Assembly: GCA_965222155.1 (NCBI GenBank)
Contig: CBDCTH010000001.1
Coordinates: forward strand, 1-64,000
Source of the DNA: Gammaproteobacteria bacterium
GTDB taxonomy: Bacteria; Pseudomonadota; Gammaproteobacteria; Eutrophobiales; Eutrophobiaceae
Reading direction: 5' to 3'
Length of the DNA: 64,000 nucleotides
Within the stretch, counting starts at the first letter, position 1. Each line of letters starts with the position of its first letter. The translations under genes and the position numbers were made by a program. The notes below the pieces were generated by a model. That model worked only from the letters and a program-made list of their open reading frames with translations. It ran no database searches and was not told the DNA's origin. This document shows, one piece after another, positions 1 to 64,000 of the stretch.

Positions 1-732
1 CGCGAAAATATAGCCTGCTACGCGCTGCAGGTCCCGGGCTATCACTTCACCCACGTCCTCCTTGAATACATCCAGGGCGGGTCTGTTATCCAGTTCGATG
101 ATGATATTACGCTCGCAGGCGGAGATGACGCGCCTGGGGGAAAAAGGTGTGCAGCCCTGGGTATGGCCGGTCGCCACGGGCACCTCGCTGGAGAACAATA
201 CACCGGAAATTCCGCCGGATACAACCGTATCGGCCACTTGTACGTTCACGTCCCCGGAAGAGCTCAGGCCGCCCACGAAAAAAGCATTGGGTATGGATTG
301 CGCCAGTGCCGAGATCAGGGACGGCACCTGCATGTTGCCGGGGTCACAGTGGAGGATGCCGAAATAAAACTCATCGTTTTTCAGCCAATCGCCGGTACTG
401 TGGATAAAGTTGTCAATATCCCCGGTCTGTACGGGCAAGGTCCTGAACATGGAATCGGGAAAATCAGCGAGCATGATAGTCAGGGCCGGCTGATCATAAT
501 ATTCCTGCCCGGTGGCGCTCACCCCCAGTCCGACAGTGCCGGACCAATGTTCGACACCGGTACGTTGCCGGAGTGTATCCAATATAATGTCGAGCTTTGG
601 TATGAGGGTATAGGTGGCGTAGATAAAACCGAAGTTCGCTGAGTCGGGAACCTGGCCGATCTGGTCCAGGCAGTCTTTAACCAGTTGCCTGGGCGCCTGG
701 TTACTGCTGTGTCCTACCAGAAACTGTTGCAT
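1..732 (-). CDS. FIST domain protein (partial, runs off the left edge)
   Basis: Open minus-strand frame from ATG 732 (or 747): MQQFLVGHSSNQAPRQLVKDCL...GFIYAT...WSGTVGLG...FFVGGLSS...HTQGCTP...NIIIELDNRPAL; TQGCxP and ELDxxPA are FIST-like. Absent from the ORF track because no stop codon lies in the window. Confidence 0.75.
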   Translation of the reverse strand, partial: MQQFLVGHSSNQAPRQLVKDCLDQIGQVPDSANFGFIYATYTLIPKLDIILDTLRQRTGVEHWSGTVGLGVSATGQEYYDQPALTIMLADFPDSMFRTLPVQTGDIDNFIHSTGDWLKNDEFYFGILHCDPGNMQVPSLISALAQSIPNAFFVGGLSSSGDVNVQVADTVVSGGISGVLFSSEVPVATGHTQGCTPFSPRRVISACERNIIIELDNRPALDVFKEDVGEVIARDLQRVAGYIFA

Positions 733-955
733 CGGTGGTTTTATCATATGCGACTGGCTTTTTGCCCGTATCGTGTTGTATTGGCGCTTGGCTTATCCTC
801 CCCTTACGCGTGCGGGATGTGCTTTTGGCAAAGCCGTAGTGCAGGGTGAGGTAGCCGATTTGCTCTTTCCCTGTATATCTGTGGTTGCAAAATAATCATA
901 CATAATTAACACTAAGCTTTCCATTTCGTTGAGTTTCTGCAGGAGGGCGTAAACC

Positions 956-1411
956 ATGAATAATCCAAGAATGCCGACAAACGTGCCTGATTTTGTTACG
1001 GATCATCTGCGCCGCTATCTTGATAGTAACGGGGAAGACGGACACATGTGGAATTCCACGGGATTGGGGGATCATGGGGAATGCCCGTCTTTGCTGCTGA
1101 CAACCATCGGGCGTCGCACGGGACAGCCCGTCATTACCCCGCTGATCTACGGCGAAGCCGGTGGAGCTTATGTGGTTGTAGGTTCAAGAGGCGGCGCGCC
1201 CACTCATCCCAACTGGTATCTGAACCTTGTTGCCAACCCCGAGGTGGAACTACAGATTATCTCCGAACGGTTCAAGGCCAGGGCCAGGACGGCGGCCGGA
1301 GAAGAACGCGCGCAACTGTGGGATTTAATGCTGACCATATATCCGACCTATACGGAATTGCAGGACAAAACGGACCGCGAGATTCCGATTGTCGTCATGG
1401 AAAAGGAATAG
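956..1411 (+). CDS. Deazaflavin (F420)-dependent nitroreductase/oxidoreductase, Ddn family
   Basis: LLLTTIGRRTG...TPL.Y....YVVVGSRGGAPTHPNWYLNLVANP...REIPIVV motifs; GGAGG upstream. Confidence 0.88.
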   Translation: MNNPRMPTNVPDFVTDHLRRYLDSNGEDGHMWNSTGLGDHGECPSLLLTTIGRRTGQPVITPLIYGEAGGAYVVVGSRGGAPTHPNWYLNLVANPEVELQIISERFKARARTAAGEERAQLWDLMLTIYPTYTELQDKTDREIPIVVMEKE

Positions 1412-1481
1412 ACCTGGTTGTACCAGGGTCAGATATTTCAGCAGTTTGCCCGTTGGGCACTAAAGGCCTGAGTCATAAGTC

Positions 1482-2795
1482 ATGGCAACTGTAAATGAGA
1501 ACAGCCCGGCATCTCAGGATGCGGTCGCGAATCTCGAAACCACCTATACGATGGAGGTTAGCGATACGTTCAACGGCAACCTTGACCACAAGTTCGACGA
1601 AGACTGGATCAGGATCGACCTGATCAGGGGAAAAACCTATCAGGTTACTCTTTCCGGCCGCGGAACGGCCCCCGACAAGGCGGAGGACACCATCCTCAAG
1701 CTGTTTGATTCAAACGGAAATCATATCCTTACAAACGACGATATCGACGCAGAAAAGCGTATATTCGATTCACGCCTGACGTTTACCGTGCACGTCAGCG
1801 GCAGCTACTACATCAGCGCCGCCAGCTATACCAGCAACCCGAACACGGACAATTCCGGGGCTTACGCGGTACTGGTTGAAGAGATAGAGGTGGTTACCAC
1901 TATCGACGACACTATCACGGGTACCAGCAGAGGGAACAGCCTGACCGGCACCAATAAAGTGGAAAAGATCTATGGTCTCGGGGGGAACGATTACCTGTAC
2001 GGCCGCGGCGGTGACGATGAACTGGACGGCGGACCCGGGAACGACACGTTGAACGGCGGCGCCGGGGCCGACAGACTGACCGGTGGTGATGGTAACGATA
2101 CCGCGTCCTACACGGGTTCTCCCGCGGGCGTGACGGTACGCCTCCATGATCCCGCGCCCTGGGGTGGTGACGCCCAAGGCGATACATTCGCAGGGATGGT
2201 CACGTATGCCTATACGGACAACCGCAAACGGGTGGAGGTGGAACTCCCTGATATCATCAACCTGAGGGGATCGGATCACGATGACATCCTGGCCGGCGAC
2301 CAGCGGGCCAACAAACTTTCGGGCGGCAGGGGCAACGATACGATATATGGGGGTCCTGGTGGTGATGATACGAACCAGGACACCATAGACGGCGGCCCCG
2401 GCCATGACAGGCTGTTCGGCGGTCCGGGGGATGATACGCTGTACGGCAGTGAGGGCGATGACATGCTCAAGGGTGGCCCCGGTGATGACACGCTCGAGGG
2501 TAACTCGGGAGATGACACGCTTGAAGGCGGTGCGGGCGCTGACACAATGGACGGCGGCATTGGCTTTGACACCTTCATCTTCGATTCGGGGCACGGGAAA
2601 GACACCATAACCGACTTTAGAAATGGTAAGGATTTAATCGACGTCAAAGCCTTTGGTTTATCGGGGTTTGATGACCTCGTGCTTGCGTCAGATGCGGATG
2701 GTGTGGCAATTGACTTGTCGGATCATGGGGGAGGAACCATCCTGCTTGAGGGTTTCGATATTGCCAACCTGGATGCGACGGATTTTCTGTTCTGA
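1482..2795 (+). CDS. Secreted Ca2+-binding protein with a PPC-like N-terminal domain and RTX (hemolysin-type) repeats
   Basis: Many GGxGxDxL nonapeptides; DEDWIRIDL/DTILKLFD PPC-like segment; C-terminal DATDFLF typical of T1SS substrates. Confidence 0.8.
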   Translation: MATVNENSPASQDAVANLETTYTMEVSDTFNGNLDHKFDEDWIRIDLIRGKTYQVTLSGRGTAPDKAEDTILKLFDSNGNHILTNDDIDAEKRIFDSRLTFTVHVSGSYYISAASYTSNPNTDNSGAYAVLVEEIEVVTTIDDTITGTSRGNSLTGTNKVEKIYGLGGNDYLYGRGGDDELDGGPGNDTLNGGAGADRLTGGDGNDTASYTGSPAGVTVRLHDPAPWGGDAQGDTFAGMVTYAYTDNRKRVEVELPDIINLRGSDHDDILAGDQRANKLSGGRGNDTIYGGPGGDDTNQDTIDGGPGHDRLFGGPGDDTLYGSEGDDMLKGGPGDDTLEGNSGDDTLEGGAGADTMDGGIGFDTFIFDSGHGKDTITDFRNGKDLIDVKAFGLSGFDDLVLASDADGVAIDLSDHGGGTILLEGFDIANLDATDFLF

Positions 2796-2859
2796 CCGGC
2801 GCCAATATCTGTGTGGCGGACGGACTCCGTAACGCATGATCTGTGCTAGTATAGCGGTT

Positions 2860-2969
2860 GCGGCCTGTGCTGGTCTCCCCGCGGCGCGAAGTTGTGAACC
2901 CCGTCAGGCCCGGAAGGGAGCAGCGGTAACAATGGATGCGGGCGCCGGGGCAAGAACAGTATGGGTCGC
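2860..2969 (+). ncRNA. ffs: Signal recognition particle 4.5S RNA
   Basis: TCAGGCCCGGAAGGGAGCAGC helix-8 motif within a long hairpin (GCGGCCTGTGCTG...CAGTATGGGTCGC); usual position upstream of dnaX; TGCTAGTAT extended -10-like element just upstream. Confidence 0.93.
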
Positions 2970-3071
2970 TTTATATTCTACTGACAAGGGAGGGATGTAA
3001 AAAAAACGTGTGCAGCTTGTCAATCGAACTGTTTTTATATGCCGAATTGAAACATTACTACAGGTTGATCA

Positions 3072-4730
3072 ATGAGTTACCAGGTACTGGCGCGTAAATG
3101 GCGACCCCGCTTGTTTGCGGACATGGTCGGGCAGGGGCATGTCCTCAGGGTGCTGGTGAATGCGCTGGATTCCGATAGATTACACCATGCGTATCTGTTT
3201 ACGGGTACCCGTGGCGTGGGTAAAACAACCCTGGCCAGAATCCTGGCGAAGTGTCTCAACTGTGAAGCGGGCGTCAGTTCCGAACCGTGCGGGCAGTGCA
3301 GCGCCTGTGTGGGTATCGATGAGGGCCGGTTTGTCGATTTAATTGAAGTCGACGCGGCATCGCGGGCCAAAGTGGATGAAACCCGGGACCTGATGGATAA
3401 CGTTCCGTATGCGCCCACTGCCGGCAGGTACAAGGTCTATCTCATAGATGAAGTGCACATGTTCTCGAAACACAGTTTCAATGCCTTGTTGAAGACCCTG
3501 GAAGAGCCGCCTGACCATGTAAAATTCCTGCTGGCGACAACCGAACCGAAAAGGATCCCGATCACCATCCTGTCGCGCTGTATGCAGTTTAACCTCAAGC
3601 ACCTGAGCGCGGGGCAGATAGAAGCCCAACTGGACAAAATCCTGGCAGAAGAGGACATCGCAGCAGAGGATACCTGTACTCGCCTGATTGCAGCCGCTGC
3701 CGATGGCAGTATGCGCGATGCGCTCAGCCTGCTGGATCAAGCCATATCCTATGGCGATGGTCGGCTGGAGGCAGTCCAGGTCCGCGCCATGCTGGGCACG
3801 ATTGACGGTGACGAGTTGAGCGCTTTGCTTACGGATATTATCGAACGGAATGCCGCGTCCCTGCTCGCAAGGATCAACAACATGGCCGAGCTGTCTCCGG
3901 ATTATGACGCCATGCTCGCGCAGTTGTTATCCATTCTGCATAATACTGCGGTCGCACAGGTGTTGCCGGATGGATCTGACCTGGTTGACGAGACCAGCCG
4001 TACATTTGCCCGCAGACTCGATAAAGAGGATGTCCAACTCTACTACCAGCTTGCCTTGAATGGCCGCCGGGACCTGCACATCGCGCCTGATCCGAAAACC
4101 GCGTTTGAAATGACCATGATCCGCCTGCTGGCGTTTTGCCCCTGGGAACCTGCCGATACGCAAAAACTGGACGATGGTGAAGCGCTAATGAAGCGTAGCT
4201 CGCCTGCAGCAGAGAACAATCAAGTGGCAGTGAACTACGATGGACCGGTAGCAAACGATAGCCGGCCGGTCGCAGACCATACCGGATCAACAAATACTGC
4301 GCTGAGTAATCAGGATCAGGTGCAGGATGCGCCGGTGCTTATCAGCAATGATGACTGGCATAATCTGACAGATTCCATGGCGCTGGATGGACTGACAAAA
4401 GAACTGGCTTCCCACTGTACATTGCTGAAGTATGAAGGAAACAGGATATGTTTAAACCTGCACCCTGAACAGGAACACTTGTCTGCAACGAACCAGAAGG
4501 AAAAGTTGCTGGCTACGATCAGGGAGCGTTTCGGTGCAGAAATCAAGCTTGTCGTGACGGTTGAGGGGTCCGGGGATGAAACACCTGCGCAAAGGAAAGC
4601 CCGTAAAGACCTTGAGAAAAAACGGGCTGCACTGGAAGCAGTAGAAAAAGACCCCGACGTCAAGCTGGTCAGAGATACCTTTGATGCGACTATCGATAAA
4701 GAATCGACCAGATATTTGGGGTCAGAGTAA
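3072..4730 (+). CDS. dnaX: DNA polymerase III subunit gamma/tau
   Basis: MSYQVLARKWRP, GTRGVGKTT, IDEVHM, SRC motifs. Confidence 0.98.
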   Translation: MSYQVLARKWRPRLFADMVGQGHVLRVLVNALDSDRLHHAYLFTGTRGVGKTTLARILAKCLNCEAGVSSEPCGQCSACVGIDEGRFVDLIEVDAASRAKVDETRDLMDNVPYAPTAGRYKVYLIDEVHMFSKHSFNALLKTLEEPPDHVKFLLATTEPKRIPITILSRCMQFNLKHLSAGQIEAQLDKILAEEDIAAEDTCTRLIAAAADGSMRDALSLLDQAISYGDGRLEAVQVRAMLGTIDGDELSALLTDIIERNAASLLARINNMAELSPDYDAMLAQLLSILHNTAVAQVLPDGSDLVDETSRTFARRLDKEDVQLYYQLALNGRRDLHIAPDPKTAFEMTMIRLLAFCPWEPADTQKLDDGEALMKRSSPAAENNQVAVNYDGPVANDSRPVADHTGSTNTALSNQDQVQDAPVLISNDDWHNLTDSMALDGLTKELASHCTLLKYEGNRICLNLHPEQEHLSATNQKEKLLATIRERFGAEIKLVVTVEGSGDETPAQRKARKDLEKKRAALEAVEKDPDVKLVRDTFDATIDKESTRYLGSE

Positions 4731-4793
4731 AAACCTGTATCTTTATCTTTGCCAGCCACGTTCATGACAGGTTTTTACTCTGACCCCAAATAT
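4712..4793. repeat. GGGGTCAG-bounded palindromic element overlapping the dnaX stop
   Basis: ATATTTGGGGTCAGAGTAAAAACCTGT...ACAGGTTTTTACTCTGACCCCAAATAT inverted repeat; same arm at 37539-37617. Confidence 0.75.
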
Positions 4794-4812
4794 CAATAGA
4801 AAGGAGAAACAA

Positions 4813-5136
4813 ATGAAAGGTGGTTTCGGTGACATCATGCAACAGGCCCAGAAAATGCAGGAAAACATGCAGCGGGTGCAGGAGGAAATCGCTGCCACGG
4901 AAGTGCAGGGTGAGGCCGGCGCAGGCATGGTCAAGGTCATCATGACCGGCAGACATGACCTTAAACGGGTTGAGATCGAACCGTCCCTGCTGACTGCCGA
5001 CAAGGAGATGCTGGAAGACCTGATAGCCGCCGCCGTGAATGACGCCAACAGGCGGGTGGAAAAGGCCACCCAGGACAAGATGGCCAATGTAGCTTCCGGC
5101 ATGGGCCTCCCCGCAGGTTTTAAACTGCCGTTTTGA
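4813..5136 (+). CDS. ybaB: Nucleoid-associated protein YbaB/EbfC
   Basis: [36 protein letters not shown]; synteny with dnaX/recR. Confidence 0.96.
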
Positions 5137-5178
5137 GTCGGCAAAAATGAGCATGAAAGCTGTAACAACCGGTGAGAA

Positions 5179-5802
5179 ATGCAAGCTGAACCACCCAGAC
5201 TGAGCGCACTGATCCAGGCGCTTTGCTGTCTACCGGGTATCGGTAAGAAATCCGCCCAGAGAATCAGTTACCACCTGTTGCAACGCGACCGGGACGGGGC
5301 AAAATCCCTGGCCGCCGCGTTGGTTGAAGCGATGGAAAACATAGGCAGTTGTCAGAGGTGCCGCAATTTCAGTGAAACCCCGCTGTGTAATGTTTGTCTG
5401 AGTGGTAAACGGGACAGCTCGCTGCTTTGCATAGTGGAAAGTCCGGTGGACGTGTTTGCCATGGAAGAGGCGGGCTATCAGGGGAAATATTTTGTATTAA
5501 TGGGACATCTCTCGCCCCTGGACGGTATCGGACCGCAGGAACTGGGGCTGGACAAATTGGCGGCGTATCTTACCGGCTCGCCTGAGAGTGAAGCGGGTGG
5601 AGAAGTCAAGGAGATAATTCTTGCGACCAACTCGACCATGGAAGGAGAAGCGACAGCGCATTTTATCAATAGCATCGTGCAGAGATATGATATCCGCGTT
5701 ACCCGTATCGCCCATGGCGTGCCGCTGGGTGGTGAACTGGAATATATTGACAGTAATACTCTCTCCCATGCCCTGGCCGGTCGGCACGAAATATCTGAGT
5801 GA
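5179..5802 (+). CDS. recR: Recombination mediator RecR
   Basis: LPGIGKKSAQR, C4 zinc finger, LSPLDGIGP, GVPLGGELEY. Confidence 0.97.
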   Translation: MQAEPPRLSALIQALCCLPGIGKKSAQRISYHLLQRDRDGAKSLAAALVEAMENIGSCQRCRNFSETPLCNVCLSGKRDSSLLCIVESPVDVFAMEEAGYQGKYFVLMGHLSPLDGIGPQELGLDKLAAYLTGSPESEAGGEVKEIILATNSTMEGEATAHFINSIVQRYDIRVTRIAHGVPLGGELEYIDSNTLSHALAGRHEISE

Positions 5803-5862
5803 TAAATTATGCGCACCTGTATTGCGTGCAAGGTTAGAAGCCGGGTTTTATTTTTATGTTAC

Positions 5863-6113
5863 ACTTAACCCGTATATCTCACCAATGGATGCGATGATCG
5901 CGCCGGATTTTTGCCGCCAGCGGGTGCCTGCGACCGAAAGCATAGCCGTAGTTCTGGTTGAGAGAGCACGTGCCCGCTGGCGGCAAAAAGACAAGCGAGG
6001 GCGCATCCAACGCAGTGGGTGATGGCAACAGAATGCTATAATCCTGATAACTCATTGACAGCAAGGAACTTTCCGTTAATGACAAGCGAATTGGTGAGAT
6101 ATACGGGTTAAGT
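5863..6113. mobile_element. MITE-like element with 24-bp perfect terminal inverted repeats
   Basis: ACTTAACCCGTATATCTCACCAAT (5863-5886) and its complement (6090-6113); core GCGGGTGCCTGCGACCGAAAGCATAGCCGTAGTT shared with 49944-50179 and 62270-62441. Confidence 0.75.
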
Positions 6114-6157
6114 TCACAACACATTAATGCCGGGTGAGGCTAAAAGGAGATTACAGA

Positions 6158-6367
6158 ATGAATGGCGGAAATCAGGAAAATCCGAGCTGGCAAACTGCCC
6201 TTGAACATCACGAAGAACTGTGTGCTGAACGCGGCCGTACCATTGATGTGAGATTTAATTCCCTCGAGAAAAGACTGGACAATATCGAACGACTCCAGCG
6301 CTTCACCCTTGGCGCTATCCTCGTTTGGCCAGCGCTGTTGATCGCCGTATTGAAATTGATTCTGTAA
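6158..6367 (+). CDS. Small coiled-coil protein with C-terminal transmembrane helix (XhlA-like)
   Basis: AAGGAG before ATG 6158; HEELCAER...LEKRLD then a hydrophobic tail. Confidence 0.55.
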   Translation: MNGGNQENPSWQTALEHHEELCAERGRTIDVRFNSLEKRLDNIERLQRFTLGAILVWPALLIAVLKLIL

Positions 6368-6371
6368 TCCC

Positions 6372-7610
6372 TTACCCGGCGGACAAATGGGCTATCCTTA
6401 TCGGCGCCGGTGGATGCGAATCATGAAAAGCTGAATACAATGGGTCCGGGGTCAGGGTATTGGCATTTTCCTTGTAAAGCTTGACCAGGGCATTGATCAG
6501 GCTGCCGGCCCGAACCTGGGCCGTGGCAAAATCGTCGGCTTCAAATTCATGCTTGCGGGAGATAGATGAAAACAGTGGTTGCAGAAAGAAGGTGAAAGCC
6601 GGCGCCACCAGTACGAACAAGGTCAGGGCCATATAAGCCGACGGTTCGCTGACACCCAGGCCGGTATAGAACCAGGGTAGTTCCAGCAAAACGCCCAATA
6701 TGGCGAAACCTGTGAGAAAGGTTATCCCCATAATGGCGAGACGTTTTTTTACGTGACCGCACTTGAAATGTCCTAATTCGTGGGCCAGCACCGCCTCGAT
6801 CTCATCGTGGGACAGTTCATCAATCAGGGTATCGAAAAATACTATCCGCTTGTTTGCTCCTAGACCGGTGAAGTAGGCGTTCCCATGGGTGGAACGGGTC
6901 GAACCGTCCATGACGAAGATGCCGTTGCTGGTAAATCCGTTGCGGTCCAGTAAAGCGGCGATTCGAGTCGCAAGATCGGCATTGTCCAACGGCCTGAATT
7001 TATTGAACAACGGTGCGATCAAGGCAGGATAAGCCCATACCATGACCAGGTTGAAACCCAGCCAGGTTAACCATACGTACAACCACCACCAGGCGCCGGA
7101 GTTGTCCATGAACCATAACACCAGCATGATCAGCGGTGTTCCTATAATCAGCATCAGCAGCGTATTTTTCAACAGGTCATTGATAAACAGCCTGGGGGTC
7201 ATCTTGTTGAAACCGAACCGTTGTTCCAGTCTGAATGTGTGATAGAGTGACAGCGGCAGGTCCAGCAATGATGAGATCAACATCAATGCCAGGATGAAGA
7301 TCGTTCCCGTCCACAAGCCGGATAGCTGGTATGGGCGGATAATACTATCGAGAAAATCCAGGGCGCCTCCCAGGGTCCAGATTAACAGCAGAATGGAGGA
7401 TACAATCAGTTCGACCAGTCGAATACGGGTCTTGGCGCAATTGTAATCAGCCGCCTTGCGGTGTGCGTCGAGAGGGATTTTGTCTGCGAAATTATCCGGC
7501 ACCGTATCCCGATTGGCCTTGATGTGGCGGATATGACGGACGCTCAAGCGCCATTGAAGAAAAACACCAGAAATCAATGCTATGATAAACAGGTAGGTAA
7601 ATGTATTCAT
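6372..7610 (-). CDS. M48 family metallopeptidase (Ste24/CAAX protease type)
   Basis: DGSTRSTHGNAYFTG, AHELGH zinc motif, EFEAD, SHPP; multiple TM segments. Confidence 0.95.
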   Translation of the reverse strand: MNTFTYLFIIALISGVFLQWRLSVRHIRHIKANRDTVPDNFADKIPLDAHRKAADYNCAKTRIRLVELIVSSILLLIWTLGGALDFLDSIIRPYQLSGLWTGTIFILALMLISSLLDLPLSLYHTFRLEQRFGFNKMTPRLFINDLLKNTLLMLIIGTPLIMLVLWFMDNSGAWWWLYVWLTWLGFNLVMVWAYPALIAPLFNKFRPLDNADLATRIAALLDRNGFTSNGIFVMDGSTRSTHGNAYFTGLGANKRIVFFDTLIDELSHDEIEAVLAHELGHFKCGHVKKRLAIMGITFLTGFAILGVLLELPWFYTGLGVSEPSAYMALTLFVLVAPAFTFFLQPLFSSISRKHEFEADDFATAQVRAGSLINALVKLYKENANTLTPDPLYSAFHDSHPPAPIRIAHLSAG

Positions 7611-7680
7611 GGATCAGCTGTTGGTTCCCAATAGACGATTAAGGTAGTATCAACCAAAAACAAATATCGAACAACCATAA

Positions 7681-8226
7681 ATGATGTCCCCGCTGGAAAC
7701 CAACCTGATATGGATCGACCTCGAAATGACCGGGTTGATCCCGGAGCAGGATTACATCATTGAGATTGCAACTGTGATCACCGATGCCCAGTTGAACCTG
7801 CTGACGGAAGGTCCGGTGATGGCCCTGAACCAGCCTGAATCAGTCCTGGCTGGCATGGATGACTGGAATATGAATCAGCATACCCGATCAGGCTTGTTGC
7901 AACGGGTGCGCGGCAGTGAGTATTCAGAGTCGGATGCCGAGAAACTCACCCTGGAATTTTTACGCAAATACGTAGCGGCCGGGGTCTCTCCCATGTGCGG
8001 CAACAGTATCTGCCAGGACCGCCGCTTCCTCAGCCGGCACATGCCCGAGCTTGAGAAATATTTTCATTATCGCAACCTGGACGTGAGTACGGTAAAGGAA
8101 CTGGTCAAACGCTGGACAAACAACCAGGAACCGTTTGCCAAGGAATCAACGCATCTTGCCCTGAACGACATTCGCGATTCCATTGAAGAATTACGCCTTT
8201 ACCGAAAACTGTACTTTAACTGCTGA
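7681..8226 (+). CDS. orn: Oligoribonuclease
   Basis: [41 protein letters not shown]. Confidence 0.97.
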
Positions 8227-8248
8227 GCCTGGTATTGATGAATGAGTT

Positions 8249-8460
8249 GCCCGTCAAATCGCATACCCGTCATACTGGCGAATGTCCACCAAACCGCATG
8301 CCCGTCATGCCGATGCCCGCCCCGTCATACCGGCGAATGCCCGTCAAACCGCATGCCCGTCATGCCGATGCCCGTCCCGTCATACCGGCGAATGCCCGTC
8401 AAACCGCATGCCCGTCATGCCGATGCCCGTCCCGTCATACCGGCGAATGCCGGTATCCAG
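8249..8460. repeat. 55-bp tandem repeat (~3.5 units) ending in a REP-like palindrome
   Basis: Unit GCCCGTCAAACCGCATGCCCGTCATGCCGATGCCCGTCCCGTCATACCGGCGAAT at 8339 and 8394, degenerate copies upstream; terminal CGTCATACCGGCGAATGCCGGTATCCAG. Confidence 0.85.
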
Positions 8461-8510
8461 TCAATTAACCCTGTAAAGTCATCAGGCTGTCAGTAAGAAG
8501 AGGGCACTTA

Positions 8511-10094
8511 ATGTCAGATTACGATGTCATCATTGTCGGCGGCGGACACAATGCCTTAATGTGCGCCGCACTCCTGGTCAAAAACGGCCTGAAAGTCCTG
8601 GTTGCCGAGCGCAACGACTGGGTTGGCGGCGGCGTTGTTACCCGGGAAGTCACACTGCCCGGTTATAAACATGACATGTTCGGCTCTTCCCACGTCTGGA
8701 TACACCTGAATCCCGATTTCAAGACCCTGCAACCCGAACTCGAGCAATACGGCCTGAAATACATCTGGTCCGATGATCATATTACCGGGCACCCGAACAA
8801 GTACGAAGGGCAGGGGATTATCGTTTATAAAGACGTGGACAAGACCTGTGACACCATAGCCGAATACTCCGGCCGGGACGCCAGGCGCTACCGGGAGATC
8901 TATGAGGAGTTCGGCGAGATCCGGGAGGGTGTGATCAAGGGCATGTTTTCTCCCCCGGCGCCGCCCAGTTACCTGTACCAGGCCATGGAAAACAGTCCCG
9001 AAGGCTTAAAGCGTTTACGTGACTACCAATTGAGTTCCCGCCAGTTCACCCTGGAGAATTTCGAGAACGACCACGTGCGCGCCTTCATCCTGGGATGGGC
9101 GATGGCGCCGCAGACCCTGCCGGACCAACTGGGCACCGCGGCGGGGTTCTACGTCATGATCCCGAGCATCCATTATTACGGACAGGCCATTCCCGAAGGC
9201 GGCAGCGGCATGTTGTCGGTGGCCTTGCAGCGTTATATCGAAGCCAACGGTGGCGTCGTGCTGACCGGCGCGACCGTCAGAAAGTTTATTGTCGAAAACG
9301 ATGAATGTATCGGTATTCGCCTGGAGGACGGTTCCGAAATCAGCGCCGGACAGGCGGTTGTTTCGGAACTGGATCCCTACCAGACCTACCTGCACGGTTT
9401 CGATGAAGGCGTACTCACACGGGATTTTCTTGGCTTGGTGCGTAATTTTCGCTTTGGTGACGTGACCATCGCCCGTGTCCATTACGCACTGAACGAAGCA
9501 CCGAAATTCAGGAACGGGACGGACATGGACAGGACGGCCTTCCAGCGCATGTTCGGCACGGTGGCGGATATTGATAAACAATACAATGAGATGGCCGCGG
9601 GACTGGCCCCGACTGATCCGTTTTTATGGACTGCTGCCTGGACCACCCTGGACCCCACCCGGGCGCCGGCGGGAAAACATACACTGATTATGGATACTTT
9701 TGTGCCGGTAGACCTGGCCTCCGGTGAAGACTGGGAACAGATCGGTCCCGGCTATGTACGCAATACCTTATTGGAACAATTGCGCAATTACACGGTCAAC
9801 ATGGATGTTGACAATATACTGGCTGAATACGTGGAAACAGGACCCAGCCTGGCCAGGGCAAACCTGTGCTTTTACCGGGGCGTCACCACCGGCGGCGAAC
9901 GCACCCTGGCCCAGATGGGGTCGTTCCGGCCGTTTCCGAATTATGCCAATTACCGTGGCCCCATAAAAAAATTCTACATGACCGGCCCGTCCTGTCACCC
10001 CGGCGGTGGCATCTGCGGCATGGGCTCCATAGCCGCCAATGAAATCCTCATGGACCTGGGCTTGAAGGACGACGATGATGACTTTGATTTTTAA
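8511..10094 (+). CDS. FAD-dependent oxidoreductase, phytoene desaturase-like family
   Basis: VGGGHNAL Rossmann motif, GGSGML, HPGGGICG. Confidence 0.85.
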   Translation: MSDYDVIIVGGGHNALMCAALLVKNGLKVLVAERNDWVGGGVVTREVTLPGYKHDMFGSSHVWIHLNPDFKTLQPELEQYGLKYIWSDDHITGHPNKYEGQGIIVYKDVDKTCDTIAEYSGRDARRYREIYEEFGEIREGVIKGMFSPPAPPSYLYQAMENSPEGLKRLRDYQLSSRQFTLENFENDHVRAFILGWAMAPQTLPDQLGTAAGFYVMIPSIHYYGQAIPEGGSGMLSVALQRYIEANGGVVLTGATVRKFIVENDECIGIRLEDGSEISAGQAVVSELDPYQTYLHGFDEGVLTRDFLGLVRNFRFGDVTIARVHYALNEAPKFRNGTDMDRTAFQRMFGTVADIDKQYNEMAAGLAPTDPFLWTAAWTTLDPTRAPAGKHTLIMDTFVPVDLASGEDWEQIGPGYVRNTLLEQLRNYTVNMDVDNILAEYVETGPSLARANLCFYRGVTTGGERTLAQMGSFRPFPNYANYRGPIKKFYMTGPSCHPGGGICGMGSIAANEILMDLGLKDDDDDFDF

Positions 10095-10231
10095 CTCACA
10101 CAGTAGCCGGGGACAGAATTTATTCTGTCCCCTTATACGGCCCCGTCATGCTGGCGCAGGCCGGAATGACGGGCCTGAGCAGCATGGGGATGGAATTAAT
10201 TCCGTCCCCTTTACAGCAAGAGGTATAAGTT

Positions 10232-11392
10232 ATGTCTGAAAAAGCGGAACGTATTGCGCCCTATACGGCGCTGGTTGTGCAACCTGAAGTCACGGTTATA
10301 AAAAAACGCGAGGACATCAGGAAAAACCTGGATCGGGTCTGCAACCTGATCCACTTCGGCGTGGGATATTTCTGGGAACAGCCGGTGCGCCTGGTTGTGT
10401 TGCCTGAATATTTCATGCAGGGCGTCGGCACGCCGGGTAAGGGCGAAAGCCGCATCAAGGACCAGATGGACAAGGTGGTCACTATTCCCGGGCCGGAAAC
10501 GGAACAACTGGGTGAAATTGCCAGGGAGTATGGATTGTATATCGTCGCCGGTGGCGTCTGTGAAGAGTTGCCTGAGTTTCCGGATCGTTGGTTCAATACC
10601 AATTTTATCATCGGACCGGAAGGCGATATCGTGCTGAAATATCACAAGTGGCATATCCCCGCGTACATCGGCCTGGGCACCAGCCCCCATGACCTGTTTA
10701 CCGAGTACTGTGAAAAAATCGGCGGTGATATCAAAGACCTTTTCCCCGTCGTTGATACCCCCATCGGCAAGCTCGGCACCATGACCTGTCATGACGGTTG
10801 TACCCCCGAGGTTTCCCGCGCCCTGGGATACAACGGGGTGGAGATAATCTGTCATCCAGGCGCTATCCAGGAGGTCGAAGGCGTATCCGAACCCTGGGAT
10901 TTCTGGATGTTCACCCGGCGCGCCCGGGCCCACGATAATATGTGTTACCTGCTGGGTTCCAACTGGGGTAAGGTCAATTACGAGTATTACCCCAAGGCAT
11001 TTTGCCCGGGTAATTCGTTTGCCATTGATTATACCGGTATGGTCCTGCGTCACGTGCCTTACCCTGAAGAACAAGTGCTGGCGGTTTCCATTGACATCGA
11101 GGCATTGCGGCATCACCGGACAAAAACCATCCATAATTGCTGGGTGGACGTGCGTACTGAGGGATTTCGCCAGATATATGAGAAACCTATCTATCCGCCC
11201 AACCGGTTTCCATCCGGCAAGCCTCCTCGAAGCCTGTCCGAAAAAGTATCCATCTGCAAGGAGGTATTTGATGACTTGTACGGCCGCGGCCAGTTCACGC
11301 CACCGGCGGGGTATGCGCCCGGCGACATTTCCCAATTGCTGGAAGACAGGATCGCCTACGCCCAGAAAACAGGGCGCTTAAAGAAGAGTTAA
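10232..11392 (+). CDS. Carbon-nitrogen hydrolase (nitrilase superfamily)
   Basis: Catalytic triad contexts LPEY, KYHKW, TCHDG; RARAHDN. Confidence 0.85.
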   Translation: MSEKAERIAPYTALVVQPEVTVIKKREDIRKNLDRVCNLIHFGVGYFWEQPVRLVVLPEYFMQGVGTPGKGESRIKDQMDKVVTIPGPETEQLGEIAREYGLYIVAGGVCEELPEFPDRWFNTNFIIGPEGDIVLKYHKWHIPAYIGLGTSPHDLFTEYCEKIGGDIKDLFPVVDTPIGKLGTMTCHDGCTPEVSRALGYNGVEIICHPGAIQEVEGVSEPWDFWMFTRRARAHDNMCYLLGSNWGKVNYEYYPKAFCPGNSFAIDYTGMVLRHVPYPEEQVLAVSIDIEALRHHRTKTIHNCWVDVRTEGFRQIYEKPIYPPNRFPSGKPPRSLSEKVSICKEVFDDLYGRGQFTPPAGYAPGDISQLLEDRIAYAQKTGRLKKS

Positions 11393-11396
11393 TCCG

Positions 11397-11645
11397 ATGA
11401 GAGTACGCAGCAAACTGGCGGACGTCGAATTTCAATTCGGCGAGTTCGAATACAAGAAAGATCACCTGATCATCCACAGCGCGCCGGAACAGGCCATGCA
11501 GACCAGGGTGTACGTCAGCCCGGATGACGTAGTCAGCGCTCTGATTAAAGCGCTGTCCAATCCGAGGGTCTGGCTGTACCTTATCGGTTTCCCGTTTTTC
11601 CTGGTTCGCTACCGGCGCCGCCGGAAGGCCAAGTCTCAAGTCTAA
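11397..11645 (+). CDS. Hypothetical small membrane-anchored protein
   Basis: ATG 4 bp after the nitrilase stop; hydrophobic segment followed by a basic tail. Confidence 0.55.
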   Translation: MRVRSKLADVEFQFGEFEYKKDHLIIHSAPEQAMQTRVYVSPDDVVSALIKALSNPRVWLYLIGFPFFLVRYRRRRKAKSQV

Positions 11646-11760
11646 TCGGCGGTCTATATGCTAAACTCGTCGAACGAGGTGCATGACCCCGGGCATTGCC
11701 GTCCAGGTCGACCACGGTTTAAAATTGTGATCGGTTTAATCAGTATACAAGGGGGAAGTT

Positions 11761-12606
11761 ATGCCGGATTCAGCCTATAGAGATCTTACCGAAGAAGAAA
11801 TCAGCTTCTACCAGAAAGAAGGGGCAGTGCTTGTGCCTCAGTGTGTCGACTCCAAATGGATCGAACGCATGACCAAAGCCATTGATCGGCAACTTGCCCG
11901 GCCCAGCAAATGGGTGCATGACACCAATCCGGGTTCGGGGCAGGCGCGGTTTCTGCACGACCGCTACCTGTGGCCGACGGATACGGACTTCAGGGAGTAC
12001 GCGTTCCAGTCCGGTGTGGCTGAACTCGCCGCCCAGGCCATGCAGTCAAGTATGGCGCGTATCTATTTTGACCACGTGTTCGTCAAGGAACCGAATACGG
12101 AGGAAGAGTTTTTCTGGCACCAGGATTTACCCTATTGGCCGTTCAAGGGCACCCAAATCTGCTCGGTCTGGTTGTCTTTGACAGACGCTGATCTTGACTC
12201 AAGCGGTCTGGAATTCGTGCGTGGTTCAAACGCCTGGAACAAATGGTTCAAACCCGTGTTGCCCGACGGTGGAGAAGATACCAACCAGGCCGAGTGGATC
12301 GGGTCGAGTTCCGAGGAGGAAATACCGGATTTCAACGCCCTGAGGGACAATTACGAATTCCTGTCATTCGAGACCAAAGCGGGGGACGCCGTAATATTCA
12401 ATACGTCCATCATCCATACCTCCCATGGCAACTTCTCACCCAGCCGGCGCCGTCTGGCCCTGTCCACCCGCTGGCTTGGGGACGATGCCTGCTGGGACCC
12501 GCGCCCGGGAACGGACCCGATTGTGACCCAGGAGCATGTTTCCCTGGAACCCGGCGCCCTTGCCAGAGATGACAAGGCATTTCCGCTGGTCTGGCAGGCG
12601 CATTGA
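11761..12606 (+). CDS. Phytanoyl-CoA dioxygenase family Fe(II)/2OG oxygenase
   Basis: WHQDLPYWP (HxD), GDAVIF...H.S.GN....RR.ALS.RW. Confidence 0.88.
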   Translation: MPDSAYRDLTEEEISFYQKEGAVLVPQCVDSKWIERMTKAIDRQLARPSKWVHDTNPGSGQARFLHDRYLWPTDTDFREYAFQSGVAELAAQAMQSSMARIYFDHVFVKEPNTEEEFFWHQDLPYWPFKGTQICSVWLSLTDADLDSSGLEFVRGSNAWNKWFKPVLPDGGEDTNQAEWIGSSSEEEIPDFNALRDNYEFLSFETKAGDAVIFNTSIIHTSHGNFSPSRRRLALSTRWLGDDACWDPRPGTDPIVTQEHVSLEPGALARDDKAFPLVWQAH

Positions 12607-12608
12607 CC

Positions 12609-12637
12609 CGTCATTCCTGCGTAAGCAGGAATCCAGT
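12609..12637. repeat. REP-like palindrome
   Basis: CGTCATTCCTGCGTAAGCAGGAATCCAGT; relatives at 8438, 10143, 45288 and 47110-47204. Confidence 0.65.
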
Positions 12638-12768
12638 TAAATCAAGAGTCGCCCTGTGGGCGACACCTTATTAAGGAACTTCTGAGATTAAGTCTCAGAG
12701 TTTCCTAAAATGTTTCCCTGTAAATAATCTACAAGCTCATAGAAGCGCGCAGGGGTTATATAACGGTT

Positions 12769-13056
12769 TTACGCAACGCCTGAAATCTGATTAAGTGTCT
12801 TACCCATTTTTTTATAGGCTTCTTCCAGATCATAATCACCCTGTAATCCCAACCAGAATTTTTCACTACTATCAAAATAGCGAGCAAGACGTAAAGCCGT
12901 GTCCGCGGTAATCGCCCGCTTGCCAAGAACAATTTCATTTATTCGTCTCGGTGGAACAGAAATATCTCTGGCCAGTTTATTCTGGCTGATGCCCATCGGT
13001 TCCAAAAATTCATGGAGGAGAATATCGCTAGGATGGATGTTTTTTAGTTTCGCCAT
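12769..13056 (-). CDS. higA: HigA family antitoxin
   Basis: IHP.DIL..EFL.P.GISQ..LA, RINEIV.GKRAITADTALRL, FWLGLQ. Confidence 0.92.
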   Translation of the reverse strand: MAKLKNIHPSDILLHEFLEPMGISQNKLARDISVPPRRINEIVLGKRAITADTALRLARYFDSSEKFWLGLQGDYDLEEAYKKMGKTLNQISGVA

Positions 13057-13065
13057 TTGTTTTAC

Positions 13066-13140
13066 CTAATGATAATCAACGATTTCAACTTGATGTGCAT
13101 TGCCTTGCCGCCAAATAAAACAAATTCGGTACTGATCATT
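13066..13140 (-). pseudogene. higB: 3' remnant of a HigB (RelE/ParE-type) toxin
   Basis: Translates NDQYRICFIWRQGNAHQVEIVDYH*, the typical HigB C-terminus; the 5' part is replaced by the RloB-like gene. Confidence 0.85.
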
Positions 13141-13152
13141 TGGTATGGCAGG

Positions 13153-13824
13153 CTAATTGACTATTTTAATATTTTGCAAATAGTCAACAAGCTTATGGAC
13201 ATGGGTTGAGGGATTATCAGTCCCGGTTTGATCTGCATCTTGTAGTACCTTGACAGCATTGGTCTTGGCCGTTTCAAGTTTGTCATACAGCTTGGAAAAT
13301 AGACCGGAAGCGGATTTATCGTAGTCCGGGAAGTGTTTCTTTAATTTATTAATCACATGATCTGCTGCGCTTAACCTTCCCGTTGCCGAGAAAGGTTCGG
13401 TAGTGTAAAGAAAATGCAGTAATAACCAGTATTCGAAACATGGAACTGAGTTTATTGCGAAAAAAGTGTTTTCAGGTTTAAAGCGTTTAATTTCATCAAG
13501 AGCTTGTTGGTAGGTAAGGTGAGTATCTTTATCAAAGACAAAATAAACGTGATCGAAAGCATCACCTGTACTACGCTCTTCTTTATATAGTTTCTTGCCG
13601 TATTTAACTACACTTTCCGGGCTTGAATCACTGGTACCGTCTATCTCGATATTTGCGCTGTTTATCCTGTAATACTTCTTCAGGTCGTTGAAATATTCAG
13701 GTTCTGTTTTTTTTCCTTCAGTGACAATTAGCACTTTATCGTAAGGCGCTCGTGTGTGTTCTCTGCGCTTAAGTTCCCGTGATCCTCTTGGTTTACGGTT
13801 TTGAAAACGGTTTTCCTTTCCCAT
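13153..13824 (-). CDS. RloB-like protein
   Basis: LIVTEGKKTEPEYF, VFDKD, SVPCFEYWLLLHF, NPSTHVHKLV. Confidence 0.88.
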   Translation of the reverse strand: MGKENRFQNRKPRGSRELKRREHTRAPYDKVLIVTEGKKTEPEYFNDLKKYYRINSANIEIDGTSDSSPESVVKYGKKLYKEERSTGDAFDHVYFVFDKDTHLTYQQALDEIKRFKPENTFFAINSVPCFEYWLLLHFLYTTEPFSATGRLSAADHVINKLKKHFPDYDKSASGLFSKLYDKLETAKTNAVKVLQDADQTGTDNPSTHVHKLVDYLQNIKIVN

Positions 13825-13834
13825 GAAAAATTGC

Positions 13835-15106
13835 CTAAGGAAGATCAGCAGTGTTCAGATAGGGCAATGCTCCATATCTTCCTGATAGATAGCCTGCTTC
13901 GAGATTTTCCCGACCTTTACGCGGGCTGAAATCAGTTAAAGGATAAAGTATTGTTGCCTGTTCTCTGTCTTTTTCACAGAACCAGATTTGATCGCGCCTG
14001 AAAATTTCCTGACTCAGGATCGATGTTTCATGGGAGGTAAAGATCAATTGTGCGTTATTGGGATTGGTTTTTTCATCATGGAATAAATCCACCAGAAACC
14101 TTACCATTTTTGGATGAAAATTTGAGTGCAATTCATCTGTGAAAAGAATATAACCGTTTTCCAGGGTATCAATAATGGGGCCTGCCAGAGCGAAGAAATT
14201 CTGTGTTCCTTCTGACTCAACGTCAAAGTCAAATGATACATTTATGCCTTGATTTGTTTGGTGTATGGTTTGAATATTAAATATATCTGCATCTTTCGCA
14301 TTTTGAAGGAAAATGGTCTTAAATTCTTCCGGCATATCATCCGGCAGGTGTTTTGCTGATATTCTTTCCGACTCAACTGAGATATCATCAATACCAAGGT
14401 CGGCTACTTTAAGATACTTGACTACTTTATTACGTTCATCACTATCCTTGCATAGAGATGCAGTGAAGTCAGGATAACCCTCTCCAACGGATAAAACCCT
14501 TAAGAGATTTTTAAACCAGTCGAATACAGGTTGTAACTGTTCGCTATTAAGGTGTACTGCCGTAGACAGGAACAGTGCATTGGAGCGAGTGGCATCCCGC
14601 CAGAGTTGTTTCTGGCCGGTGAATGAGTTACCCATTTCCCATTCGTATGTGTTGATTTCCTGGTTCCATAACCGTGCAAACCAGTGTTGAGGTCTTCCTT
14701 TAGGGAACGCCACTAACCATTCTTCCATTACTTTTACCGAAGTGACGACGAATCCATATTGATACCGAATTCCATCAGCAATAAAAACGATTTCAAACTC
14801 TGAAGGCGATTCAGTAGACATCTCATCCAGAAGGAAAGGAGTTACAGGCAGTTTATCACCCCGCTGCCATTCGGTAGCGGATCTCAGAATTATGCGTCTC
14901 ATAGCTACCACGGCCGCAAGAAAATTGGACTTTCCACTCGCATTGGGACCATAGATAACCGCTGTTTTGAGTAATCTGGCAGGAGCGGATAAATTGGACT
15001 TGAATGTGTTGGAATTAACCAATTCTCCACCTTTTGCCATGGTCAGGCTCAAGGTCTGCTCATCCTTGAAGGAAAGATAATTTTTAGTGCTGAACTGAAT
15101 AAGCAT
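13835..15106 (-). CDS. AAA_21-type ATPase (RloA/abortive-infection-associated)
   Basis: IYGPNASGKSN, ESEGT, DELHSNFHP, QLIFTSH, YLSGRYGALP. Confidence 0.88.
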   Translation of the reverse strand: MLIQFSTKNYLSFKDEQTLSLTMAKGGELVNSNTFKSNLSAPARLLKTAVIYGPNASGKSNFLAAVVAMRRIILRSATEWQRGDKLPVTPFLLDEMSTESPSEFEIVFIADGIRYQYGFVVTSVKVMEEWLVAFPKGRPQHWFARLWNQEINTYEWEMGNSFTGQKQLWRDATRSNALFLSTAVHLNSEQLQPVFDWFKNLLRVLSVGEGYPDFTASLCKDSDERNKVVKYLKVADLGIDDISVESERISAKHLPDDMPEEFKTIFLQNAKDADIFNIQTIHQTNQGINVSFDFDVESEGTQNFFALAGPIIDTLENGYILFTDELHSNFHPKMVRFLVDLFHDEKTNPNNAQLIFTSHETSILSQEIFRRDQIWFCEKDREQATILYPLTDFSPRKGRENLEAGYLSGRYGALPYLNTADLP

Positions 15107-15396
15107 GATATAAATCAAATTATAATCTTAATTTTGACAAAAATAACCCAGGATAAGACTGTAATCAATATCTTCTTCTAAAATAAGTTCAATTTTTGGA
15201 ATCAGACAAGGATACTTGGGGTCAGAATGCGCTGCTGGATGAGGCCAGACGATGAGATTATGTTGATTACCCATCTCTGGCGAGGACATCAGCACACAAC
15301 AGATGATGGATATTTGTAATATACCGTTTGATATATATCAGCAATCGAACTATACTGTTACATCCCTGAACCACTTATTTTTATTTGAGGTGTAAC

Positions 15397-15645
15397 ATGG
15401 CGGAAAAAGCATTTGTCAGCGTTGCCAAACTGTTCATGAATGGTCGCAGTCAGGCTGTGAGGTTGCCGGCTGAATGCAGATTCGATGCAGATGAAGTCAC
15501 GATCCAGAAACTTGGCGATACTGTGATCATCAGCCCGAAGACAAATCGCTGGGATGAGTTTTTTGCAAGAGAGGTGCTTCCAGTGGACGAACGTATTCCG
15601 GATATTGGGGAGTTGGAATATGAGAAACGGGAAAAATTTAACTGA
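15397..15645 (+). CDS. vapB: VapB antitoxin (AbrB/MazE fold)
   Basis: AKLFMNGRSQAVRLP; overlaps the vapC start. Confidence 0.92.
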   Translation: MAEKAFVSVAKLFMNGRSQAVRLPAECRFDADEVTIQKLGDTVIISPKTNRWDEFFAREVLPVDERIPDIGELEYEKREKFN

Positions 15646-16037
15646 TGTACATGCTTGATACTGATATCTGTGTGTATATCATCAATGAGAATCCCGTCGG
15701 GTTAAAAACAAAGTTCAATCAGCATTATCAAAAACTGACTATTTCATCTATTACCCTTGCAGAGTTGATGTTTGGCGTTGAAAAATCAAGAAATCGTACT
15801 GCAAACCTGAAAAACGTACTTGACTTCAGCCGGCATGTGTCAGTGCTGTTTTTCGATGATAAGGCAGCAATGGAGTATGGGAAATTAAGAGCCGAACTGC
15901 AACGAACCGGGAAACCGATTGGGCCAAATGACACGCTGATCGCGGCCCATGCTCGCAGTATCGGAGCAACATTCGTAACAAATAATATCCAGGAGTTTAA
16001 CCGGGTAGAGAGTTTGCAAGTAGAGAGCTGGATCTGA
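15645..16037 (+). CDS. vapC: VapC PIN-domain toxin
   Basis: YMLDTD, ELMFG, IGPNDTLIAAHA, VTNN..EF.RV. Confidence 0.93.
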   Translation: MYMLDTDICVYIINENPVGLKTKFNQHYQKLTISSITLAELMFGVEKSRNRTANLKNVLDFSRHVSVLFFDDKAAMEYGKLRAELQRTGKPIGPNDTLIAAHARSIGATFVTNNIQEFNRVESLQVESWI

Positions 16038-16055
16038 AAATTTGCGGTCTGAATA

Positions 16056-16143
16056 CACGGGGTCAGGTCGCACAATGCACAAACACTTCAGTGTGGTTAT
16101 TGTGGCCGCACATTCACGTGTGCATTGTGCGACCTGACCCCGT
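16056..16143. repeat. GGGGTCAG-bounded palindromic element
   Basis: ACGGGGTCAGGTCGCACAATGCAC...GTGCATTGTGCGACCTGACCCCGT perfect inverted repeat. Confidence 0.75.
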
Positions 16144-16854
16144 ATGTGCATATATAGAATGAGAAATGATATTTAGAGTCTTCTCTTAAAATCTTCGCAA
16201 TAGTCAAGTTGACGCACGCTCACATGATGACTTAGACTCATTCGTATGGAACAGTTTTTCACGGATTTGGGGCAGCAAATCATTGCCACTTTCATTGCCC
16301 ATCGGGTCATTTCTATCATCACCTTTATTATTGGGAGTGGTGTCATATTTGGAATACTCAAGAAATGGTGGGAACCAGTAGCAGTTCCAGTGTTCTATGC
16401 GATTGTTGGTGGGGGAGTTATCTTTATTTGTGTGTGGCTAATTAGTCGTCCCTGAATAACCCTTAAAAGCCACTCTAAGCTGTTGATTATATTTATATAA
16501 GTTACGTTTTTTTCTGGACTGATAGTGCCGGTTTTGGTATCATGGACCTTCATTTTCTTGCAATATCGGAGATAAAAATGACGCCCAGACAACCTGACGC
16601 CGCTACCGGCGCCTCAACCGACCTGTTCCGCGAACGCCTGGACACTATGCTCAACCAACGCCATGCCTTATATCGCCTGGCCGACCGGGTGGACTGGTCG
16701 GTGTTTGATAAGGCATTCGGTGCGCGGTACTGCCCGGATAACGGCTGTCCGGGGAAACCGACCCGGTTGCTGGTGGGGTTGCACTATCTGACGCATTGTT
16801 ATGGGTTATCCGATGAGGCGGTGGTGTCGGGCTGGGTGGAGAATCCGTACTGGC

Positions 16855-18713
16855 GTGTGCCACGAACATCAGCGGGGACGCTGATGGAGCTGTGTTGAAG
16901 ATGGGAGTGTGGCCTCCCGGGGTCGGCCTGCAGGGGCAGGCTCCAAACCACCGCCTGCTGCTGCGTGTAAGAGACGTGGTGGTGAGCGATGAGGAAAAGG
17001 CGGCAATAAAGCCGTCAGGTGAGTGATGAGAAGATGCGCGCGAGCGAACCGCTGATGACGCATCGAAATGGGGTCAAGACGCGGTCAAAACGGGTGCCGG
17101 TCAGTAGCACCCGGATAAGTGTGGACGGTGCCTGCGTACGCTCCGCGCGCCACCCGGTGATTAGGCGGCATGCTCTCATCACAGGCGTCAACACGGCACG
17201 TGGGCACCTGGCATGGGGTGGTAAGGGAAAGCCACAAGTGGCTCACACCACGAGGGAGAATACCGATACCCATGACAGGGTCGGAGCAACCCGTAGTAGT
17301 GCAGAAGGGGCGGTAATGGCGCTGGAGCGAAGGGGTTGCGTTATCCAGTCTGAGCCGTCACATCAACCGGGCCGAGCGGGAGGAGTGTGAGGGGTTCAGA
17401 CAAACCGTTACCGGTCACCAGGCGCAGGGTCTGGGAGGCCTATACGTGGGTGAAAGGGAAGGGAAAAGCGGCGGGCGTCGAGGGCCAGAGTCTCGCTGAC
17501 GTTGCTCAGGACCTTGAGACTAACCTGTACAAGTGGTGGAATCGGCGGGCGTCGGGCAGTTACTTCCCGCCACCGGTACGGCGTGTAGCGATTCCCAAGG
17601 CCGCGGGCGGGGGCCGACCTCTGGGTAGTCCGACGGTCTCGGACCGCATTGCACAGAGGGTGGTCAAGCAGTATCTGGAGCCGGAGTGGGAGGTACTGTT
17701 CGACTCTGATTCCTACGGCTTCGGACCGGGCAAATCGGCCCATCAAGCGGTGGAGCAGGCGCGTAGGCGCGGCTGGGAATAGGACGGGGTCGTAGACCGC
17801 GACATGAAAGGCTTTTATGACACGATTGACCAGGAGCTGCTGAGGCGTGCGGTTCGCCGGCACACCCAGGAGAACGGGGTGCTGAGCTACATCGAACGAT
17901 GGCTGAACGCGCCGGTGGAAGTACCCGAGGGGTCAAGTCAGGAAAGACTGACCGGCACGCTGCAAGGCGGGGTGGTCAGTCCGCTGCGGGCGAATGTGTG
18001 TCTGCATTATGCGTGTGACCAATGGCTGCGACGGACTTACCCGAACGTCCCGGTCGAGCGCTATGCTGATGACGCGCTTTGCCACTGCCGCATGCGGTGG
18101 CAGGCGGAGAAGCTGAAGTCGGCGCTGGAGGAGCGATGTGCCACCTGCCAGTTGACGCTACACCCGGAGAAGACCCAGGGGGTCTACTGCCAGGACAGCA
18201 ATCGACGGGGGTCTTAGTCCCACCTCCGGTTCACCTTTCTTGGCTGTTGCTTCCGACCGCGCAGGGCAAAGAACCGTTGGGGGAAGATCTTACCAACGTC
18301 CTGCCGGCGGTAAGCCCGCAAGCACTCAAACGGATGCGGGCCCGAATACGGAGGTGGCGCGTGCCGCAGCATGCGCCATGACCGCTGGAAGATAGTGCGC
18401 GTAGTCTCAATCCCGTTCTACGGGGCTGGGATCAGTACGACGGGCGATGCTACCCCACAGAGATGTGGACACTGTTCAAGTACGTTGACGAGCGACTCGG
18501 GGCCTGGCTCCGAAGGAAGTATAAGTCGCGCAAAGAGCACCGCGGGCGTAGCCGGCGGAGAGTGAACAACCGGGCCCGGCGAAACCCGTATCTTTTTGTC
18601 CATTGGGAACGACTTGGTCATGCAACGGTTGGATAACAAGAGCCGGATGAATCGAGAGATTCACGTCCGGTTCTGTGAGGGGCTGGGGGTGAAACTCCCC
18701 CGGTCTACTCGAC
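16855..18713 (+). mobile_element. Group II intron (degenerate)
   Basis: 5' GTGTGCC; domain V GAGCCGGATGAATCGAGAGATTCACGTCCGGTTC; domain VI ending CTACTCGAC; removing it restores ENPYW-Q in the transposase. Confidence 0.92.
17387..18630 (+). pseudogene. ltrA: Group II intron reverse transcriptase/maturase, inactivated
   Basis: VWEAY, GSYFPPPVRRV.IPK, SYGF.PGKSA, QGGVVSPL, RYADD; stops at 17780 and 18215 plus frameshifts. Confidence 0.9.
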
Positions 18714-19977
18714 AGTCTGTCTGCGGGGCGGTGTACTGTCAGCATGAGGCGCCGGTCGACCCGAGCAGCCTGACGCGCTGTCGCCAACGCATTGGGGCGG
18801 CGGGGTGTGCGCGGATTTTACAGGTGACGGTGGCGCTGGGGGTGCAGAGCAAGGCAGTGAAGACGACGGACTTCAAACGGGTGACGGTGGACACCACGGT
18901 ACAGGAGATAAGCGGTGAGTTATCCGACCGACAGCAAGTTGCTGAATCGGTCCCGGGTGCGGTGGGTACGGTTATGTCACAAACAGGGGGTGGTGTTACG
19001 CCAGAGCACTGCCCGCAAGGGACCGCGGGCGTTACAACAGGCCAACCGCTACGGTCATGCCAAACAGTATCGGCGGCTGCGGCGCGAGGTGAAGCGGTTA
19101 CGCACCTCCCCCTGCTCAACGCCATACAGAGCCTGCCCCTGCGGTTGTAAGCAGGGGGGCAGGCTCTGGGCCGGGTAGTGCGTGACAGTGAGCGTAACAC
19201 CGCGGGCAATCCGGCCCGACAGGCGCTGTTTGCGGACGAGTTGGCCTTAGCCAAGCGACTGTTGGCGCAGCAGAAGCAGGATAAACACAAGCTGTACAGC
19301 CTGCATGCCCCGGCGGTGGAATGTATCAGTAAGGGCAAGGTCAGGACAGACGATTTGCAAAGCCGCCCGCGTTATGAATTCGGGGTGAAGGCGAGCATTG
19401 CCACCACGAACAAGAGTAACTTCGTGGTGGGGGGTATGGCTTTGCCGGGCAGTCCGTATGACGGGCACACCTTGAAGGAAGCCCTGGCACAGGTACGGCA
19501 CTTGACCGGGACGAGTAGTGACGAGGCGTTTGTAGACCGGGGTTATCGGGGGCATGATGAAACCGAGTCCACGGTGTACATCTCCGGGCAGAAGCGCGGT
19601 ATTAAGACACAGCGGTTAAAACGGTCGCTTAGACGCCGCCAGGCAATTGAACCGGTGATCGGTCATTTGAAATCCGATGAGCTGTTGGGGCGCAATCACC
19701 TGAAAGGGACAGACGGCGACCAATTGAATGTGCTGTTGAGTTGTGCCGGCCACACCCTGCGCCTGGTCCTGAGGCGACTCAGGTTTTTTTGTCTCAAAAA
19801 AAGGACACTTATGGTGGCTTGGCTACGCGAGTTGGCTGCTGCCCCTACCGGTCCCCTTAATGCCAACCTGAAACAGGGTTTTTCAGGGTCGACTAATTAT
19901 TGGGACACTAATGAGAGGTTCCCTTAATTGTACCAATTCAGAATTTTATGTTGGATACGACCACAGGTGCCCTTGCG

Positions 19978-20199
19978 CTACTGGGTTTCGGTGTCCGAGG
20001 TTCCAGACTGGCTTTCTAATCGCTGTTTCTCTTGCTGTTCACGGTTCCTGATAACAACGGTTCCCCGATCATGCTTCACTTCTACCTTATCAGGGTAAAC
20101 TTCCACATCACAGCGTCCAGAGGTACCGGATTCACCATCGAACATTCCTCCAATAATTCCGCCTGCAAGCTCACCCGCTTTCTTCAACCACGTCATCAT
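19978..20199 (-). CDS. Hypothetical protein
   Basis: 73-aa ORF with AGGAG upstream; no recognisable motif. Confidence 0.4.
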   Translation of the reverse strand: MMTWLKKAGELAGGIIGGMFDGESGTSGRCDVEVYPDKVEVKHDRGTVVIRNREQQEKQRLESQSGTSDTETQ

Positions 20200-20318
20200 C
20201 TTCTCCTGGTTCAGTTAATTGGAATACAAAGAGAATTATATCATTAAATTGTACAAAATTCCTTGACATTCTCAGGGTGCTCTTAAAGTCATACTCAGGT
20301 TGTTGAATTAGCTAATTA

Positions 20319-20466
20319 GCCGGCCCTGAAAAACCCTGTTTCAGGTTGCTATACTTGGCGCTGACAACGCGACCAAGCAAGCTGGCTTGCGGTTCAACAG
20401 CGCGTCGGCACCTGACAGACGCCCTAAGACGACCCATTTGCGCAGTCAGGGTTTTTCAGGGTCGAC
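20319..20466. mobile_element. 148-bp MITE with the IS5 terminal repeats
   Basis: GCCGGCCCTGAAAAACCCTG...CAGGGTTTTTCAGGGTCGAC, matching the ends of the neighbouring IS5. Confidence 0.75.
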
Positions 20467-21512
20467 TAGCTATCCCCCCGTCCGTCACGGCGGTGTCATC
20501 GTCAACGTCTTCCTCACCCAAATCCAAACACTGCTGCCCCGCTTTACGCGTGCGCTGCACCACCACCGTGAACGCCTTGTCATACCCCGTGATGACATGC
20601 ACGCCCCGACACGTGGCCTGACCCTCTACCGCCTCCCCGTCCCGCACCAACGGCTGCCAGACCGACTCCGGACGCTCCAGTATCCACGCCTTCAACTCAG
20701 CACTACGCTTCGCCCGTAGCACATACCCTATCCCCTGTTCCTCACAATAGCGCATGATAGCCGCCTGGACACTCGCCGCATCCGCCCGTAACTACTTCAC
20801 TACCACCCCATCAGGCAGCCCCGCCTCACAGGACGTGATAAAACCCATATTATCCGTCGCCGGCGCCACGTTTCCGTCCCGAAAGTCACAGCCCACCGCC
20901 TGACCCGTCTCCGCAATATGCCCCAACATCGGCATATAACCCTGACGCTTCAAGTACGTCCATTGCGCCGCCCGCTTCTCAGCAAACACCGGCGTCGCAT
21001 CAATGTCCAAAGTCACCCGACGACACCCGCCCAAGGTCAACTCCAACACCCGCCGGTTCACCTTAACTAACGCCTTGATACCGACCTCGTCCTTACCCAG
21101 GCGCCGCAACCAGTCCCCCAGCATGTCCGCACTCGGCAGCCGCCGCAACCCCAGCAACTTCCTCAATGCCTTATCCTGACGTATGTGACGCACATCCTCC
21201 AGACAACGCGCCCCGTCGTGCAACATCAGCATCCATAAGGATACTACGTCCGAGGGCCGGTAACCCCGATTGCTGCCCGGGGCCGGAAAGTGTGCCGCTA
21301 CCCGTGACGAAAACCCTATCTGCCGCAGTAACTCGGCAACACACACTAAGCCGCCGCGCCCGGTCAATCAATCGTTGGTAGTTGCTATGTGATACGGTAT
21401 GATTTGCATAAGCCTTGCCTGTTGCACCCATCGGGTGAATGTCATAAATTGTACAAGTCATTATACAGACAAGGCTTTTTTGATTCCTGCACTTTCTAAT
21501 GCGGGATTAGGG
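20467..21512 (-). mobile_element. IS1380-family transposase fragment (pseudogene)
   Basis: LTGRGGL, TLDIDAT, WTY....GY.P.LG, FRDGN.AP, RADAA; internal stops; 3' end lost at the MITE. Confidence 0.8.
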
Positions 21513-21695
21513 CATGGTAATGGTAATTGACGTTAGACACTACATTTGCTAAACTCTCTACCCGCTATGAAAAATCAATCACTTACCGGCGATAGCAGGT
21601 GAAAATCAGCCAAAATCAACTAAAATTCGGGAAGTTGGTATTAAACTTGGGTTAGGATTTATATATGACTCTCAACACAACATATAGGTTCAGTA

Positions 21696-23147
21696 ATGCA
21701 TAAGTTACGTACCACTGTGCTTGTCTTGATTTCGGCATTAGTTCTTGCCAGTATAGCTTTGAGCACCGCGTATTTTTTCGCAAAGAGCGATGCTCCATTA
21801 CCTGTTGATCTGAAAAGTTCGCCTCTGTCACTTGACCAGTATAGGTCATCATTTTTAGTTCCCGTTTCTGTTACAGCCTCTAAGCTGTCCCTGATCATCG
21901 ATGAACAGGCCCCGAAGCAAGTCAGCGGCACGCAGGATATCAATATCGGCGGCAATGTCCATGAAGAGCGTTTGGAATACACTGTCTACCGGGGAAGCGT
22001 CAATGCTCGGGCAGAAGATGACCAAATTCAAATCAGCGTACCTCTTTACGGTAGCGCGACCGCAAAGGCGGAGTACTGCCCCGGCGGCAAGTGGCTTGGC
22101 TGTTTCGACGTTCAAGAAACGGCTGAGCTTCGGGCGACAGTTAACGCTACCCTATCCAATATCCGTATAGGCAAGGATTGGATACCTGACGCCGACCTCA
22201 CTTTGGATGTAGATGTAACCAAAGCCGAGGTCCGACTGTTGGACCTTATTACGGTCAGCTTCCAAGACAATGTGGAGCGGGAAATACGCGGTGTGTTGCC
22301 TAGCTTGGTCCCCGATGTCAAACAGAAGCTGATTGGTGAGTTGAACCTGCAATCCAGGCTTGAGGAGACATGGAGTCGGTTTGATCCGGTTTTTAAAATA
22401 TCCGAACATCCTGAAGTTTGGTTGGTTTTCGATGCTACAGAGCTTGGTGCCATGCCGGTAACTACTGCCAACAATGTTATCCATACAACGGTTGCCTTAT
22501 CCTCTGAAGTGTCCATACACATCGGTTCCAAGCCAGACAAACCTGTGTCGCAATCTCTCCCGGAACCGTCGGCGATTAACCGGGACGTCAATCCAGCCTT
22601 TCATATGAGGGTTCCGATTTTCACAGAACTTGGTGAGCTTCAGGCCCAACTTAACGCCTGCTGTAGCCCCTTGTCATTTTCCTTGTATGGAGATAAATCC
22701 TTGACTCTCTCGAACCTGACTTTGAGAGAGCAGCAGGGGCGCTTACTGATTGGTGCTGACTTTGCAGTATCCGGCTGGTGGGCACCTCGCGGTGTCATTT
22801 ACATTCTGGCTACGCCGGTACTGGATGAACAAGGAGACACGCTGCTGTTTGAAGACTTGAATTTTACGGTGGAGTCCGATGAAGGATTAACCAAAGCAGC
22901 GGTCAAAATTGCCCACTCAGTCATTATCACACATTTGCAGAATACCTTGAAGGTCGATTTGACTTCTCGTTACGGAGATGCAAAGAATATTCTCAATTCA
23001 GCAGTCAATGGGTTGAATGCAGGTCACGATATTAATTTGACAATCCAAGTTGGAAACATTAAGTTGATTGATGCTCTCATCGCTGGAAATGGGAAGCTTG
23101 CGGTGGTTGGTGAATTAACAGGCAATGCCATCATTAAAGTTTACTAA
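21696..23147 (+). CDS. DUF4403-like membrane-anchored beta-rich protein
   Basis: 483-aa ORF with an N-terminal TM/signal; S...VPV, P.VWL, G.IY..ATP..D patterns. Confidence 0.6.
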   Translation: MHKLRTTVLVLISALVLASIALSTAYFFAKSDAPLPVDLKSSPLSLDQYRSSFLVPVSVTASKLSLIIDEQAPKQVSGTQDINIGGNVHEERLEYTVYRGSVNARAEDDQIQISVPLYGSATAKAEYCPGGKWLGCFDVQETAELRATVNATLSNIRIGKDWIPDADLTLDVDVTKAEVRLLDLITVSFQDNVEREIRGVLPSLVPDVKQKLIGELNLQSRLEETWSRFDPVFKISEHPEVWLVFDATELGAMPVTTANNVIHTTVALSSEVSIHIGSKPDKPVSQSLPEPSAINRDVNPAFHMRVPIFTELGELQAQLNACCSPLSFSLYGDKSLTLSNLTLREQQGRLLIGADFAVSGWWAPRGVIYILATPVLDEQGDTLLFEDLNFTVESDEGLTKAAVKIAHSVIITHLQNTLKVDLTSRYGDAKNILNSAVNGLNAGHDINLTIQVGNIKLIDALIAGNGKLAVVGELTGNAIIKVY

Positions 23148-23185
23148 TATATCTACTCTGAGACTTTAGCCAAAGAGGTGAAGAC

Positions 23186-23626
23186 ATGGGCACGACTCTG
23201 AATCCTGAATCCCCTATCACCCGCGAGGAATTCGAAAAAATGGCCACTGAACTTCTCGCCCAAAATACAGCTACTAAACAATCACAGCATGAAACGATTG
23301 TTCGGCAAACAGAGTTTCGATTGGTACTCGGGGCCGCAGTGATTATTTTTGGTGCAATCGGAGCCGTATTTGGATTATTGTACACATCGTCCAGTGACAT
23401 AATGAAAGAGTCTGGCCGTTTACAGGGTCTGGTAGAAATGCAGGGTAAACGGCAGTCAGAGATACTTAATGAAATCAATCGGCGCGAGGAGCTCACACTA
23501 AAGCAAATATCGGCTCTTGACTCTAAAGTCGAGGGTATAAACTCGAGGGTCGAGGATGTACAGTCGAAAGTTGATAGTGTGGACAGACGTATCTCAAGAA
23601 TTGAGGGCATGCGTTCCGAACGCTGA
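23186..23626 (+). CDS. Hypothetical protein with TM helix and coiled coil
   Basis: GAGGTG RBS; hydrophobic segment, then heptads LDSKVEGINSRVEDVQSKVDSVDRRISRIEG. Confidence 0.6.
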   Translation: MGTTLNPESPITREEFEKMATELLAQNTATKQSQHETIVRQTEFRLVLGAAVIIFGAIGAVFGLLYTSSSDIMKESGRLQGLVEMQGKRQSEILNEINRREELTLKQISALDSKVEGINSRVEDVQSKVDSVDRRISRIEGMRSER

Positions 23627-23640
23627 CCAGCGTTCGGAAA

Positions 23641-24732
23641 ATGATAGATACAGGTCGAGATACCCTGACAAATCCTGTATCGGATACAGGACTCCAGCGG
23701 TTTGCGGCAGCCCTCGTTGGCTTGATCCTGGGGCAGGTCACAGGCGACAAGTCCATCACAATTGCTAAAGCGGTTCTGTATCTGTGGAACGACGGCAAAT
23801 CCTATGAGAGGGAGACGGTTGCGGAAGCGTCGCTAGCCGTCCTCTTCATCTTTGCCTGCGTTGGTATTATCTTTGGGGCCTTTGCCACAAGGCGCAAGTG
23901 GGCAAGCTTCGAACAGGTTGTGATGTCGATGGTCGTCGTCGTGATTGTGGCATTCTTCACCATAGTCGACCATAGCCTTCCAAATGCTGTCGGAGATTCG
24001 CGATTGCCGTTCTGGGAAACGATGTACTACCTTGGCTGGGTTATTACGCTTTGGTTCTTACCTGTCATTCTGCTTCCGAATCCTGATGCCACATTTCCTG
24101 GATGGGTTCGGCGGGGTGGTGTCGTTCTTGCCGTATCGGCGACAATGGCTGGAGCATGCTGGGCAGTTGGCGGCATCCTGGAGCTTGCCGCGGGATATAT
24201 ATTTAACGTCTCGCTGAGTTTCTGGATGGCAAGACCGGTTACCATCAACGCCATCTGTGGCGCCTTCGTCGCGGTTACGTTCGTCGGCATCTGGTGGCGT
24301 GGGCTTTGGTGGTCGGCCATATCCCCTTTTATCTGGTTAATCGGCATGACAATACTTGTAATCGCCTACACGGGGGTCTACGGTTGGTTTTTCTATGCGC
24401 CGGGCAAAGTTGCCCCACCTTGGCAGTTCTTCCTCACATTTAGTGCATTTCCCACCGTCGTGGCAGCCACCGTGCTCGTTGCCTATAAGTTGACACGTCG
24501 CCGAGACAATGTGGGATTCTCGGTCGGCTGGCCCGTTTCGAGGTGGTTCTGGCGGCTTCTACCGGTGGGGTTCGCATTCGGTTTCGCGCTCATTGCGTGG
24601 CTTGGTTTCGCCTCACTCGCACAACATGATGAAACTATCAATCTGGTTATCGCACATAGCCTCAACGGCATTCTTCTGGGTCTGAGCCTCCGGGTGATGG
24701 AGCTGGCTTTACGGTTGATTCCGGAACACTGA
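23641..24732 (+). CDS. Hypothetical polytopic membrane protein
   Basis: 363-aa ORF with ~9-10 hydrophobic segments, co-oriented with upstream genes. Confidence 0.6.
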   Translation: MIDTGRDTLTNPVSDTGLQRFAAALVGLILGQVTGDKSITIAKAVLYLWNDGKSYERETVAEASLAVLFIFACVGIIFGAFATRRKWASFEQVVMSMVVVVIVAFFTIVDHSLPNAVGDSRLPFWETMYYLGWVITLWFLPVILLPNPDATFPGWVRRGGVVLAVSATMAGACWAVGGILELAAGYIFNVSLSFWMARPVTINAICGAFVAVTFVGIWWRGLWWSAISPFIWLIGMTILVIAYTGVYGWFFYAPGKVAPPWQFFLTFSAFPTVVAATVLVAYKLTRRRDNVGFSVGWPVSRWFWRLLPVGFAFGFALIAWLGFASLAQHDETINLVIAHSLNGILLGLSLRVMELALRLIPEH

Positions 24733-25232
24733 CTTTCGCCACCACTGCGTCTCAAAAAGATTGAAAGAATCGGGCAGGGTCGGCCCACGCAATATCGAAA
24801 ATAATCACTAGATCAACTGATTGACGTCAGCATCCACCACCGCCTGCGTATTGTAGGTCTGCTGATACTCACTGTGCTTGTTCTTGCGCATCAACTGATT
24901 GTCCGTATCCGTAAATTACTTGCGTGTGCTCTTGGTCAGTTTAATCATATCTGATAATGATAGTGTCTATCCCGCCTAATCCGGTCCACGTAGTTTGAGG
25001 GATTTTCATCTCTGATCAGTCCCGGATGGATTTATCATCACTTGCTGCTATTGAAATAATGAGAACTTCTTGCCTTTTCGGGAGTCTTTTATAGGGAATG
25101 TAGTGAGTTAAGTGTGTAATCTGCCTGTTTTAGAATATTCACTTCTTGGCTTTGGGAGATGAAGATGATAAGGCCATTAAATAATAATATTTGATTATAA
25201 AACCACAGCCGAAAGAAGAGGAGATTTGAAAC

Positions 25233-25676
25233 ATGAGTATCAAGAAAGGCCTGTTAGTTGTTATCGGTCTATCCGTTTTAATCTCAACCCAGGTATTCGC
25301 CGAAAAAGCGTATGTCATTAATGCAGAGGCGCGCATATTCAACCCTGACATCATTTATATCCAGCCGGGAGATACTGTCAAATTCGTTAACATGGCGTCC
25401 CATGATTCAGTATCGGTTGAAGGCTTGATCCCGGAGGGCGCTGAACACTGGCAGAGTGGTATCGGCAATAACATCACGCTGAAACTGGATATTGAAGGGG
25501 CATACGCCTACGTCTGTGTTCCCCATATCGGTTTCGGAATGGTGGGCGTGATCGTAGTGGGTGAGCCCGTCAATATTGACGCGGTCATGGAACATGCAAA
25601 AACCAGCCTTAAAGGTCCTTACCGACGAGTCATTGGCAAGCTCCTTAAGGTACAGCGGGCCGCAAAAAAGTCATAA
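25233..25676 (+). CDS. Pseudoazurin-like cupredoxin
   Basis: Signal peptide; type-1 Cu ligands ASHDS...YVCVPHIGFGMVG. Confidence 0.88.
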   Translation: MSIKKGLLVVIGLSVLISTQVFAEKAYVINAEARIFNPDIIYIQPGDTVKFVNMASHDSVSVEGLIPEGAEHWQSGIGNNITLKLDIEGAYAYVCVPHIGFGMVGVIVVGEPVNIDAVMEHAKTSLKGPYRRVIGKLLKVQRAAKKS

Positions 25677-25683
25677 AGACGCT

Positions 25684-26553
25684 ATGAAAAAATATTCTCT
25701 GACATGCTTGTTGTTTGTATCCGTATCCGTTGCACCGGTCGTGCCGGCTGGCGCCGCAGAAATATCCGCCTTAAAGGTGTGCGCCGACCCCTTCCTGTTG
25801 CCGTTTTCCAATCGCAAGGAACAGGGTTTTGAAAACAGGATAGCCGAGTTGTTCGCCACTAAACTGGGGGTGGAAGTGCAGTATGAATTTTTCCCCCAGA
25901 GAATCGGATTTATCCGCAATACCTTGAAAGCGGAATCCGAATCGGATACTGGTTACAAGTGCGATCTGGTCATTAATGTCCCGGAGCATTTTGAACTGGC
26001 TGCCACCACGGAGCCTTATTACACGACCTCCTACGCTCTGGTATTTGCCAGGGATCGCGGCATGGACTCGGTGACCTCGCCAGAGATGCTGGGTAAGTTG
26101 GTTAAACAACAGGGTTTGAAGATTAAATTCGGTTTAGCTGATCGTGGCCAAGCGCAGTTCTGGGCTGCCCAGCATGGTCTGATGGGTAGCATAGTGCCAT
26201 ACCAGGGACAATCCGGTGATCCCCGGTTGAATTTGGGTGAACAGTTAATCAAGGATCTGATTTCCGGGAAGATCGATGCGACGATTACCTCGGGACCAGC
26301 GGCCGGATACTTTGCCAAAACCCTCGAAGGTGGTGAGAATATCGTTGTCATGTCGTTACGCGACGATCCTATTTCGCCTCTGTTGAAATTTGAATACAGT
26401 ATGGCAATGGGGGTCAGGTATGGGGAGAAAGAGTGGAAAGACACGATCAATCAATTGATAGCCGAGAACCAGGCAGAAATCAATGCCATCCTGGAAGACT
26501 TCGGAGTACCGCTGTTACCGTTGAAAAAATCTGAAAAACAGGATGATGACTGA
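25684..26553 (+). CDS. MoxJ/XoxJ-like quinoprotein dehydrogenase-associated periplasmic binding protein
   Basis: LKVCADP..LPFSN...GFENRIAEL, GFIRNTL, CDLV, T.PYY, MGVR.G..EWK. Confidence 0.85.
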   Translation: MKKYSLTCLLFVSVSVAPVVPAGAAEISALKVCADPFLLPFSNRKEQGFENRIAELFATKLGVEVQYEFFPQRIGFIRNTLKAESESDTGYKCDLVINVPEHFELAATTEPYYTTSYALVFARDRGMDSVTSPEMLGKLVKQQGLKIKFGLADRGQAQFWAAQHGLMGSIVPYQGQSGDPRLNLGEQLIKDLISGKIDATITSGPAAGYFAKTLEGGENIVVMSLRDDPISPLLKFEYSMAMGVRYGEKEWKDTINQLIAENQAEINAILEDFGVPLLPLKKSEKQDDD

Positions 26554-27349
26554 GTTGTATTCAATCTCGACAAGGTTGATTTGTCGGCTTGTGTTGCTTG
26601 CCGGTTATATTTTATCGGCGCTGGTTTCTTATGCGGACGAAGGGCCGGATGCCGGTAAAGACAATCCCGACGGTGTAGAAGTCAAGGGCGCTACCCTGGG
26701 CAGGATGGGCGAGCCCATTGCCGTTAATCCCGATACGTATGAATTTGCCGACGCGGAAGTCAAACTCTGGCTGGATAATCACCTCCAAAACATCAACAGC
26801 CCGGGCCGGCTTTATTATGATTTCGTCAAGCGCGGCAGTTTTGAAGAGGGCTTCAGCGATTCCGTCTACCTGGATATCATCAAGGTCAATGATGATGGCA
26901 GTAAGAACGCAGATCTGGAATTTTTCAGTGCTGAAAGACAGCAAAATGCGAACCGGGATAACCTTGTCGGCATTACCGGCAACCCGATCCTGGTGGTTTA
27001 CATGCAGGGAGACGTCTATGAAATGAGCCGCCTGACTAGCGGCAGCTGGCGCTATTTCCAGAGAAGGATCAAGTCTGCTTTTGCCGAGGGTGCGAAAACC
27101 GAAACGGTCACGTTTGAATATGACGGAACGCAAGTGACCGGCGAGAAAATTTCCATCGCCCCGTATCTCAACGATCCCAGGAGAAGACAATTCGCCGAGT
27201 TTGCTCCCAAGGTTTATGAATTCATCCTGTCTGAACAGGTGCCCGGGAAACTGTACCAGATCAAGACCGTCATCCCGGACCGATCACCGGACAAGGAACC
27301 GTTGATAGAAGAGATCCTGACCCTGCAGAGCGCGGAATTCACAAACTGA
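26543..27349 (+). CDS. Hypothetical exported protein
   Basis: Overlaps the moxJ-like stop; N-terminal hydrophobic segment; GNPIL, RYFQRRIK, PYLNDP, LSEQVPG. Confidence 0.65.
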   Translation: MMTELYSISTRLICRLVLLAGYILSALVSYADEGPDAGKDNPDGVEVKGATLGRMGEPIAVNPDTYEFADAEVKLWLDNHLQNINSPGRLYYDFVKRGSFEEGFSDSVYLDIIKVNDDGSKNADLEFFSAERQQNANRDNLVGITGNPILVVYMQGDVYEMSRLTSGSWRYFQRRIKSAFAEGAKTETVTFEYDGTQVTGEKISIAPYLNDPRRRQFAEFAPKVYEFILSEQVPGKLYQIKTVIPDRSPDKEPLIEEILTLQSAEFTN

Positions 27350-28830
27350 CTATTAACATCTTATGACAAGTTCAATAGAAACCGCCAAGCAGGAACCACA
27401 TCGATTTTCCCCGATGCCACTTGGATTTGTTCATCCTCGTCACGGGTCACGATGGTGCCTTCAGCCAGCTTCAATTCAGCCATCGCTCCGGCAAGCGATG
27501 TGGTTTCCCGCTTGCGGGTATGTGGGTCAGCCATTGATTCGCAAACCTGTACGAGTAAGCGGGGACGGTCTCGCCGTTGAGCGACGAAGTCTACTTCCCG
27601 GCCAGCCTTGCCCTTGAAATAAAAGATGTCCGGTGTGGTCCGGCGCAGTGCAATGAAGACCAGATTCTCCAGCAGATGCCCTGAGTTAACCAGAATGCCG
27701 GAACTGACAGAGGCGACCAACGCGTGGTCGATGCAGTAGATTTTCTTTGGGTTGACGCTTGCCCGAGCCAGCGATGCGTCAAAAACGCGTACTGTGAACA
27801 GGGCAAAAGCATCTTCGAACCATTTGAGGTAATCAGACACAGCCGATTTCGGTGATTTATGGCCCAGGGATTTCAGATAACCGGTCAGGTTATTGACGGA
27901 ATACAAGGAACCTGTATTGTCCACCAGCCAATGCGCCAAATCTGTGACTGCCCTGGGGTGAGAGATATCGTGACGCTCGACAAGGTCTCGGAACAGCATG
28001 GCATTAAAATACTGCTGGTGGATTTTGATACGCAGCATACGGTCGAGTCCCGCGACTTCAGGAAAACCACCGGTTTCCCAGTATTCTGCAAACGCATTCT
28101 GGATCATCAGGCGTGTTCTGGTTGATTGTGACCCGCCACTCTTCTCTATACCTTTGTAGTCAAGAAACTCCCGGAACGAGAAGGGAAACATTTCCCAGGT
28201 GAGTGCCCGGCCACGCATCTGGGTTGCGATCTCCCTTGAAAGCATTTGTGCTGATGAGCCGGTTATGTAGACCTCACATTTTTCCGTGCGCATCAGACGG
28301 TCAACAAATGGTTCCCACCCTGGTACGCCTTGGATTTCATCAAAAAAACAGTAAACCTTCTCGGTATTCTTTTTTTCCGGATAGAGCGAGTAAAACGCCT
28401 CAAGGATGGTGTTTAAGCCGACGCGTTGCAGTCCGTGCAGTCGATCGTCGAAAAAATTCAGGTATAGGATGTTCTGGCGGGAAACGCCAGATTCCAGTAA
28501 ACCTTGAATGATCTGGAACATAAAGTATGACTTGCCGCAACGGCGTACTCCGATGCATACTGTGGCTTTATCCGGCACCGATGTGATGTCGATGTGTCTA
28601 GGCATGCCGCCAGGTAACTCCATTTCCTGAAAATCGAGGATTAATGCCTTGATCACGTGAAGCATGGCTTTATCTTCGCACGGTGGGTTTATTGCCTAGT
28701 ATAGCAACTGGCAATATTTTTATCCAGTTATTGGCGCAAGCGGAAAAAAGTATTACTGAATGGTTCGTAGATTGAACAAACACAACCTAATCTGGCAAAG
28801 CGCGGAATTCACAAACCGACTATTAACATC
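27329..28830. repeat. 32-bp direct repeats flanking the ATPase gene
   Basis: AGCGCGGAATTCACAAAC(T/C)GACTATTAACATC at 27329-27360 and 28799-28830. Confidence 0.85.
27361..28665 (-). CDS. AAA_14/DUF4143-type ATP-binding protein
   Basis: GVRRCGKS, FFDEIQ, ITGSS, GGFPE, PKKIYCID, LENLV, EVDF. Confidence 0.9.
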   Translation of the reverse strand: MLHVIKALILDFQEMELPGGMPRHIDITSVPDKATVCIGVRRCGKSYFMFQIIQGLLESGVSRQNILYLNFFDDRLHGLQRVGLNTILEAFYSLYPEKKNTEKVYCFFDEIQGVPGWEPFVDRLMRTEKCEVYITGSSAQMLSREIATQMRGRALTWEMFPFSFREFLDYKGIEKSGGSQSTRTRLMIQNAFAEYWETGGFPEVAGLDRMLRIKIHQQYFNAMLFRDLVERHDISHPRAVTDLAHWLVDNTGSLYSVNNLTGYLKSLGHKSPKSAVSDYLKWFEDAFALFTVRVFDASLARASVNPKKIYCIDHALVASVSSGILVNSGHLLENLVFIALRRTTPDIFYFKGKAGREVDFVAQRRDRPRLLVQVCESMADPHTRKRETTSLAGAMAELKLAEGTIVTRDEDEQIQVASGKIDVVPAWRFLLNLS

Positions 28831-28887
28831 GATAGACAGGATATACAGGATGTATGAATAATAGTCTGCTTTGTAAAAATGTGATTA

Positions 28888-29176
28888 TCACCTGGCGGCC
28901 TTCAACAGCGGCATCACCTCTCCCTTGCCGTTGTTCGCCAGGTCACCGGTATACAGACGGACTTCCGGGCCGAAATTCCGGAAAAACCGGTAACGGCTGC
29001 CCATCCGGGACAGCTGTTTGAAAAACAGGCGCAGGTATTCCATCTTCAACGTACCACAGTTCGCCAGGGTGGAGCCGATTTTATCAGGGCGTTTGCCCAG
29101 TATGATGCTCCCACGTTTCATCCCGTAACCCGGGAGTTGGCCGGATTTGCCCAGTATCAAAATCGTACCGGCCACC
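28888..29176 (-). pseudogene. fhcC: Diverged duplicate of the 3' 289 bp of fhcC
   Basis: VAGTILILGKSG.LPGYGMKRG...GDLANNGKGEV, colinear with 42115-42403; differences mostly at third positions. Confidence 0.88.
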
Positions 29177-29830
29177 CGCTGTCTTCGACATCGTCCGCTC
29201 ACAACCCCACGGCCACGTCGTCGCCATGCTCGGTACCCTCAAACAACTGCGCCTGGCGCACCTCATCGACCCCCAGGACAGCCCCGAGCGGCAACGCGTG
29301 CTGGCGCTGCTCGTCGCCCGCCTCCTCAAGCCCAGCTCGAAACTGGCCACCGCCCGCGATTCACTCGCCGATACCCTACGCCTCGGTACGCTCGACAAGG
29401 ACGACCTGTATATGGCCATGGACTGGCTGCTCGAGCGTCAGGACCAGATCGAACGCAGCCTGGCCAAACGGCATCTGAAGAACGGCGCACTCGTGCTCTA
29501 TGGCCTGACCTCCGTGTACCTGGAAGGGCGTCATTGCCCCTTGGCCCAGCGCGGCTATGCCCGCGACGGCAACCGCGGCAAACTGCAAATCGAGTTTGGT
29601 CTGCTGTGCGACGGCGACGGTTGCCCGGTGGCCGTGGAAGTGTTCGACGGCAACACCGCCGACCCGATGACCCTGAGTACGCAAATCGACAAACTGCGCA
29701 CCCGTTTCGGTCTCTCAAAGGTGGTGCTGGTGGGTGACCGCGGTATGTTGACCGAGGCGCGCCTTAGCGAGGAGGTGAAACCGGCCGGGTCAGATTGGAT
29801 CGGCGCCTTGCGTGCCCTGGCCATTCGCCA
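29177..29830 (+). mobile_element. IS1634-like transposase fragment
   Basis: P.SKLAT, LY.AMDWLL, LVLY.LTS.Y.EG, GY.RDG, P.AVEVF.GNT.D, VGDRGM; truncated at both ends. Confidence 0.75.
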
Positions 29831-30203
29831 ACGCACTGACGATCTCACGGTGATGCGGATGGTGACTCTGACCGTTCCGTTCTTTCTGGTGCAAGTTCCA
29901 GCCCGGCTACATCAATACAGCCTACGACTCACTGCATTCTGGGATTCCCGGGCCGACTCGGTACTCCTCGCACAGAGCTTCTCCAACCAAAAAGCTGTGG
30001 CATTTGACGATCTTGTGAGCGCGTTGGCACCCGATGCATACGACTTCAAGCCCCCACCCAAGCCAGGACAGGATGCCCTATTCAAGTGATTCCGGTAGCT
30101 TATCCAAACTGTCCGTGCGAGAGACATGCCCTATTCCAACAATCTGCTGCCAGACAGACTGTGACCTGCCCCGGATGTCACGTATAGCCGTATGATTGGT
30201 CAA

Positions 30204-30779
30204 TCAGTGGAACACCCGGGGCCGAAAGTCTGCCTGATTGATAATGCTGGCGCTGCTCCCGGTGGCTCGGATGACATACAAGCCCTGCCGCTCCGCATAC
30301 ACCTGCACAGAATGGTCCACCTTCAGGTACGCCACTGCACCCAGTATCTTCCGTCCTTTGAATCCTGACACCCAACCCGTGAATTTATCCAGCTTCTCCA
30401 GAAAATGCGTCACATCCCCGGCCCGTAACGTGGTCTTGACTTCCACGACGACCACTTCTTCTCCATTCGCTGCCAGAATGTCATACTCATAATGCTCGCC
30501 ATTACGCCGACCGCTCACCCGGGGATACGTGGTCTGCACTTCTATCCCGCGCGCCTGCAGCAGGGGAAGCAGGTCCCCTTCTACCAGACTCTCCACCAGC
30601 TTGCCCCACTGGCTGGTAAACAACTCATCCAGCTTCTTCAAGCGCCGGTCAGTTTCCTTCATCTGCCGGTCGGTGTCCTTCATCTGTTCACGGACCTCCT
30701 CAGACTGCTTGCCGACGGCTCGCAGAATATCCCAGATTTCTTCGGGGGTGGCGGGGTCTTGATGCAGTTCGTTTTCCAT
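30204..30779 (-). CDS. Coiled-coil + PD-(D/E)XK nuclease-like protein (DUF3782-like), copy 1, 2 heptads
   Basis: ATPEEIW, QMKETDR heptads, QWGKLVESLV, EYDILAANG...VVVVEVKTTL; AGGAG upstream. Confidence 0.75.
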   Translation of the reverse strand: MENELHQDPATPEEIWDILRAVGKQSEEVREQMKDTDRQMKETDRRLKKLDELFTSQWGKLVESLVEGDLLPLLQARGIEVQTTYPRVSGRRNGEHYEYDILAANGEEVVVVEVKTTLRAGDVTHFLEKLDKFTGWVSGFKGRKILGAVAYLKVDHSVQVYAERQGLYVIRATGSSASIINQADFRPRVFH

Positions 30780-30910
30780 GATGCCTTTCTCCTGTGCTGG
30801 TTTGACGTTACAGAGAATAATAGAAGCGCCGGGATATATCAAGTTCAATTTTCATGCTGTCACTCCAAAGTTGCAATGTCCTCTTTTAACCTGCCTGGGG
30901 AGCGATATTT

Positions 30911-31071
30911 GTAACTTCTCAATAACCCCGTGCCTATTCCCGGGAGCGAGGGCGTCCCGCCCTCGCTCCAGGATGAATGATAAATGGTATCGCCGTCACT
31001 TCTGAATAACCCGGTGCCTTCAACTCGCAGGGTGCGCAAGATGCCTTATGCATTAGGTTATTGAGAAGTTA
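30911..31071. repeat. Element with 17-bp terminal inverted repeats
   Basis: GTAACTTCTCAATAACC / GGTTATTGAGAAGTTAC; left arm repeated at 37456 and 39453. Confidence 0.6.
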
Positions 31072-31428
31072 CCAACAGGCACTCTAAGTTATTGATTATA
31101 TTTATGTAAAGTGTGTTTTTTCCTGTTGTCAACAAATAGATGGTATAGACACGGTAGTGTCAAGAATCTTTCGCACTTTTTTCCAGAGTGGTTCCGGTAG
31201 TCAATTAAGCTGCGGAGTAAGCCGCTTCATTATCCATCTCATCCAGCAATTTCATATTCATGTACTTGTGGGTTCCCCACAAGGTCGTAGAGACATGCTG
31301 TCTGCCTGTAGCAGGCAGGTGTTACTGATGAGGACTTTATTTGTTCCTGACACGGGTTGAGTTGTGCGAATTCCCCCGAATTGTGCCATACTGTAATCCC
31401 GTTTCGTACGAACAGGAGGAGCAACCCT

Positions 31429-32190
31429 ATGAGTGCCGCCGCTGAAACTATCCTGGCCGACCCGCGTTGTCTGGTGTCCGAGCGGGAGACGCTGACACCC
31501 CGCAAAAACTCCCTGGGTTCGGCGTACCTGGCGTTTCATACCGATCGCGAGACAGTCCTGAACCTCGCCCGATTGCACTTGGAAGACGCCTTCCGTCGGG
31601 TAGTGCTGGATCCGATGCACGGCCTGGTTATGCTGATGGCCCCAGGTCCGATACATGAAGGGATTGCGGATTTTGTCAACGATGTGGTGAAAGAAACTGC
31701 GGAGGCCCTGGACTTGGGCAATGATTCCCTGCGCTCCACCCGCTGGCGGCGGTCGTCGGACCCGCAGAACACCGGTGCCGAACCGGACTGCTGTTATTAC
31801 CTGGGGGCGAATGCACTGACTTACCAGGAACTCCGGGAGGAGGAGGACGCGAAGGCCGTCGCCTGGACCCTGTCACATCCCCCGGACCTGGTGGTCGAGG
31901 TGGGCATCACCCATATCGATCGAGACAAGCAGGAACTCTATCGGAGGCTGGGCGTACCGGAGTACTGGCAGGTGGACCGGTCGTCCGGCAGGGCATTCAC
32001 CGTCACCTTCCTGGACTTACAGGCGGGTAGCGGGCCGGCTTCCCTGGCGACATCCGCAATACTGTCCGGGTTGACACCGGCGGCGCTCGGCGCGGCAGTA
32101 CAGGCGCTGATGCAACGCCGTTCTCAAAAACGCCGGGAAGTGGTGCTGGCGGTACTGCGGGAACACGGGGTGGTTGAACAGATACCGTAA
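31429..32190 (+). CDS. Uma2 (DUF820) family endonuclease-like protein
   Basis: PGPIHE, GAEPDCCYY, PPDLVVEVG, Y..LGVPEYW.VD; AGGAGG RBS. Confidence 0.85.
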   Translation: MSAAAETILADPRCLVSERETLTPRKNSLGSAYLAFHTDRETVLNLARLHLEDAFRRVVLDPMHGLVMLMAPGPIHEGIADFVNDVVKETAEALDLGNDSLRSTRWRRSSDPQNTGAEPDCCYYLGANALTYQELREEEDAKAVAWTLSHPPDLVVEVGITHIDRDKQELYRRLGVPEYWQVDRSSGRAFTVTFLDLQAGSGPASLATSAILSGLTPAALGAAVQALMQRRSQKRREVVLAVLREHGVVEQIP

Positions 32191-32504
32191 CTTTACTTGG
32201 GTCTTCCCTGAATCTGGTGGCTAACTGTCGGCTTGGCGTTGTCCGGGTTTATAGAAGTAGAACCCATGGTCCTTTGTGTAGAGCAACAATCAAGGTGAGC
32301 CTCTAGCGTCAATCAGGATGATACAGTTGACGCGACGGCAAAGACTATGATTCCCGTTTTTTCTGAGATTGCAAGCCGTCTTTTTTTCTGGTTGTCGTGT
32401 TTTTGTACCTGTGTCTGCCAAGTTGCTGGAAACCCTTGTAGGTGAAAGCGGACAAAATAAGGCAACTCTACTTGCTGCAGTACTTCCAATCATTATATCT
32501 GCTG

Positions 32505-32618
32505 GATGAAACTCCCCCGGTCTACTCGACAGTCTGTCTGTGGGGAGGTGTACTTTCAGCATGAGGCGCCGGTAGACCCTAGCAGTCTGACGCGAAACAG
32601 GGTTTTTCAGGGTCGACT
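32505..32618 (+). mobile_element. Remnant of a second intron-bearing IS5 (intron 3' end, exon, right TIR)
   Basis: GAAACTCCCCCGGTCTACTCGAC|AGTCTGTCTG... nearly identical to 18691-18778, fused to AAACAGGGTTTTTCAGGGTCGAC. Confidence 0.8.
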
Positions 32619-32855
32619 ATACAAGGATAAACCATGACTCATTGCTATTGAGTAAGGCACTACAAACAGGCAGAATGTGCCTTGAATGCCCGTTTCAAAT
32701 CTCTAACGTGGGATTTGGGTGCGTATTTCACAGCAAAGCTGCCACCCATTACACGGCAAAGCTGCCACCCCCAAGGAGGTAGATAACCGGCGCGTTTGAC
32801 GTGGATAACCAAGGGTATCCTGTGTCCTTATTTCTACTGAAAGGAGGAGACACAG

Positions 32856-34397
32856 ATGCCTGCAAAGAGGTTGTCCATGAGAAAGATAAAAGACGTATTA
32901 CGCCTGTGCTGGAGCCAGGGCCTGAGCAAACGCCAGACAGCCAGGAGTTGTGGCATTTCCCGTCCGGCGGTGGATGAGTACCTGCGCCGGGCCGAGGCGG
33001 CCGGGCTGGGTTGGCCGCTGCCTGCGGCGCTGGATGACGGGGCGCTGGAGCGTCTGCTGTTTCCGCCCGCCCCAGCTGTACCCGCCGCGGCCCGCGGCGT
33101 GCCCGATTGGTCACACATTCATCGGGAGTTGAAACGCCCGGGCGTCACCTTGCAGTTGTTATGGCATGAGTATCGCCAGACTCACCCGCAAGGCTATCAG
33201 TACACCTGGTTCTGCCAGCATTATCGGACGTGGCGTGGCAAGCTGGATCTGGTCATGCGCCAGGAGCACCGGGCCGGTGAGAAGCTGTTCGTGGATTATG
33301 CCGGTATGCGTGCTCAGGTCATCAACCCGGCAACCGGGGAAGTCCGTGAGGCAGAGGTGTTTGTGGCAGCGCTGGGCGCGTCGAACTACACCTATGCCGA
33401 GGCCACCTGGAGCCAGGGCCTGGAAGATTGGATCGGCGCCCACGTGCGCTGTTTTACCTACCTGGGCGGTGTGCCTGAAGTGGTGGTGCCGGATAATTTA
33501 CGCGCCGGGGTGAGCCGTGCGCATCGCTATGAGCCGGACATCAACCCCACCTACCAGGACCTGGCCACCCATTACGGGGTCGCCATTGTCCCGGCACGGG
33601 TGCGTCGTCCCCGTGACAAAGCGAAAGCCGAGGTCGCGGTACAGGTGGTAGAGCGCTGGATCCTCGCCGCCCTGCGCCAGCGTCAGTGCTTCTCCCTGGC
33701 CGAGTTGAACCGCGCCATCCGGGCGTTGCTGGAGACGCTCAACAACCGGCCCTTCAAGAAACTGCCGGGCACCCGGCGCGCGCTGTTTGAGCAACTGGAT
33801 AAACCGGCCCTGCGCCCCCTGCCCGTCGAAGCGTACGAATACGCCGAGTGGAAGCAGGCGCGGGTCCATATCGACTATCACATCGAGGTCCATGGCCATT
33901 ACTACTCCGTGCCCCACGCGCTCATCAAAAAACAACTGGACGTGCGCATCACCGCCAACACCATTGAATGCTTTCATCGCGGCCAGCGCATCGCCAGCCA
34001 TCGACGCTCGTATCATAAGGCACGTCATACCACCGTCCCGGCCCACATGCCCGAGGCGCACCGCCAGGCCGGCGAGTGGTCCCCGCAACGCCTGGGCCGC
34101 TGGGCCGCGCAGGTCGGGCCGGCCACAGAAACCCTTATCCTCCGTGTCCTGTCTGCCCGCAAGCACCCCCAGCAGGCCTACCGCAGTTGCTTAGGGATCC
34201 TGCGCCTGGCTAAAACCTACGGCGACGACCGGCTGGAGGCCGCCTGCCAACGCGCCCTCACCCTGGGCAGCCACAGTTACAAAAGTATCGAATCCATCCT
34301 CCGCCACGGCCTGGACCGGCAACCCCTCGCCGAGCAGACCGAGGCGGCCTTACCTGATGACCACGACAATATCCGTGGCCCATCCTACTACCACTGA
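32856..34397 (+). CDS. istA: IS21 transposase
   Basis: GEKLFVDYAG, VPDNL, PRDKAKAE, YYSVP, HDNIRGPSYYH. Confidence 0.95.
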   Translation: MPAKRLSMRKIKDVLRLCWSQGLSKRQTARSCGISRPAVDEYLRRAEAAGLGWPLPAALDDGALERLLFPPAPAVPAAARGVPDWSHIHRELKRPGVTLQLLWHEYRQTHPQGYQYTWFCQHYRTWRGKLDLVMRQEHRAGEKLFVDYAGMRAQVINPATGEVREAEVFVAALGASNYTYAEATWSQGLEDWIGAHVRCFTYLGGVPEVVVPDNLRAGVSRAHRYEPDINPTYQDLATHYGVAIVPARVRRPRDKAKAEVAVQVVERWILAALRQRQCFSLAELNRAIRALLETLNNRPFKKLPGTRRALFEQLDKPALRPLPVEAYEYAEWKQARVHIDYHIEVHGHYYSVPHALIKKQLDVRITANTIECFHRGQRIASHRRSYHKARHTTVPAHMPEAHRQAGEWSPQRLGRWAAQVGPATETLILRVLSARKHPQQAYRSCLGILRLAKTYGDDRLEAACQRALTLGSHSYKSIESILRHGLDRQPLAEQTEAALPDDHDNIRGPSYYH

Positions 34398-34416
34398 CCC
34401 ACGACAGGAGACTGCT

Positions 34417-35175
34417 ATGTTGATACATCCCACCCTGGACAAACTCCAGACCTTGAAATGCACCGGTATGGCTGCCGCCCTCACCGAGCAGATGTCCGTG
34501 CCCGATATCGATACCCTCAGCTTCGAGGAACGCCTCGGCCTGCTCGTCGACCGGGAGATAACCGAACGGGACAACCGACGCCTGTCCAACCGGCTGCGAT
34601 GCGCCCGCCTCAAACACAATGCCACCCTGGAGGATATCGACTATCGCCCCCCGCGCGGACTGGATAAATCCCTGATGCAATCACTGGCCACCTGCCAGTG
34701 GGTCCGCGAACACCTCAATATCCTCATCACCGGCCCCACCGGCGTCGGCAAAACCTGGCTCGCCTGTGCCCTGGCACACAACGCCTGCCGGCACGGCTAC
34801 ACCGCCCTCTACCTGCGCCTGCCCAGACTCCTCCAGGACCTGTCCATCGCCAAGGGCGATGGACGCTATCCCAAGCTCCTCACCACCCTGGCAAAAACCC
34901 AGGCCCTCATCCTCGATGACTGGGGCCTGGTCAAATTGAACGCAGAGCAGCGCCGTGACCTGCTGGAAATCCTGGAAGACCGCCACGGCGCACGCTCCAC
35001 CCTCGCTACCAGTCAATTACCGGCCGAAAAATGGCATCACAGCATCGGCGACCCCACCCTCGCCGATGCCATCCTTGACCGCCTGGTGCACAATGCTTAC
35101 AAAATACAACTCAAGGGTGAATCCATGCGAAAACAGAAAAAAACATTGACGATGATGACCCCAACAGAGTCATAA
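34417..35175 (+). CDS. istB: IS21 helper ATPase
   Basis: GPTGVGKT, LILDDWG, ADAILDRLVH, LKGESMRK. Confidence 0.95.
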   Translation: MLIHPTLDKLQTLKCTGMAAALTEQMSVPDIDTLSFEERLGLLVDREITERDNRRLSNRLRCARLKHNATLEDIDYRPPRGLDKSLMQSLATCQWVREHLNILITGPTGVGKTWLACALAHNACRHGYTALYLRLPRLLQDLSIAKGDGRYPKLLTTLAKTQALILDDWGLVKLNAEQRRDLLEILEDRHGARSTLATSQLPAEKWHHSIGDPTLADAILDRLVHNAYKIQLKGESMRKQKKTLTMMTPTES

Positions 35176-35445
35176 TGACCAACACCCACGTCATCACGCG
35201 CCTGGGGGTGGCAGCTTTGCTGCGTTCCGGGTGGCAGCCTTCACGTGAAACGGGTGGCAGGATTCAGTGAAATACGCAATTTGGGCATTAATTTGGATTT
35301 GATATTGTTTTTTAGATGTCTCATACTCCTTATATTACAATTATTCTATATATATCAGTATTCTGATTTATGCAGAGATTAGGAAGAAGTTTTATACTCA
35401 AATCTGGAGTATACTCCTGAATAGAAATCAGTGGAGGAGATTGAC

Positions 35446-35640
35446 ATGCCTGAAAAAGCTTTGAGCGAACAACATGCTACTGGAGATCAGCCCAAAATTT
35501 ACGTGACATCAAAGGGCGCTCGGTATGTTAAAGCGGATGAGTTACTGCATAGCAAAAGAGCGCGCGAACAAATCAAAGCATTGGCGAAGCTTGATTTTAG
35601 TAAACCTCAACCTGATACAACTTCGAAAAGTCCATCATAG
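35446..35640 (+). CDS. Hypothetical small protein
   Basis: GGAGGAG RBS, 64 aa. Confidence 0.45.
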   Translation: MPEKALSEQHATGDQPKIYVTSKGARYVKADELLHSKRAREQIKALAKLDFSKPQPDTTSKSPS

Positions 35641-35680
35641 AAAACCAATTTAATCATTCTGTAATAAGGACAGCCCCGCC

Positions 35681-36358
35681 TTGACTCTTGGAGCGTTTCT
35701 TGTTCCCACTGTTGCGGGATATTGGTTTTTAACGCACCTGTATTCCACACGGTTTGGTGCCCTCCGTGATTCGGGTTACCATCTTTTCTTCAGAGCCGTC
35801 ATATGCGGTGCCATTTTAGCTTTTATCTCACACTCAATCATTTTTTCTATAGGCTCCTGTTTTCCCGAAATCAGCACGAAATGGGAGTCTTTTATGCCAA
35901 TTCCTTACTCTGGCACGGCTATCCTGACCGCTCTGCTAGGATTTGTGCTTCCGATTATTGGCAATCAGTTTTACGATAAAGAAAAAGCCGTCCGGCGAGC
36001 AGCAGCAGAGAGTGGGGACCTCATTGAACTGCTAATTGCAGAATCTATTGAACATCAACGACTGATTGAGCTCTCTTTAAAAAGCAGGAAATCATATATC
36101 GGTTTTGCTCTTAAGAGCGGAATAATAAGCCAAGGTGAGTCTGATATAGCACTTATCCCTATGGCTAGCGGCTACAGGAATAAAGATACTCAACAGTTAG
36201 AAATCACGACGAACTATGCTACCGTAGTCGAGAAATCTCTTGAAGAGTCTTCAGACTTGATCTATGAAGATTTTCGAATTGTAATACCTATGCTTGAAAT
36301 AGTGTCCGCACGTATATTCCATCCTCAGGCGTATGAAATTTTTCAGAAGGAAGGTTGA
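35681..36358 (+). CDS. Hypothetical membrane protein
   Basis: Three N-terminal TM segments and a soluble C-terminal domain (SLKSRKSYIG, P..SGYR); AT-rich. Confidence 0.6.
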   Translation: MTLGAFLVPTVAGYWFLTHLYSTRFGALRDSGYHLFFRAVICGAILAFISHSIIFSIGSCFPEISTKWESFMPIPYSGTAILTALLGFVLPIIGNQFYDKEKAVRRAAAESGDLIELLIAESIEHQRLIELSLKSRKSYIGFALKSGIISQGESDIALIPMASGYRNKDTQQLEITTNYATVVEKSLEESSDLIYEDFRIVIPMLEIVSARIFHPQAYEIFQKEG

Positions 36359-36400
36359 TCTTACCGAAAATCCGTCCAGAACTCTTTTACAGGTAGTTTA

Positions 36401-36685
36401 GTCGTCCCTGAATAACCCCAAAAGCTATTCTAACCTATTGATTATAGTTATGTAAGCTGCGTTTTTCCCTGGACTGATAGTGCAGGTTTTGGTATCATGG
36501 GGCTTCATTTTCTGGCAATATCGGAGATAAAAATGACCCCCGGACACGCTGACGCGCATCCTTCATCAGACCTGTTCAGCGAACAGTTGGATACTATGCT
36601 CAACCCACGGCATGACTTGTATCGATTAGCCGACCTGGTGGACGGGTCGGTGTTTGATAAGGCACTCGGTGCGCGGTACTGCCCG
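36401..36685 (+). mobile_element. IS5 left-end remnant
   Basis: Homologous to 16445-16736 (TIR plus the 5' part of the transposase). Confidence 0.8.
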
Positions 36686-36769
36686 TGCGAGAGACACGCC
36701 CTATTCCAACAATCTGCTGCCAGACTGTGACCTGCCCCGGATGTCACGTATAGCCGTATGATTGGTCAA

Positions 36770-37324
36770 TCAGTGGAACACCCGGGGCCGAAAGTCTGCC
36801 TGATTGATAATGCTGGCGCTGCTCCCGGTGGCTCGGATGACATACAAGCCCTGCCGCTCCGCATACACCTGCACAGAATGGTCCACCTTCAGGTACGCCA
36901 CTGCGCCCAGTATCTTCCGTCCTTTGAATCCCGACACCCAACCCGTGAATTTATCCAGCTTCTCCAGAAAATGCGTCACATCCCCGGCCCGTAACGTGGT
37001 CTTGACTTCCACGACCACCACTTCTTCTCCATTCGCTGCCAGAATGTCATACTCGTAATGCTCGCCATTACGCCGACCGCTCACTCGGGGATACGTCGTC
37101 TGCACTTCTATCCCGCGCGCCTGCAACAGGGGAAGCAGGTCCCCTTCTACCAGACTCTCCACCAGCTTGCCCCACTGACTGGTAAACAACTCATCCAGCT
37201 TCTTCAAGCGTTGGTCGGTGTCCTTCATCTGTTCACGGACCTCCTCAGACTGCTTGCCGACGGCTCGCAGGATATTCCAGATTTCTTCGGGGGTGGCGGG
37301 GTCTTGATGCAGTTCGTTTTCCAT
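36770..37324 (-). CDS. DUF3782-like PD-(D/E)XK protein, copy 2, 1 heptad
   Basis: Near-identical to copy 1; 184 aa. Confidence 0.75.
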   Translation of the reverse strand: MENELHQDPATPEEIWNILRAVGKQSEEVREQMKDTDQRLKKLDELFTSQWGKLVESLVEGDLLPLLQARGIEVQTTYPRVSGRRNGEHYEYDILAANGEEVVVVEVKTTLRAGDVTHFLEKLDKFTGWVSGFKGRKILGAVAYLKVDHSVQVYAERQGLYVIRATGSSASIINQADFRPRVFH

Positions 37325-37613
37325 GATGCCTTTCTCCTGTGCTGGTTTGACGTTACAGAGAATAATAGAAGCGCCGGGATATATCAAGTTCAATTTTCAT
37401 GCTGTCACTCCAAAGTTGCAATGTCCTCTTTTAACCTGCCTGGGGAGAGATATTTGTAACTTCTCAATAACCCCGTGCCTATTTCCGGGAGGGAGGGCGT
37501 CTCACCCTCCACGAGGGCAAGATGCCCTCGTTCAAACATTTGGGGTCAGAGTAAAAATACAGTCAGTTTGGCAAGTGGTAGTGGCTTATTGTTAAGTATT
37601 TTTACTCTGACCC

Positions 37614-38507
37614 CAAACTCTCATGAGCAGGTCTTTGCACACCCCGACGGCATGTAACTAAAACTCTGGAGATGCAGTGTTATCCACAGCCTCCTCAGAG
37701 TTGACTACTGTCCCGTCCTGGTGTAGTCTGCTTAGCACATCGTCCACGTTAGCGCGTAAGCCCAACCCGGCTACAGGCCCTATGGCGGGGTCGCCTGAAA
37801 GACCAGAATGGGTATCCCTGTAGCGTGTCCTTTCCAGTCGGTCAGACCTTGTTAAGACCGAATGTGTTCGTGCGGCCTGATGCTTAGAACGCCCAAAAAT
37901 AGTTACACAGCAAACTCTCATGAGCAGGTCTTTGCACACCCCGACGGCATGTAACTAAAACTCTGGAGATGCAGTGTTATCCACAGCCTCCTCAGAGTTG
38001 ACTACTGTCCCGTCCTGGTGTAGTCTGCTTAGCACATCGTCCACGTTAGCGCGTAAGCCCAACCCGGCTACAGGCCCTATGGCGGGGTCGCCTGAAAGAC
38101 CAGAATGGGTATCCCTGTAGCGTGTCCTTTCCAGTCGGTCAGACCTTGTTAAGACCGAATGTGTTCGTGCGGCCTGATGCTTAGAACGCCCAAAAATAGT
38201 TACACAGCAAACTCTCATGAGCAGGTCTTTGCACACCCCGACGGCATGTAACTAAAACTCTGGAGATGCAGTGTTATCCACAGCCTCCTCAGAGTTGACT
38301 ACTGTCCCGTCCTGGTGTAGTCTGCTTAGCACATCGTCCACGTTAGCGCGTAAGCCCAACCCGGCTACAGGCCCTATGGCGGGGTCGCCTGAAAGACCAG
38401 AATGGGTATCCCTGTAGCGTGTCCTTTCCAGTCGGTCAGACCTTGTTAAGACCGAATGTGTTCGTGCGGCCTGATGCTTAGAACGCCCAAAAATAGTTAC
38501 ACAGCAA
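37614..38507. repeat. Three identical head-to-tail 297-bp units
   Basis: Units begin CAAACTCTCATGAG at 37614, 37911 and 38208; terminal CAA at 38505-38507. Confidence 0.97.
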
Positions 38508-38703
38508 TATCCGTGCTTTCGGTCGCAGGCACCCATTGGCGGACATACGAAGCCGTATAGAGAGGGACAAGTTGCTGAGTAATAGCGCGATTGGACGGAG
38601 TATCACCGAGTTTTTGAGGAATGTCGCTGCCCCCGGTAGCCATGGGAACGCTGCCAGACTGTGACCTGCCCCGGATGTCACGTATAGCCGTATGATTGGT
38701 CAA

Positions 38704-39321
38704 TCAGTGGAACACCCGGGGCCGAAAGTCTGCCTGATTGATAATGCTGGCGCTGCTCCCGGTGGCTCGGATGACATACAAGCCCTGCCGCTCCGCATAC
38801 ACCTCCACAGAATGGTCCACCTTCAGGTACGCCACTGCGCCCAGTATCTTCCGTCCTTTGAATCCCGACACCCAACCCGTGAATTTATCCAGCTTCTCCA
38901 GAAAATGCGTCACATCCCCGGCCCGTAACGTGGTCTTGACTTCCACGACGACCACTTCTTCTCCATTCGCTGCCAGAATGTCATACTCATAATGCTCGCC
39001 ATTACGCCGACCGCTCACCCGGGGATACGTGGTCTGCACTTCTATCCCACGCGCCTGCAACAGGGGAATCAGGTCCCCTTCTACCAGACTCTCCACCAGC
39101 TTGCCCCACTGACTGGTAAACAACTCATCCAGTTTCTTCAAGCGCCGGTCGGTTTCCTTCATCTGCAGGCCGGTCTCCTTCATCTGCCGGTCGGTTTCCT
39201 TCATCTGCCGGTCGGTGTCCTTCATCTGTTCACGGACCTCCTCAGACTGCTTGCCGACGGCTCGTAGAATATTCCAGATTTCTTCGGGGGTGGCGGGGTC
39301 TTGATGCAGTTCGTTTTCCAT
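38704..39321 (-). CDS. DUF3782-like PD-(D/E)XK protein, copy 3, 4 heptads
   Basis: Near-identical to copy 1; 205 aa. Confidence 0.75.
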   Translation of the reverse strand: MENELHQDPATPEEIWNILRAVGKQSEEVREQMKDTDRQMKETDRQMKETGLQMKETDRRLKKLDELFTSQWGKLVESLVEGDLIPLLQARGIEVQTTYPRVSGRRNGEHYEYDILAANGEEVVVVEVKTTLRAGDVTHFLEKLDKFTGWVSGFKGRKILGAVAYLKVDHSVEVYAERQGLYVIRATGSSASIINQADFRPRVFH

Positions 39322-39880
39322 GATGCCTTTCTCCTGTGCTGGTTTGACGTTACAGAGAATAATACAAGCGCCGGAATATATCAAGTTCAATTTTCATGCT
39401 GTCACTCCAAAGTTGCAATGTCCTCTTTTAACCTGCGTGGGGAGAGATATTTGTAACTTCTCAATAACCCCGTGCCTATTTCCGGGAGGGAGGGCGTCTC
39501 ACCCTCGTTCCAGGATGAATGATAAATGGTATCACCGTCACTTCTGACTAACCCGGTGCCTTCAACTCGCAGGGTGCGCAAGATGCCGGAAGACTTTCTC
39601 TGGTGGGGCGGTCATTATAACTGGCTGATAAAGTTAGCGGGAACGGCTGACACCTCAAAGTATCACTTGACAATGAAGGCGGTATCCATATAAGAGGTTC
39701 CTTAAATTCAGGAAGGGCCTGTCTTGGGATGTTGTCATCCATAGCCAAAATCCAGTGGAACAACGGACTTGGTTTACCTGAATGCCTATCCTGGAGATGT
39801 TGCTAATCCGGGGCAGCCATCCGGTTGAAACCAGGTAAATTCCATAAAAGCGGGCAGCCGCTCTGCTATAATAGTTGGGT

Positions 39881-41020
39881 ATGGCCATCACAGCCAAACA
39901 TAATCCCTACACCCCTGGCATAGGAATCGAGCCGGTTTGCCTGGCTGGACGGCAAGAAGAGCAACGTGTTTTGGCAGAAGCGATGGCGCGAATTCAGGAC
40001 AAATTGCCAGGTAACGATCATATCCTGATCGGCCCCAGGGGTAACGGCAAGACGACTTTGCTGCGCTGGTTCGATAGTCATTGCAAGGGACAGGCCAACG
40101 CAGTGGATGTAGTCTGGTTGACTCCGGCGGAGATCCAGGATATCGCTACACTGACCAGACTGTTGACTCCACGGCCGAAGCTCAAGCTGCCGCTGCTGGA
40201 CAGCCTTTCCGTGTCGATAATCGGGAGTCGCTTGATCTGGGGCAAGCCCGCGGCACACACGCTGACCAGGCTACTGACCGCGCGCTGCCGAACCACCCCC
40301 CTGGTACTGTTGCTGGACGAAGCCCACACGCTGCACTCTCAGGTGGGCCAGGTACTGCTGAACGTCAGCCAGGAAGTGCGTGCCGCAGCGCCCTTCCTGT
40401 TGGTCCTGGCCGGTACCCCTGGGCTGCAATCCACCTTGGCCAACATGCAGGCAAGTTTTTGGGACCGGGCAGAGCAATTGTTTATCGGCTTGCTGCCTGA
40501 CGGAGCCAGTGAGGAAATACTGGTTAAAACGGGTGCAGTCAGCGGCCTCCAGTACGAACCTGATGCCCTTGACCAGTTGGTCATCGCTGGGGACCGCTAC
40601 CCGTATTTTGTGCAATTGCTGGGCCGGGCTGCCTGGAAACAGGCCCGGCAGACGCAACGTGCTACAGTTGATCGGCAAGCCGCCGAAACGGCGATAGCAG
40701 AGGTTAAACCTTTACGGTATGAGTATTATCGAAATCGCCTGGCTGAACTGGAACATACTGAGAATGCGGCACCAGCCTATGCAGTAGCCAAACTATTGGA
40801 CGAAAAACAAAGTGTGTCTGACTGGGAATTAAACACCATCCTGCAACAGGTATCAGCCGACCACGGGGATAATGCCCCTGCAATTATAAAACGAAATAAA
40901 GACACCTTGTATGGCTTAGGTCTGATTTGGCGAGATCCGGGAGCAGACGAGTGGACTTGCGGCATCCCCAGCCTGGCTGGATACGTAGCCGACAGACTAC
41001 GGCCTGGGTTGGAAATCTGA
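39881..41020 (+). CDS. P-loop AAA-type ATPase
   Basis: NPYTPG.G..P..LAGR, GPRGNGKTT, LLLDEAH, LVLAGTP, YPYFVQLLG. Confidence 0.85.
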   Translation: MAITAKHNPYTPGIGIEPVCLAGRQEEQRVLAEAMARIQDKLPGNDHILIGPRGNGKTTLLRWFDSHCKGQANAVDVVWLTPAEIQDIATLTRLLTPRPKLKLPLLDSLSVSIIGSRLIWGKPAAHTLTRLLTARCRTTPLVLLLDEAHTLHSQVGQVLLNVSQEVRAAAPFLLVLAGTPGLQSTLANMQASFWDRAEQLFIGLLPDGASEEILVKTGAVSGLQYEPDALDQLVIAGDRYPYFVQLLGRAAWKQARQTQRATVDRQAAETAIAEVKPLRYEYYRNRLAELEHTENAAPAYAVAKLLDEKQSVSDWELNTILQQVSADHGDNAPAIIKRNKDTLYGLGLIWRDPGADEWTCGIPSLAGYVADRLRPGLEI

Positions 41021-41348
41021 GAGGCATTATGGTGTATTTTGCCTGTTTGTAGTACCTTGCTCAGCAGCCTTGGACCAGGGTTTGCCATTGAACAGGGTGG
41101 GCTGCCGCTCGCTCACGCCGTATTGGGGCAGTGCAAGCTGAAAGGCATATCCCAATATGGCGCAGAGGGATGGCTGGTCGCTGGCGGACATACGAAGCCG
41201 TATAGAGAGGGATAAGTTGCTGAGTAATAGCGCGATTGGGCGGAGTATCACCGAGTTTTTGAGGAATGTCGCTGCCCCCGGTAGCGATGGGGACGCTGCC
41301 AGACTGTGACCCGCCCCAGATTTCACGTATAGCCGTATGATTGGTCAA

Positions 41349-41945
41349 TCAGCAGAACACCCGGGGCCGAAAGTCTGCCTGATTGATAATGCTGGCGCTG
41401 CTCCCGGTGGCTCGGATGACATACAAGCCCTGCCGCTCCGCATACACCTGCACAGAATGATCCACCTTCAGGTACGCCACTGCGCCCAGTATCTTCCGTC
41501 CTTTGAATCCCGACACCCAACCCGTGAATTTATCCAGCTTCTCCAGAAAATGCGTCACATCCCCGGCCCGTAACGTGGTCTTGACTTCCACGACGACCAC
41601 TTCTTCTCCATTCGCTGCCAGAATGTCATACTCGTAATGCTCGCCATTACGCCGACCGCTCACTCGGGGATACGTCGTCTGCACTTCTATCCCGCGCGCC
41701 TGCAACAGGGGAATCAGGTCCCCTTCTACCAGACTCTCCACCAGCTTGCCCCACTGGCTGGTAAACAACTCATCCAGTTTCTTCAAGCGCCGGTCGGTTT
41801 CCTTCATCTGCCGGTCGGTTTCCTTCATCCGCCGGTCGGTGTCCTTCATCTGTTCACGGACCTCCTCAGACTGCTTGCCGACGGCTCGCAGAATATTCCA
41901 GATTTCTTCGGGGGTGGCGGGGTCTTGATGCAGTTCGTTTTCCAT
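41349..41945 (-). CDS. DUF3782-like PD-(D/E)XK protein, copy 4, 3 heptads
   Basis: Near-identical to copy 1; 198 aa. Confidence 0.75.
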   Translation of the reverse strand: MENELHQDPATPEEIWNILRAVGKQSEEVREQMKDTDRRMKETDRQMKETDRRLKKLDELFTSQWGKLVESLVEGDLIPLLQARGIEVQTTYPRVSGRRNGEHYEYDILAANGEEVVVVEVKTTLRAGDVTHFLEKLDKFTGWVSGFKGRKILGAVAYLKVDHSVQVYAERQGLYVIRATGSSASIINQADFRPRVFC

Positions 41946-42114
41946 GATGCCTTTCTCCTGTGCTGGTTTGACGTTACAGAGAATAATACAAGCGCCGGAA
42001 TATATCAAGTTCAATTTTCATGCTGTATTTCAAACTGAGACACTATCAGTTTCTCCATAATAAGGAATAGCATCCTAATCTCTGTCGATATATATTCTAA
42101 TCTTGAGACAAGCA

Positions 42115-42936
42115 CTATTTATGTGCATCGAGTAGGATCATGACTTCTCCTTTGCCGTTGTTCGCCAGGTCACCGGTATACATACGGACTTCAGGGCCGA
42201 AATTGCGGAAAAACCGGTAACGGCTTCCCATACGGGAAAGCTGTTTGAAAAACAGGCGCAGGTATTCCATCTTCAGCGTACCGCAGTTTGCCAAGGTAGC
42301 GCCGATCCGGTCAGGCCGCTTGCCCAGTATAATGGTCCCGCGTTTCATCCCGTAACCCGGGAGTTTGCCTGATTTACCCAGGATCAATATGGTGCCGGCC
42401 ACCATGCCGGCGCCGGAAAAGTTTCCTGCGTTGCCAGCGATCATGATCATCCCGCGCCGCATTTTATCACCGGTCCGATTTCCGGCATTGCCCCATACCG
42501 TGATCAGGCCGTCCTGCATTCCCTGCATGCTGGTTCGAGCCCCGGCCCCGATGTAATCGCCAGCATCGCCCTCGACGTCGATCCTGCCCCAGTGCATATC
42601 GCAGCCGAGCCAGTCGCCGCAACTGCCGTTGACCCTGATTGTGCCGCCTCTCATCCCGTGCCCGAGGTAACTGCCGCCATGGGCCTTGACGTTGAGGTGT
42701 CCCCGCGTCATGTCTGCGCCTATCCGGGTAACCAGTTCCGTAGTGCGGCGTAACTCAATATGCTCAGGGTTGTCTCCACTGATGGAAAACAGGTCTCCGG
42801 TTCTGGCCGGTGTTGAACCCAGGACCACTTCGATAGCGGCGATATTATCTGCGGCCGACAGTCTGTCCGGTGTCAGCGCAGATAAATCCAGCCGTTGGCG
42901 CGGCTTGTTCTTCAAGGTGAGTATCATGGGTTTCAT
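42115..42936 (-). CDS. fhcC: Formyltransferase/hydrolase complex subunit C
   Basis: GxxMxxGxIxVxG beta-helix repeats, GDKMRRG, GDLA..GKGE; operon position. Confidence 0.92.
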   Translation of the reverse strand: MKPMILTLKNKPRQRLDLSALTPDRLSAADNIAAIEVVLGSTPARTGDLFSISGDNPEHIELRRTTELVTRIGADMTRGHLNVKAHGGSYLGHGMRGGTIRVNGSCGDWLGCDMHWGRIDVEGDAGDYIGAGARTSMQGMQDGLITVWGNAGNRTGDKMRRGMIMIAGNAGNFSGAGMVAGTILILGKSGKLPGYGMKRGTIILGKRPDRIGATLANCGTLKMEYLRLFFKQLSRMGSRYRFFRNFGPEVRMYTGDLANNGKGEVMILLDAHK

Positions 42937-42951
42937 CTCAGGAACCTCTGA

Positions 42952-43860
42952 TCAAGTCGGTGTTTCTTTCAATATATCCCTGAGGTGGAAATGGTAAGGT
43001 CCCAGTTTTCCGCCATAGTTCCCTGCGCCGATCCGGTAGATGCCCTTGTCCGGTCCATTTTCGCAGACCGCCTCGATACCGGCGCGCATGGCTTCGCTGA
43101 TTGCGGCTTCATTCAAGCCGTCGATGACGATTTCCAGAACGGAACCGATCTCCTCCGTCAGCATGCTGTTTACCCGGCTTTTCAGGGTTGGGCAGAAGAC
43201 CTCATTTGTTGATGCCGGTAGAAAAGAGTATTTCGAGCCTACCTTGGAACCGGATCCGACAATCCCACCGGGAAACGTGGTGACTGCGCCGTCCACTCCG
43301 CGAATCGCCTTAACGGCTTTTTCACAGGCGCTCAGGCCGTGACGGGAAGTCTTTGCCATCACCAGGAAATTACCGCCGCCAATGGCAGGGACTACACCGG
43401 TGCTCTCTTCGCACAGGAATTCACCGTGCATGACCGGGATGCGCCAGTAGCGGATACCGTCCAGTATCTTTGATATCTGGTGACCGTCGCCGAAATATCT
43501 CAGGCTTTTACCCAGCGGCAACATGGTATCGCTATGGGTACCCGCAAAGCAGGCGCTGGTCGCGGTAGTCATTACGGATTGTCCGACGCGCCGGGTGAGT
43601 TGGTCGGCCAACTGCGATTTCGACATGGCAAACATGATGATCGCCACACCGGGCCTGCCGTCCGGGGTTTCTTCCGGCTTCAGTTCCCGTTCAATATCCG
43701 CCTCACAACCGCAGGCAATCACGGACGAGGCAAATCCGGTCAGGGAGTTGGCCGCGCGGTAAGCATACTTCATGGTCATGGCGGTAATGATCAGCCGGGT
43801 CGCCTTCATGGGAAATGCCTCGGCAAACGTATCGTCAATGCTTACGCCGTTTATTTTCAT
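42952..43860 (-). CDS. fhcD: Formylmethanofuran:H4MPT formyltransferase (Fhc subunit D)
   Basis: IDDTFAEAF, TPDGRPG, GGGNFL, GSKVGSKY, AGNYGGKLG. Confidence 0.95.
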   Translation of the reverse strand: MKINGVSIDDTFAEAFPMKATRLIITAMTMKYAYRAANSLTGFASSVIACGCEADIERELKPEETPDGRPGVAIIMFAMSKSQLADQLTRRVGQSVMTTATSACFAGTHSDTMLPLGKSLRYFGDGHQISKILDGIRYWRIPVMHGEFLCEESTGVVPAIGGGNFLVMAKTSRHGLSACEKAVKAIRGVDGAVTTFPGGIVGSGSKVGSKYSFLPASTNEVFCPTLKSRVNSMLTEEIGSVLEIVIDGLNEAAISEAMRAGIEAVCENGPDKGIYRIGAGNYGGKLGPYHFHLRDILKETPT

Positions 43861-43869
43861 AATTAAAAT

Positions 43870-45205
43870 CACTGCTGTCCCAAGAAAATCGTGTTGATAT
43901 AATATAACTCATTCATTTCATTAGTAAATAAGCGATTTTTAGCAGACATCGATTAAAACCACCCCTCCCCCGCTGGCTAATGCTACCCTCCTGATTTTTA
44001 TCATTATCAGGAGGAGCCATCATGCCGTCCGGTCACTATATCTTTTCTCAGGTCATGGCCCATTTGCCCATGAAACCATTCCGCCGCTGTGTCCAACGTT
44101 ATCACGGCAACCGTTATGTCAAATCCTTTACCTGTCTCGACCAGTTCCTCTGTATGGCATTCGCCCAACTCACTTACCGCGAGAGCTTGCGTGATATCGA
44201 AGTCTGCCTGCGCGCACACCGGGACAAACTCTATCATATGGGGCTACGCGGCGGCATGTCACGCAACACCCTCGCCCATGCCAACCCGCAGCGCGACGGG
44301 CGCCTCTACGCCGACTTTGCCCACGCCCTGATTCGCCTGGCCCGACCGCTGTATGCCGACGAAGACCTGGGGCTGGAACTCGATAATACCGTCTATGCCC
44401 TCGACTCCTCCACCATCGACCTGTGCCTGTCCGTGTTCCCCTGGGCGCACTTCCGTCAAACCAAAGCGGCTATCAAACTGCATACCTTGCTGGACTTGCG
44501 CGGCACTATCCCCACCTTTATACATCTCTCCGAGGGCAAACTGCACGATGTCAATGTCCTCGACCTGCTGCTGCCCGAGCCCGGCGCCTGCTACGTCATG
44601 GACCGCGCGTAGCTCGATTTCCAACGTCTGTTTGCCCTCAACATCGCCGCCGCCTTCTTCGTTATCCGGGCCAAGTCCAATACCCGTTACCGCCGCCGTT
44701 ATTCCCGACCGGTCGATAAAGCCACCGGCCTGCTGTGTGACCAGACCATCGTCCTGACCGGTGTCCGCGCCGCCACCCACTACCCACAACCACTGCGACG
44801 CATCAAATACCGCGACCCACAGACCCATAAGACGTTCGATTTCCTCACCAACCACTTTGCCTTGCCCGCACACACCATCACCGAGTTGTATCGCTATCGC
44901 TGGCAGGTCGAGTTGTTCTTCAAATGGATTAAACAACACCTGCGCATCAAAGCCTTCTTCGGCACCTCGGAGAACGCTGTCAAAACCCAAATCTGGACCG
45001 CCGTCAGTGTGTATGTCCTGGTGGCGCTCATAAAAAAACGTCTCCAACTGACTACGGAACTCTACACAATATTACAGGTTTTAAGCCTGACCCTGTTTGA
45101 AAAAATACCATTATATCAATTACTTATACAATCCGATTACAAAACAGACCACCGTGATATACTTAACCAGTTGAATTTATTCGATTAATTCTTGGGACAC
45201 TAGTG
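43870..45205 (+). mobile_element. IS4-family element; transposase (44022-45188) has a premature TAG at 44610
   Basis: TIRs CACTGCTGTCCCAAGAA / TTCTTGGGACACTAGTG; 9-bp target duplication AATTAAAAT; AQLTYRESLRDI, DSSTI, YRYRWQVELFFKWIKQHL. Confidence 0.93.
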
Positions 45206-45223
45206 AATTAAAATATTAAATAA

Positions 45224-45434
45224 ATCCGCAGATGACGCAGATTAACGCAGATGTATTCAGGTATTATTTGTGCCAATCTGCTGGTTATCATTCCCGCGTA
45301 ACCGGGAATCCGGTAAATAAACACTTCCTTGTCATAATGGGTTTTTTGTCTACTGTATGTCTGCATTCACGATGACAACCAGAAAGACATGAAACACTTA
45401 AAATAATCTGCGTTAATCTGCGTCATCTGCGGAT
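45224..45434. repeat. 29-bp perfect inverted repeat overlapping the fhcA 3' end
   Basis: ATCCGCAGATGACGCAGATTAACGCAGAT (45224-45252) and its complement (45406-45434). Confidence 0.8.
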
Positions 45435-47089
45435 AAATCCTGTTTGCAATCATGTACCAGCAGTGGATGTTGATTATATCCTTCCAGTTCATCCCGGCTG
45501 ATTTTGAAATTTTCCAGGTTCATGGTCATGTATCTGTCAAAATAGCGTTTCAGGGGTTTTTCTATGCCCCGGTCGTAATCCGGTTCGACCACGTGACTGC
45601 TGGTAGCCGGTATGGCGCAGACCTTGCCGTTCCTGACGCAGAGTTCGCCGCGTTTGAATACGTATTCCGGTCTGCTGAACATGGTCTCTGCGTTGTCATC
45701 AGGCTTATAGACGGTGATATCCGCCGTTGCCCCTATCCCCAGGTGGCCGAGGTTTCTCAGTCCCAGGCTCCTTGCCGGCGCAGCCCGGGTGAGAATAGCA
45801 ATTTCGTATAATGAATATTCCCGGTCGATTGAAGACAGGATGCTTGCGCTTGCGGCATCCTTGTTGATAGTGGCTAACATGTCGTTGCGAAATCCCTTGT
45901 CCATGAGCAGCCTTATCAAATGCGGATAGGAAGTAAATGGCGCGCCGTTCGGGTGATCGGTGGTCAGGAAAACACGCCAGGGGTCATTAATGAGTAAAAA
46001 TATTTCCAGGCCGATACACCACTGCAAGGCATTGACGAAATTTCTGTCCCGGTAGCGGAAAGGCACCACGCCACAGCCGGCATCGCATTCTATGTCCATG
46101 CAGACCCATTTTTTCGGATGGGCATGAATGTGACCCTTATGCTGCATCATGGTATCGGCGGATGCGGTAATCGTTTGGCCGAACATGATCTGGCCGACGT
46201 CAATGGATACGTTTCCGTTCCGGTTGACAGCCTCTGCTACCTGTGCTGCCGCGGACGAGAATTTCCTGTCCCCCTCCTGTCCGTAACTGTAGAATTGTAC
46301 ATGGGCCAGGTGTAACGGCTTGCCCTCCGCCGCGGCAATGGTGTCAAGTGTCGTCTGGTAATTGCCCGGTACCCCCAGGTTGCAGCCATGCACGTGCAGG
46401 GGATGAGGAACGCCGAGCTCGTCCAGTGCATCAAGCAGCGCGGCCATAATGTTACGGGGCGTTATTCCGTAACCGATGTTTTTTTCATCCAGGTCCAGCT
46501 TTCTCTGGTTGAACTTGAACGCGCTGATCCCGCCAGGGTTCACTACCTTGACGCCCATTGCCCGTGCGGCGTGGATTGTCCAGGCCACATAATCATTTAT
46601 CACGGACTGTTCTTTTTTGCCTTGCAGCAGGCGCAGCAGGAAATCGTCGTTGCCGAGCAGTACATAAGCGCCCGTGTCCAGCATGGGGGTATCCGCCATT
46701 TCCAGGTGTGACGGGCGGGCATTCACAGGCATCATCGCCGGTTCGAAACAGGTGGTATAGCCCATTTCGGCATAACGGTAGCCGGTGACAAAACTGGTAG
46801 GGGCAATAGTGCCGGAACCTGAGTGCGTCAAGGCGCTTGAGGCTACCGCACTGGTGCTATGGTCCTCCGCCAGTAATAACCTGGCGATATTGACCTTGCC
46901 CCCGCCGATGTGGGTATGGATATCGATACCGCCTGCCATGACGATGCGGCCGTTCAGGTCTATCAACTGGTGAATTTTTTGATCCGGCGCCGGTTTGACC
47001 AGCTTGCCATCCTGTACGTACAAGTCCATGATTTTGCCGTCTATCCCGTTGCATGGGTCATAGACCTTGCCGCCTTCGAGCTTGATCAT
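45413..47089 (-). CDS. fhcA: Fhc subunit A (amidohydrolase)
   Basis: DIHTHIGGGK, KVVNPGG, HVHGCNLG, TTDHPNG. Confidence 0.95.
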   Translation of the reverse strand: MIKLEGGKVYDPCNGIDGKIMDLYVQDGKLVKPAPDQKIHQLIDLNGRIVMAGGIDIHTHIGGGKVNIARLLLAEDHSTSAVASSALTHSGSGTIAPTSFVTGYRYAEMGYTTCFEPAMMPVNARPSHLEMADTPMLDTGAYVLLGNDDFLLRLLQGKKEQSVINDYVAWTIHAARAMGVKVVNPGGISAFKFNQRKLDLDEKNIGYGITPRNIMAALLDALDELGVPHPLHVHGCNLGVPGNYQTTLDTIAAAEGKPLHLAHVQFYSYGQEGDRKFSSAAAQVAEAVNRNGNVSIDVGQIMFGQTITASADTMMQHKGHIHAHPKKWVCMDIECDAGCGVVPFRYRDRNFVNALQWCIGLEIFLLINDPWRVFLTTDHPNGAPFTSYPHLIRLLMDKGFRNDMLATINKDAASASILSSIDREYSLYEIAILTRAAPARSLGLRNLGHLGIGATADITVYKPDDNAETMFSRPEYVFKRGELCVRNGKVCAIPATSSHVVEPDYDRGIEKPLKRYFDRYMTMNLENFKISRDELEGYNQHPLLVHDCKQDLSADDAD

Positions 47090-47228
47090 ACTGTCTCCCT
47101 GTTAATTTTCGTCACCCTTCCGGGCTTGATCCGGAATCCAGTCTGAACTTGCGTCGCTGAAAGAGTCGCATCTTTTCCTGGATTCCGGCATTCGCCGGAA
47201 TGACTGCTCAGCCTCATACATGGCTTGT

Positions 47229-48536
47229 TCATGTCAGATTGCCCTCTATACAAGAGATAATTTCCCTGATGACCCAGGCAGCGCTGCGAGAACCGCTATC
47301 CCTCACTTGTTTCAGGGGCATGTTGATGATGTTGTCCGTCCTGAACAGACTGCCGGTGTGGTCAATGCCGGGGATTCCCACTGGAATATAAACGTCGGCG
47401 TCTGTCGCTCCGGTTCGGTATGGGGATAAAATAATCGTGGGGACGTCTAACGCCGGAGGAGTGTCGTCCGTAAAGGTCGAGATCCATAACAAACTGTCCA
47501 CGGCAGATAGGTCCGTGTCGATGCCGGACGGGCATCCTGAACGGAAATTGACATCGGTCGGGAATCCGGTCTGCCAGGTCGCCACACTCTGGAACGATGC
47601 AGCGCCGTTACTGCCGCTGAGTGACAATCCGGCGAAGCGCTGCCTGGTGTTCAGGTCGCGCGCCAGGTCCAGTATTGAACTGATGATCAGGTCGGCGTGA
47701 TCCTGCGGCAGTGCTGCCGGGCACCATACCAGCACGCCATAGTCCGCATCCCGGATTATCCCGGCAACCTGGTTCAGTTTGCGGTTTTTTGCCGCCGGTA
47801 TAGTCTGGTAGTCAGACAGTTGTTCATCTGCCAGTTTGGTGCGCAACAACGCCAGGTTGTCGGCTATTTCATCACCGTGTCCGGAAACAACCACGGGAGC
47901 GTGGTCATTGAATTCATTCAACTCCTGCGTGCCGGGTCGGCCCAGGTAGGCCAGTTTCCTGTTTTTTGATGTGCGCCATCCCGGGCGCGCCCCCTTCGGG
48001 CGCCCTTCGGGCGTCCAAATCTGTTCCGGACAGATTTGTCCGACGAACAGGGAATAGGGGGTGTTGATGAAACGTTCAATGAACCGGGGATAATCCCCGG
48101 TAACGTTGTTACCGATAAAGATGATGGTATCCGCCCTGTTTTTCACCTCTGCCAGGGTGGTCATCATCCCGCCCCGGGTCTGTAGCGCTTTCAGGTTATG
48201 GCCGGCATGGTGTTTGTGTGCCTGCAGGAGAGCGGCATCGACCTTTTCGGCCAGCCGCAGGGCCGCGCGTATGCCGTCTACGTCGGTGCCGAGGCCGGCA
48301 ATCAACGGTTTGCCGGACTGTTGCAGAATCCTGGATGCGGCTGTTACAGCCTGGTCGATGGTAGTCGGAACGCCTTTCAGTCTTGCTTGCGCAGGAGGCA
48401 GGGGCGCAGCAAAACCCTGGCCGGCAAGCCGGCAGTCATTGGCGGATACGTCAAGCTGCTGCTGTTTGTTACGGACCGTCAGGTCATCACACAAAAGGCT
48501 GCAAAACGGGCAGGTTACATTCGCTATTGACGCCAT
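47229..48536 (-). CDS. fhcB: Fhc subunit B (methylotroph type, no Mo/W-ligating Cys)
   Basis: CPFCSLLCDDL, TTLAEVKNRAD, WQTGFP, PGIDH.G...R.D; no CHG motif. Confidence 0.9.
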   Translation of the reverse strand: MASIANVTCPFCSLLCDDLTVRNKQQQLDVSANDCRLAGQGFAAPLPPAQARLKGVPTTIDQAVTAASRILQQSGKPLIAGLGTDVDGIRAALRLAEKVDAALLQAHKHHAGHNLKALQTRGGMMTTLAEVKNRADTIIFIGNNVTGDYPRFIERFINTPYSLFVGQICPEQIWTPEGRPKGARPGWRTSKNRKLAYLGRPGTQELNEFNDHAPVVVSGHGDEIADNLALLRTKLADEQLSDYQTIPAAKNRKLNQVAGIIRDADYGVLVWCPAALPQDHADLIISSILDLARDLNTRQRFAGLSLSGSNGAASFQSVATWQTGFPTDVNFRSGCPSGIDTDLSAVDSLLWISTFTDDTPPALDVPTIILSPYRTGATDADVYIPVGIPGIDHTGSLFRTDNIINMPLKQVRDSGSRSAAWVIREIISCIEGNLT

Positions 48537-48551
48537 CTGGTGTTAATAAAT

Positions 48552-49925
48552 TCAGTCCAGCAGGGCCAGCATTTCGTCGATTGAGGTATATTTCTCCCTG
48601 GGTTTCCCTGCTGTCTGGCCGCGTGTGATTTCGGCGGCGTCGATTTTTTTCCAATCGGAGAAACTGATATGACGGACCCCGCGCCGGTCGAGAATTTCAC
48701 AACAACCTGCGGCGCCGCTTTTGCTCTCGCCGGTGTCCAGCTTGTTGATATCTTCCAGCATCATACCCACCGTCTCCACACTGTCCGCCTTGTTGGTGCC
48801 GATGATGCCGGTGGGACCGCGCTTAATCCAGCCGGCCGTGTATAACCCGTGGTCCACGGCGCCGTCCTTGATGATCCTGCCTTTATCGTTGGAAAAAACA
48901 CCGCGGGATTCATCAAACGGCACTCCGAACATGGGTATGCCGTGGTAGCCTATACTGCGAAAGACGATCCCGGCGTCAATAGTGAGCGTTTCTCCGCTGC
49001 CCCTCGCAGACTGCCGGAATGGTTCCCCTGACAAGGTGTTTTTTTCTATCAGCAGCCGTTCTACCCTGCCGTCGCCAAGCATTTCCCTGGGGCTCTTCAG
49101 GAAGGTAAAAATGCAGTGCTTGTCCGTGGTCAGTTCCCGGTCGGCAAAACCGCAGAACAGGTCATAGATTTTTTTACTGCCGGCATTGGTCTTGTCGGCC
49201 AGCTCTGTTTCGCTTTCCGGGTTTAACACCAGTTCGTTTGCATCAATCACCGGGTCGCAAGCAGCCAGCGCCCCGAACTCCTTCAACTCCTTGGAGGTGA
49301 ACTTGGCCTGTGCAGGACCGCGCCGGCCGATAACGTAGATGTTTTTGATTTTACTGTCAGCCAGTGCATCCAGGGCATGCTCGGCAATATCCGTGTGTTT
49401 TAATTCGTCAACGGTTTTGGCCAGGATCCGGCTTACATCGGCGGCAACATTCCCCTGGCCGATAATGACCGCCGTTTCGTGGGACAGGTCAAATTTCCGC
49501 TCGCGATAATCAGGATGGCCGTTATACCAGCCGACAAATTCCGTTGCCGTGTAGCTGCCCTGTAGGTCTTCTCCCGGGATGCCGAGACGGCGGTCGGTTT
49601 CGGCGCCGCAGGTCAGGATCAGCGCGTGATGGGTTGCCCGTAATTCGGCAATGCTGATGTCCTTGCCGGTGGTCACGTTTCCTATGTAATTGAACTGTTC
49701 CGCTTCAGCGATCCTGGCGTAGACGTTGATAACCTGTTTCAGTTTCGGGTGATCCGGCGCAACACCGCTCCTTACCAGGCCGTAGGGCACGGGCAGCCGT
49801 TCGAACATGTTAATCCTGACTTCGAGGTCGGCTTTGATGAGTGCATCAATGGCATAGAAGCCACTTGGACCGCTGCCGACTACGGCAACTATCAAGGGGT
49901 TGTTCCGGGTTCCTAATCGACTCAT
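48552..49925 (-). CDS. Ferredoxin:NADP+ reductase, adrenodoxin reductase/FprA type
   Basis: GSGPSGFY, PYGLVRSGVAPDH, FVGWYNGHP, GQGNVAADV, GWIKRGPTGIIG. Confidence 0.92.
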   Translation of the reverse strand: MSRLGTRNNPLIVAVVGSGPSGFYAIDALIKADLEVRINMFERLPVPYGLVRSGVAPDHPKLKQVINVYARIAEAEQFNYIGNVTTGKDISIAELRATHHALILTCGAETDRRLGIPGEDLQGSYTATEFVGWYNGHPDYRERKFDLSHETAVIIGQGNVAADVSRILAKTVDELKHTDIAEHALDALADSKIKNIYVIGRRGPAQAKFTSKELKEFGALAACDPVIDANELVLNPESETELADKTNAGSKKIYDLFCGFADRELTTDKHCIFTFLKSPREMLGDGRVERLLIEKNTLSGEPFRQSARGSGETLTIDAGIVFRSIGYHGIPMFGVPFDESRGVFSNDKGRIIKDGAVDHGLYTAGWIKRGPTGIIGTNKADSVETVGMMLEDINKLDTGESKSGAAGCCEILDRRGVRHISFSDWKKIDAAEITRGQTAGKPREKYTSIDEMLALLD

Positions 49926-49943
49926 GATTCACGTTATTGTATT

Positions 49944-50179
49944 TAACCCTGATATTGCGTCAGTGGATGTGCCCTCACTTGTCTTTTTTGCACTGGCGGG
50001 TACGTGCTTCCTCAACCAGACAAATCTGCCAGGAGCAGATTTGGACGTCCGCAGGGCGCCCGCAGGGGGCGCCCCAAGGATGGGGCGCATCAACTACGGC
50101 TATGCTTTCGGTCGCAGGCACCCGCCAGCACAAAAAATCCAGCGTGATCTTCACATCCACTGACACAATATCAGGGTTA
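49944..50179. mobile_element. MITE-like element with a nested palindromic insert
   Basis: TIRs TAACCCTGATATTG(C/T)GTCAGTGGATGTG; same core as 5863-6113 plus a ~70-bp insert at ~50020-50091. Confidence 0.75.
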
Positions 50180-50276
50180 GAAAGGAAAACGAATCCCGAC
50201 GACCCGCCGCCGCGCCGTACGGGTCAGTTCGGGGATGAAACAGCTAAACAGATTACAGGCTAGCCATATATGCGGG

Positions 50277-50582
50277 CTAGAAACCCAGAGCGGCTTTCTT
50301 TTCGTCCGCGCCGGGTAACGGATCCATGGTGTCGGCACAGACCGGGAGTACCTTGGATTTTTCCGCGTTGATGTCTATCCATTCGAATTTGTCTTCGGGC
50401 AGGTCATCTTCCTCATAGATGGCCTGGACCGGGCATTCCGGTAGGCATGCACTACAATCGATACAGACCTCCGGGTCTATATACAGCATCTCGTCGTCAT
50501 AGTGAAAACACTCCACCGGGCATACCGTGACGCAATCGGTATAACGACAGTCTTTACAGTTATCAGTTACGATGGTTGTCAT
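50277..50582 (-). CDS. FdxA-type dicluster ferredoxin
   Basis: CKDCRYTDCVTVCP and CIDCSACLPECP. Confidence 0.92.
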   Translation of the reverse strand: MTTIVTDNCKDCRYTDCVTVCPVECFHYDDEMLYIDPEVCIDCSACLPECPVQAIYEEDDLPEDKFEWIDINAEKSKVLPVCADTMDPLPGADEKKAALGF

Positions 50583-50636
50583 GATATTCTCCTATATAAG
50601 CTGTTCTGAAATAAGTCAACCCCGGCAGTCACGGTT

Positions 50637-51446
50637 CTATCCAGCATATAATAATATTTCTCCCCGGTTCAACTCAACACTGTCGCCACAGTAACGTTTG
50701 AATAAACCCTGCAGGTATTCTTCACCTATCGCAAAGACATCCATCAGGTGGAGCAGGTAAAGCATAATGTAACCTGGCCGGTAAGTACATGAATAGCTGA
50801 ATGTGGGCAGCAAATGTGCGCTCTTCAGACTGACGATGGTGCCCCGCTTCATGCCCGCCCCGGTCCGGATGCCGAGTTCTCCGAGTACAAAAATGCTACC
50901 GGAGAGCATATTGACCCCGGTGAAGTCACCGCTGTTGCCGGCAACGGCGATCAGCCCGTTGCGCATTGCATTGCCGGTCTCGTTTCGCACGTTGCCGTGA
51001 ATGATGATTTCCCCACCTTCCATGCCCATGGTTGCGCCCCGATAGGCACTCCCCACCATGTGGCCTGCATTGCCGTGAATCTCAATTCTGCCTCCGGACA
51101 TCTCCGGCCCGACCCAGTCGGCGGCATTGCCGATAACCCTGATTTCGCCCCCGCTCATGGCGGCCCCAAGGTGTTCGCCGACGTCACCTTCCACCTGGAT
51201 GGTCCCCCGTGACATACCGGCGCCGATAAGTTTTACCCGCCCCAGGTGGTCCCCCTGCACGTTGATGACCCCGTCGGACTGGCCTGTCACACTGAAGAAG
51301 TCACCGATATAACGGGCTTCACTGCCATGCATGACTTCCAGTTTTTCCACGCTTGCCGGTGTCTGGCCGGCGAACCGGGCAGGGGTGATGTTATCCGCCT
51401 CCAGGGGTACGTCCGGCGTTGCAATCTGTTTCAGTGATATAGGCAT
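50637..51446 (-). CDS. fwdC: Formylmethanofuran dehydrogenase subunit C
   Basis: VPLEAD.ITP, GSAYRG...GM.GG, GAGMKRGTI, LLPTFSYSC. Confidence 0.9.
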   Translation of the reverse strand: MPISLKQIATPDVPLEADNITPARFAGQTPASVEKLEVMHGSEARYIGDFFSVTGQSDGVINVQGDHLGRVKLIGAGMSRGTIQVEGDVGEHLGAAMSGGEIRVIGNAADWVGPEMSGGRIEIHGNAGHMVGSAYRGATMGMEGGEIIIHGNVRNETGNAMRNGLIAVAGNSGDFTGVNMLSGSIFVLGELGIRTGAGMKRGTIVSLKSAHLLPTFSYSCTYRPGYIMLYLLHLMDVFAIGEEYLQGLFKRYCGDSVELNRGEILLYAG

Positions 51447-51461
51447 ATCAACATCCTGTCA

Positions 51462-52346
51462 CTACAAGTTCAGTTCGTGCAGGTTAATCTTGTATTGTCC
51501 GAGGTTGCCCCCATAGTTGCCGGCGGTAATTTGCCTGATCCCCGGTTTTGCGGCGGCCTGGATGCCTGCAGCCATGGCTTGCTTCACTGCTTGTTCCGTC
51601 AGGCCGTCAATCACGATTTCAAGGGCGCAGTTGACGTCTGCCGGGAGGCTGCTGTCGGTTACCGCTTTCAGCGTGGGACAGTAGGCGTCATTGGTGGACG
51701 CGGGCAGGGTCTTGTAACGTGAACCCACTTTGCTGCCACTGCGCACGACGCCATTGGGAAAGGGCAGGATAATATCTTTTATCGCTCCCATGGCCCGGGT
51801 GGCTGCGCCGGCCGCAGCCAGGGTTTTTTTCTCATCCGTTCCCAGTATGATGATATTACCTCCACCTACTGCCTGCTGTACGGCAAACGATTCTTCCACG
51901 GTAAACTCACCATCCATGACCGGGATACGCCAGAAACGCCGCTCTGCCAGCTTCTTGCTGCCCTGGAAACCATCGCCGAAATAACGCAGTAGTGAACCTA
52001 CCTGGACTATCTCATCACCATCCAGGCCGTTGAAACAAGCCGTAGTCGGGCAGGTCATCACGCATTGGCCGATACGTTCAAGCAGGCGCTTGCCCACCGA
52101 TGCTTTGTCCATGGCGAATAACAGGATGCTGACGCCTGGCCGACGGTCCGGGGTCTGATCGGATGACAGAAAGCCCTCAATGCCGGCCTCACATTTACAG
52201 CCGATCACCGAGGTGGCAAACCCGGTCATCGATTGCGCCGCGGCCTGGCACCACTGTTTGGTCGCCGCGGTGACGATCACCCGCGCCCCCCACATTTTGA
52301 AGGCCTCGGCAAAAGTTCCGACAATTTCAGTTGACCTGATTTTCAT
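51462..52346 (-). CDS. ftr: Formylmethanofuran:H4MPT formyltransferase, second copy
   Basis: TFAEAF, RIGQCVMTCPT, VRSGSKVGSRY, AGNYGGNLG. Confidence 0.95.
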   Translation of the reverse strand: MKIRSTEIVGTFAEAFKMWGARVIVTAATKQWCQAAAQSMTGFATSVIGCKCEAGIEGFLSSDQTPDRRPGVSILLFAMDKASVGKRLLERIGQCVMTCPTTACFNGLDGDEIVQVGSLLRYFGDGFQGSKKLAERRFWRIPVMDGEFTVEESFAVQQAVGGGNIIILGTDEKKTLAAAGAATRAMGAIKDIILPFPNGVVRSGSKVGSRYKTLPASTNDAYCPTLKAVTDSSLPADVNCALEIVIDGLTEQAVKQAMAAGIQAAAKPGIRQITAGNYGGNLGQYKINLHELNL

Positions 52347-53986
52347 TCTGATACCGTTGCGATTACTTCATGGTCATGCAGGTAACTGTCATTGACTGCA
52401 TAATTGGGGAATTCGATAGAATAATAACTCTCAAAAAACGGCCTTACTTCTGCGACTATGGATTCATCGTATTCAGGTTCCGTATGCAGGAATTTCCCGT
52501 AGAAATCCCGGCGGAACTCGTGGTTTTCGATAATGACGTTACCTGATTTGATCACGTAACGGGGCGCGTTGAACATGGCCTCCTTATCGTCCATTTCATC
52601 GTAGATGGTGATGTCCGCATCGGCGCCCGGCCCCAGGTGGCCTTTGTTTTTCAGGTTCAGAGCCCGGGCCGGTCCGGCGCGGGTAATGATGGCTATCTCA
52701 TTGAGTGTATATTCACGCTCCAGTTCATTCAATAAGGTGCCGTTAACGGCTTTCTGGTTGACGCGCTTGATTTCCTCCTTGCGGAATTCCTTGTCCATCA
52801 GCAGGCGGATCAGCTTTGGGTAACTCATAAAGGAACCACCGTTCGGATGATCAGTGGACAGAACGATACGCCAGGGGTCTTTTGACAGCAGGAACAATTC
52901 CAGGCCGATGGCCCATTGCAGGGCATGAACATAGACATGTTCCTGGTAGCTGAACGGAACGATGCCACAACCGCTTTCGCACTCCGTATCGGCATTTACC
53001 CATTTCGCTTTTTTGAAGCCCCTGAGCATATAGGCCAGTGGCGCGTCCGCAGTCATGATCGTGGCTTTACCGAACATGACTTGGCCGACGTCGCAGGTGA
53101 TATTGGGGTGGTCGTTAACGTACTCGGCGATCTGCCGGGACGCGGATTTAGGGTTCTTGCCGGGCTCTCCCGCGTAGCTGTGGAACTGTATATGGGCCAG
53201 GTGCACGCGCCTGTCGCCGGCCGTTCTCATGGTCTCCAGGGTAGTCTCGAAGTTGCCGCTATGGCCCAGGTTGTTGCAGTGAATATGGGGCGGATGCGGT
53301 AAACCCAATTCATTCACTGTTTCAATAAATGCATCGATAACCTGTCGGGGTGAGACTTCTATGACTTCACTTTTTTCATCGATATTCTTGACGTTGGAGT
53401 TCTTTTTACCCTTCCAGGGCTCATCTCCGCCCGGGTTCACCAGTTTGGCCGTGTAGGCCTTGGTTGCGTTGATCCACCAGGCTACTGCGTGACGGAATTC
53501 CTGTTTACGCCCGGCCTTGAGCAATTGCTGCAAAAAAATATTATTGCCCAGCAGCACGTAAAATCCCTTATCTATAACCGGCGTATCGTGGAATTCTTCA
53601 ATAGTATGGCGGGCGCCGATAGGAGTGACGGCCGCTTCCATGGCGGTCGTGTAGCCCAGGGTGGCATAACGGTATCCCGTTGCAAAGGTGGAAGGAACGG
53701 TGCCGCCGGCGCCGGACCGGGTGTGTTCCGTAGCGGGGTGGGGGTCACGGCGGTGGTCTTCGGGCTGCAGTTTCCTGGCCAGGTTTACCTTGGGGCCGGC
53801 TATGTGGCAGTGGATATCCACGCCGCCGGGCATTACCACCATGCCGCTGACGTCAATTCTCAAGGGTTTGGAGGTAGGAGTTTCGACTATGCGTCCCTGC
53901 TCCAGATAAAGGTCCTTTATTTCCCCGTCAATGCCGTTGGCTGGGTCATGAACCTTGCCCCCTGTAAGTTGAATGCACTCCGTCAT
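52343..53986 (-). CDS. fwdA: Formylmethanofuran dehydrogenase subunit A
   Basis: DIHCHIAGPKVN, KLVNPGG, HIHCNNLG, HIQFHSY, STDHPNGG. Confidence 0.93.
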   Translation of the reverse strand: MTECIQLTGGKVHDPANGIDGEIKDLYLEQGRIVETPTSKPLRIDVSGMVVMPGGVDIHCHIAGPKVNLARKLQPEDHRRDPHPATEHTRSGAGGTVPSTFATGYRYATLGYTTAMEAAVTPIGARHTIEEFHDTPVIDKGFYVLLGNNIFLQQLLKAGRKQEFRHAVAWWINATKAYTAKLVNPGGDEPWKGKKNSNVKNIDEKSEVIEVSPRQVIDAFIETVNELGLPHPPHIHCNNLGHSGNFETTLETMRTAGDRRVHLAHIQFHSYAGEPGKNPKSASRQIAEYVNDHPNITCDVGQVMFGKATIMTADAPLAYMLRGFKKAKWVNADTECESGCGIVPFSYQEHVYVHALQWAIGLELFLLSKDPWRIVLSTDHPNGGSFMSYPKLIRLLMDKEFRKEEIKRVNQKAVNGTLLNELEREYTLNEIAIITRAGPARALNLKNKGHLGPGADADITIYDEMDDKEAMFNAPRYVIKSGNVIIENHEFRRDFYGKFLHTEPEYDESIVAEVRPFFESYYSIEFPNYAVNDSYLHDHEVIATVSE

Positions 53987-54015
53987 ATTGTCTGCATAGG
54001 CGCCGCGGCTTTGTT

Positions 54016-54210
54016 AGCCCGTATTTCGCACCAGGTGATGCGCCCTCGCTTGTCTTTGTGCCGCCAGCGGGCACGTGTTCATTGCGCCCATCCCCCTGCT
54101 CAACTCCATACAGGGGCAGGCTCTGGGCGCAACCCTGCGGGCGGCCTGTGCCGTGCAAATTGTCTGTCCTGACGATTTGTCATCGCATCACCTGGTGCGA
54201 AATACGGGCT
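54016..54210. mobile_element. MITE-like element with 27-bp TIRs and a nested insert, overlapping the fwdB 3' end
   Basis: AGCCCGTATTTCGCACCAGGTGATGCG and its complement at 54184-54210. Confidence 0.75.
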
Positions 54211-55547
54211 GCGCCGGTTGTTCCTCTGGCCTGGCCTTTTGCCAGCACCAGTTCACGCACGCGTTTTTTGATTGCCGTCAGAATTTCCTCATCGGTCGGG
54301 AAAGGTGAGTCAAAGGCTTTACGCAAGGTGATGGGCACGTCGTCCATGCGGTAGACGGTGCCGGCCGTGTTAATGCCGTAGGTGGATGTCCGGAACGCCA
54401 CGTGCGCCAGCTTGCTGGTTATGGTGGTTTTGGTGTCCAGACATACAAAAGGAATTTTTGCCAGGTGGTCAATGGCCGCCTGGGGAAAATTGGATGCGGG
54501 GTCGGTGGCTATGATCAAGGCAGCATCGGCATCCCGCTTGGACAGCAAATCAACGGTGGTGAACTCGCCCGGGTTGAAACGGGGGAAACCACGGCTGAAA
54601 TTGACGCCGAAGGGATAACCGGTCTGCCAGGACATGACGTTATCGGCGCCGGTTACATTGCCATGGCCCCGCACAGGCTTGGCAACAAAATGGGTATATT
54701 CGTTCAGGTCCGTGGCCAGGGCCAGCAGGGCGCCTGAATTAAAGTGCCGGCCGCGGGTCATGGTCAGGCCCATGCCGAAAAACAACACGCCGTAGCGGCA
54801 CGCTTTCATCCTGTCGACCAGTTCCTCCAGGGTTTCCAGGCTGACCCCGGTAATTTCTTCGATATCGGGGTCTATCCTGCGGCTTTTGACCAATGCGCGT
54901 AACGCCCATAATACTTCAAAGTCCTTGCCAGGCTTCACCTGGATAAACTGGTTGGCTGCCGGTGTGCTGGGTGTCCTGCGTACGTCAACCAGGACTACAT
55001 GCCGATCTTTTTTGCCGCGGGGCGTGAACATTCCTTTGGCTGTGACCGCATAGCGGCCAAAGTGGCGCGGGTGGGATTCGGCCGGATTGCCGCCCCAGTA
55101 AATGACCAGGTCGGCGCGGTTTTTCACCTCGCCCAGAGTCATGGTGCTTTCACCCACTCCCTGGAGGGCAATGCCCGATGGCCCGTGGCAGACAGAAGTC
55201 GTAGTATCAATGTTGCCCTTGATGATATCGGCAATGGCTACGGCTTGCTTTTGCGCCTCACAGGTGGTGTCGCTGAGACCGTAAGTGATAGGGAACCTGG
55301 CGTTGACCAGGGTCCTGGCGGCTTCTTCCACGGCTTCATCAATGGAGACAGGCTGATTATCAATCAGCGCGGCAGGTGCGCCTTCTTCTATGTAGTGTTC
55401 CGCAAACCAGGCGCGGCCGAGTACGCAGGCGTTTTTCGCCTTGATAATGCGCTTTTTGTCCAGGTCCACCGTCAGTATCATGTCGTCACAGACACAACCA
55501 CAGAAAGTACAGGTGGCATTTTCTACAACTTTGATGTTTTCACTCAT
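54180..55547 (-). CDS. fwdB: Formylmethanofuran dehydrogenase subunit B (Mo/W-pterin catalytic subunit)
   Basis: CTFCGCVCDD...C [4Fe-4S] motif, SVCHGPS, TLGEVKNRAD, WGGNPAESHPRH, RGHGNV, RFNPGEFT, YRMDDVP. Confidence 0.93.
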   Translation of the reverse strand: MSENIKVVENATCTFCGCVCDDMILTVDLDKKRIIKAKNACVLGRAWFAEHYIEEGAPAALIDNQPVSIDEAVEEAARTLVNARFPITYGLSDTTCEAQKQAVAIADIIKGNIDTTTSVCHGPSGIALQGVGESTMTLGEVKNRADLVIYWGGNPAESHPRHFGRYAVTAKGMFTPRGKKDRHVVLVDVRRTPSTPAANQFIQVKPGKDFEVLWALRALVKSRRIDPDIEEITGVSLETLEELVDRMKACRYGVLFFGMGLTMTRGRHFNSGALLALATDLNEYTHFVAKPVRGHGNVTGADNVMSWQTGYPFGVNFSRGFPRFNPGEFTTVDLLSKRDADAALIIATDPASNFPQAAIDHLAKIPFVCLDTKTTITSKLAHVAFRTSTYGINTAGTVYRMDDVPITLRKAFDSPFPTDEEILTAIKKRVRELVLAKGQARGTTGAARISHQVMR

Positions 55548-55579
55548 GATTTCTCCCCACGGAATCGCGGCAAGCTATT

Positions 55580-55924
55580 TTAACTGATTTTTTCCACCTG
55601 GACAGAAATATGTTTTGACAGGGGCATGCCGCTGCCGGCGGTATCGCTCTCCATCAGGCGGCTGGAAGTAGGGCCATAGGCGATGAAGATCATGCCCTGA
55701 GGCAGGTCGGTGGCTTTTTTTGGAACACAGGTAACAACGACCTCGCCGATATGATTTTTCAGACGCAGCTTATCGCCGCTGTCGAAACCAAGACGGGCCA
55801 TATCATCCGCATTTATTTCAACGGTGGATGTGACTTCCCGATACTCGTCGCCGAGTTTTCCCTTGTTAAGGGAAGTCCCTTGCTTACTGGATCGTCCCGG
55901 GATCAACAACATGGTTACAGGCAT
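55580..55924 (-). CDS. fwdD: Formylmethanofuran dehydrogenase subunit D (molybdopterin dinucleotide-binding)
   Basis: GRS.KQG, EIN.DDM..LG...GD, GMIFIAYGP, T.GSGMP..K; first gene of the operon. Confidence 0.88.
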   Translation of the reverse strand: MPVTMLLIPGRSSKQGTSLNKGKLGDEYREVTSTVEINADDMARLGFDSGDKLRLKNHIGEVVVTCVPKKATDLPQGMIFIAYGPTSSRLMESDTAGSGMPLSKHISVQVEKIS

Positions 55925-56074
55925 ATATCAACTCCGTTAAAGTACTATCTGGATAGGTGAAATGAATCGGGAAATATGCCGGCGCCATAATCCACAGCTT
56001 TCAGATAATTAATACCATTTTCAGGGGGAATCGTCAAATCATCTTGGGGAGGCTACCGCTTAAGTCAGAGTTTT

Positions 56075-56150
56075 CTTAGAATTTATGGTTGTCCCGTATT
56101 AGAATATCCCCGCTTAGAATTTATGGGTGTCCCAAATTAGAATATCCCCG
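56075..56150. repeat. 38-bp direct repeat x2 between divergent fwdD and mptG
   Basis: CTTAGAATTTATGG(T/G)TGTCCC(GT/AA)ATTAGAATATCCCCG twice. Confidence 0.8.
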
Positions 56151-56164
56151 TGCTTTTGAAGAAG

Positions 56165-57127
56165 ATGAAACAACAAGACATCGCTGTTGCCGAAACGGTG
56201 AGGGTTGCCGCGGCAGCCCGCCTGCACCTGGGTTTCCTGGATTTGAATAGTGGGTTGGATAGGCGTTACGGCAGTATCGGGCTCGGGATAACGGGTTTCT
56301 CCACGGTGGTGAATGTCTGCCATAGCAACTGGCTGGACATCAACGGAGCGGATGATGAATATATCGCCCGGATTACGGAAACCGTCCTGGATTATTTCCG
56401 CATAAATTCCGGGGTCAGGGTTGAAGTTGAAGAGCATATTCCCCGTCACCAGGGTCTGGGTTCCGGTACCCAGATGGCATTGGCATTGGGTACTGCCATT
56501 ACTGGCCTGTACGGTATCGATACCACAGTTGAAGAACTTGCGATCGCAACAGGAAGAGGTGCGCGTTCCGGAGTAGGGTTGGGGGTGTTCAAGGAGGGTG
56601 GTTTCATTCTCGATAGCGGCAAAGCCGGGGGGCACAGGTTGCCGACGCTGATATTCCGCCACGACTTTCCTGAAGAATGGCAGTTTGTCCTGGTGATGGA
56701 TGAACGGGCCAAGGGGATAAACGGGATGGAAGAGATAGAAGCGTTCAATACATTGCCGAACAAGTCCTCCGAAGCAAGCGCGGAGATTTGCCAACAGGTA
56801 TTGATGCAGATGCTACCGAGTATTATAGAGAAGGATTGCAGTCAGTTCGGTGCATCTGTCAGCAGGATACAGGCGCGCATGGGCGAATATTTCAGCGCTG
56901 CCCAGGGAGGCCTGTTTGCCAGCGATAATGTCAAACAAACGCTTGAATTCCTTTTGGAAAACAAGGCAACCGGCGTCGGCCAGACATCCTGGGGGCCGAC
57001 CGGGTTTGCCGTATTCCCGGACAAGAAATCGGCAATGCAGGTCATGGACAATTTTGCCGGGCGGGATCCTAAGGTAACACTCCGGGTTGCCGGAGCGCGA
57101 AACAGTGGAGCCCGAAGCAGCAGGTGA
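56165..57127 (+). CDS. mptG: beta-Ribofuranosylaminobenzene 5'-phosphate synthase
   Basis: ARLHLGFLDL, IPRHQGLGSGTQ, RGARSGVG, GGFILDSG, GQTSWGPTGF. Confidence 0.92.
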   Translation: MKQQDIAVAETVRVAAAARLHLGFLDLNSGLDRRYGSIGLGITGFSTVVNVCHSNWLDINGADDEYIARITETVLDYFRINSGVRVEVEEHIPRHQGLGSGTQMALALGTAITGLYGIDTTVEELAIATGRGARSGVGLGVFKEGGFILDSGKAGGHRLPTLIFRHDFPEEWQFVLVMDERAKGINGMEEIEAFNTLPNKSSEASAEICQQVLMQMLPSIIEKDCSQFGASVSRIQARMGEYFSAAQGGLFASDNVKQTLEFLLENKATGVGQTSWGPTGFAVFPDKKSAMQVMDNFAGRDPKVTLRVAGARNSGARSSR

Positions 57128-57852
57128 TCTTCGGGGTCGGACCAACGTAATCTATTGATATTGTTATATAAAATGTTGCTTATAGGTCTGATTTAAGGCT
57201 TAGAACACTTTTTTGACGGTGAAAAACATCACTTTAAGACAGAGTAACAGGCTACGACGGTAAGCGATATTTCTTATAATGCCCATTTTCATGACAAAAA
57301 TTGCATTTTAAGGTTAAAACAAGCCATATATAGAAGTATAAACTAATAAAATCAAATAGTTATCCAGGTCCGACCCCACAGCCCGACAGCCTCAGCCCCC
57401 CCAGCCGGGAGCAACTCCCGGGATCGAGAGCATCCTGCCCTCGTGGAGGGCGAGACGCCCTCCCTCCCGGGGAAACATGCCCCTTTATGGTCAGAATATG
57501 CCCGAATCCGGCAAGCATCACTGTGACTCTTGGGGGACAGATTTAAATCTGTCCCCTGTGTCTTGTTGACATCGATTTAGCGGGAGCCGCTGGAAAGATT
57601 ATAAACATCTGGACATTTACCGGCATTGTTGTACAATCAACACTCTTGTCCGCAGTGTATGAAGTGATGCGGGTAGCTCATGTGGGGCCGGACGTTTCGC
57701 TGATTATCGACTGGATGATTGCAGTCAAATGGTTACGACTCGCATTTTTGGTCTTGCATATCCCGGGGTTCTACCCTGTTCGGATAATTCCGTGAATAGT
57801 TGGTGGCCGGTAAAGGCCGCATATTAATACAAGTTATGCAACTGTCAGTGAT

Positions 57853-58848
57853 ATGAGAAATTTTGACGCAGAAGAAAAAAACCTGAGCATCAACCACCTG
57901 ATCGCTCCTAAGGTAAATCAATTAATCAACTTTGCCCCCGGGCTCGGATTGAGTACCAGTCTCACGACAAATGGAAGTTTAATGATAGACGCGGGCATCG
58001 AGAGGTGTGGCAGTATTGAGGCCGGCAGGCAGATTGCCGAAATCTGTCTCGGAGGGCTGGCTACTGCGAGATTGCGGGCTTCGCGGGACTATGAAAACTG
58101 GCCATGGCAAGTGGATGTTCATACCAGCCATCCGGTGATTGCCTGTTTAGCCAGCCAATATGCCGGTTGGAGCCTTTCCAACGGCAAGGGTAAGGGCACA
58201 TTCAACGCGTTAGGATCCGGCCCAGCCAGGGCCCTTGGCAGTAGAGAACCATTATTTGATGAAATCGGTTATAGAGACAAGGCGGACAAAACCTGTATCG
58301 TATTGGAAGTTGATAGTATTCCGCCGGATGATATTGCCGATAAAATTGCAAACCGGTGCCAGGTTGTGCCGGAGAACCTCACGCTTATCCTGACCCCTAC
58401 TTCTAGTCTGGCCGGTGCAGTACAGGTTGTCGCCCGGGTGTTTGAGTCTGCATTACACAAGGCCCACACAATGCATTTTCCCCTGGAAAGAATTATAGAC
58501 GGTATGGGCACCGTCCCCCTGTGTCCCCCTGCGCCGGACTTTCTGACAGCCATGAGCCGTACCAATGATGCAATTTTATTCGGGGGTCATGTCCATTTGT
58601 TTGTCAATGCGGGTAAAGAAGATGCAGAGGCGCTGGCCCGTGCGTTGCCAAGTAATACTTCAGAAGACTACGGCAGGCCTTTTGCCGAGGTATTTAAAAG
58701 TGTTAACTTTGATTTCTACAAGCTTGATCCCATGTTGTTCAGCCCGGCCCGGGTTACCGTCAGCTCTCTCAAGACAGGGCATTCGTTTCAGGCAGGAGAG
58801 ATCAATCTGCCGGCCTTGAACAAATCATTCACCACTGTATTCAACTAA
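57853..58848 (+). CDS. mch: Methenyl-H4MPT cyclohydrolase
   Basis: ACLASQYAGW, GSGPARAL, TNDAILFGG, DFYKLDPMLFSPA. Confidence 0.96.
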   Translation: MRNFDAEEKNLSINHLIAPKVNQLINFAPGLGLSTSLTTNGSLMIDAGIERCGSIEAGRQIAEICLGGLATARLRASRDYENWPWQVDVHTSHPVIACLASQYAGWSLSNGKGKGTFNALGSGPARALGSREPLFDEIGYRDKADKTCIVLEVDSIPPDDIADKIANRCQVVPENLTLILTPTSSLAGAVQVVARVFESALHKAHTMHFPLERIIDGMGTVPLCPPAPDFLTAMSRTNDAILFGGHVHLFVNAGKEDAEALARALPSNTSEDYGRPFAEVFKSVNFDFYKLDPMLFSPARVTVSSLKTGHSFQAGEINLPALNKSFTTVFN

Positions 58849-58878
58849 GCCGGACAGTAATACCCGGGATAACCCGGC

Positions 58879-59712
58879 ATGGTTGACTTGGCAGCACAGG
58901 TGTATGACTGTTTTATCTATGATATCAATGCGTTAAAACCTGGTAATGTAGGTCGGCATGGCGCCGGTCATGGTATGGAATGTGCGGACTTTATCAAAAG
59001 TGCACAAGTTGTAACACCCATCCTGTGCAATCATCAGCTTAGGCTTGGCAAAAGAATTTTGGCCAGTGTCGAGGCCACTTTCAGCGCGGTTCATTGCAAT
59101 ACCAACCTGGGCATGCTATTACTTATTGCGCCTGTCATCAGGGTGTTTGAACAACTTGTCTCCCCGGGAGATTTTAAGGATGAGATCAAACACACCCTGA
59201 TGTCACTGGGGCGACAGGAGGCGCAGGACATATTCGCGGCCATTCGTCTGGCCAATCCGGGCGGTCTTGGCAAGGTAGATAAATATGACGTAAACTTGCC
59301 GCTGGATATTGATATTTATTCAGCTATGGATAGCGCGAAGGACCGGGATCTTATTGCGTTGCAATACGCAAACGGTTACCAGGAAGTCGTTAATTTGGGG
59401 ATAAAATGCCTACAAAACTATCACATTCGCTGGAATAGTGTAGAATGGGCAGTCGTTGCCTGTTATCTTATGTATATGGCGAGGTTCCCGGATTCTCATA
59501 TCCGCAGAAAATACGGGATCGAAATCGCAGAGCAGGTGAGGAAGAAAACAATTCCTGTACGGGACCGGTTTGCGGACTATGATAATCCGGGGGATGCGAA
59601 AGAGGTACTGATGATCTTTGATAAGGAACTCAAAGAATCGGAAATTAATCCTGGCACCTGTGCAGACCTGACTGTAGCCAGCCTGCTGTTGTACCGGCTT
59701 GGCGTTGGCTGA
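58879..59712 (+). CDS. CitG-like protein (orf7 of H4MPT clusters)
   Basis: KPGNV, NTNLGMLLL, ANPGGLG, PDSHIRRKYG, NPGTCAD. Confidence 0.88.
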   Translation: MVDLAAQVYDCFIYDINALKPGNVGRHGAGHGMECADFIKSAQVVTPILCNHQLRLGKRILASVEATFSAVHCNTNLGMLLLIAPVIRVFEQLVSPGDFKDEIKHTLMSLGRQEAQDIFAAIRLANPGGLGKVDKYDVNLPLDIDIYSAMDSAKDRDLIALQYANGYQEVVNLGIKCLQNYHIRWNSVEWAVVACYLMYMARFPDSHIRRKYGIEIAEQVRKKTIPVRDRFADYDNPGDAKEVLMIFDKELKESEINPGTCADLTVASLLLYRLGVG

Positions 59713-59830
59713 GATGTCAGTCGTGACTGTTGGAGTGGGAGATGGTTGATAGACCTTATGGAGGTTTATTATGTTTAAAATTCTTGAAAAACTTACTGGT
59801 ATTTTTAAAGCAGAAGAAGGAGGTAATGAT

Positions 59831-60343
59831 ATGGCCGTGATTGATAGAGTACTCGTTGGTGAAGCATTGGTAGGGGATGGTAATGAGGTAGCCCATATTG
59901 ACCTGATTATGGGACCCCGCGGTAGCGCGGCAGAGACCGCGGCCTGCAATGCCCTTACCAATAACAAAGACGGTTTTACATCCCTGTTGGCAGTCGTTTC
60001 ACCGAACCTGGCATGTAAACCTACTACGGTTATGTTCAACAAGGTTACCATCAAAGGCGCAAGCCAGGCCGTGCAGATGTTCGGTCCGGCTCAACGTGCA
60101 GTGTCTATGGCGGTGATGGATTGTGTTGAAGATGGCACCATTCCTGCCGACGAAGCCGATGATATTTTTATCTGTGTTGGCGTGTTTATACACTGGTTGG
60201 CTGAAGATGATGGCAAAATTCAGGATTACAATTATGAAGCCGTGAAGATGTCAATCAAACGTGCTGTTGCTCGTGAACCCAAGGCTTCCGAAGTATTGAG
60301 CAAGCGTGGAGACGCGGATCATCCGTTCCAGGCTCATTCATAA
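59831..60343 (+). CDS. fae: Formaldehyde-activating enzyme (alternative start 59771)
   Basis: [44 protein letters not shown]. Confidence 0.96.
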
Positions 60344-60370
60344 CAACCATTTGTAACCACTTGTCGTACA

Positions 60371-60396
60371 ATAACCCCGGCGCAAGCCGGGGTTAT
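60371..60396. terminator. Putative bidirectional intrinsic terminator
   Basis: ATAACCCCGGC-GCAA-GCCGGGGTTAT between convergent genes. Confidence 0.65.
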
Positions 60397-60432
60397 GGTT
60401 TGGCCATGTGGAATATAAAGAACTGTATTTTT

Positions 60433-61134
60433 CTATATTTTCTGTAGCTGAAGCAAATGCCCGGATGTGATCTTTTTGTTGTGCAAAGATGAGGCAAGCA
60501 GCGCCCCGTGCACGCCGTGGGCGCTGAGCAGGCGCAAGTCATCCGCGTTACGCACGCCTCCGGCTGCATAGACCTGTTTGTCAGGCAGTTTATCGATCAG
60601 ATTACAGATGCGTTCCAGATCAGGCCCCCTATTGCTGCCTATCCGTTCCAGGGCCATAAGGATCAGGCGTTGCGGCAATAGATCAGGTCGCTCCAGCAAG
60701 TCTATATTGCCCAGAAGGCGTCTGCCGGTGTAATCCAGTGATAAGATACTATCCGGTTTACGCGTATAATCAGCGAGTTGATCGATGGCGATTCCAGTTT
60801 CCGAGCCCAGTACGTTGCTGACGCGATCCTGGAATGGACTGGAGTTTTCGCTGATGAACAGCTTCAGGCCTGAATCTATCCATAAGCTGATTTCGTCGTT
60901 AGTCTCCAGTAATCGAGTGATGAGGGCGTGGTTGTTGCCGTTATTTTCAATGGCATTGAGATCCGCGATGTAAAATGTCTTGAATGGGAATACCGACAGG
61001 TAGGCGCGGGTGACGGCCAGGATATCCGGTTCCGGACAAAGCGGCGTAGCCAGGGGCCGGTATGTTTGTCTTTTCCCCTGCCTGGCCGTAACTACCAGGC
61101 CGTCTTTCAAGTCGATGACGGGTATAATATGCAT
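60433..61134 (-). CDS. HisA/HisF-like TIM barrel protein (orf17 type)
   Basis: IIPVIDLKDGLVV, YIADLNAI, WIDSG, GSET, AAGGVRN. Confidence 0.85.
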   Translation of the reverse strand: MHIIPVIDLKDGLVVTARQGKRQTYRPLATPLCPEPDILAVTRAYLSVFPFKTFYIADLNAIENNGNNHALITRLLETNDEISLWIDSGLKLFISENSSPFQDRVSNVLGSETGIAIDQLADYTRKPDSILSLDYTGRRLLGNIDLLERPDLLPQRLILMALERIGSNRGPDLERICNLIDKLPDKQVYAAGGVRNADDLRLLSAHGVHGALLASSLHNKKITSGHLLQLQKI

Positions 61135-62181
61135 GTGGAAAATTATACAGGTTGGGATATTGGCGGCGCACATTTAAAGATCGCCAGTCTGGATAAAAAC
61201 GGGGCACTGTGTACCCTGGGCCAGTTTGCCACTCCATTATGGCAAGGCATCGATATGCTGAAGGATCCCGTCACCCGGGCGGTCAATTCTCTGCCTTCAG
61301 GTAACTGTGTCCATACCCTGACCATGACCGGAGAACTGGCAGACTGCTTTCCAGGACGCCGGGACGGGGTGATACAACTGGTGGATTATATATCGGCTCG
61401 GCTTGGCCCTAGTACCCCGCTCTATGTGTATGCAGGCAGCAAAGGTTTGGTAACGCCTGACCGGGTGCCTGACTGTCATACCGACATCGCCTCAGCCAAC
61501 TGGCATGCAACTGCGACTTATGTTGCCAAATACCTGGGATCAGGAATTCTGATAGACCTGGGTACTACCACAACCGATATCATTCCTTTCCATGAACACC
61601 AGGTTTGTAGCCGCGGCTACACCGACCAGGAGCGGTTGAGAACCGGTGAACTGGTGTATACGGGCATAACGAGAACGCCTGTTATGGCAGTCCTTGAGCG
61701 CGTACCGTACAAGGATGTGTGGCAATCAATCGCGGCGGAGTATTTTGCCGGCATGGCGGACGTATACCGTATCACCGGTGACCTGGATGAACGCTTCGAT
61801 TTAATGCCCGCGGCTGACGCGGGTGAGAAAACCCGCTACCATAGCGTTAAACGCCTGGCGAGGATGCTAGGAGCGGAATATAACACAACGGATGCTATTG
61901 AGCCCTGGTTGGATGTAGCACATCATATCGCTGAAAAACAATTTGAAAGAATCGACCAGGCTTTCAATAACGTTACGGACAGGCTGGGAAAAACCGTACG
62001 GAACAACATCGTTGCTGCTGGAGCAGGGCGCTTTATTATTGAGAAACTGGCACAGAAGAATAACTACGGGGTAATTGATTTTGAGGATTTATTGCCAACT
62101 TCCGACAAGAATTTGCGCGCCGTCAATAATTGCTCAACAGCGGTGGCAGTCGCCGGATTAACCCGCATGTTGCACCTTTGA
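61129..62181 (+). CDS. Hydantoinase/oxoprolinase-like methanofuran biosynthesis protein (orf9/MfnF-like)
   Basis: GWDIGGAHLK, TMTGELADCF, ASANWHA, DLGTTTTDI, GELVYTG..RTP, RLARMLG. Confidence 0.88.
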   Translation: MHVENYTGWDIGGAHLKIASLDKNGALCTLGQFATPLWQGIDMLKDPVTRAVNSLPSGNCVHTLTMTGELADCFPGRRDGVIQLVDYISARLGPSTPLYVYAGSKGLVTPDRVPDCHTDIASANWHATATYVAKYLGSGILIDLGTTTTDIIPFHEHQVCSRGYTDQERLRTGELVYTGITRTPVMAVLERVPYKDVWQSIAAEYFAGMADVYRITGDLDERFDLMPAADAGEKTRYHSVKRLARMLGAEYNTTDAIEPWLDVAHHIAEKQFERIDQAFNNVTDRLGKTVRNNIVAAGAGRFIIEKLAQKNNYGVIDFEDLLPTSDKNLRAVNNCSTAVAVAGLTRMLHL

Positions 62182-62204
62182 ATATGATGACAAATCATCA
62201 GAAC

Positions 62205-62568
62205 GGGTGTAATGACAAATCGTCAGGACAGACGATTTACAAAGTACGTCCTGTACTTTGCCCCGTTGGGGCTAGCCCGCATTTCTCACCAGTTGATGCG
62301 ATGATCGTGCCGGATTTTAGATGTGCGCCTTCCATGGCGCACACCCTGCGGGCATCCTTCGGATGTCCAAATCTGCTCCGGGCAGATTTGTGCCGCCAGC
62401 GGGTGCCTGCGACCGAAAGCATAGCCGTAGTTCTGGTTGAGGGACAAATTGTCAGGACAGACAATTTGCACGGCGACAGCCGCCCGCAGGGTTGCGCCCA
62501 GAGCCTGCCCCCCTGCTTACAACCGCAGGGGCAAGCTCTGTATGGAGTTGAGCAGGGGGAAGTGCGCA
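62205..62568. repeat. Cluster of nested palindromic repeat modules upstream of pabB
   Basis: Contains the MITE core of 5863/49944 and the inserts seen at 47968-48040, 54084-54181 and 19101-19171. Confidence 0.8.
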
Positions 62569-63921
62569 ATGAAGCTGGTTGAACTGGATTATGCCCGGGA
62601 CTCGGCGCTGTTGTTCAGTCGTATTGCCGGCGAACCGTGGAGCATTTTCCTGGACAGCGGATATCCGCTGATTGACAGGGGCCGTTACGACATAATGACT
62701 GCCCGACCCTACCGAACCCTTGTGACTTATGGTGATGAAACCCGGATAGCCGACGGGAAGACTCTGCAACACTCGGGGGAAGACCCGTTTGACCTGGTCA
62801 GACGGCAGTTGGGTGAACGCCGCATCAATTTATCCGGGTTCCCGTTTTCCGGCGGGGCGCTGGGGTATTTCTCCTACGACCTGGGACGCCGTATAGAACA
62901 GTTGCCGGCGCTGTGCCGGGATGATATCAACATGCCGGATATGGCCATAGGCCTGTATGACTGGGCGTTGATTGTCGATCACCATAGAAGACGAACCTGG
63001 TTGATTGCAGCAGACGAGACCAGGCTCGGCGTTGAAGAGTGGAGGGCTCTGCAGGATTTGTTCAACAGTGACAATACGCGGGAATCGGTGGGCCATTCGG
63101 TACAATCGCGCTTGCTGAATCACACCGACAAGGAGCAATATAGCGCCGCCTTTAACCGGATTCAACGCTATATCCGCGACGGTGACTGCTACCAGGTCAA
63201 CCTGGCCCAGCGTTTCAGCGTTGCCGTCACAGGCGATTCATGGAGCGTTTACCGGCAGTTAAGAAAATCCAACCCTGCTCCCTATGCCTGCTTTTTCCGG
63301 CTTGAGCAGGGCTGCATCCTGAGTTCGTCGCCGGAACGGTTTATTTCCGTATCCAATGATCAGGTAGAGACCAAGCCCATCAAGGGTACCATCAGGCGCT
63401 CTGTTTATGCCTATGAAGATAAAGCCCTGGCAGAACAATTGCTTGAGAGCGAAAAGGACCGGGCGGAAAATCTGATGATCGTGGACTTGCTGAGAAATGA
63501 TATCGGCAAGAATTGTGAAATCGGCAGCGTCATGGTCCCCAGGTTATTCGCCCTGGAAAGTTTTGCCACCGTACATCACCTGGTAAGCACTGTGACCGGC
63601 CGGCTGGCACGGAGCAAACACGCGCTTGATTTATTGCGAGGAGCTTTCCCGGGGGGGTCCATAACGGGCGCGCCCAAACTTCGGGCCATGCAGATTATCG
63701 AAGAACTGGAGGCTTATCGCCGTACCGTTTATTGCGGCGCCATCGGCTATATCGGGTTTGACGGTAATATGGATACCAATATTGCGATACGTACCCTGGT
63801 ACATAAAGATGACAGGATTTATTTCTGGGCAGGCGGAGGAATAGTAGCTGACTCCGTACCAGAAAGTGAATACAGGGAGTGCTTTACCAAGGCCGAGGCT
63901 ATTATGCGGCTGTTTGAGTAG
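62569..63921 (+). CDS. pabB: Aminodeoxychorismate synthase component I
   Basis: GDCYQVNL, SSSPERF, PIKGT, KDRAENLMIVDLLRND, FPGGSITGAPK.RAM; pABA is a methanopterin precursor. Confidence 0.92.
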   Translation: MKLVELDYARDSALLFSRIAGEPWSIFLDSGYPLIDRGRYDIMTARPYRTLVTYGDETRIADGKTLQHSGEDPFDLVRRQLGERRINLSGFPFSGGALGYFSYDLGRRIEQLPALCRDDINMPDMAIGLYDWALIVDHHRRRTWLIAADETRLGVEEWRALQDLFNSDNTRESVGHSVQSRLLNHTDKEQYSAAFNRIQRYIRDGDCYQVNLAQRFSVAVTGDSWSVYRQLRKSNPAPYACFFRLEQGCILSSSPERFISVSNDQVETKPIKGTIRRSVYAYEDKALAEQLLESEKDRAENLMIVDLLRNDIGKNCEIGSVMVPRLFALESFATVHHLVSTVTGRLARSKHALDLLRGAFPGGSITGAPKLRAMQIIEELEAYRRTVYCGAIGYIGFDGNMDTNIAIRTLVHKDDRIYFWAGGGIVADSVPESEYRECFTKAEAIMRLFE

Positions 63922-64000
63922 ACCTTCTATTACCCTGTGAGCTCTGTGGCTGAACAATTTCCAAAATGTGGGTAGTTAAGATCGGCGGCAGCCTGGAGAC

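Follow-up and report, generated by a model that had tools for sequence, protein, structure and literature searches.

The tandem array at positions 37614-38507 of the window (the whole 64,000-nt stretch of DNA analyzed here) very probably consists of three head-to-tail copies of a 297-bp, non-autonomous miniature derivative of an IS110-family insertion sequence (IS), as judged by sequence comparison. The repeats are hitch-hiking selfish DNA of an already described kind, as opposed to a novel RNA gene. Both miniature derivatives and tandem modules of IS110 elements have precedents in the literature (MITEPpu9 and two preprints). Tandem Repeats Finder reported the array as 3.0 copies of period 297 with 100% matches, 0 indels and a score of 1788, and a script comparison found units 1, 2 and 3 to be letter-identical, which bears out the perfect 3x297-bp concatemer of the first-pass annotation. 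In the preferred phase of the array, with AA as the shared core, the units occupy the positions given in Table 1. At both internal junctions (37913/37914 and 38210/38211) the sequence is ...GTTACACAGCAA/ACTCTCATGA..., a right end joined through AA to a left end, as predicted for the circle (donor) junction of right end-core-left end; the CAA microhomology noticed earlier corresponds to the C-AA found at each junction. The suggestion in the same annotation of a non-autonomous IS110-type element amplified head-to-tail thus finds support in end homology, a common target and a circle-like junction.

Table 1. Features of the array and its surroundings, in coordinates of the 64,000-nt window.
Feature	Position	Strand	Remarks
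IS21-type pair	32856-35175		513-aa IstA-like protein (rve, Mu-transpos_C_2) and 272-aa IstB
Paralogous ORFs	36770-37393, 38704-39390, 41349-42014		207, 228 and 221 aa; coiled-coil and Hjc/PD-(D/E)XK-like
REP-like palindrome	37540..37616	+	Insertion target; arms TTGGGGTCAGAGTAAAAATAC / GTATTTTTACTCTGACCCCAA
Probable mini-IS110 unit 1	37617..37913	+	297 bp; blastn to IS ends, MAFFT with 10 family members
Unit 1, left-end-derived part	~37617-37726	+	blastn and MAFFT
Left subterminal inverted repeat TGTAACTA	37653..37660	+	Unit positions 37-44; recurs at +297 and +594
Hairpin 1 of left end (AACTCTG...CAGAGTT)	37662..37702	+	Structurally conserved in family
Unit 1, right-end-derived part	~37754-37913	+	blastn and MAFFT; ~27 nt between the two parts
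Probable mini-IS110 unit 2	37914..38210	+	Same letters as unit 1
Probable mini-IS110 unit 3	38211..38507	+	Same letters as units 1 and 2; ends ...GTTACACAGCAA (left donor and core)
Right target flank TATCCG	38508..38513	+	3' of array end at 38507

A full-length IS110-family relative is present in the same genome (4.55 Mb in 12 contigs, one of 3.5 Mb) as a single copy, located on another contig than the array at C12:447543-449344. This element of 1,802 bp consists of a left end of 331 nt, a gene at 447874-449142 and a right end of 202 nt. Its ORF specifies a protein of 422 aa with the domains PF01548 (DEDD_Tnp_IS110, E 5e-17) and PF02371 (Transposase_20, E 7e-20), and is related to the solved IS621 (E 9e-10) and ISCro4 (E 1.8e-10) transposases. 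The genome-wide BLAST search of the unit that had been proposed as a check returned homology to the ends of this element, beside the 422-aa transposase gene, and two further copies of the unit. By sensitive blastn, unit positions 1-110 match the IS left end (C12:447540-447647, 77%) and positions 141-235 match the IS right end (C12:449193-449287, 80%), and a blastn match of positions 138-297 to C12:449193-449344 (72%) continues through the right end to the unit tip, so that each unit terminus has its homologue in the corresponding end of an IS110-family element. Identity to the full-length IS is highest at the extremities, with 93% over the first 43 nt, 94% over the last 16 nt and the first 10 nt shared. 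Outside the tips identity is 72-80%, and the G+C content of the unit (53.2%; genome, 52.9%) differs from that of the full-length IS (66.6%), which means that the unit was not derived from this resident copy. Aligned by MAFFT, the unit keeps to the family as far as about column 130, is gapped across the entire guide region and rejoins the family in the right end; ~110 nt of left end and ~160 nt of right end are retained, with ~1.5 kb removed. A global pairwise alignment of the unit and the full IS gave scattered small matches and was not used to place the deletion breakpoints.

The array lies directly 3' of a palindrome, as the first-pass annotation had observed, and the last bases of this palindrome, CTGACCCCAA (37607-37616), constitute the left target and the AA core (37615-37616). 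The full-length IS is inserted at this point too (...CTCTGACCCCAA/ACTCTCATGA), likewise with an AA core, and is flanked on the left by ...TTTTTACTCTGACCCCAA/ACTCTCATGA and on the right by ...GTTACACAGCAA/ATATCCG. The overall arrangement ...GACCCCAA/ACTCTC ... CAGCAA/(A)TATCC is common to the array, the full-length IS and a dispersed copy of the unit at C12:1193165. Insertion is site-specific at a short core, without terminal inverted repeats or a longer target duplication, and AA stands 5' of the left end at 16 of 16 family insertion sites examined. The palindrome end motif TACTCTGACCC[CT]AA occurs 100 times in the genome, and after CCCCAA most other palindrome copies run on as ATATC...; this GGGTCAG palindrome is a REP-like repeat offering many potential insertion targets.

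The left end of the unit holds the right donor ACTCTCATGA, a conserved GCACACCCCG...CATGTAACT box, which is found family-wide and lies within the first 43 nt of the unit, and hairpin 1. The right end contains a box, ACAGGCC...CGCGGGGC.GCC, that is kept even in distant relatives, and closes with the subterminal repeat followed by the left donor GTTACACAGCAA. The subterminal repeat TGTAACTA pairs with TAGTTACA at 37900-37907 (unit positions 284-291), and these are the two strands of the closing helix that had earlier been drawn for each unit; ATGTAAC and GTTACA[CT]AGCAA are conserved across the IS family. In hairpin 1, each of the 17 predicted pairs can form in 6-9 of the 9 sequences, and some pairs show changes on both sides, while the apex in the unit differs from that of the family and contains a TTATCCACA box (37680-37688). 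Neither a DEDD (PF01548) and Transposase_20 (PF02371) gene nor the target- and donor-binding guides of a bridge RNA are present in the unit, and it must therefore be moved in trans. No IS110 transposase was found within the 64-kb window.

Bridge-RNA guides of the parent family were sought by applying IS621 geometry to the left ends of the family relatives; in IS621, both the left target guide and the left donor guide have the sequence of the top strand, including the core (PMC11208160). The transposase relatives comprise 46 loci with up to 77% identity, with left ends that begin AC..[CT]CATG, right ends that finish GTTACA[CT]AGCAA, and AA preceding all of them. A variable heptamer before a conserved ACTGT (left-end positions ~165-174) tracks the left flank and is the putative left target guide, and an octamer at left-end positions ~228-242 tracks the right tip and is the putative left donor guide. 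In the full-length IS these guides are GACCCCAA (left-end 165-172), an exact match to the array flank, and CACAGCAA (left-end ~229-236), an exact match to the last 8 nt of the unit; both sequences are absent inside the unit except at its own right tip. The relationship between guide and flank was assessed at 16 insertion sites of 10 distinct elements, on the basis of the 5 guide-column nucleotides that precede the core. Cognate pairs (16 sites) showed a mean of 3.25 of 5 matches and a contiguous run from the core of 2.94, and non-cognate pairs (226) a mean of 1.88 of 5 matches and a run of 0.71; the observed total was reached in 1 of 5000 permutations of guides among elements. At 13 of 16 sites, the left donor guide tracks the C/T difference seen in the right end, the exceptions being L009, L010 and L036, and in two of these (L009 and L036, i.e., 2 of 10 family members) a C in the donor guide faces a T in the right end. 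A candidate right target guide at left-end positions ~138-148 is short (4-8 nt) and A/T-rich, and neither reverse-complement k-mers nor inspection of the donor loop on its 3' side revealed a right donor guide; for these reasons the model of the parental bridge RNA is incomplete. The TATCCG at left-end positions 270-275 was rejected as a right target guide, since this segment is conserved in relatives that have other targets.

The two further copies of the unit in this genome are a complete one at C12:1193165-1193460, with 9 differences from the array unit, and a 5'-truncated one at C12:511913-512180, with 5 differences, and both have a 1-nt deletion at unit position 85. The amplification is recent, given that the three array copies do not differ from one another whereas the dispersed ones show 5 and 9 differences. 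Among 40 other genomes searched there was no full-length unit, and 13 of the 40 match only unit positions 1 to ~56 or 4-107, these being left ends of related elements. The comparison therefore offers no sign that this mini element has passed from one genome to another. From the matching ends and guides, the single full-length copy at C12:447543-449344 would supply the recombinase and bridge RNA in trans, and we infer that the trimer was formed by recombinase-mediated reactions. One candidate route is the insertion of excised circles beside a resident copy at a hybrid or donor junction ("half-match" or donor-donor recombination), and another is an exchange of the excision type between sister chromosomes; after a first duplication, ordinary homologous exchange could have added the third copy.

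The principal alternative is that the miniature element was amplified by host processes, i.e., replication slippage or unequal homologous exchange, and not by an IS110 recombinase. The identity of the three copies would fit such a process, and perfect repeats of 297 bp, once duplicated, are suited to RecA-type unequal exchange. The first duplication, however, would have to join right end-AA-left end exactly, and the only sequence shared there is C-AA. The same exact junction also recurs in a relative: in genome G041, three 100% identical, full-length copies of 1,802 bp stand in a perfect head-to-tail array (G041:C1:189024-194428, the L011/L012 record), with junctions as in the window array and with two solo IS copies elsewhere in that genome. 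Recombinase-dependent tandem repeats have, moreover, been reported experimentally in a preprint (10.1101/2025.10.25.684509). Host amplification is unlikely on this evidence, and formation of the trimer by the recombinase is favored by the presence of the same architecture in relatives together with the published tandem IS110 products. Adjacent ends also occur elsewhere in the family: in L029 a mini element of ~110 bp abuts the left end of a full-length IS, and in L037 a second, diverged left end begins immediately after a right end. A pattern count over 46 loci found 35 left-end starts, 4 of them after a right-end tip; since one of the G041 junctions is counted in two overlapping loci, this corresponds to three distinct right-left junctions in two genomes.

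Perfect repeats can be miscounted, and the copy number might be an artefact of assembly, with a true locus of one or two units. This is very improbable, as the array measures only 891 bp and has unique sequence on either side, the genome is assembled in 12 contigs of which one reaches 3.5 Mb, and the analogous 5.4-kb array of G041 sits within a single 4.35-Mb record titled 'chromosome: 1'. A search of the same assembly for another allele of the array locus, or for the site without the array, found none. Part of the stretch is contained in 8 rows of public sequencing runs, none of those listed being recorded as RNA; the four runs compared with it consist of short assembled contigs, and no listed piece covers the whole stretch. 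In run X2, a contig joins 37615 to 38506 with 21 letters on the shorter side, and may stem from another copy of the palindrome.

The first-pass annotation had also considered the unit to be a large structured RNA, and in that case amplification would serve to raise the dose of a non-coding RNA gene. Several hairpins can indeed be drawn as it described, hairpin 1 is structurally conserved in the family, and the right-end box is conserved in sequence across distant relatives. The whole-unit fold is, however, no more stable than that of shuffled sequences (z = -0.45 for the plus strand and -0.59 for the minus strand), and the Infernal/Rfam check that had been recommended was carried out with Rfam 15 and returned no match within the unit at E <= 1; the searched region 36000-40000 gave two sub-threshold chance matches, both outside the unit. 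With neither a covariance-model match nor a significant fold, the unit does not resemble a known structured RNA family. The long helix GCTACAGG/CCTGTAGC drawn earlier is not preserved in relatives, no sigma-70-like promoter was found in the array where 0.6 were expected, and the guide region of the parent is missing from the unit. The parts that are conserved are accounted for as mobile-element ends, and an RNA gene is very improbable. Nothing points to the template-jumping reverse transcriptase that had been raised as a route of amplification, and the reverse-transcriptase and IS200/IS605-type readings were dropped after the IS110 homology emerged. A repeated protein of 93-99 aa on the minus strand, suggested by a frame with one stop per 297 nt (the resulting 93-aa ORFs are the sole ORFs of >= 50 aa in the unit), can practically be dismissed, for it matches no Pfam family and is frameshifted in the copies at C12:1193165 and C12:511913 by the 1-nt deletion at unit position 85, in agreement with the earlier remark that such a frame can arise by chance.

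The DnaA box TTATCCACA that had been pointed out at 37680 is present there and again at 37977 and 38274, and nowhere else in the genome do three perfect TTATCCACA boxes fall within 1 kb. Genome-wide, there are 45 such boxes and 34.7 expected under uniform composition, and the dispersed unit copies do not differ from the array unit at the box positions. The triplet of boxes is probably a by-product of unit amplification.

Other remnants of IS110-type elements were encountered in this genome. A further mini-IS110 family, ~285 bp long and with an interior unlike that of the 297-bp unit, is represented at C12:2638430-2638714 (minus strand), C12:707951.. and C12:511696..; one copy is complete and lies 3' of ...CTGACCCCAA, and two copies are 5'-truncated. 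At C12:511696-512180, a member of this family is fused head-to-head with the 5'-truncated copy of the 297-bp unit, near a left-end ATGTAACT box. Solo fragments of the IS family were seen as a left end of 51 nt after ...AGCCCCCAA (C12:69430-69479) and as a right end (C12:186281-186358). Among the relatives, four loci (L009, L036, L019 and L029) have an extended -10-like TGGTATAAT in the last 15-24 nt before the right-end tip, which reads outward across that tip and could act as a promoter for the left end of a circle or of the following tandem copy; this element is absent from the 297-bp unit.

The neighborhood of the array is itself repetitive. A segment of ~0.9 kb occurs as four paralogous copies that are 95-99% identical (30037-30964, 36603-37509, 38537-39506 and 41182-42098), and the array lies between two of them; 38537 is also where the dispersed repeat family D3 begins, 3' of the array. 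Sequence similarity among the three paralogous gene copies of the window ends before the palindrome, and a 21-bp (7-aa) repeat is present in varying number in their Hjc/PD-(D/E)XK-like ORFs. The IS21-type pair is flanked by inverted repeats at 32726-32773 and 35203-35250.

There is a small chance that, through its internal donor junctions, the array is active in the chromosome as a donor, a decoy or a site of rearrangement. If so, the array could, with the recombinase and bridge RNA of the resident element present, release 297-bp circles repeatedly while the locus is retained, could take up further circles, could titrate the recombinase-RNA complex as a decoy, or could recombine with any of the ~100 palindrome targets to produce large inversions or deletions. 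For the annotation of this genome, the analysis removes a candidate "new structured RNA" and puts a well-supported assignment in its place. It indicates that an IS110-type element can apparently persist and multiply without its recombinase and guide RNA when ~110 and 160 nt of its ends are kept, and that one IS clade makes identical three-copy head-to-tail arrays of both full-length and miniature forms. For bridge-recombinase engineering, such arrays represent natural chromosomal donor sites, and are a reminder that insertion beside resident copies, through half-match or donor-donor events, occurs in nature.

Among described systems, the parent element resembles IS621, as presented in PMC11208160, in its related DEDD/Transposase_20 recombinase, its dinucleotide core, its REP-like target and its long left end with putative left target and left donor guides. 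It differs in having AA as its core where IS621 has CT, in a subterminal inverted repeat of 8 bp where 2-3 bp are given for the IS110 group, and in a putative right target guide located 5' of the left target guide; the unit, unlike IS621-type elements, is without both recombinase and guides. Tandem arrays are to be expected from several published observations. Head-to-tail arrays have been cataloged both for complete IS110 modules (n=437) and for transposase-adjacent non-coding units (n=468) (10.64898/2026.08.14.744561); as described there, the non-coding arrays adjoin a transposase gene, whereas the window array has no IS110 transposase in 64 kb. An excision assay of CazIS110-1 yielded tandem cargo repeats in 3 of 96 colonies (10.1101/2025.10.25.684509), and IS621 is described as recombining at half-matching sites (10.64898/2026.08.31.748434). 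The closest described analogue of the unit is MITEPpu9, the ssr9 module of ISPpu9 in Pseudomonas putida KT2440, which occurs solo, beside the IS and, in some strains, in tandem, and which forms its own minicircles once transposase is supplied (PMC12288879). MITEPpu9 and the unit are both short, lack a transposase, have ends like those of an IS110-family IS, and are inserted in REP-type palindromes at a shared dinucleotide. MITEPpu9 carries the sRNA gene ssr9 and uses the dinucleotide AG (PMC12288879), whereas the unit has no detectable RNA gene and uses AA; the unit also belongs to a different IS clade, and is found as a free trimer away from the full-length IS.

Follow-up and report, generated by a model that had tools for sequence, protein, structure and literature searches.

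The question raised by this locus is why one gammaproteobacterial cluster should encode two formyl-carrier complexes, and whether these are two different enzymes or two copies of the same one. In the 64,000-nucleotide stretch that was analysed (the window), the initial annotation had listed eleven genes on one strand and read them as two sets, one intact and archaeal-like (Fwd) and one redox-inactive (Fhc). A profile search of the 64-kb window confirmed the position and family of all eleven genes, each on the minus strand (Table 1). On that strand, fwdD-fwdB-fwdA-ftr-fwdC is followed by a 7Fe ferredoxin gene, a flavoprotein gene of the FprA/adrenodoxin-reductase type and fhcB-fhcA-fhcD-fhcC, with an IS element separating fhcA from fhcD. 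The ftr and fwdA genes overlap by 4 bases, and the fwdD ORF lies 32 bases upstream of fwdB. A scan for promoters and terminators gave results at chance level, which counts against the reading favoured below. The neighbouring genes of the H4MPT island recur in most related loci.

Table 1. Features of the two gene sets and of the adjoining H4MPT island, in window coordinates.
Feature	Coordinates	Strand	Description and matches
fwdD	55580..55924	-	114 aa; capping subunit (fourth domain), Mo/W pterin site; PF01568 41 bits, NF042908
fwdB	54180..55547	-	455 aa; predicted Mo/W-bisPGD catalytic subunit, N-terminal [4Fe-4S] motif; TIGR03129 509 bits
fwdA	52343..53986	-	547 aa; amidohydrolase subunit, formyl-methanofuran hydrolysis or synthesis; TIGR03121 702 bits
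ftr	51462..52346	-	Formylmethanofuran:H4MPT formyltransferase; FTR + FTR_C domains, NF002554 432 bits
fwdC	50637..51446	-	269 aa; beta-helix subunit; TIGR03122 251 bits
Ferredoxin, 7Fe (FdxA-type)	50277..50582	-	101 aa; proposed electron acceptor of FwdB; NF045490 112 bits
FprA/adrenodoxin-reductase-type NADPH:ferredoxin reductase	48552..49925	-	457 aa; full-length match to 1lqt, 1cjc
fhcB	47229..48536	-	435 aa; scaffold-type B subunit; TIGR03129 224 bits
fhcA	45413..47089	-	558 aa; formyl-methanofuran hydrolase subunit; TIGR03121 752 bits
IS element	43886..45229 (about)	+ (transposase)	~1.34 kb; DUF4372 + DDE transposase, broken frame; Pfam
fhcD	42952..43860	-	Fhc formyltransferase subunit, start at conserved ATG; FTR + FTR_C, NF002554 441 bits
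fhcC	42115..42936	-	273 aa; Fhc beta-helix subunit; TIGR03122 232 bits
H4MPT island, divergently transcribed	56150..60343	+	Pfam + NCBIfam matches
beta-RFAP synthase (mptG)	56150-57127	+	H4MPT island
mch	57853-58848	+	H4MPT island
CitG-like	58879-59712	+	H4MPT island
fae	59771-60343	+	H4MPT island

As judged from its sequences, the Fwd set has every hallmark of a redox-competent Fwd, namely the Fe-S cysteines, the Cys-His-Arg site, a D subunit and the A-subunit ligands. FwdB scored above the TIGR03129 cut-off of 328 bits and aligned end to end with archaeal FwdB/FmdB structures (E 1e-116 to 1e-111, ~55% identity). In alignment with archaeal FwdB, its Cys120, His121 and Arg293 match Cys118, His119 and Arg288 of M. 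wolfeii, and its four Fe-S cysteines are Cys13, Cys16, Cys20 and Cys41, which bears out the claim that the pterin-site residues are kept. All seven residues were conserved in 163 of 165 FwdB-type orthologs; the remaining two have a cut-off N-terminus, and Cys-His-Arg itself is conserved in 165/165. The metal-ligand residue at the active site is Cys, not Sec. The SVCHGPS motif noted earlier was found in FwdB and is missing from FhcB. The D subunit assigned to the intact B is the 114-aa ORF, and all five of its PDB matches were FwdD chains (best E 4.6e-17), although its NF042908 score of 78.5 bits is under the cut-off of 175 and counts against the redox-competent reading. FwdA is closer to archaeal FwdA (475 bits) than to Methylorubrum FhcA (366 bits). 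The metal ligands of the A subunit (HxH, Lys181, His231, His262 and Asp379, FwdA numbering) were invariant in 80/80 rows of an alignment that took in both window copies, so that FhcA also keeps its binuclear-metal ligands. The AlphaFold model of FwdC (pLDDT 96) superimposed on 5t5i_C and 6s6y_C with TM-scores of 0.89 and 0.92, respectively. No ORF for the polyferredoxin (FwdF/G) of methanogen complexes was found in the cluster by profile search, a point against the favoured reading, and the 101-aa 7Fe ferredoxin is the sole Fe-S protein there; FwdF/G is accessory and is not included in the catalytic core.

The second set has a different character. FhcB, which scored under the TIGR03129 cut-off, has His, Ala and Ser at the positions of Cys118, His119 and Arg288, and among 44 FhcB orthologs these positions vary freely and Cys-His-Arg was kept in none. 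The best PDB matches of FhcA and FhcC were the Methylorubrum subunits 6s6y_A (457 bits vs 412 for the best archaeal chain) and 6s6y_C (147 bits vs 120 for 5t5i_C). These results supported the description of the second set as Fhc-type. As in Methylorubrum extorquens FhcABCD (PDB 6S6Y), the gene order is fhcB-A-D-C and the B subunit is without Cys118, His119 and Arg288. Unlike that system, the fhc operon of the window is split by the IS element and has a complete Fwd set immediately upstream. Moreover, FhcB keeps the N-terminal four-Cys Fe-S motif that Methylorubrum FhcB lacks. The same four cysteines were retained in 43/44 FhcB orthologs and in most of 122 full-length B homologs examined, and loss of the Fe-S domain looks like a peculiarity of Methylorubrum, not a rule of the family.

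The Fwd and Fhc sets are old paralogs. In the A-subunit tree, FwdA and FhcA were split by a branch of 1.04 with 100% support (AU test p = 0.0001), consistent with the divergent copies described at the outset and not with a recent duplication. The formyltransferases also separated, as ftr grouped with an operon-embedded ftr clade apart from fhcD, which fell in the FhcD clade with 99% support. The Fwd set belongs to a clade common to Gamma-, Alpha- and Betaproteobacteria and Gemmatimonadota (99% support). This clade is bacterial, and the set is not a fresh import from archaea.

Compared with the methanogen FwdABCD(FG) of M. wolfeii (PDB 5T5I) and the F420-reducing Fwd of Ca. Ethanoperedens (PDB 8RJA), the window encodes all of A, B, C and D and shares the FwdB Fe-S cysteines, Cys-His-Arg and the FwdA metal ligands. 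Unlike these archaeal systems, the host is an aerobic-looking bacterium, the active-site residue is Cys and not Sec, genes for polyferredoxin, FwdE and FwdH are missing from the cluster, ftr sits inside the gene set with fwdA and fwdC on either side, and a soluble 7Fe ferredoxin and an NADPH reductase of the FprA type are the putative partners of Fwd. Bacterial fwdDBA-ftr-fwdC operons with the same order, a Cys-His FwdB and a D subunit occur in NC10 (Methylomirabilota), Firmicutes, Synergistetes and Hakuba Actinobacteria (Chistoserdova 2016, PMC5020050; Merino 2020, PMC7325909). Unlike the window, none of these loci has the ferredoxin/FprA pair or a neighbouring fhc, and the window Fwd set forms a clade separate from them with 99% support.

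We consider it probable that Fwd is a Mo/W formyl-methanofuran dehydrogenase that works oxidatively and hands its electrons to NADP+ by way of ferredoxin and FprA, while Fhc alongside releases formate. Besides the intact FwdB site, FwdD and the A-subunit ligands, this reading draws on the stronger conservation of FwdB than of FhcB, the genomes with Fwd alone and the ferredoxin/FprA pair, all taken up below. H4MPT-linked formaldehyde oxidation would then have two distinct enzymes, both encoded in this cluster, for its final step on the carrier. Ftr would pass the formyl group of formyl-H4MPT on to the furan carrier, FwdA would hydrolyse the formyl-carrier, and the Mo/W-bisPGD site of FwdB/FwdD would oxidise formate to CO2, the electrons flowing to the [4Fe-4S] cluster of FwdB and from there to the 7Fe ferredoxin, the FprA-type reductase and NADP+. 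FhcBADC would act as the classical hydrolase complex, giving free formate to formate dehydrogenase or formate-tetrahydrofolate ligase. The data themselves show the gene content, the conserved active-site and ligand residues, the old paralogy, an arrangement kept across many genomes and the survival of Fwd alone in some small ones. From these we infer that the cofactor is loaded, that the reaction runs oxidatively, that electrons take the ferredoxin/FprA/NADP+ route and that the two complexes divide the work in this way. A search for Mo/W cofactor genes in the window genome found MobA and ModA, the means for such a cofactor. The genome also encodes the alpha subunit of formate dehydrogenase, formate-tetrahydrofolate ligase, a gene resembling MtdB and an alcohol dehydrogenase of the PQQ type. 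In the small genomes with Fwd only, MobA cannot be taken as diagnostic, since each of them encodes 2-4 further molybdopterin enzymes. An Fwd working oxidatively with an acceptor other than ferredoxin has been described (Lemaire 2024, PMC11493965).

The initial annotation had regarded the tandem co-occurrence as the unusual part. In the family of the window, however, it is the rule: the FwdB type occurs in 73/101 genomes, of which 65 have a second B copy, and the pairing recurs in other phyla, with interleaved Fwd/Fhc arrangements in Gemmatimonadota and one alphaproteobacterium. Among 301 evenly sampled gammaproteobacterial genomes, the FwdB/FwdD type with an intact site was found in 16, usually with Fhc adjoining. 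The Fwd/Fhc tandem is found widely among aerobic bacteria that are uncultured, and no cultured methylotroph was among the retrieved proteobacterial or Gemmatimonadota carriers. The fwdD gene has been stated to be absent from Proteobacteria (Chistoserdova 2016, PMC5020050), and Wells (2020) describes bacterial representatives of FwdB/FmdB as absent. The present survey differs, as conserved FwdB/FwdD with an intact site was found in Gammaproteobacteria. No discussion of the Fwd/Fhc pairing was found in the literature searched.

The two complexes might instead be no metabolic branches but condition-specific alternatives (for oxygen, Mo/W supply or C1 load), or Fhc might be decaying in this strain after the IS insertion with Fwd as the sole working route. 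The IS element has 41-nt terminal inverted repeats and a second copy of 99.9% identity at C12:2746535-2747862, and it is not at the corresponding site in the same-genus loci L009 and L011. Alignment with these two loci showed the fhcD ATG at 43860 to be conserved; the IS element lies a few bases upstream of it, which makes the GTG at 43872 an improbable start. In this genome, the recent insertion immediately before fhcD may leave the Fhc half impaired. Lineages with Fwd only point the same way: in four complete genomes, 1.8-2.0 Mb in size, the Fwd set supplies the only A subunit, and in genus g33 of the family the FwdB type is alone in 5/7 genomes and one FhcB has an in-frame TAA. Conversely, 13 family genomes have the FhcB type alone and one has a split fwdB. 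On the other hand, the frames of fhcD and fhcC remain open and intact, and the second B copy kept in those 65 of 73 genomes argues for lasting joint use of Fwd and Fhc. We regard this alternative as unlikely.

The proposed electron route depends on the two genes between the sets. The gene labelled FNR in the initial annotation is indeed a reductase, although not of the plant type, since it matched M. tuberculosis FprA (1lqt; E 2.4e-104, residues 10-454) and adrenodoxin reductase (1cjc; E 4e-101). The ferredoxin matched Azotobacter ferredoxin I structures (E ~1e-30) and has two visible cysteine groups, but its NF045490 score is under the cut-off of 135 bits, which we counted against the favoured reading. 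It is improbable, in our estimate, that the pair is not the Fwd outlet and serves, for example, reduction of the FhcB Fe-S cluster or an unrelated enzyme. Only 15 bases separate the reductase gene from the fhcB that follows it, against 351 between it and the ferredoxin gene, so that it may be co-transcribed with fhc and not with fwd; the four Fe-S cysteines kept by FhcB also fit such a role, and in Gemmatimonadota the pair was present in 3/19 loci. Against it, the pair follows fwdC in 73/101 gamma/unclassified proteobacterial loci, in some lineages without fhc in the locus and in the four small genomes without fhc in the whole chromosome, and it lies directly upstream of fwdD in betaproteobacterial loci.

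The reverse direction, in which Fwd would fix CO2 into the formyl-carrier as in methanogens and feed H4MPT-bound C1 units to assimilation, seems very unlikely. The family is reversible and is reductive in methanogens (Hemmann 2019), and the genome has formate-tetrahydrofolate ligase while a search for RuBisCO found none. However, the only encoded partners are the 7Fe ferredoxin and the NADPH-linked FprA-type reductase, and established redox potentials make NADPH much too weak to serve as donor to the CO2/formyl-methanofuran couple. No hydrogenase, bifurcating module or polyferredoxin was found in the cluster, and the neighbouring fae, mch and H4MPT-biosynthesis genes are typical of formaldehyde oxidation.

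That Fwd is redox-dead in practice, with no pterin loaded, and is a mere second formyltransferase/hydrolase isoenzyme would fit the loss of the site in most bacterial B homologs (Cys-His-Arg in 16/122 full-length sequences, window FwdB included), but we find it very unlikely, given the near-complete conservation of the seven FwdB residues vs the absence of the active-site three from all 44 FhcB orthologs, the retention of FwdD in 98/101 gamma/unclassified loci and the median identity to the window of 79% for FwdB vs 36% for FhcB in the same genome pairs (n = 39).

Two further observations were counted against the oxidative, redox-active Fwd that we favour. Eight Methylococcales MAGs have a Cys-His FwdB with no fwdD adjoining, and the hosts carrying Fwd look aerobic, whereas archaeal Fwd enzymes are usually oxygen-sensitive. 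We propose tentatively, as somewhat less than an even prospect, that FwdDBA-Ftr-FwdC with the 7Fe ferredoxin and the FprA-type reductase forms a self-contained, horizontally mobile module of aerobic bacteria that would oxidise the carrier-bound formyl group straight to CO2, with a yield of NADPH. Such a module would be oxygen-compatible and bypass free formate, working alongside Fhc in most carriers and as its sole replacement in genome-reduced lineages. If Fwd is active, formaldehyde oxidation would gain a second, formate-skipping exit in many uncultured bacteria, marine, soil-dwelling and symbiotic, and both C1-flux models and accounts of how Fhc evolved from Fwd would have to be revised. 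The enzyme would then also offer a candidate catalyst, compatible with oxygen, for interconverting CO2 and the formyl group.

The minus strand carries a head-to-tail run of eleven genes at positions 42115-55924, and Pfam and NCBIfam models named each of them. The cluster seen in the initial annotation, with both of its sets, is therefore real: fwdD-fwdB-fwdA-ftr-fwdC, a predicted Mo/W formyl-methanofuran dehydrogenase (Fwd), and fhcB-fhcA-fhcD-fhcC, of the formate-releasing formyltransferase/hydrolase type (Fhc), with a ferredoxin gene (fdx) and a flavoprotein gene (fnr) between them. From fwdD to fhcA the intergenic spacings are 32, 193, -4, 15, 54, 351, 15 and 139 bases, and fhcD and fhcC are 15 bases apart. 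The sole long gap of the cluster, 1552 bases between fhcA and fhcD, houses an IS element with 41-nt terminal inverted repeats and a transposase frame split into several ORFs. The element was inserted a few bases 5' of the conserved fhcD ATG, and the alignment showed that it is missing in two loci of the same genus. Since the second of the two copies in the genome (contig C12, 2746535-2747862) is 99.9% identical, the insertion is recent. Genes for beta-RFAP synthase, mch, a CitG-like protein and fae are arranged divergently on the other side of the cluster, with more genes of the H4MPT island further out. A scan of the window for promoters and terminators performed no better than chance.

Features of the window, with lengths and supporting matches
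Feature	Position	Strand	Length	Evidence or remark
FwdD		minus	114 aa	Pfam/NCBIfam
FwdB		minus	455 aa	TIGR03129, 509 bits (cut-off 328)
FwdA		minus	547 aa	Pfam/NCBIfam
Formylmethanofuran:H4MPT formyltransferase (Ftr)		minus	294 aa	Pfam/NCBIfam
FwdC		minus	269 aa	Pfam/NCBIfam
Small two-cluster ferredoxin		minus	101 aa	Pfam/NCBIfam
Flavoprotein (fnr)		minus	457 aa	Pfam/NCBIfam
Second B (FhcB)		minus	435 aa	TIGR03129, 224 bits
Second A (FhcA)		minus	558 aa	Pfam/NCBIfam
IS element	43886-45229	opposite to fhc genes	~1.34 kb	DUF4372/DDE transposase (Pfam)
Second formyltransferase (FhcD)		minus		Pfam/NCBIfam
Second C (FhcC)		minus	273 aa	Pfam/NCBIfam
Hjc-type gene copies (four)	30204-30848, 36770-37393, 38704-39390, 41349-42014	minus	207-228 aa	Weak Hjc-type nuclease domain
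IS21-type pair	32856-35175		513 aa, 272 aa	IstA-like transposase, IstB ATPase
AAA_14/DUF4143 gene	27361-28665			Mobile or defence-like
Uma2 gene	31357-32190			Mobile or defence-like
ORC/Cdc6-like ATPase gene	39875-41020			Mobile or defence-like
Low G+C stretch	12001-16000			G+C 0.41-0.46 vs 0.49-0.59 over the rest of the window

The four Hjc-type copies are 89-96% identical to one another with short indels between them, and each gave 26 tblastn matches across the genome.

The two B subunits differ at the active site. In FwdB, the four N-terminal cysteines and the Cys-His pair that had been read from the sequence at the outset are both in place, and the protein matched solved archaeal FwdB/FmdB chains from end to end (E values of 2.6e-116, 1e-113 and 1.4e-111). 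Its Cys-His pair and the Arg of an 'RGH' stretch line up with the archaeal chains; for M. wolfeii, Hemmann et al. (2019, PMC6926001) assign catalysis in FwdB to Cys118, His119 and Arg288 and the capping of the pterin site to FwdD. The D subunit beside FwdB was likewise borne out, as all five PDB matches of the D protein were FwdD chains. The second B lacks the Cys-His pair, as first noticed, and has His, Ala and Ser at the three catalytic positions, which places it in the Fhc type. While Hemmann et al. (2019, PMC6926001) give Methylorubrum FhcB as devoid of the Fe-S domain, all four cysteines are present in the FhcB of the window. They are also present in nearly all of 122 B homologs of full length (120 representatives from a 50%-identity library and the two window proteins), and their retention is the common state. 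The Cys-His-Arg residues were found in 16 of the 122, the window FwdB counted. All seven cluster and active-site residues were retained in 163 of 165 FwdB-type proteins, the remaining two being N-terminally truncated; in FhcB, the three active-site positions are free to vary (conserved in 0 of 44). Two of ten Cys-His representatives (Methanoculleus, Hodarchaeales) have named cluster members.

Seven B-protein representatives with Cys-His-Arg intact (P0124, P0129, P0131, P0147, P0148, P0190 and P0232) are 570-640 aa long, with an N-terminus longer by about 140 residues. The cluster of P0147 carries the name of a B/D fusion from Methanoculleus, and these long proteins are probably D-B fusions.

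For the A subunits, the HxH, Lys, two His and Asp ligands were found in all 80 aligned sequences, both window copies included. The flavoprotein is full-length kin of M. tuberculosis FprA (E = 2.4e-104) and adrenodoxin reductase (E = 4e-101). The ferredoxin resembles the Azotobacter 7Fe ferredoxin I at an E value of about 1e-30 and scored under the NCBIfam FdxA cut-off. Superposition of the predicted FwdC gave TM-scores of 0.89 with archaeal FwdC and 0.92 with Methylorubrum FhcC, near-equal values that do not decide the docking of Ftr.

Within the window, the paired proteins share 46% (A), 27% (B), 34% (C) and 50% (formyltransferase) identity. Against solved structures, FwdA scored 475 bits with the archaeal chain and 366 bits with Methylorubrum FhcA, whereas FhcA scored 457 bits with Methylorubrum and 412 bits with the archaeal chain. 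The pattern is reciprocal and held for the C subunits, with FwdC at 164 bits (archaeal) vs 132 (Methylorubrum) and FhcC at 147 bits (Methylorubrum) vs 120 (archaeal). The maximum-likelihood tree of 80 A subunits separated 17 FhcA from 63 FwdA, the archaeal sequences among the latter, by a branch of length 1.04 with 100% SH-aLRT support. Enforcing a single clade for 33 gammaproteobacterial A sequences, a group chosen after the tree had been inspected, cost 485 log-likelihood units (AU p = 0.0001). Two matching clades with 99% and 98% support were found in the formyltransferase tree (60 rows). The FastTree of B proteins also placed the two window proteins far apart, with the position of FhcB unsure because of its very long branch. 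From the pair identities of 27-50% together with the AU result we reject a recent duplication of the two sets; the idea that both are recent duplicates within Fhc, checked by the trees, does not hold, and they are old paralogs.

The window FwdA falls into a 38-row clade (99% support) with members from Gamma-, Alpha- and Betaproteobacteria, Gemmatimonadota and one MAG labelled Ardenticatenaceae. Gemmatimonadota adjoin Betaproteobacteria inside this clade, which suggests horizontal spread. Remoter fwdD-B-A-ftr-C operons were found in Actinomycetota, Anaerolineales, Desulfobacterota, Clostridia, Desulfosporosinus lacus DSM 15449, Synergistaceae, Methylomirabilota, Bathyarchaeota and Hadesarchaea; in all of these loci, among the matches listed, both the ferredoxin/FprA pair and a neighbouring fhc set are missing. 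In Methylomirabilota, fwdD accompanies a Cys-His-Arg FwdB in three loci, and the full operon was seen in one. The description of the Fwd set as archaeal-like thus stands for its chemistry and fails for its lineage, since the FwdA clade and the remoter operons that lack the pair or fhc genes point to a separate bacterial lineage. Two loci labelled Ardenticatenaceae (L086) and Mycobacterium (L283) encode a FwdB that shares 71-77% identity with the proteobacterial type, through either horizontal transfer or mis-binned contigs.

The distribution of the tandem was examined by four locus scans, each giving the best 80 of more than 530 matches (320 rows in all). The species-level loci listed in the first scan (best 80 of more than 530) were all MAGs, and most of those with enough flanking DNA repeated the eleven-gene order. 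The pooled scans gave at least 176 distinct records with an FwdB-type gene. Among the matches listed, 101 records were labelled Gammaproteobacteria or unclassified Proteobacteria; fwdD was present in 98 and the ferredoxin/FprA pair in 73 of them, and of the 63 whose sequence ran on for at least 8.5 kb beyond fwdB, 33 had at least two fhc genes at the same locus. Among the matches listed, the two sets were interleaved in 7 of the 19 records from Gemmatimonadota and in one from an alphaproteobacterium, for example as fhcB-fhcA-fhcD-fwdD-B-A-ftr-C-fhcC or fhcB-fhcA-[fwdD-B-A-ftr-C-fdx-fnr]-fhcD-fhcC. Of 101 genomes sampled evenly from the window's family, the window genome included, 86 gave a B match (E <= 1e-25); nine of the 15 genomes with none came from one genus. 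The full-length FwdB type (at least 491 bits, rows sorted by eye) was found in 73 of the 101, 65 of these 73 had one or more additional B matches, and 13 genomes had the FhcB type alone. When the class was sampled evenly, the FwdB type turned up in 16 of 301 genomes, spread over about 12 of some 230 families, or in 13 of 298 without the unpublished genomes G144, G246 and G400. The initial annotation considered the tandem unusual; given the second B in those 65 family genomes and the recurrence of both sets in Gemmatimonadota and an alphaproteobacterium, it is no oddity of this genome. Rather than a singular event, it is a trait conserved across a large uncultured group. Among the 320 rows listed, the only labels other than MAG or uncultured were Desulfosporosinus lacus DSM 15449 and Ca. 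Hakubella, neither with fhc genes nearby. The scan centred on a Methylococcales MAG (best 80 of more than 530, last row at 70% identity) listed eight Methylococcales MAGs, and none of its rows came from a cultured methanotroph. Since each scan lists the best 80 of more than 530 matches, this is no proof that a cultured carrier is absent.

Patterns of conservation and retention, the 163 of 165 intact FwdB-type proteins among them, point to use of the Fwd set. In 39 genomes with both sets among the matches listed, the median identity to the window protein was 79% for FwdB vs 36% for FhcB. A single A subunit, of the Fwd type, is encoded on each of four complete chromosomes 1.8-2.0 Mb in size, which come from two Ca. 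Porisulfidus, one Ca. Oxydemutatoraceae and another gammaproteobacterium; a fifth genome has both A subunits 275 kb apart. One small-genome genus of the family sample has FwdB alone in 5 of 7 genomes. Two genomes of this sample are opposite cases, each with decay of one of the two systems: in G088, from that genus, the FhcB-type gene has one in-frame TAA, and in G089 the FwdB-type gene is split into two neighbouring parts (model positions 2-194 and 198-421), which counts against use of Fwd. Eight Methylococcales MAGs have a Cys-His FwdB with no fwdD ORF directly upstream; the Methylococcales records concerned (L217, L218, L225, L236 and L250-L254) also carry fwdA, ftr and fwdC, and in four of them fhcD takes the place of fwdD upstream of fwdB.

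The window assembly comprises 4.55 Mb in 12 contigs, with computed estimates of 100% completeness and 7.3% contamination. The Mo cofactor genes to which the initial annotation had pointed as a check are present, with MobA at 244 bits and also ModA at 153 bits, and the genome would have the means of building the pterin cofactor. Several further molybdopterin enzymes are encoded, one of them a formate dehydrogenase alpha subunit (751 bits); because such enzymes also occur in the Fwd-only genomes, MobA is not diagnostic there. A formate-tetrahydrofolate ligase (875 bits), an MtdB-like gene and a PQQ alcohol dehydrogenase (599 bits, above the family cut-off) were also found, and the RuBisCO large subunit was not found in the genome. 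Formate can be oxidized to CO2 or enter the folate pathway, as in Methylorubrum.

In the mechanism we propose, Fae, MtdB and Mch would carry formaldehyde to formyl-H4MPT, from which there would be two exits. In the first, FhcD would hand the formyl group to the carrier and FhcA would set formate free. In the second, the operon's own Ftr would hand the formyl group to the carrier, FwdA would hydrolyse the formyl-carrier, and the formate would be oxidized at the pterin site of FwdB/D, with electrons passing from the FwdB cluster through the 7Fe ferredoxin and FprA to NADP+. The CO2/formyl-methanofuran couple lies at about -530 mV. At this potential the oxidative direction is downhill, and an NADPH-driven reverse reaction is implausible. 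An archaeal Fwd running oxidatively, wired to a different acceptor, was shown by Lemaire et al. (2024, PMC11493965) and provides a precedent.

Chistoserdova (2016, PMC5020050) places fwdD homologs in Archaea, Synergistetes, Firmicutes and NC10 and not in Planctomycetes or Proteobacteria, Wells et al. (2020) give FwdB/FmdB as without bacterial members, and Merino et al. (2020, PMC7325909) give fwdDBA-ftr-fwdC for Hakuba Actinobacteria. Full-text literature searches turned up no account of Fwd and Fhc together in one cluster of Proteobacteria or Gemmatimonadota. Databases already show the genes under the automatic label 'formylmethanofuran dehydrogenase subunit B', with the contrast to Fhc not drawn out. 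The reading of two enzymes in one cluster is well supported at the sequence level, and from the same genes we infer its function, with one set predicted to release formate and the other to oxidize it, a pairing of good interest for C1 biochemists.
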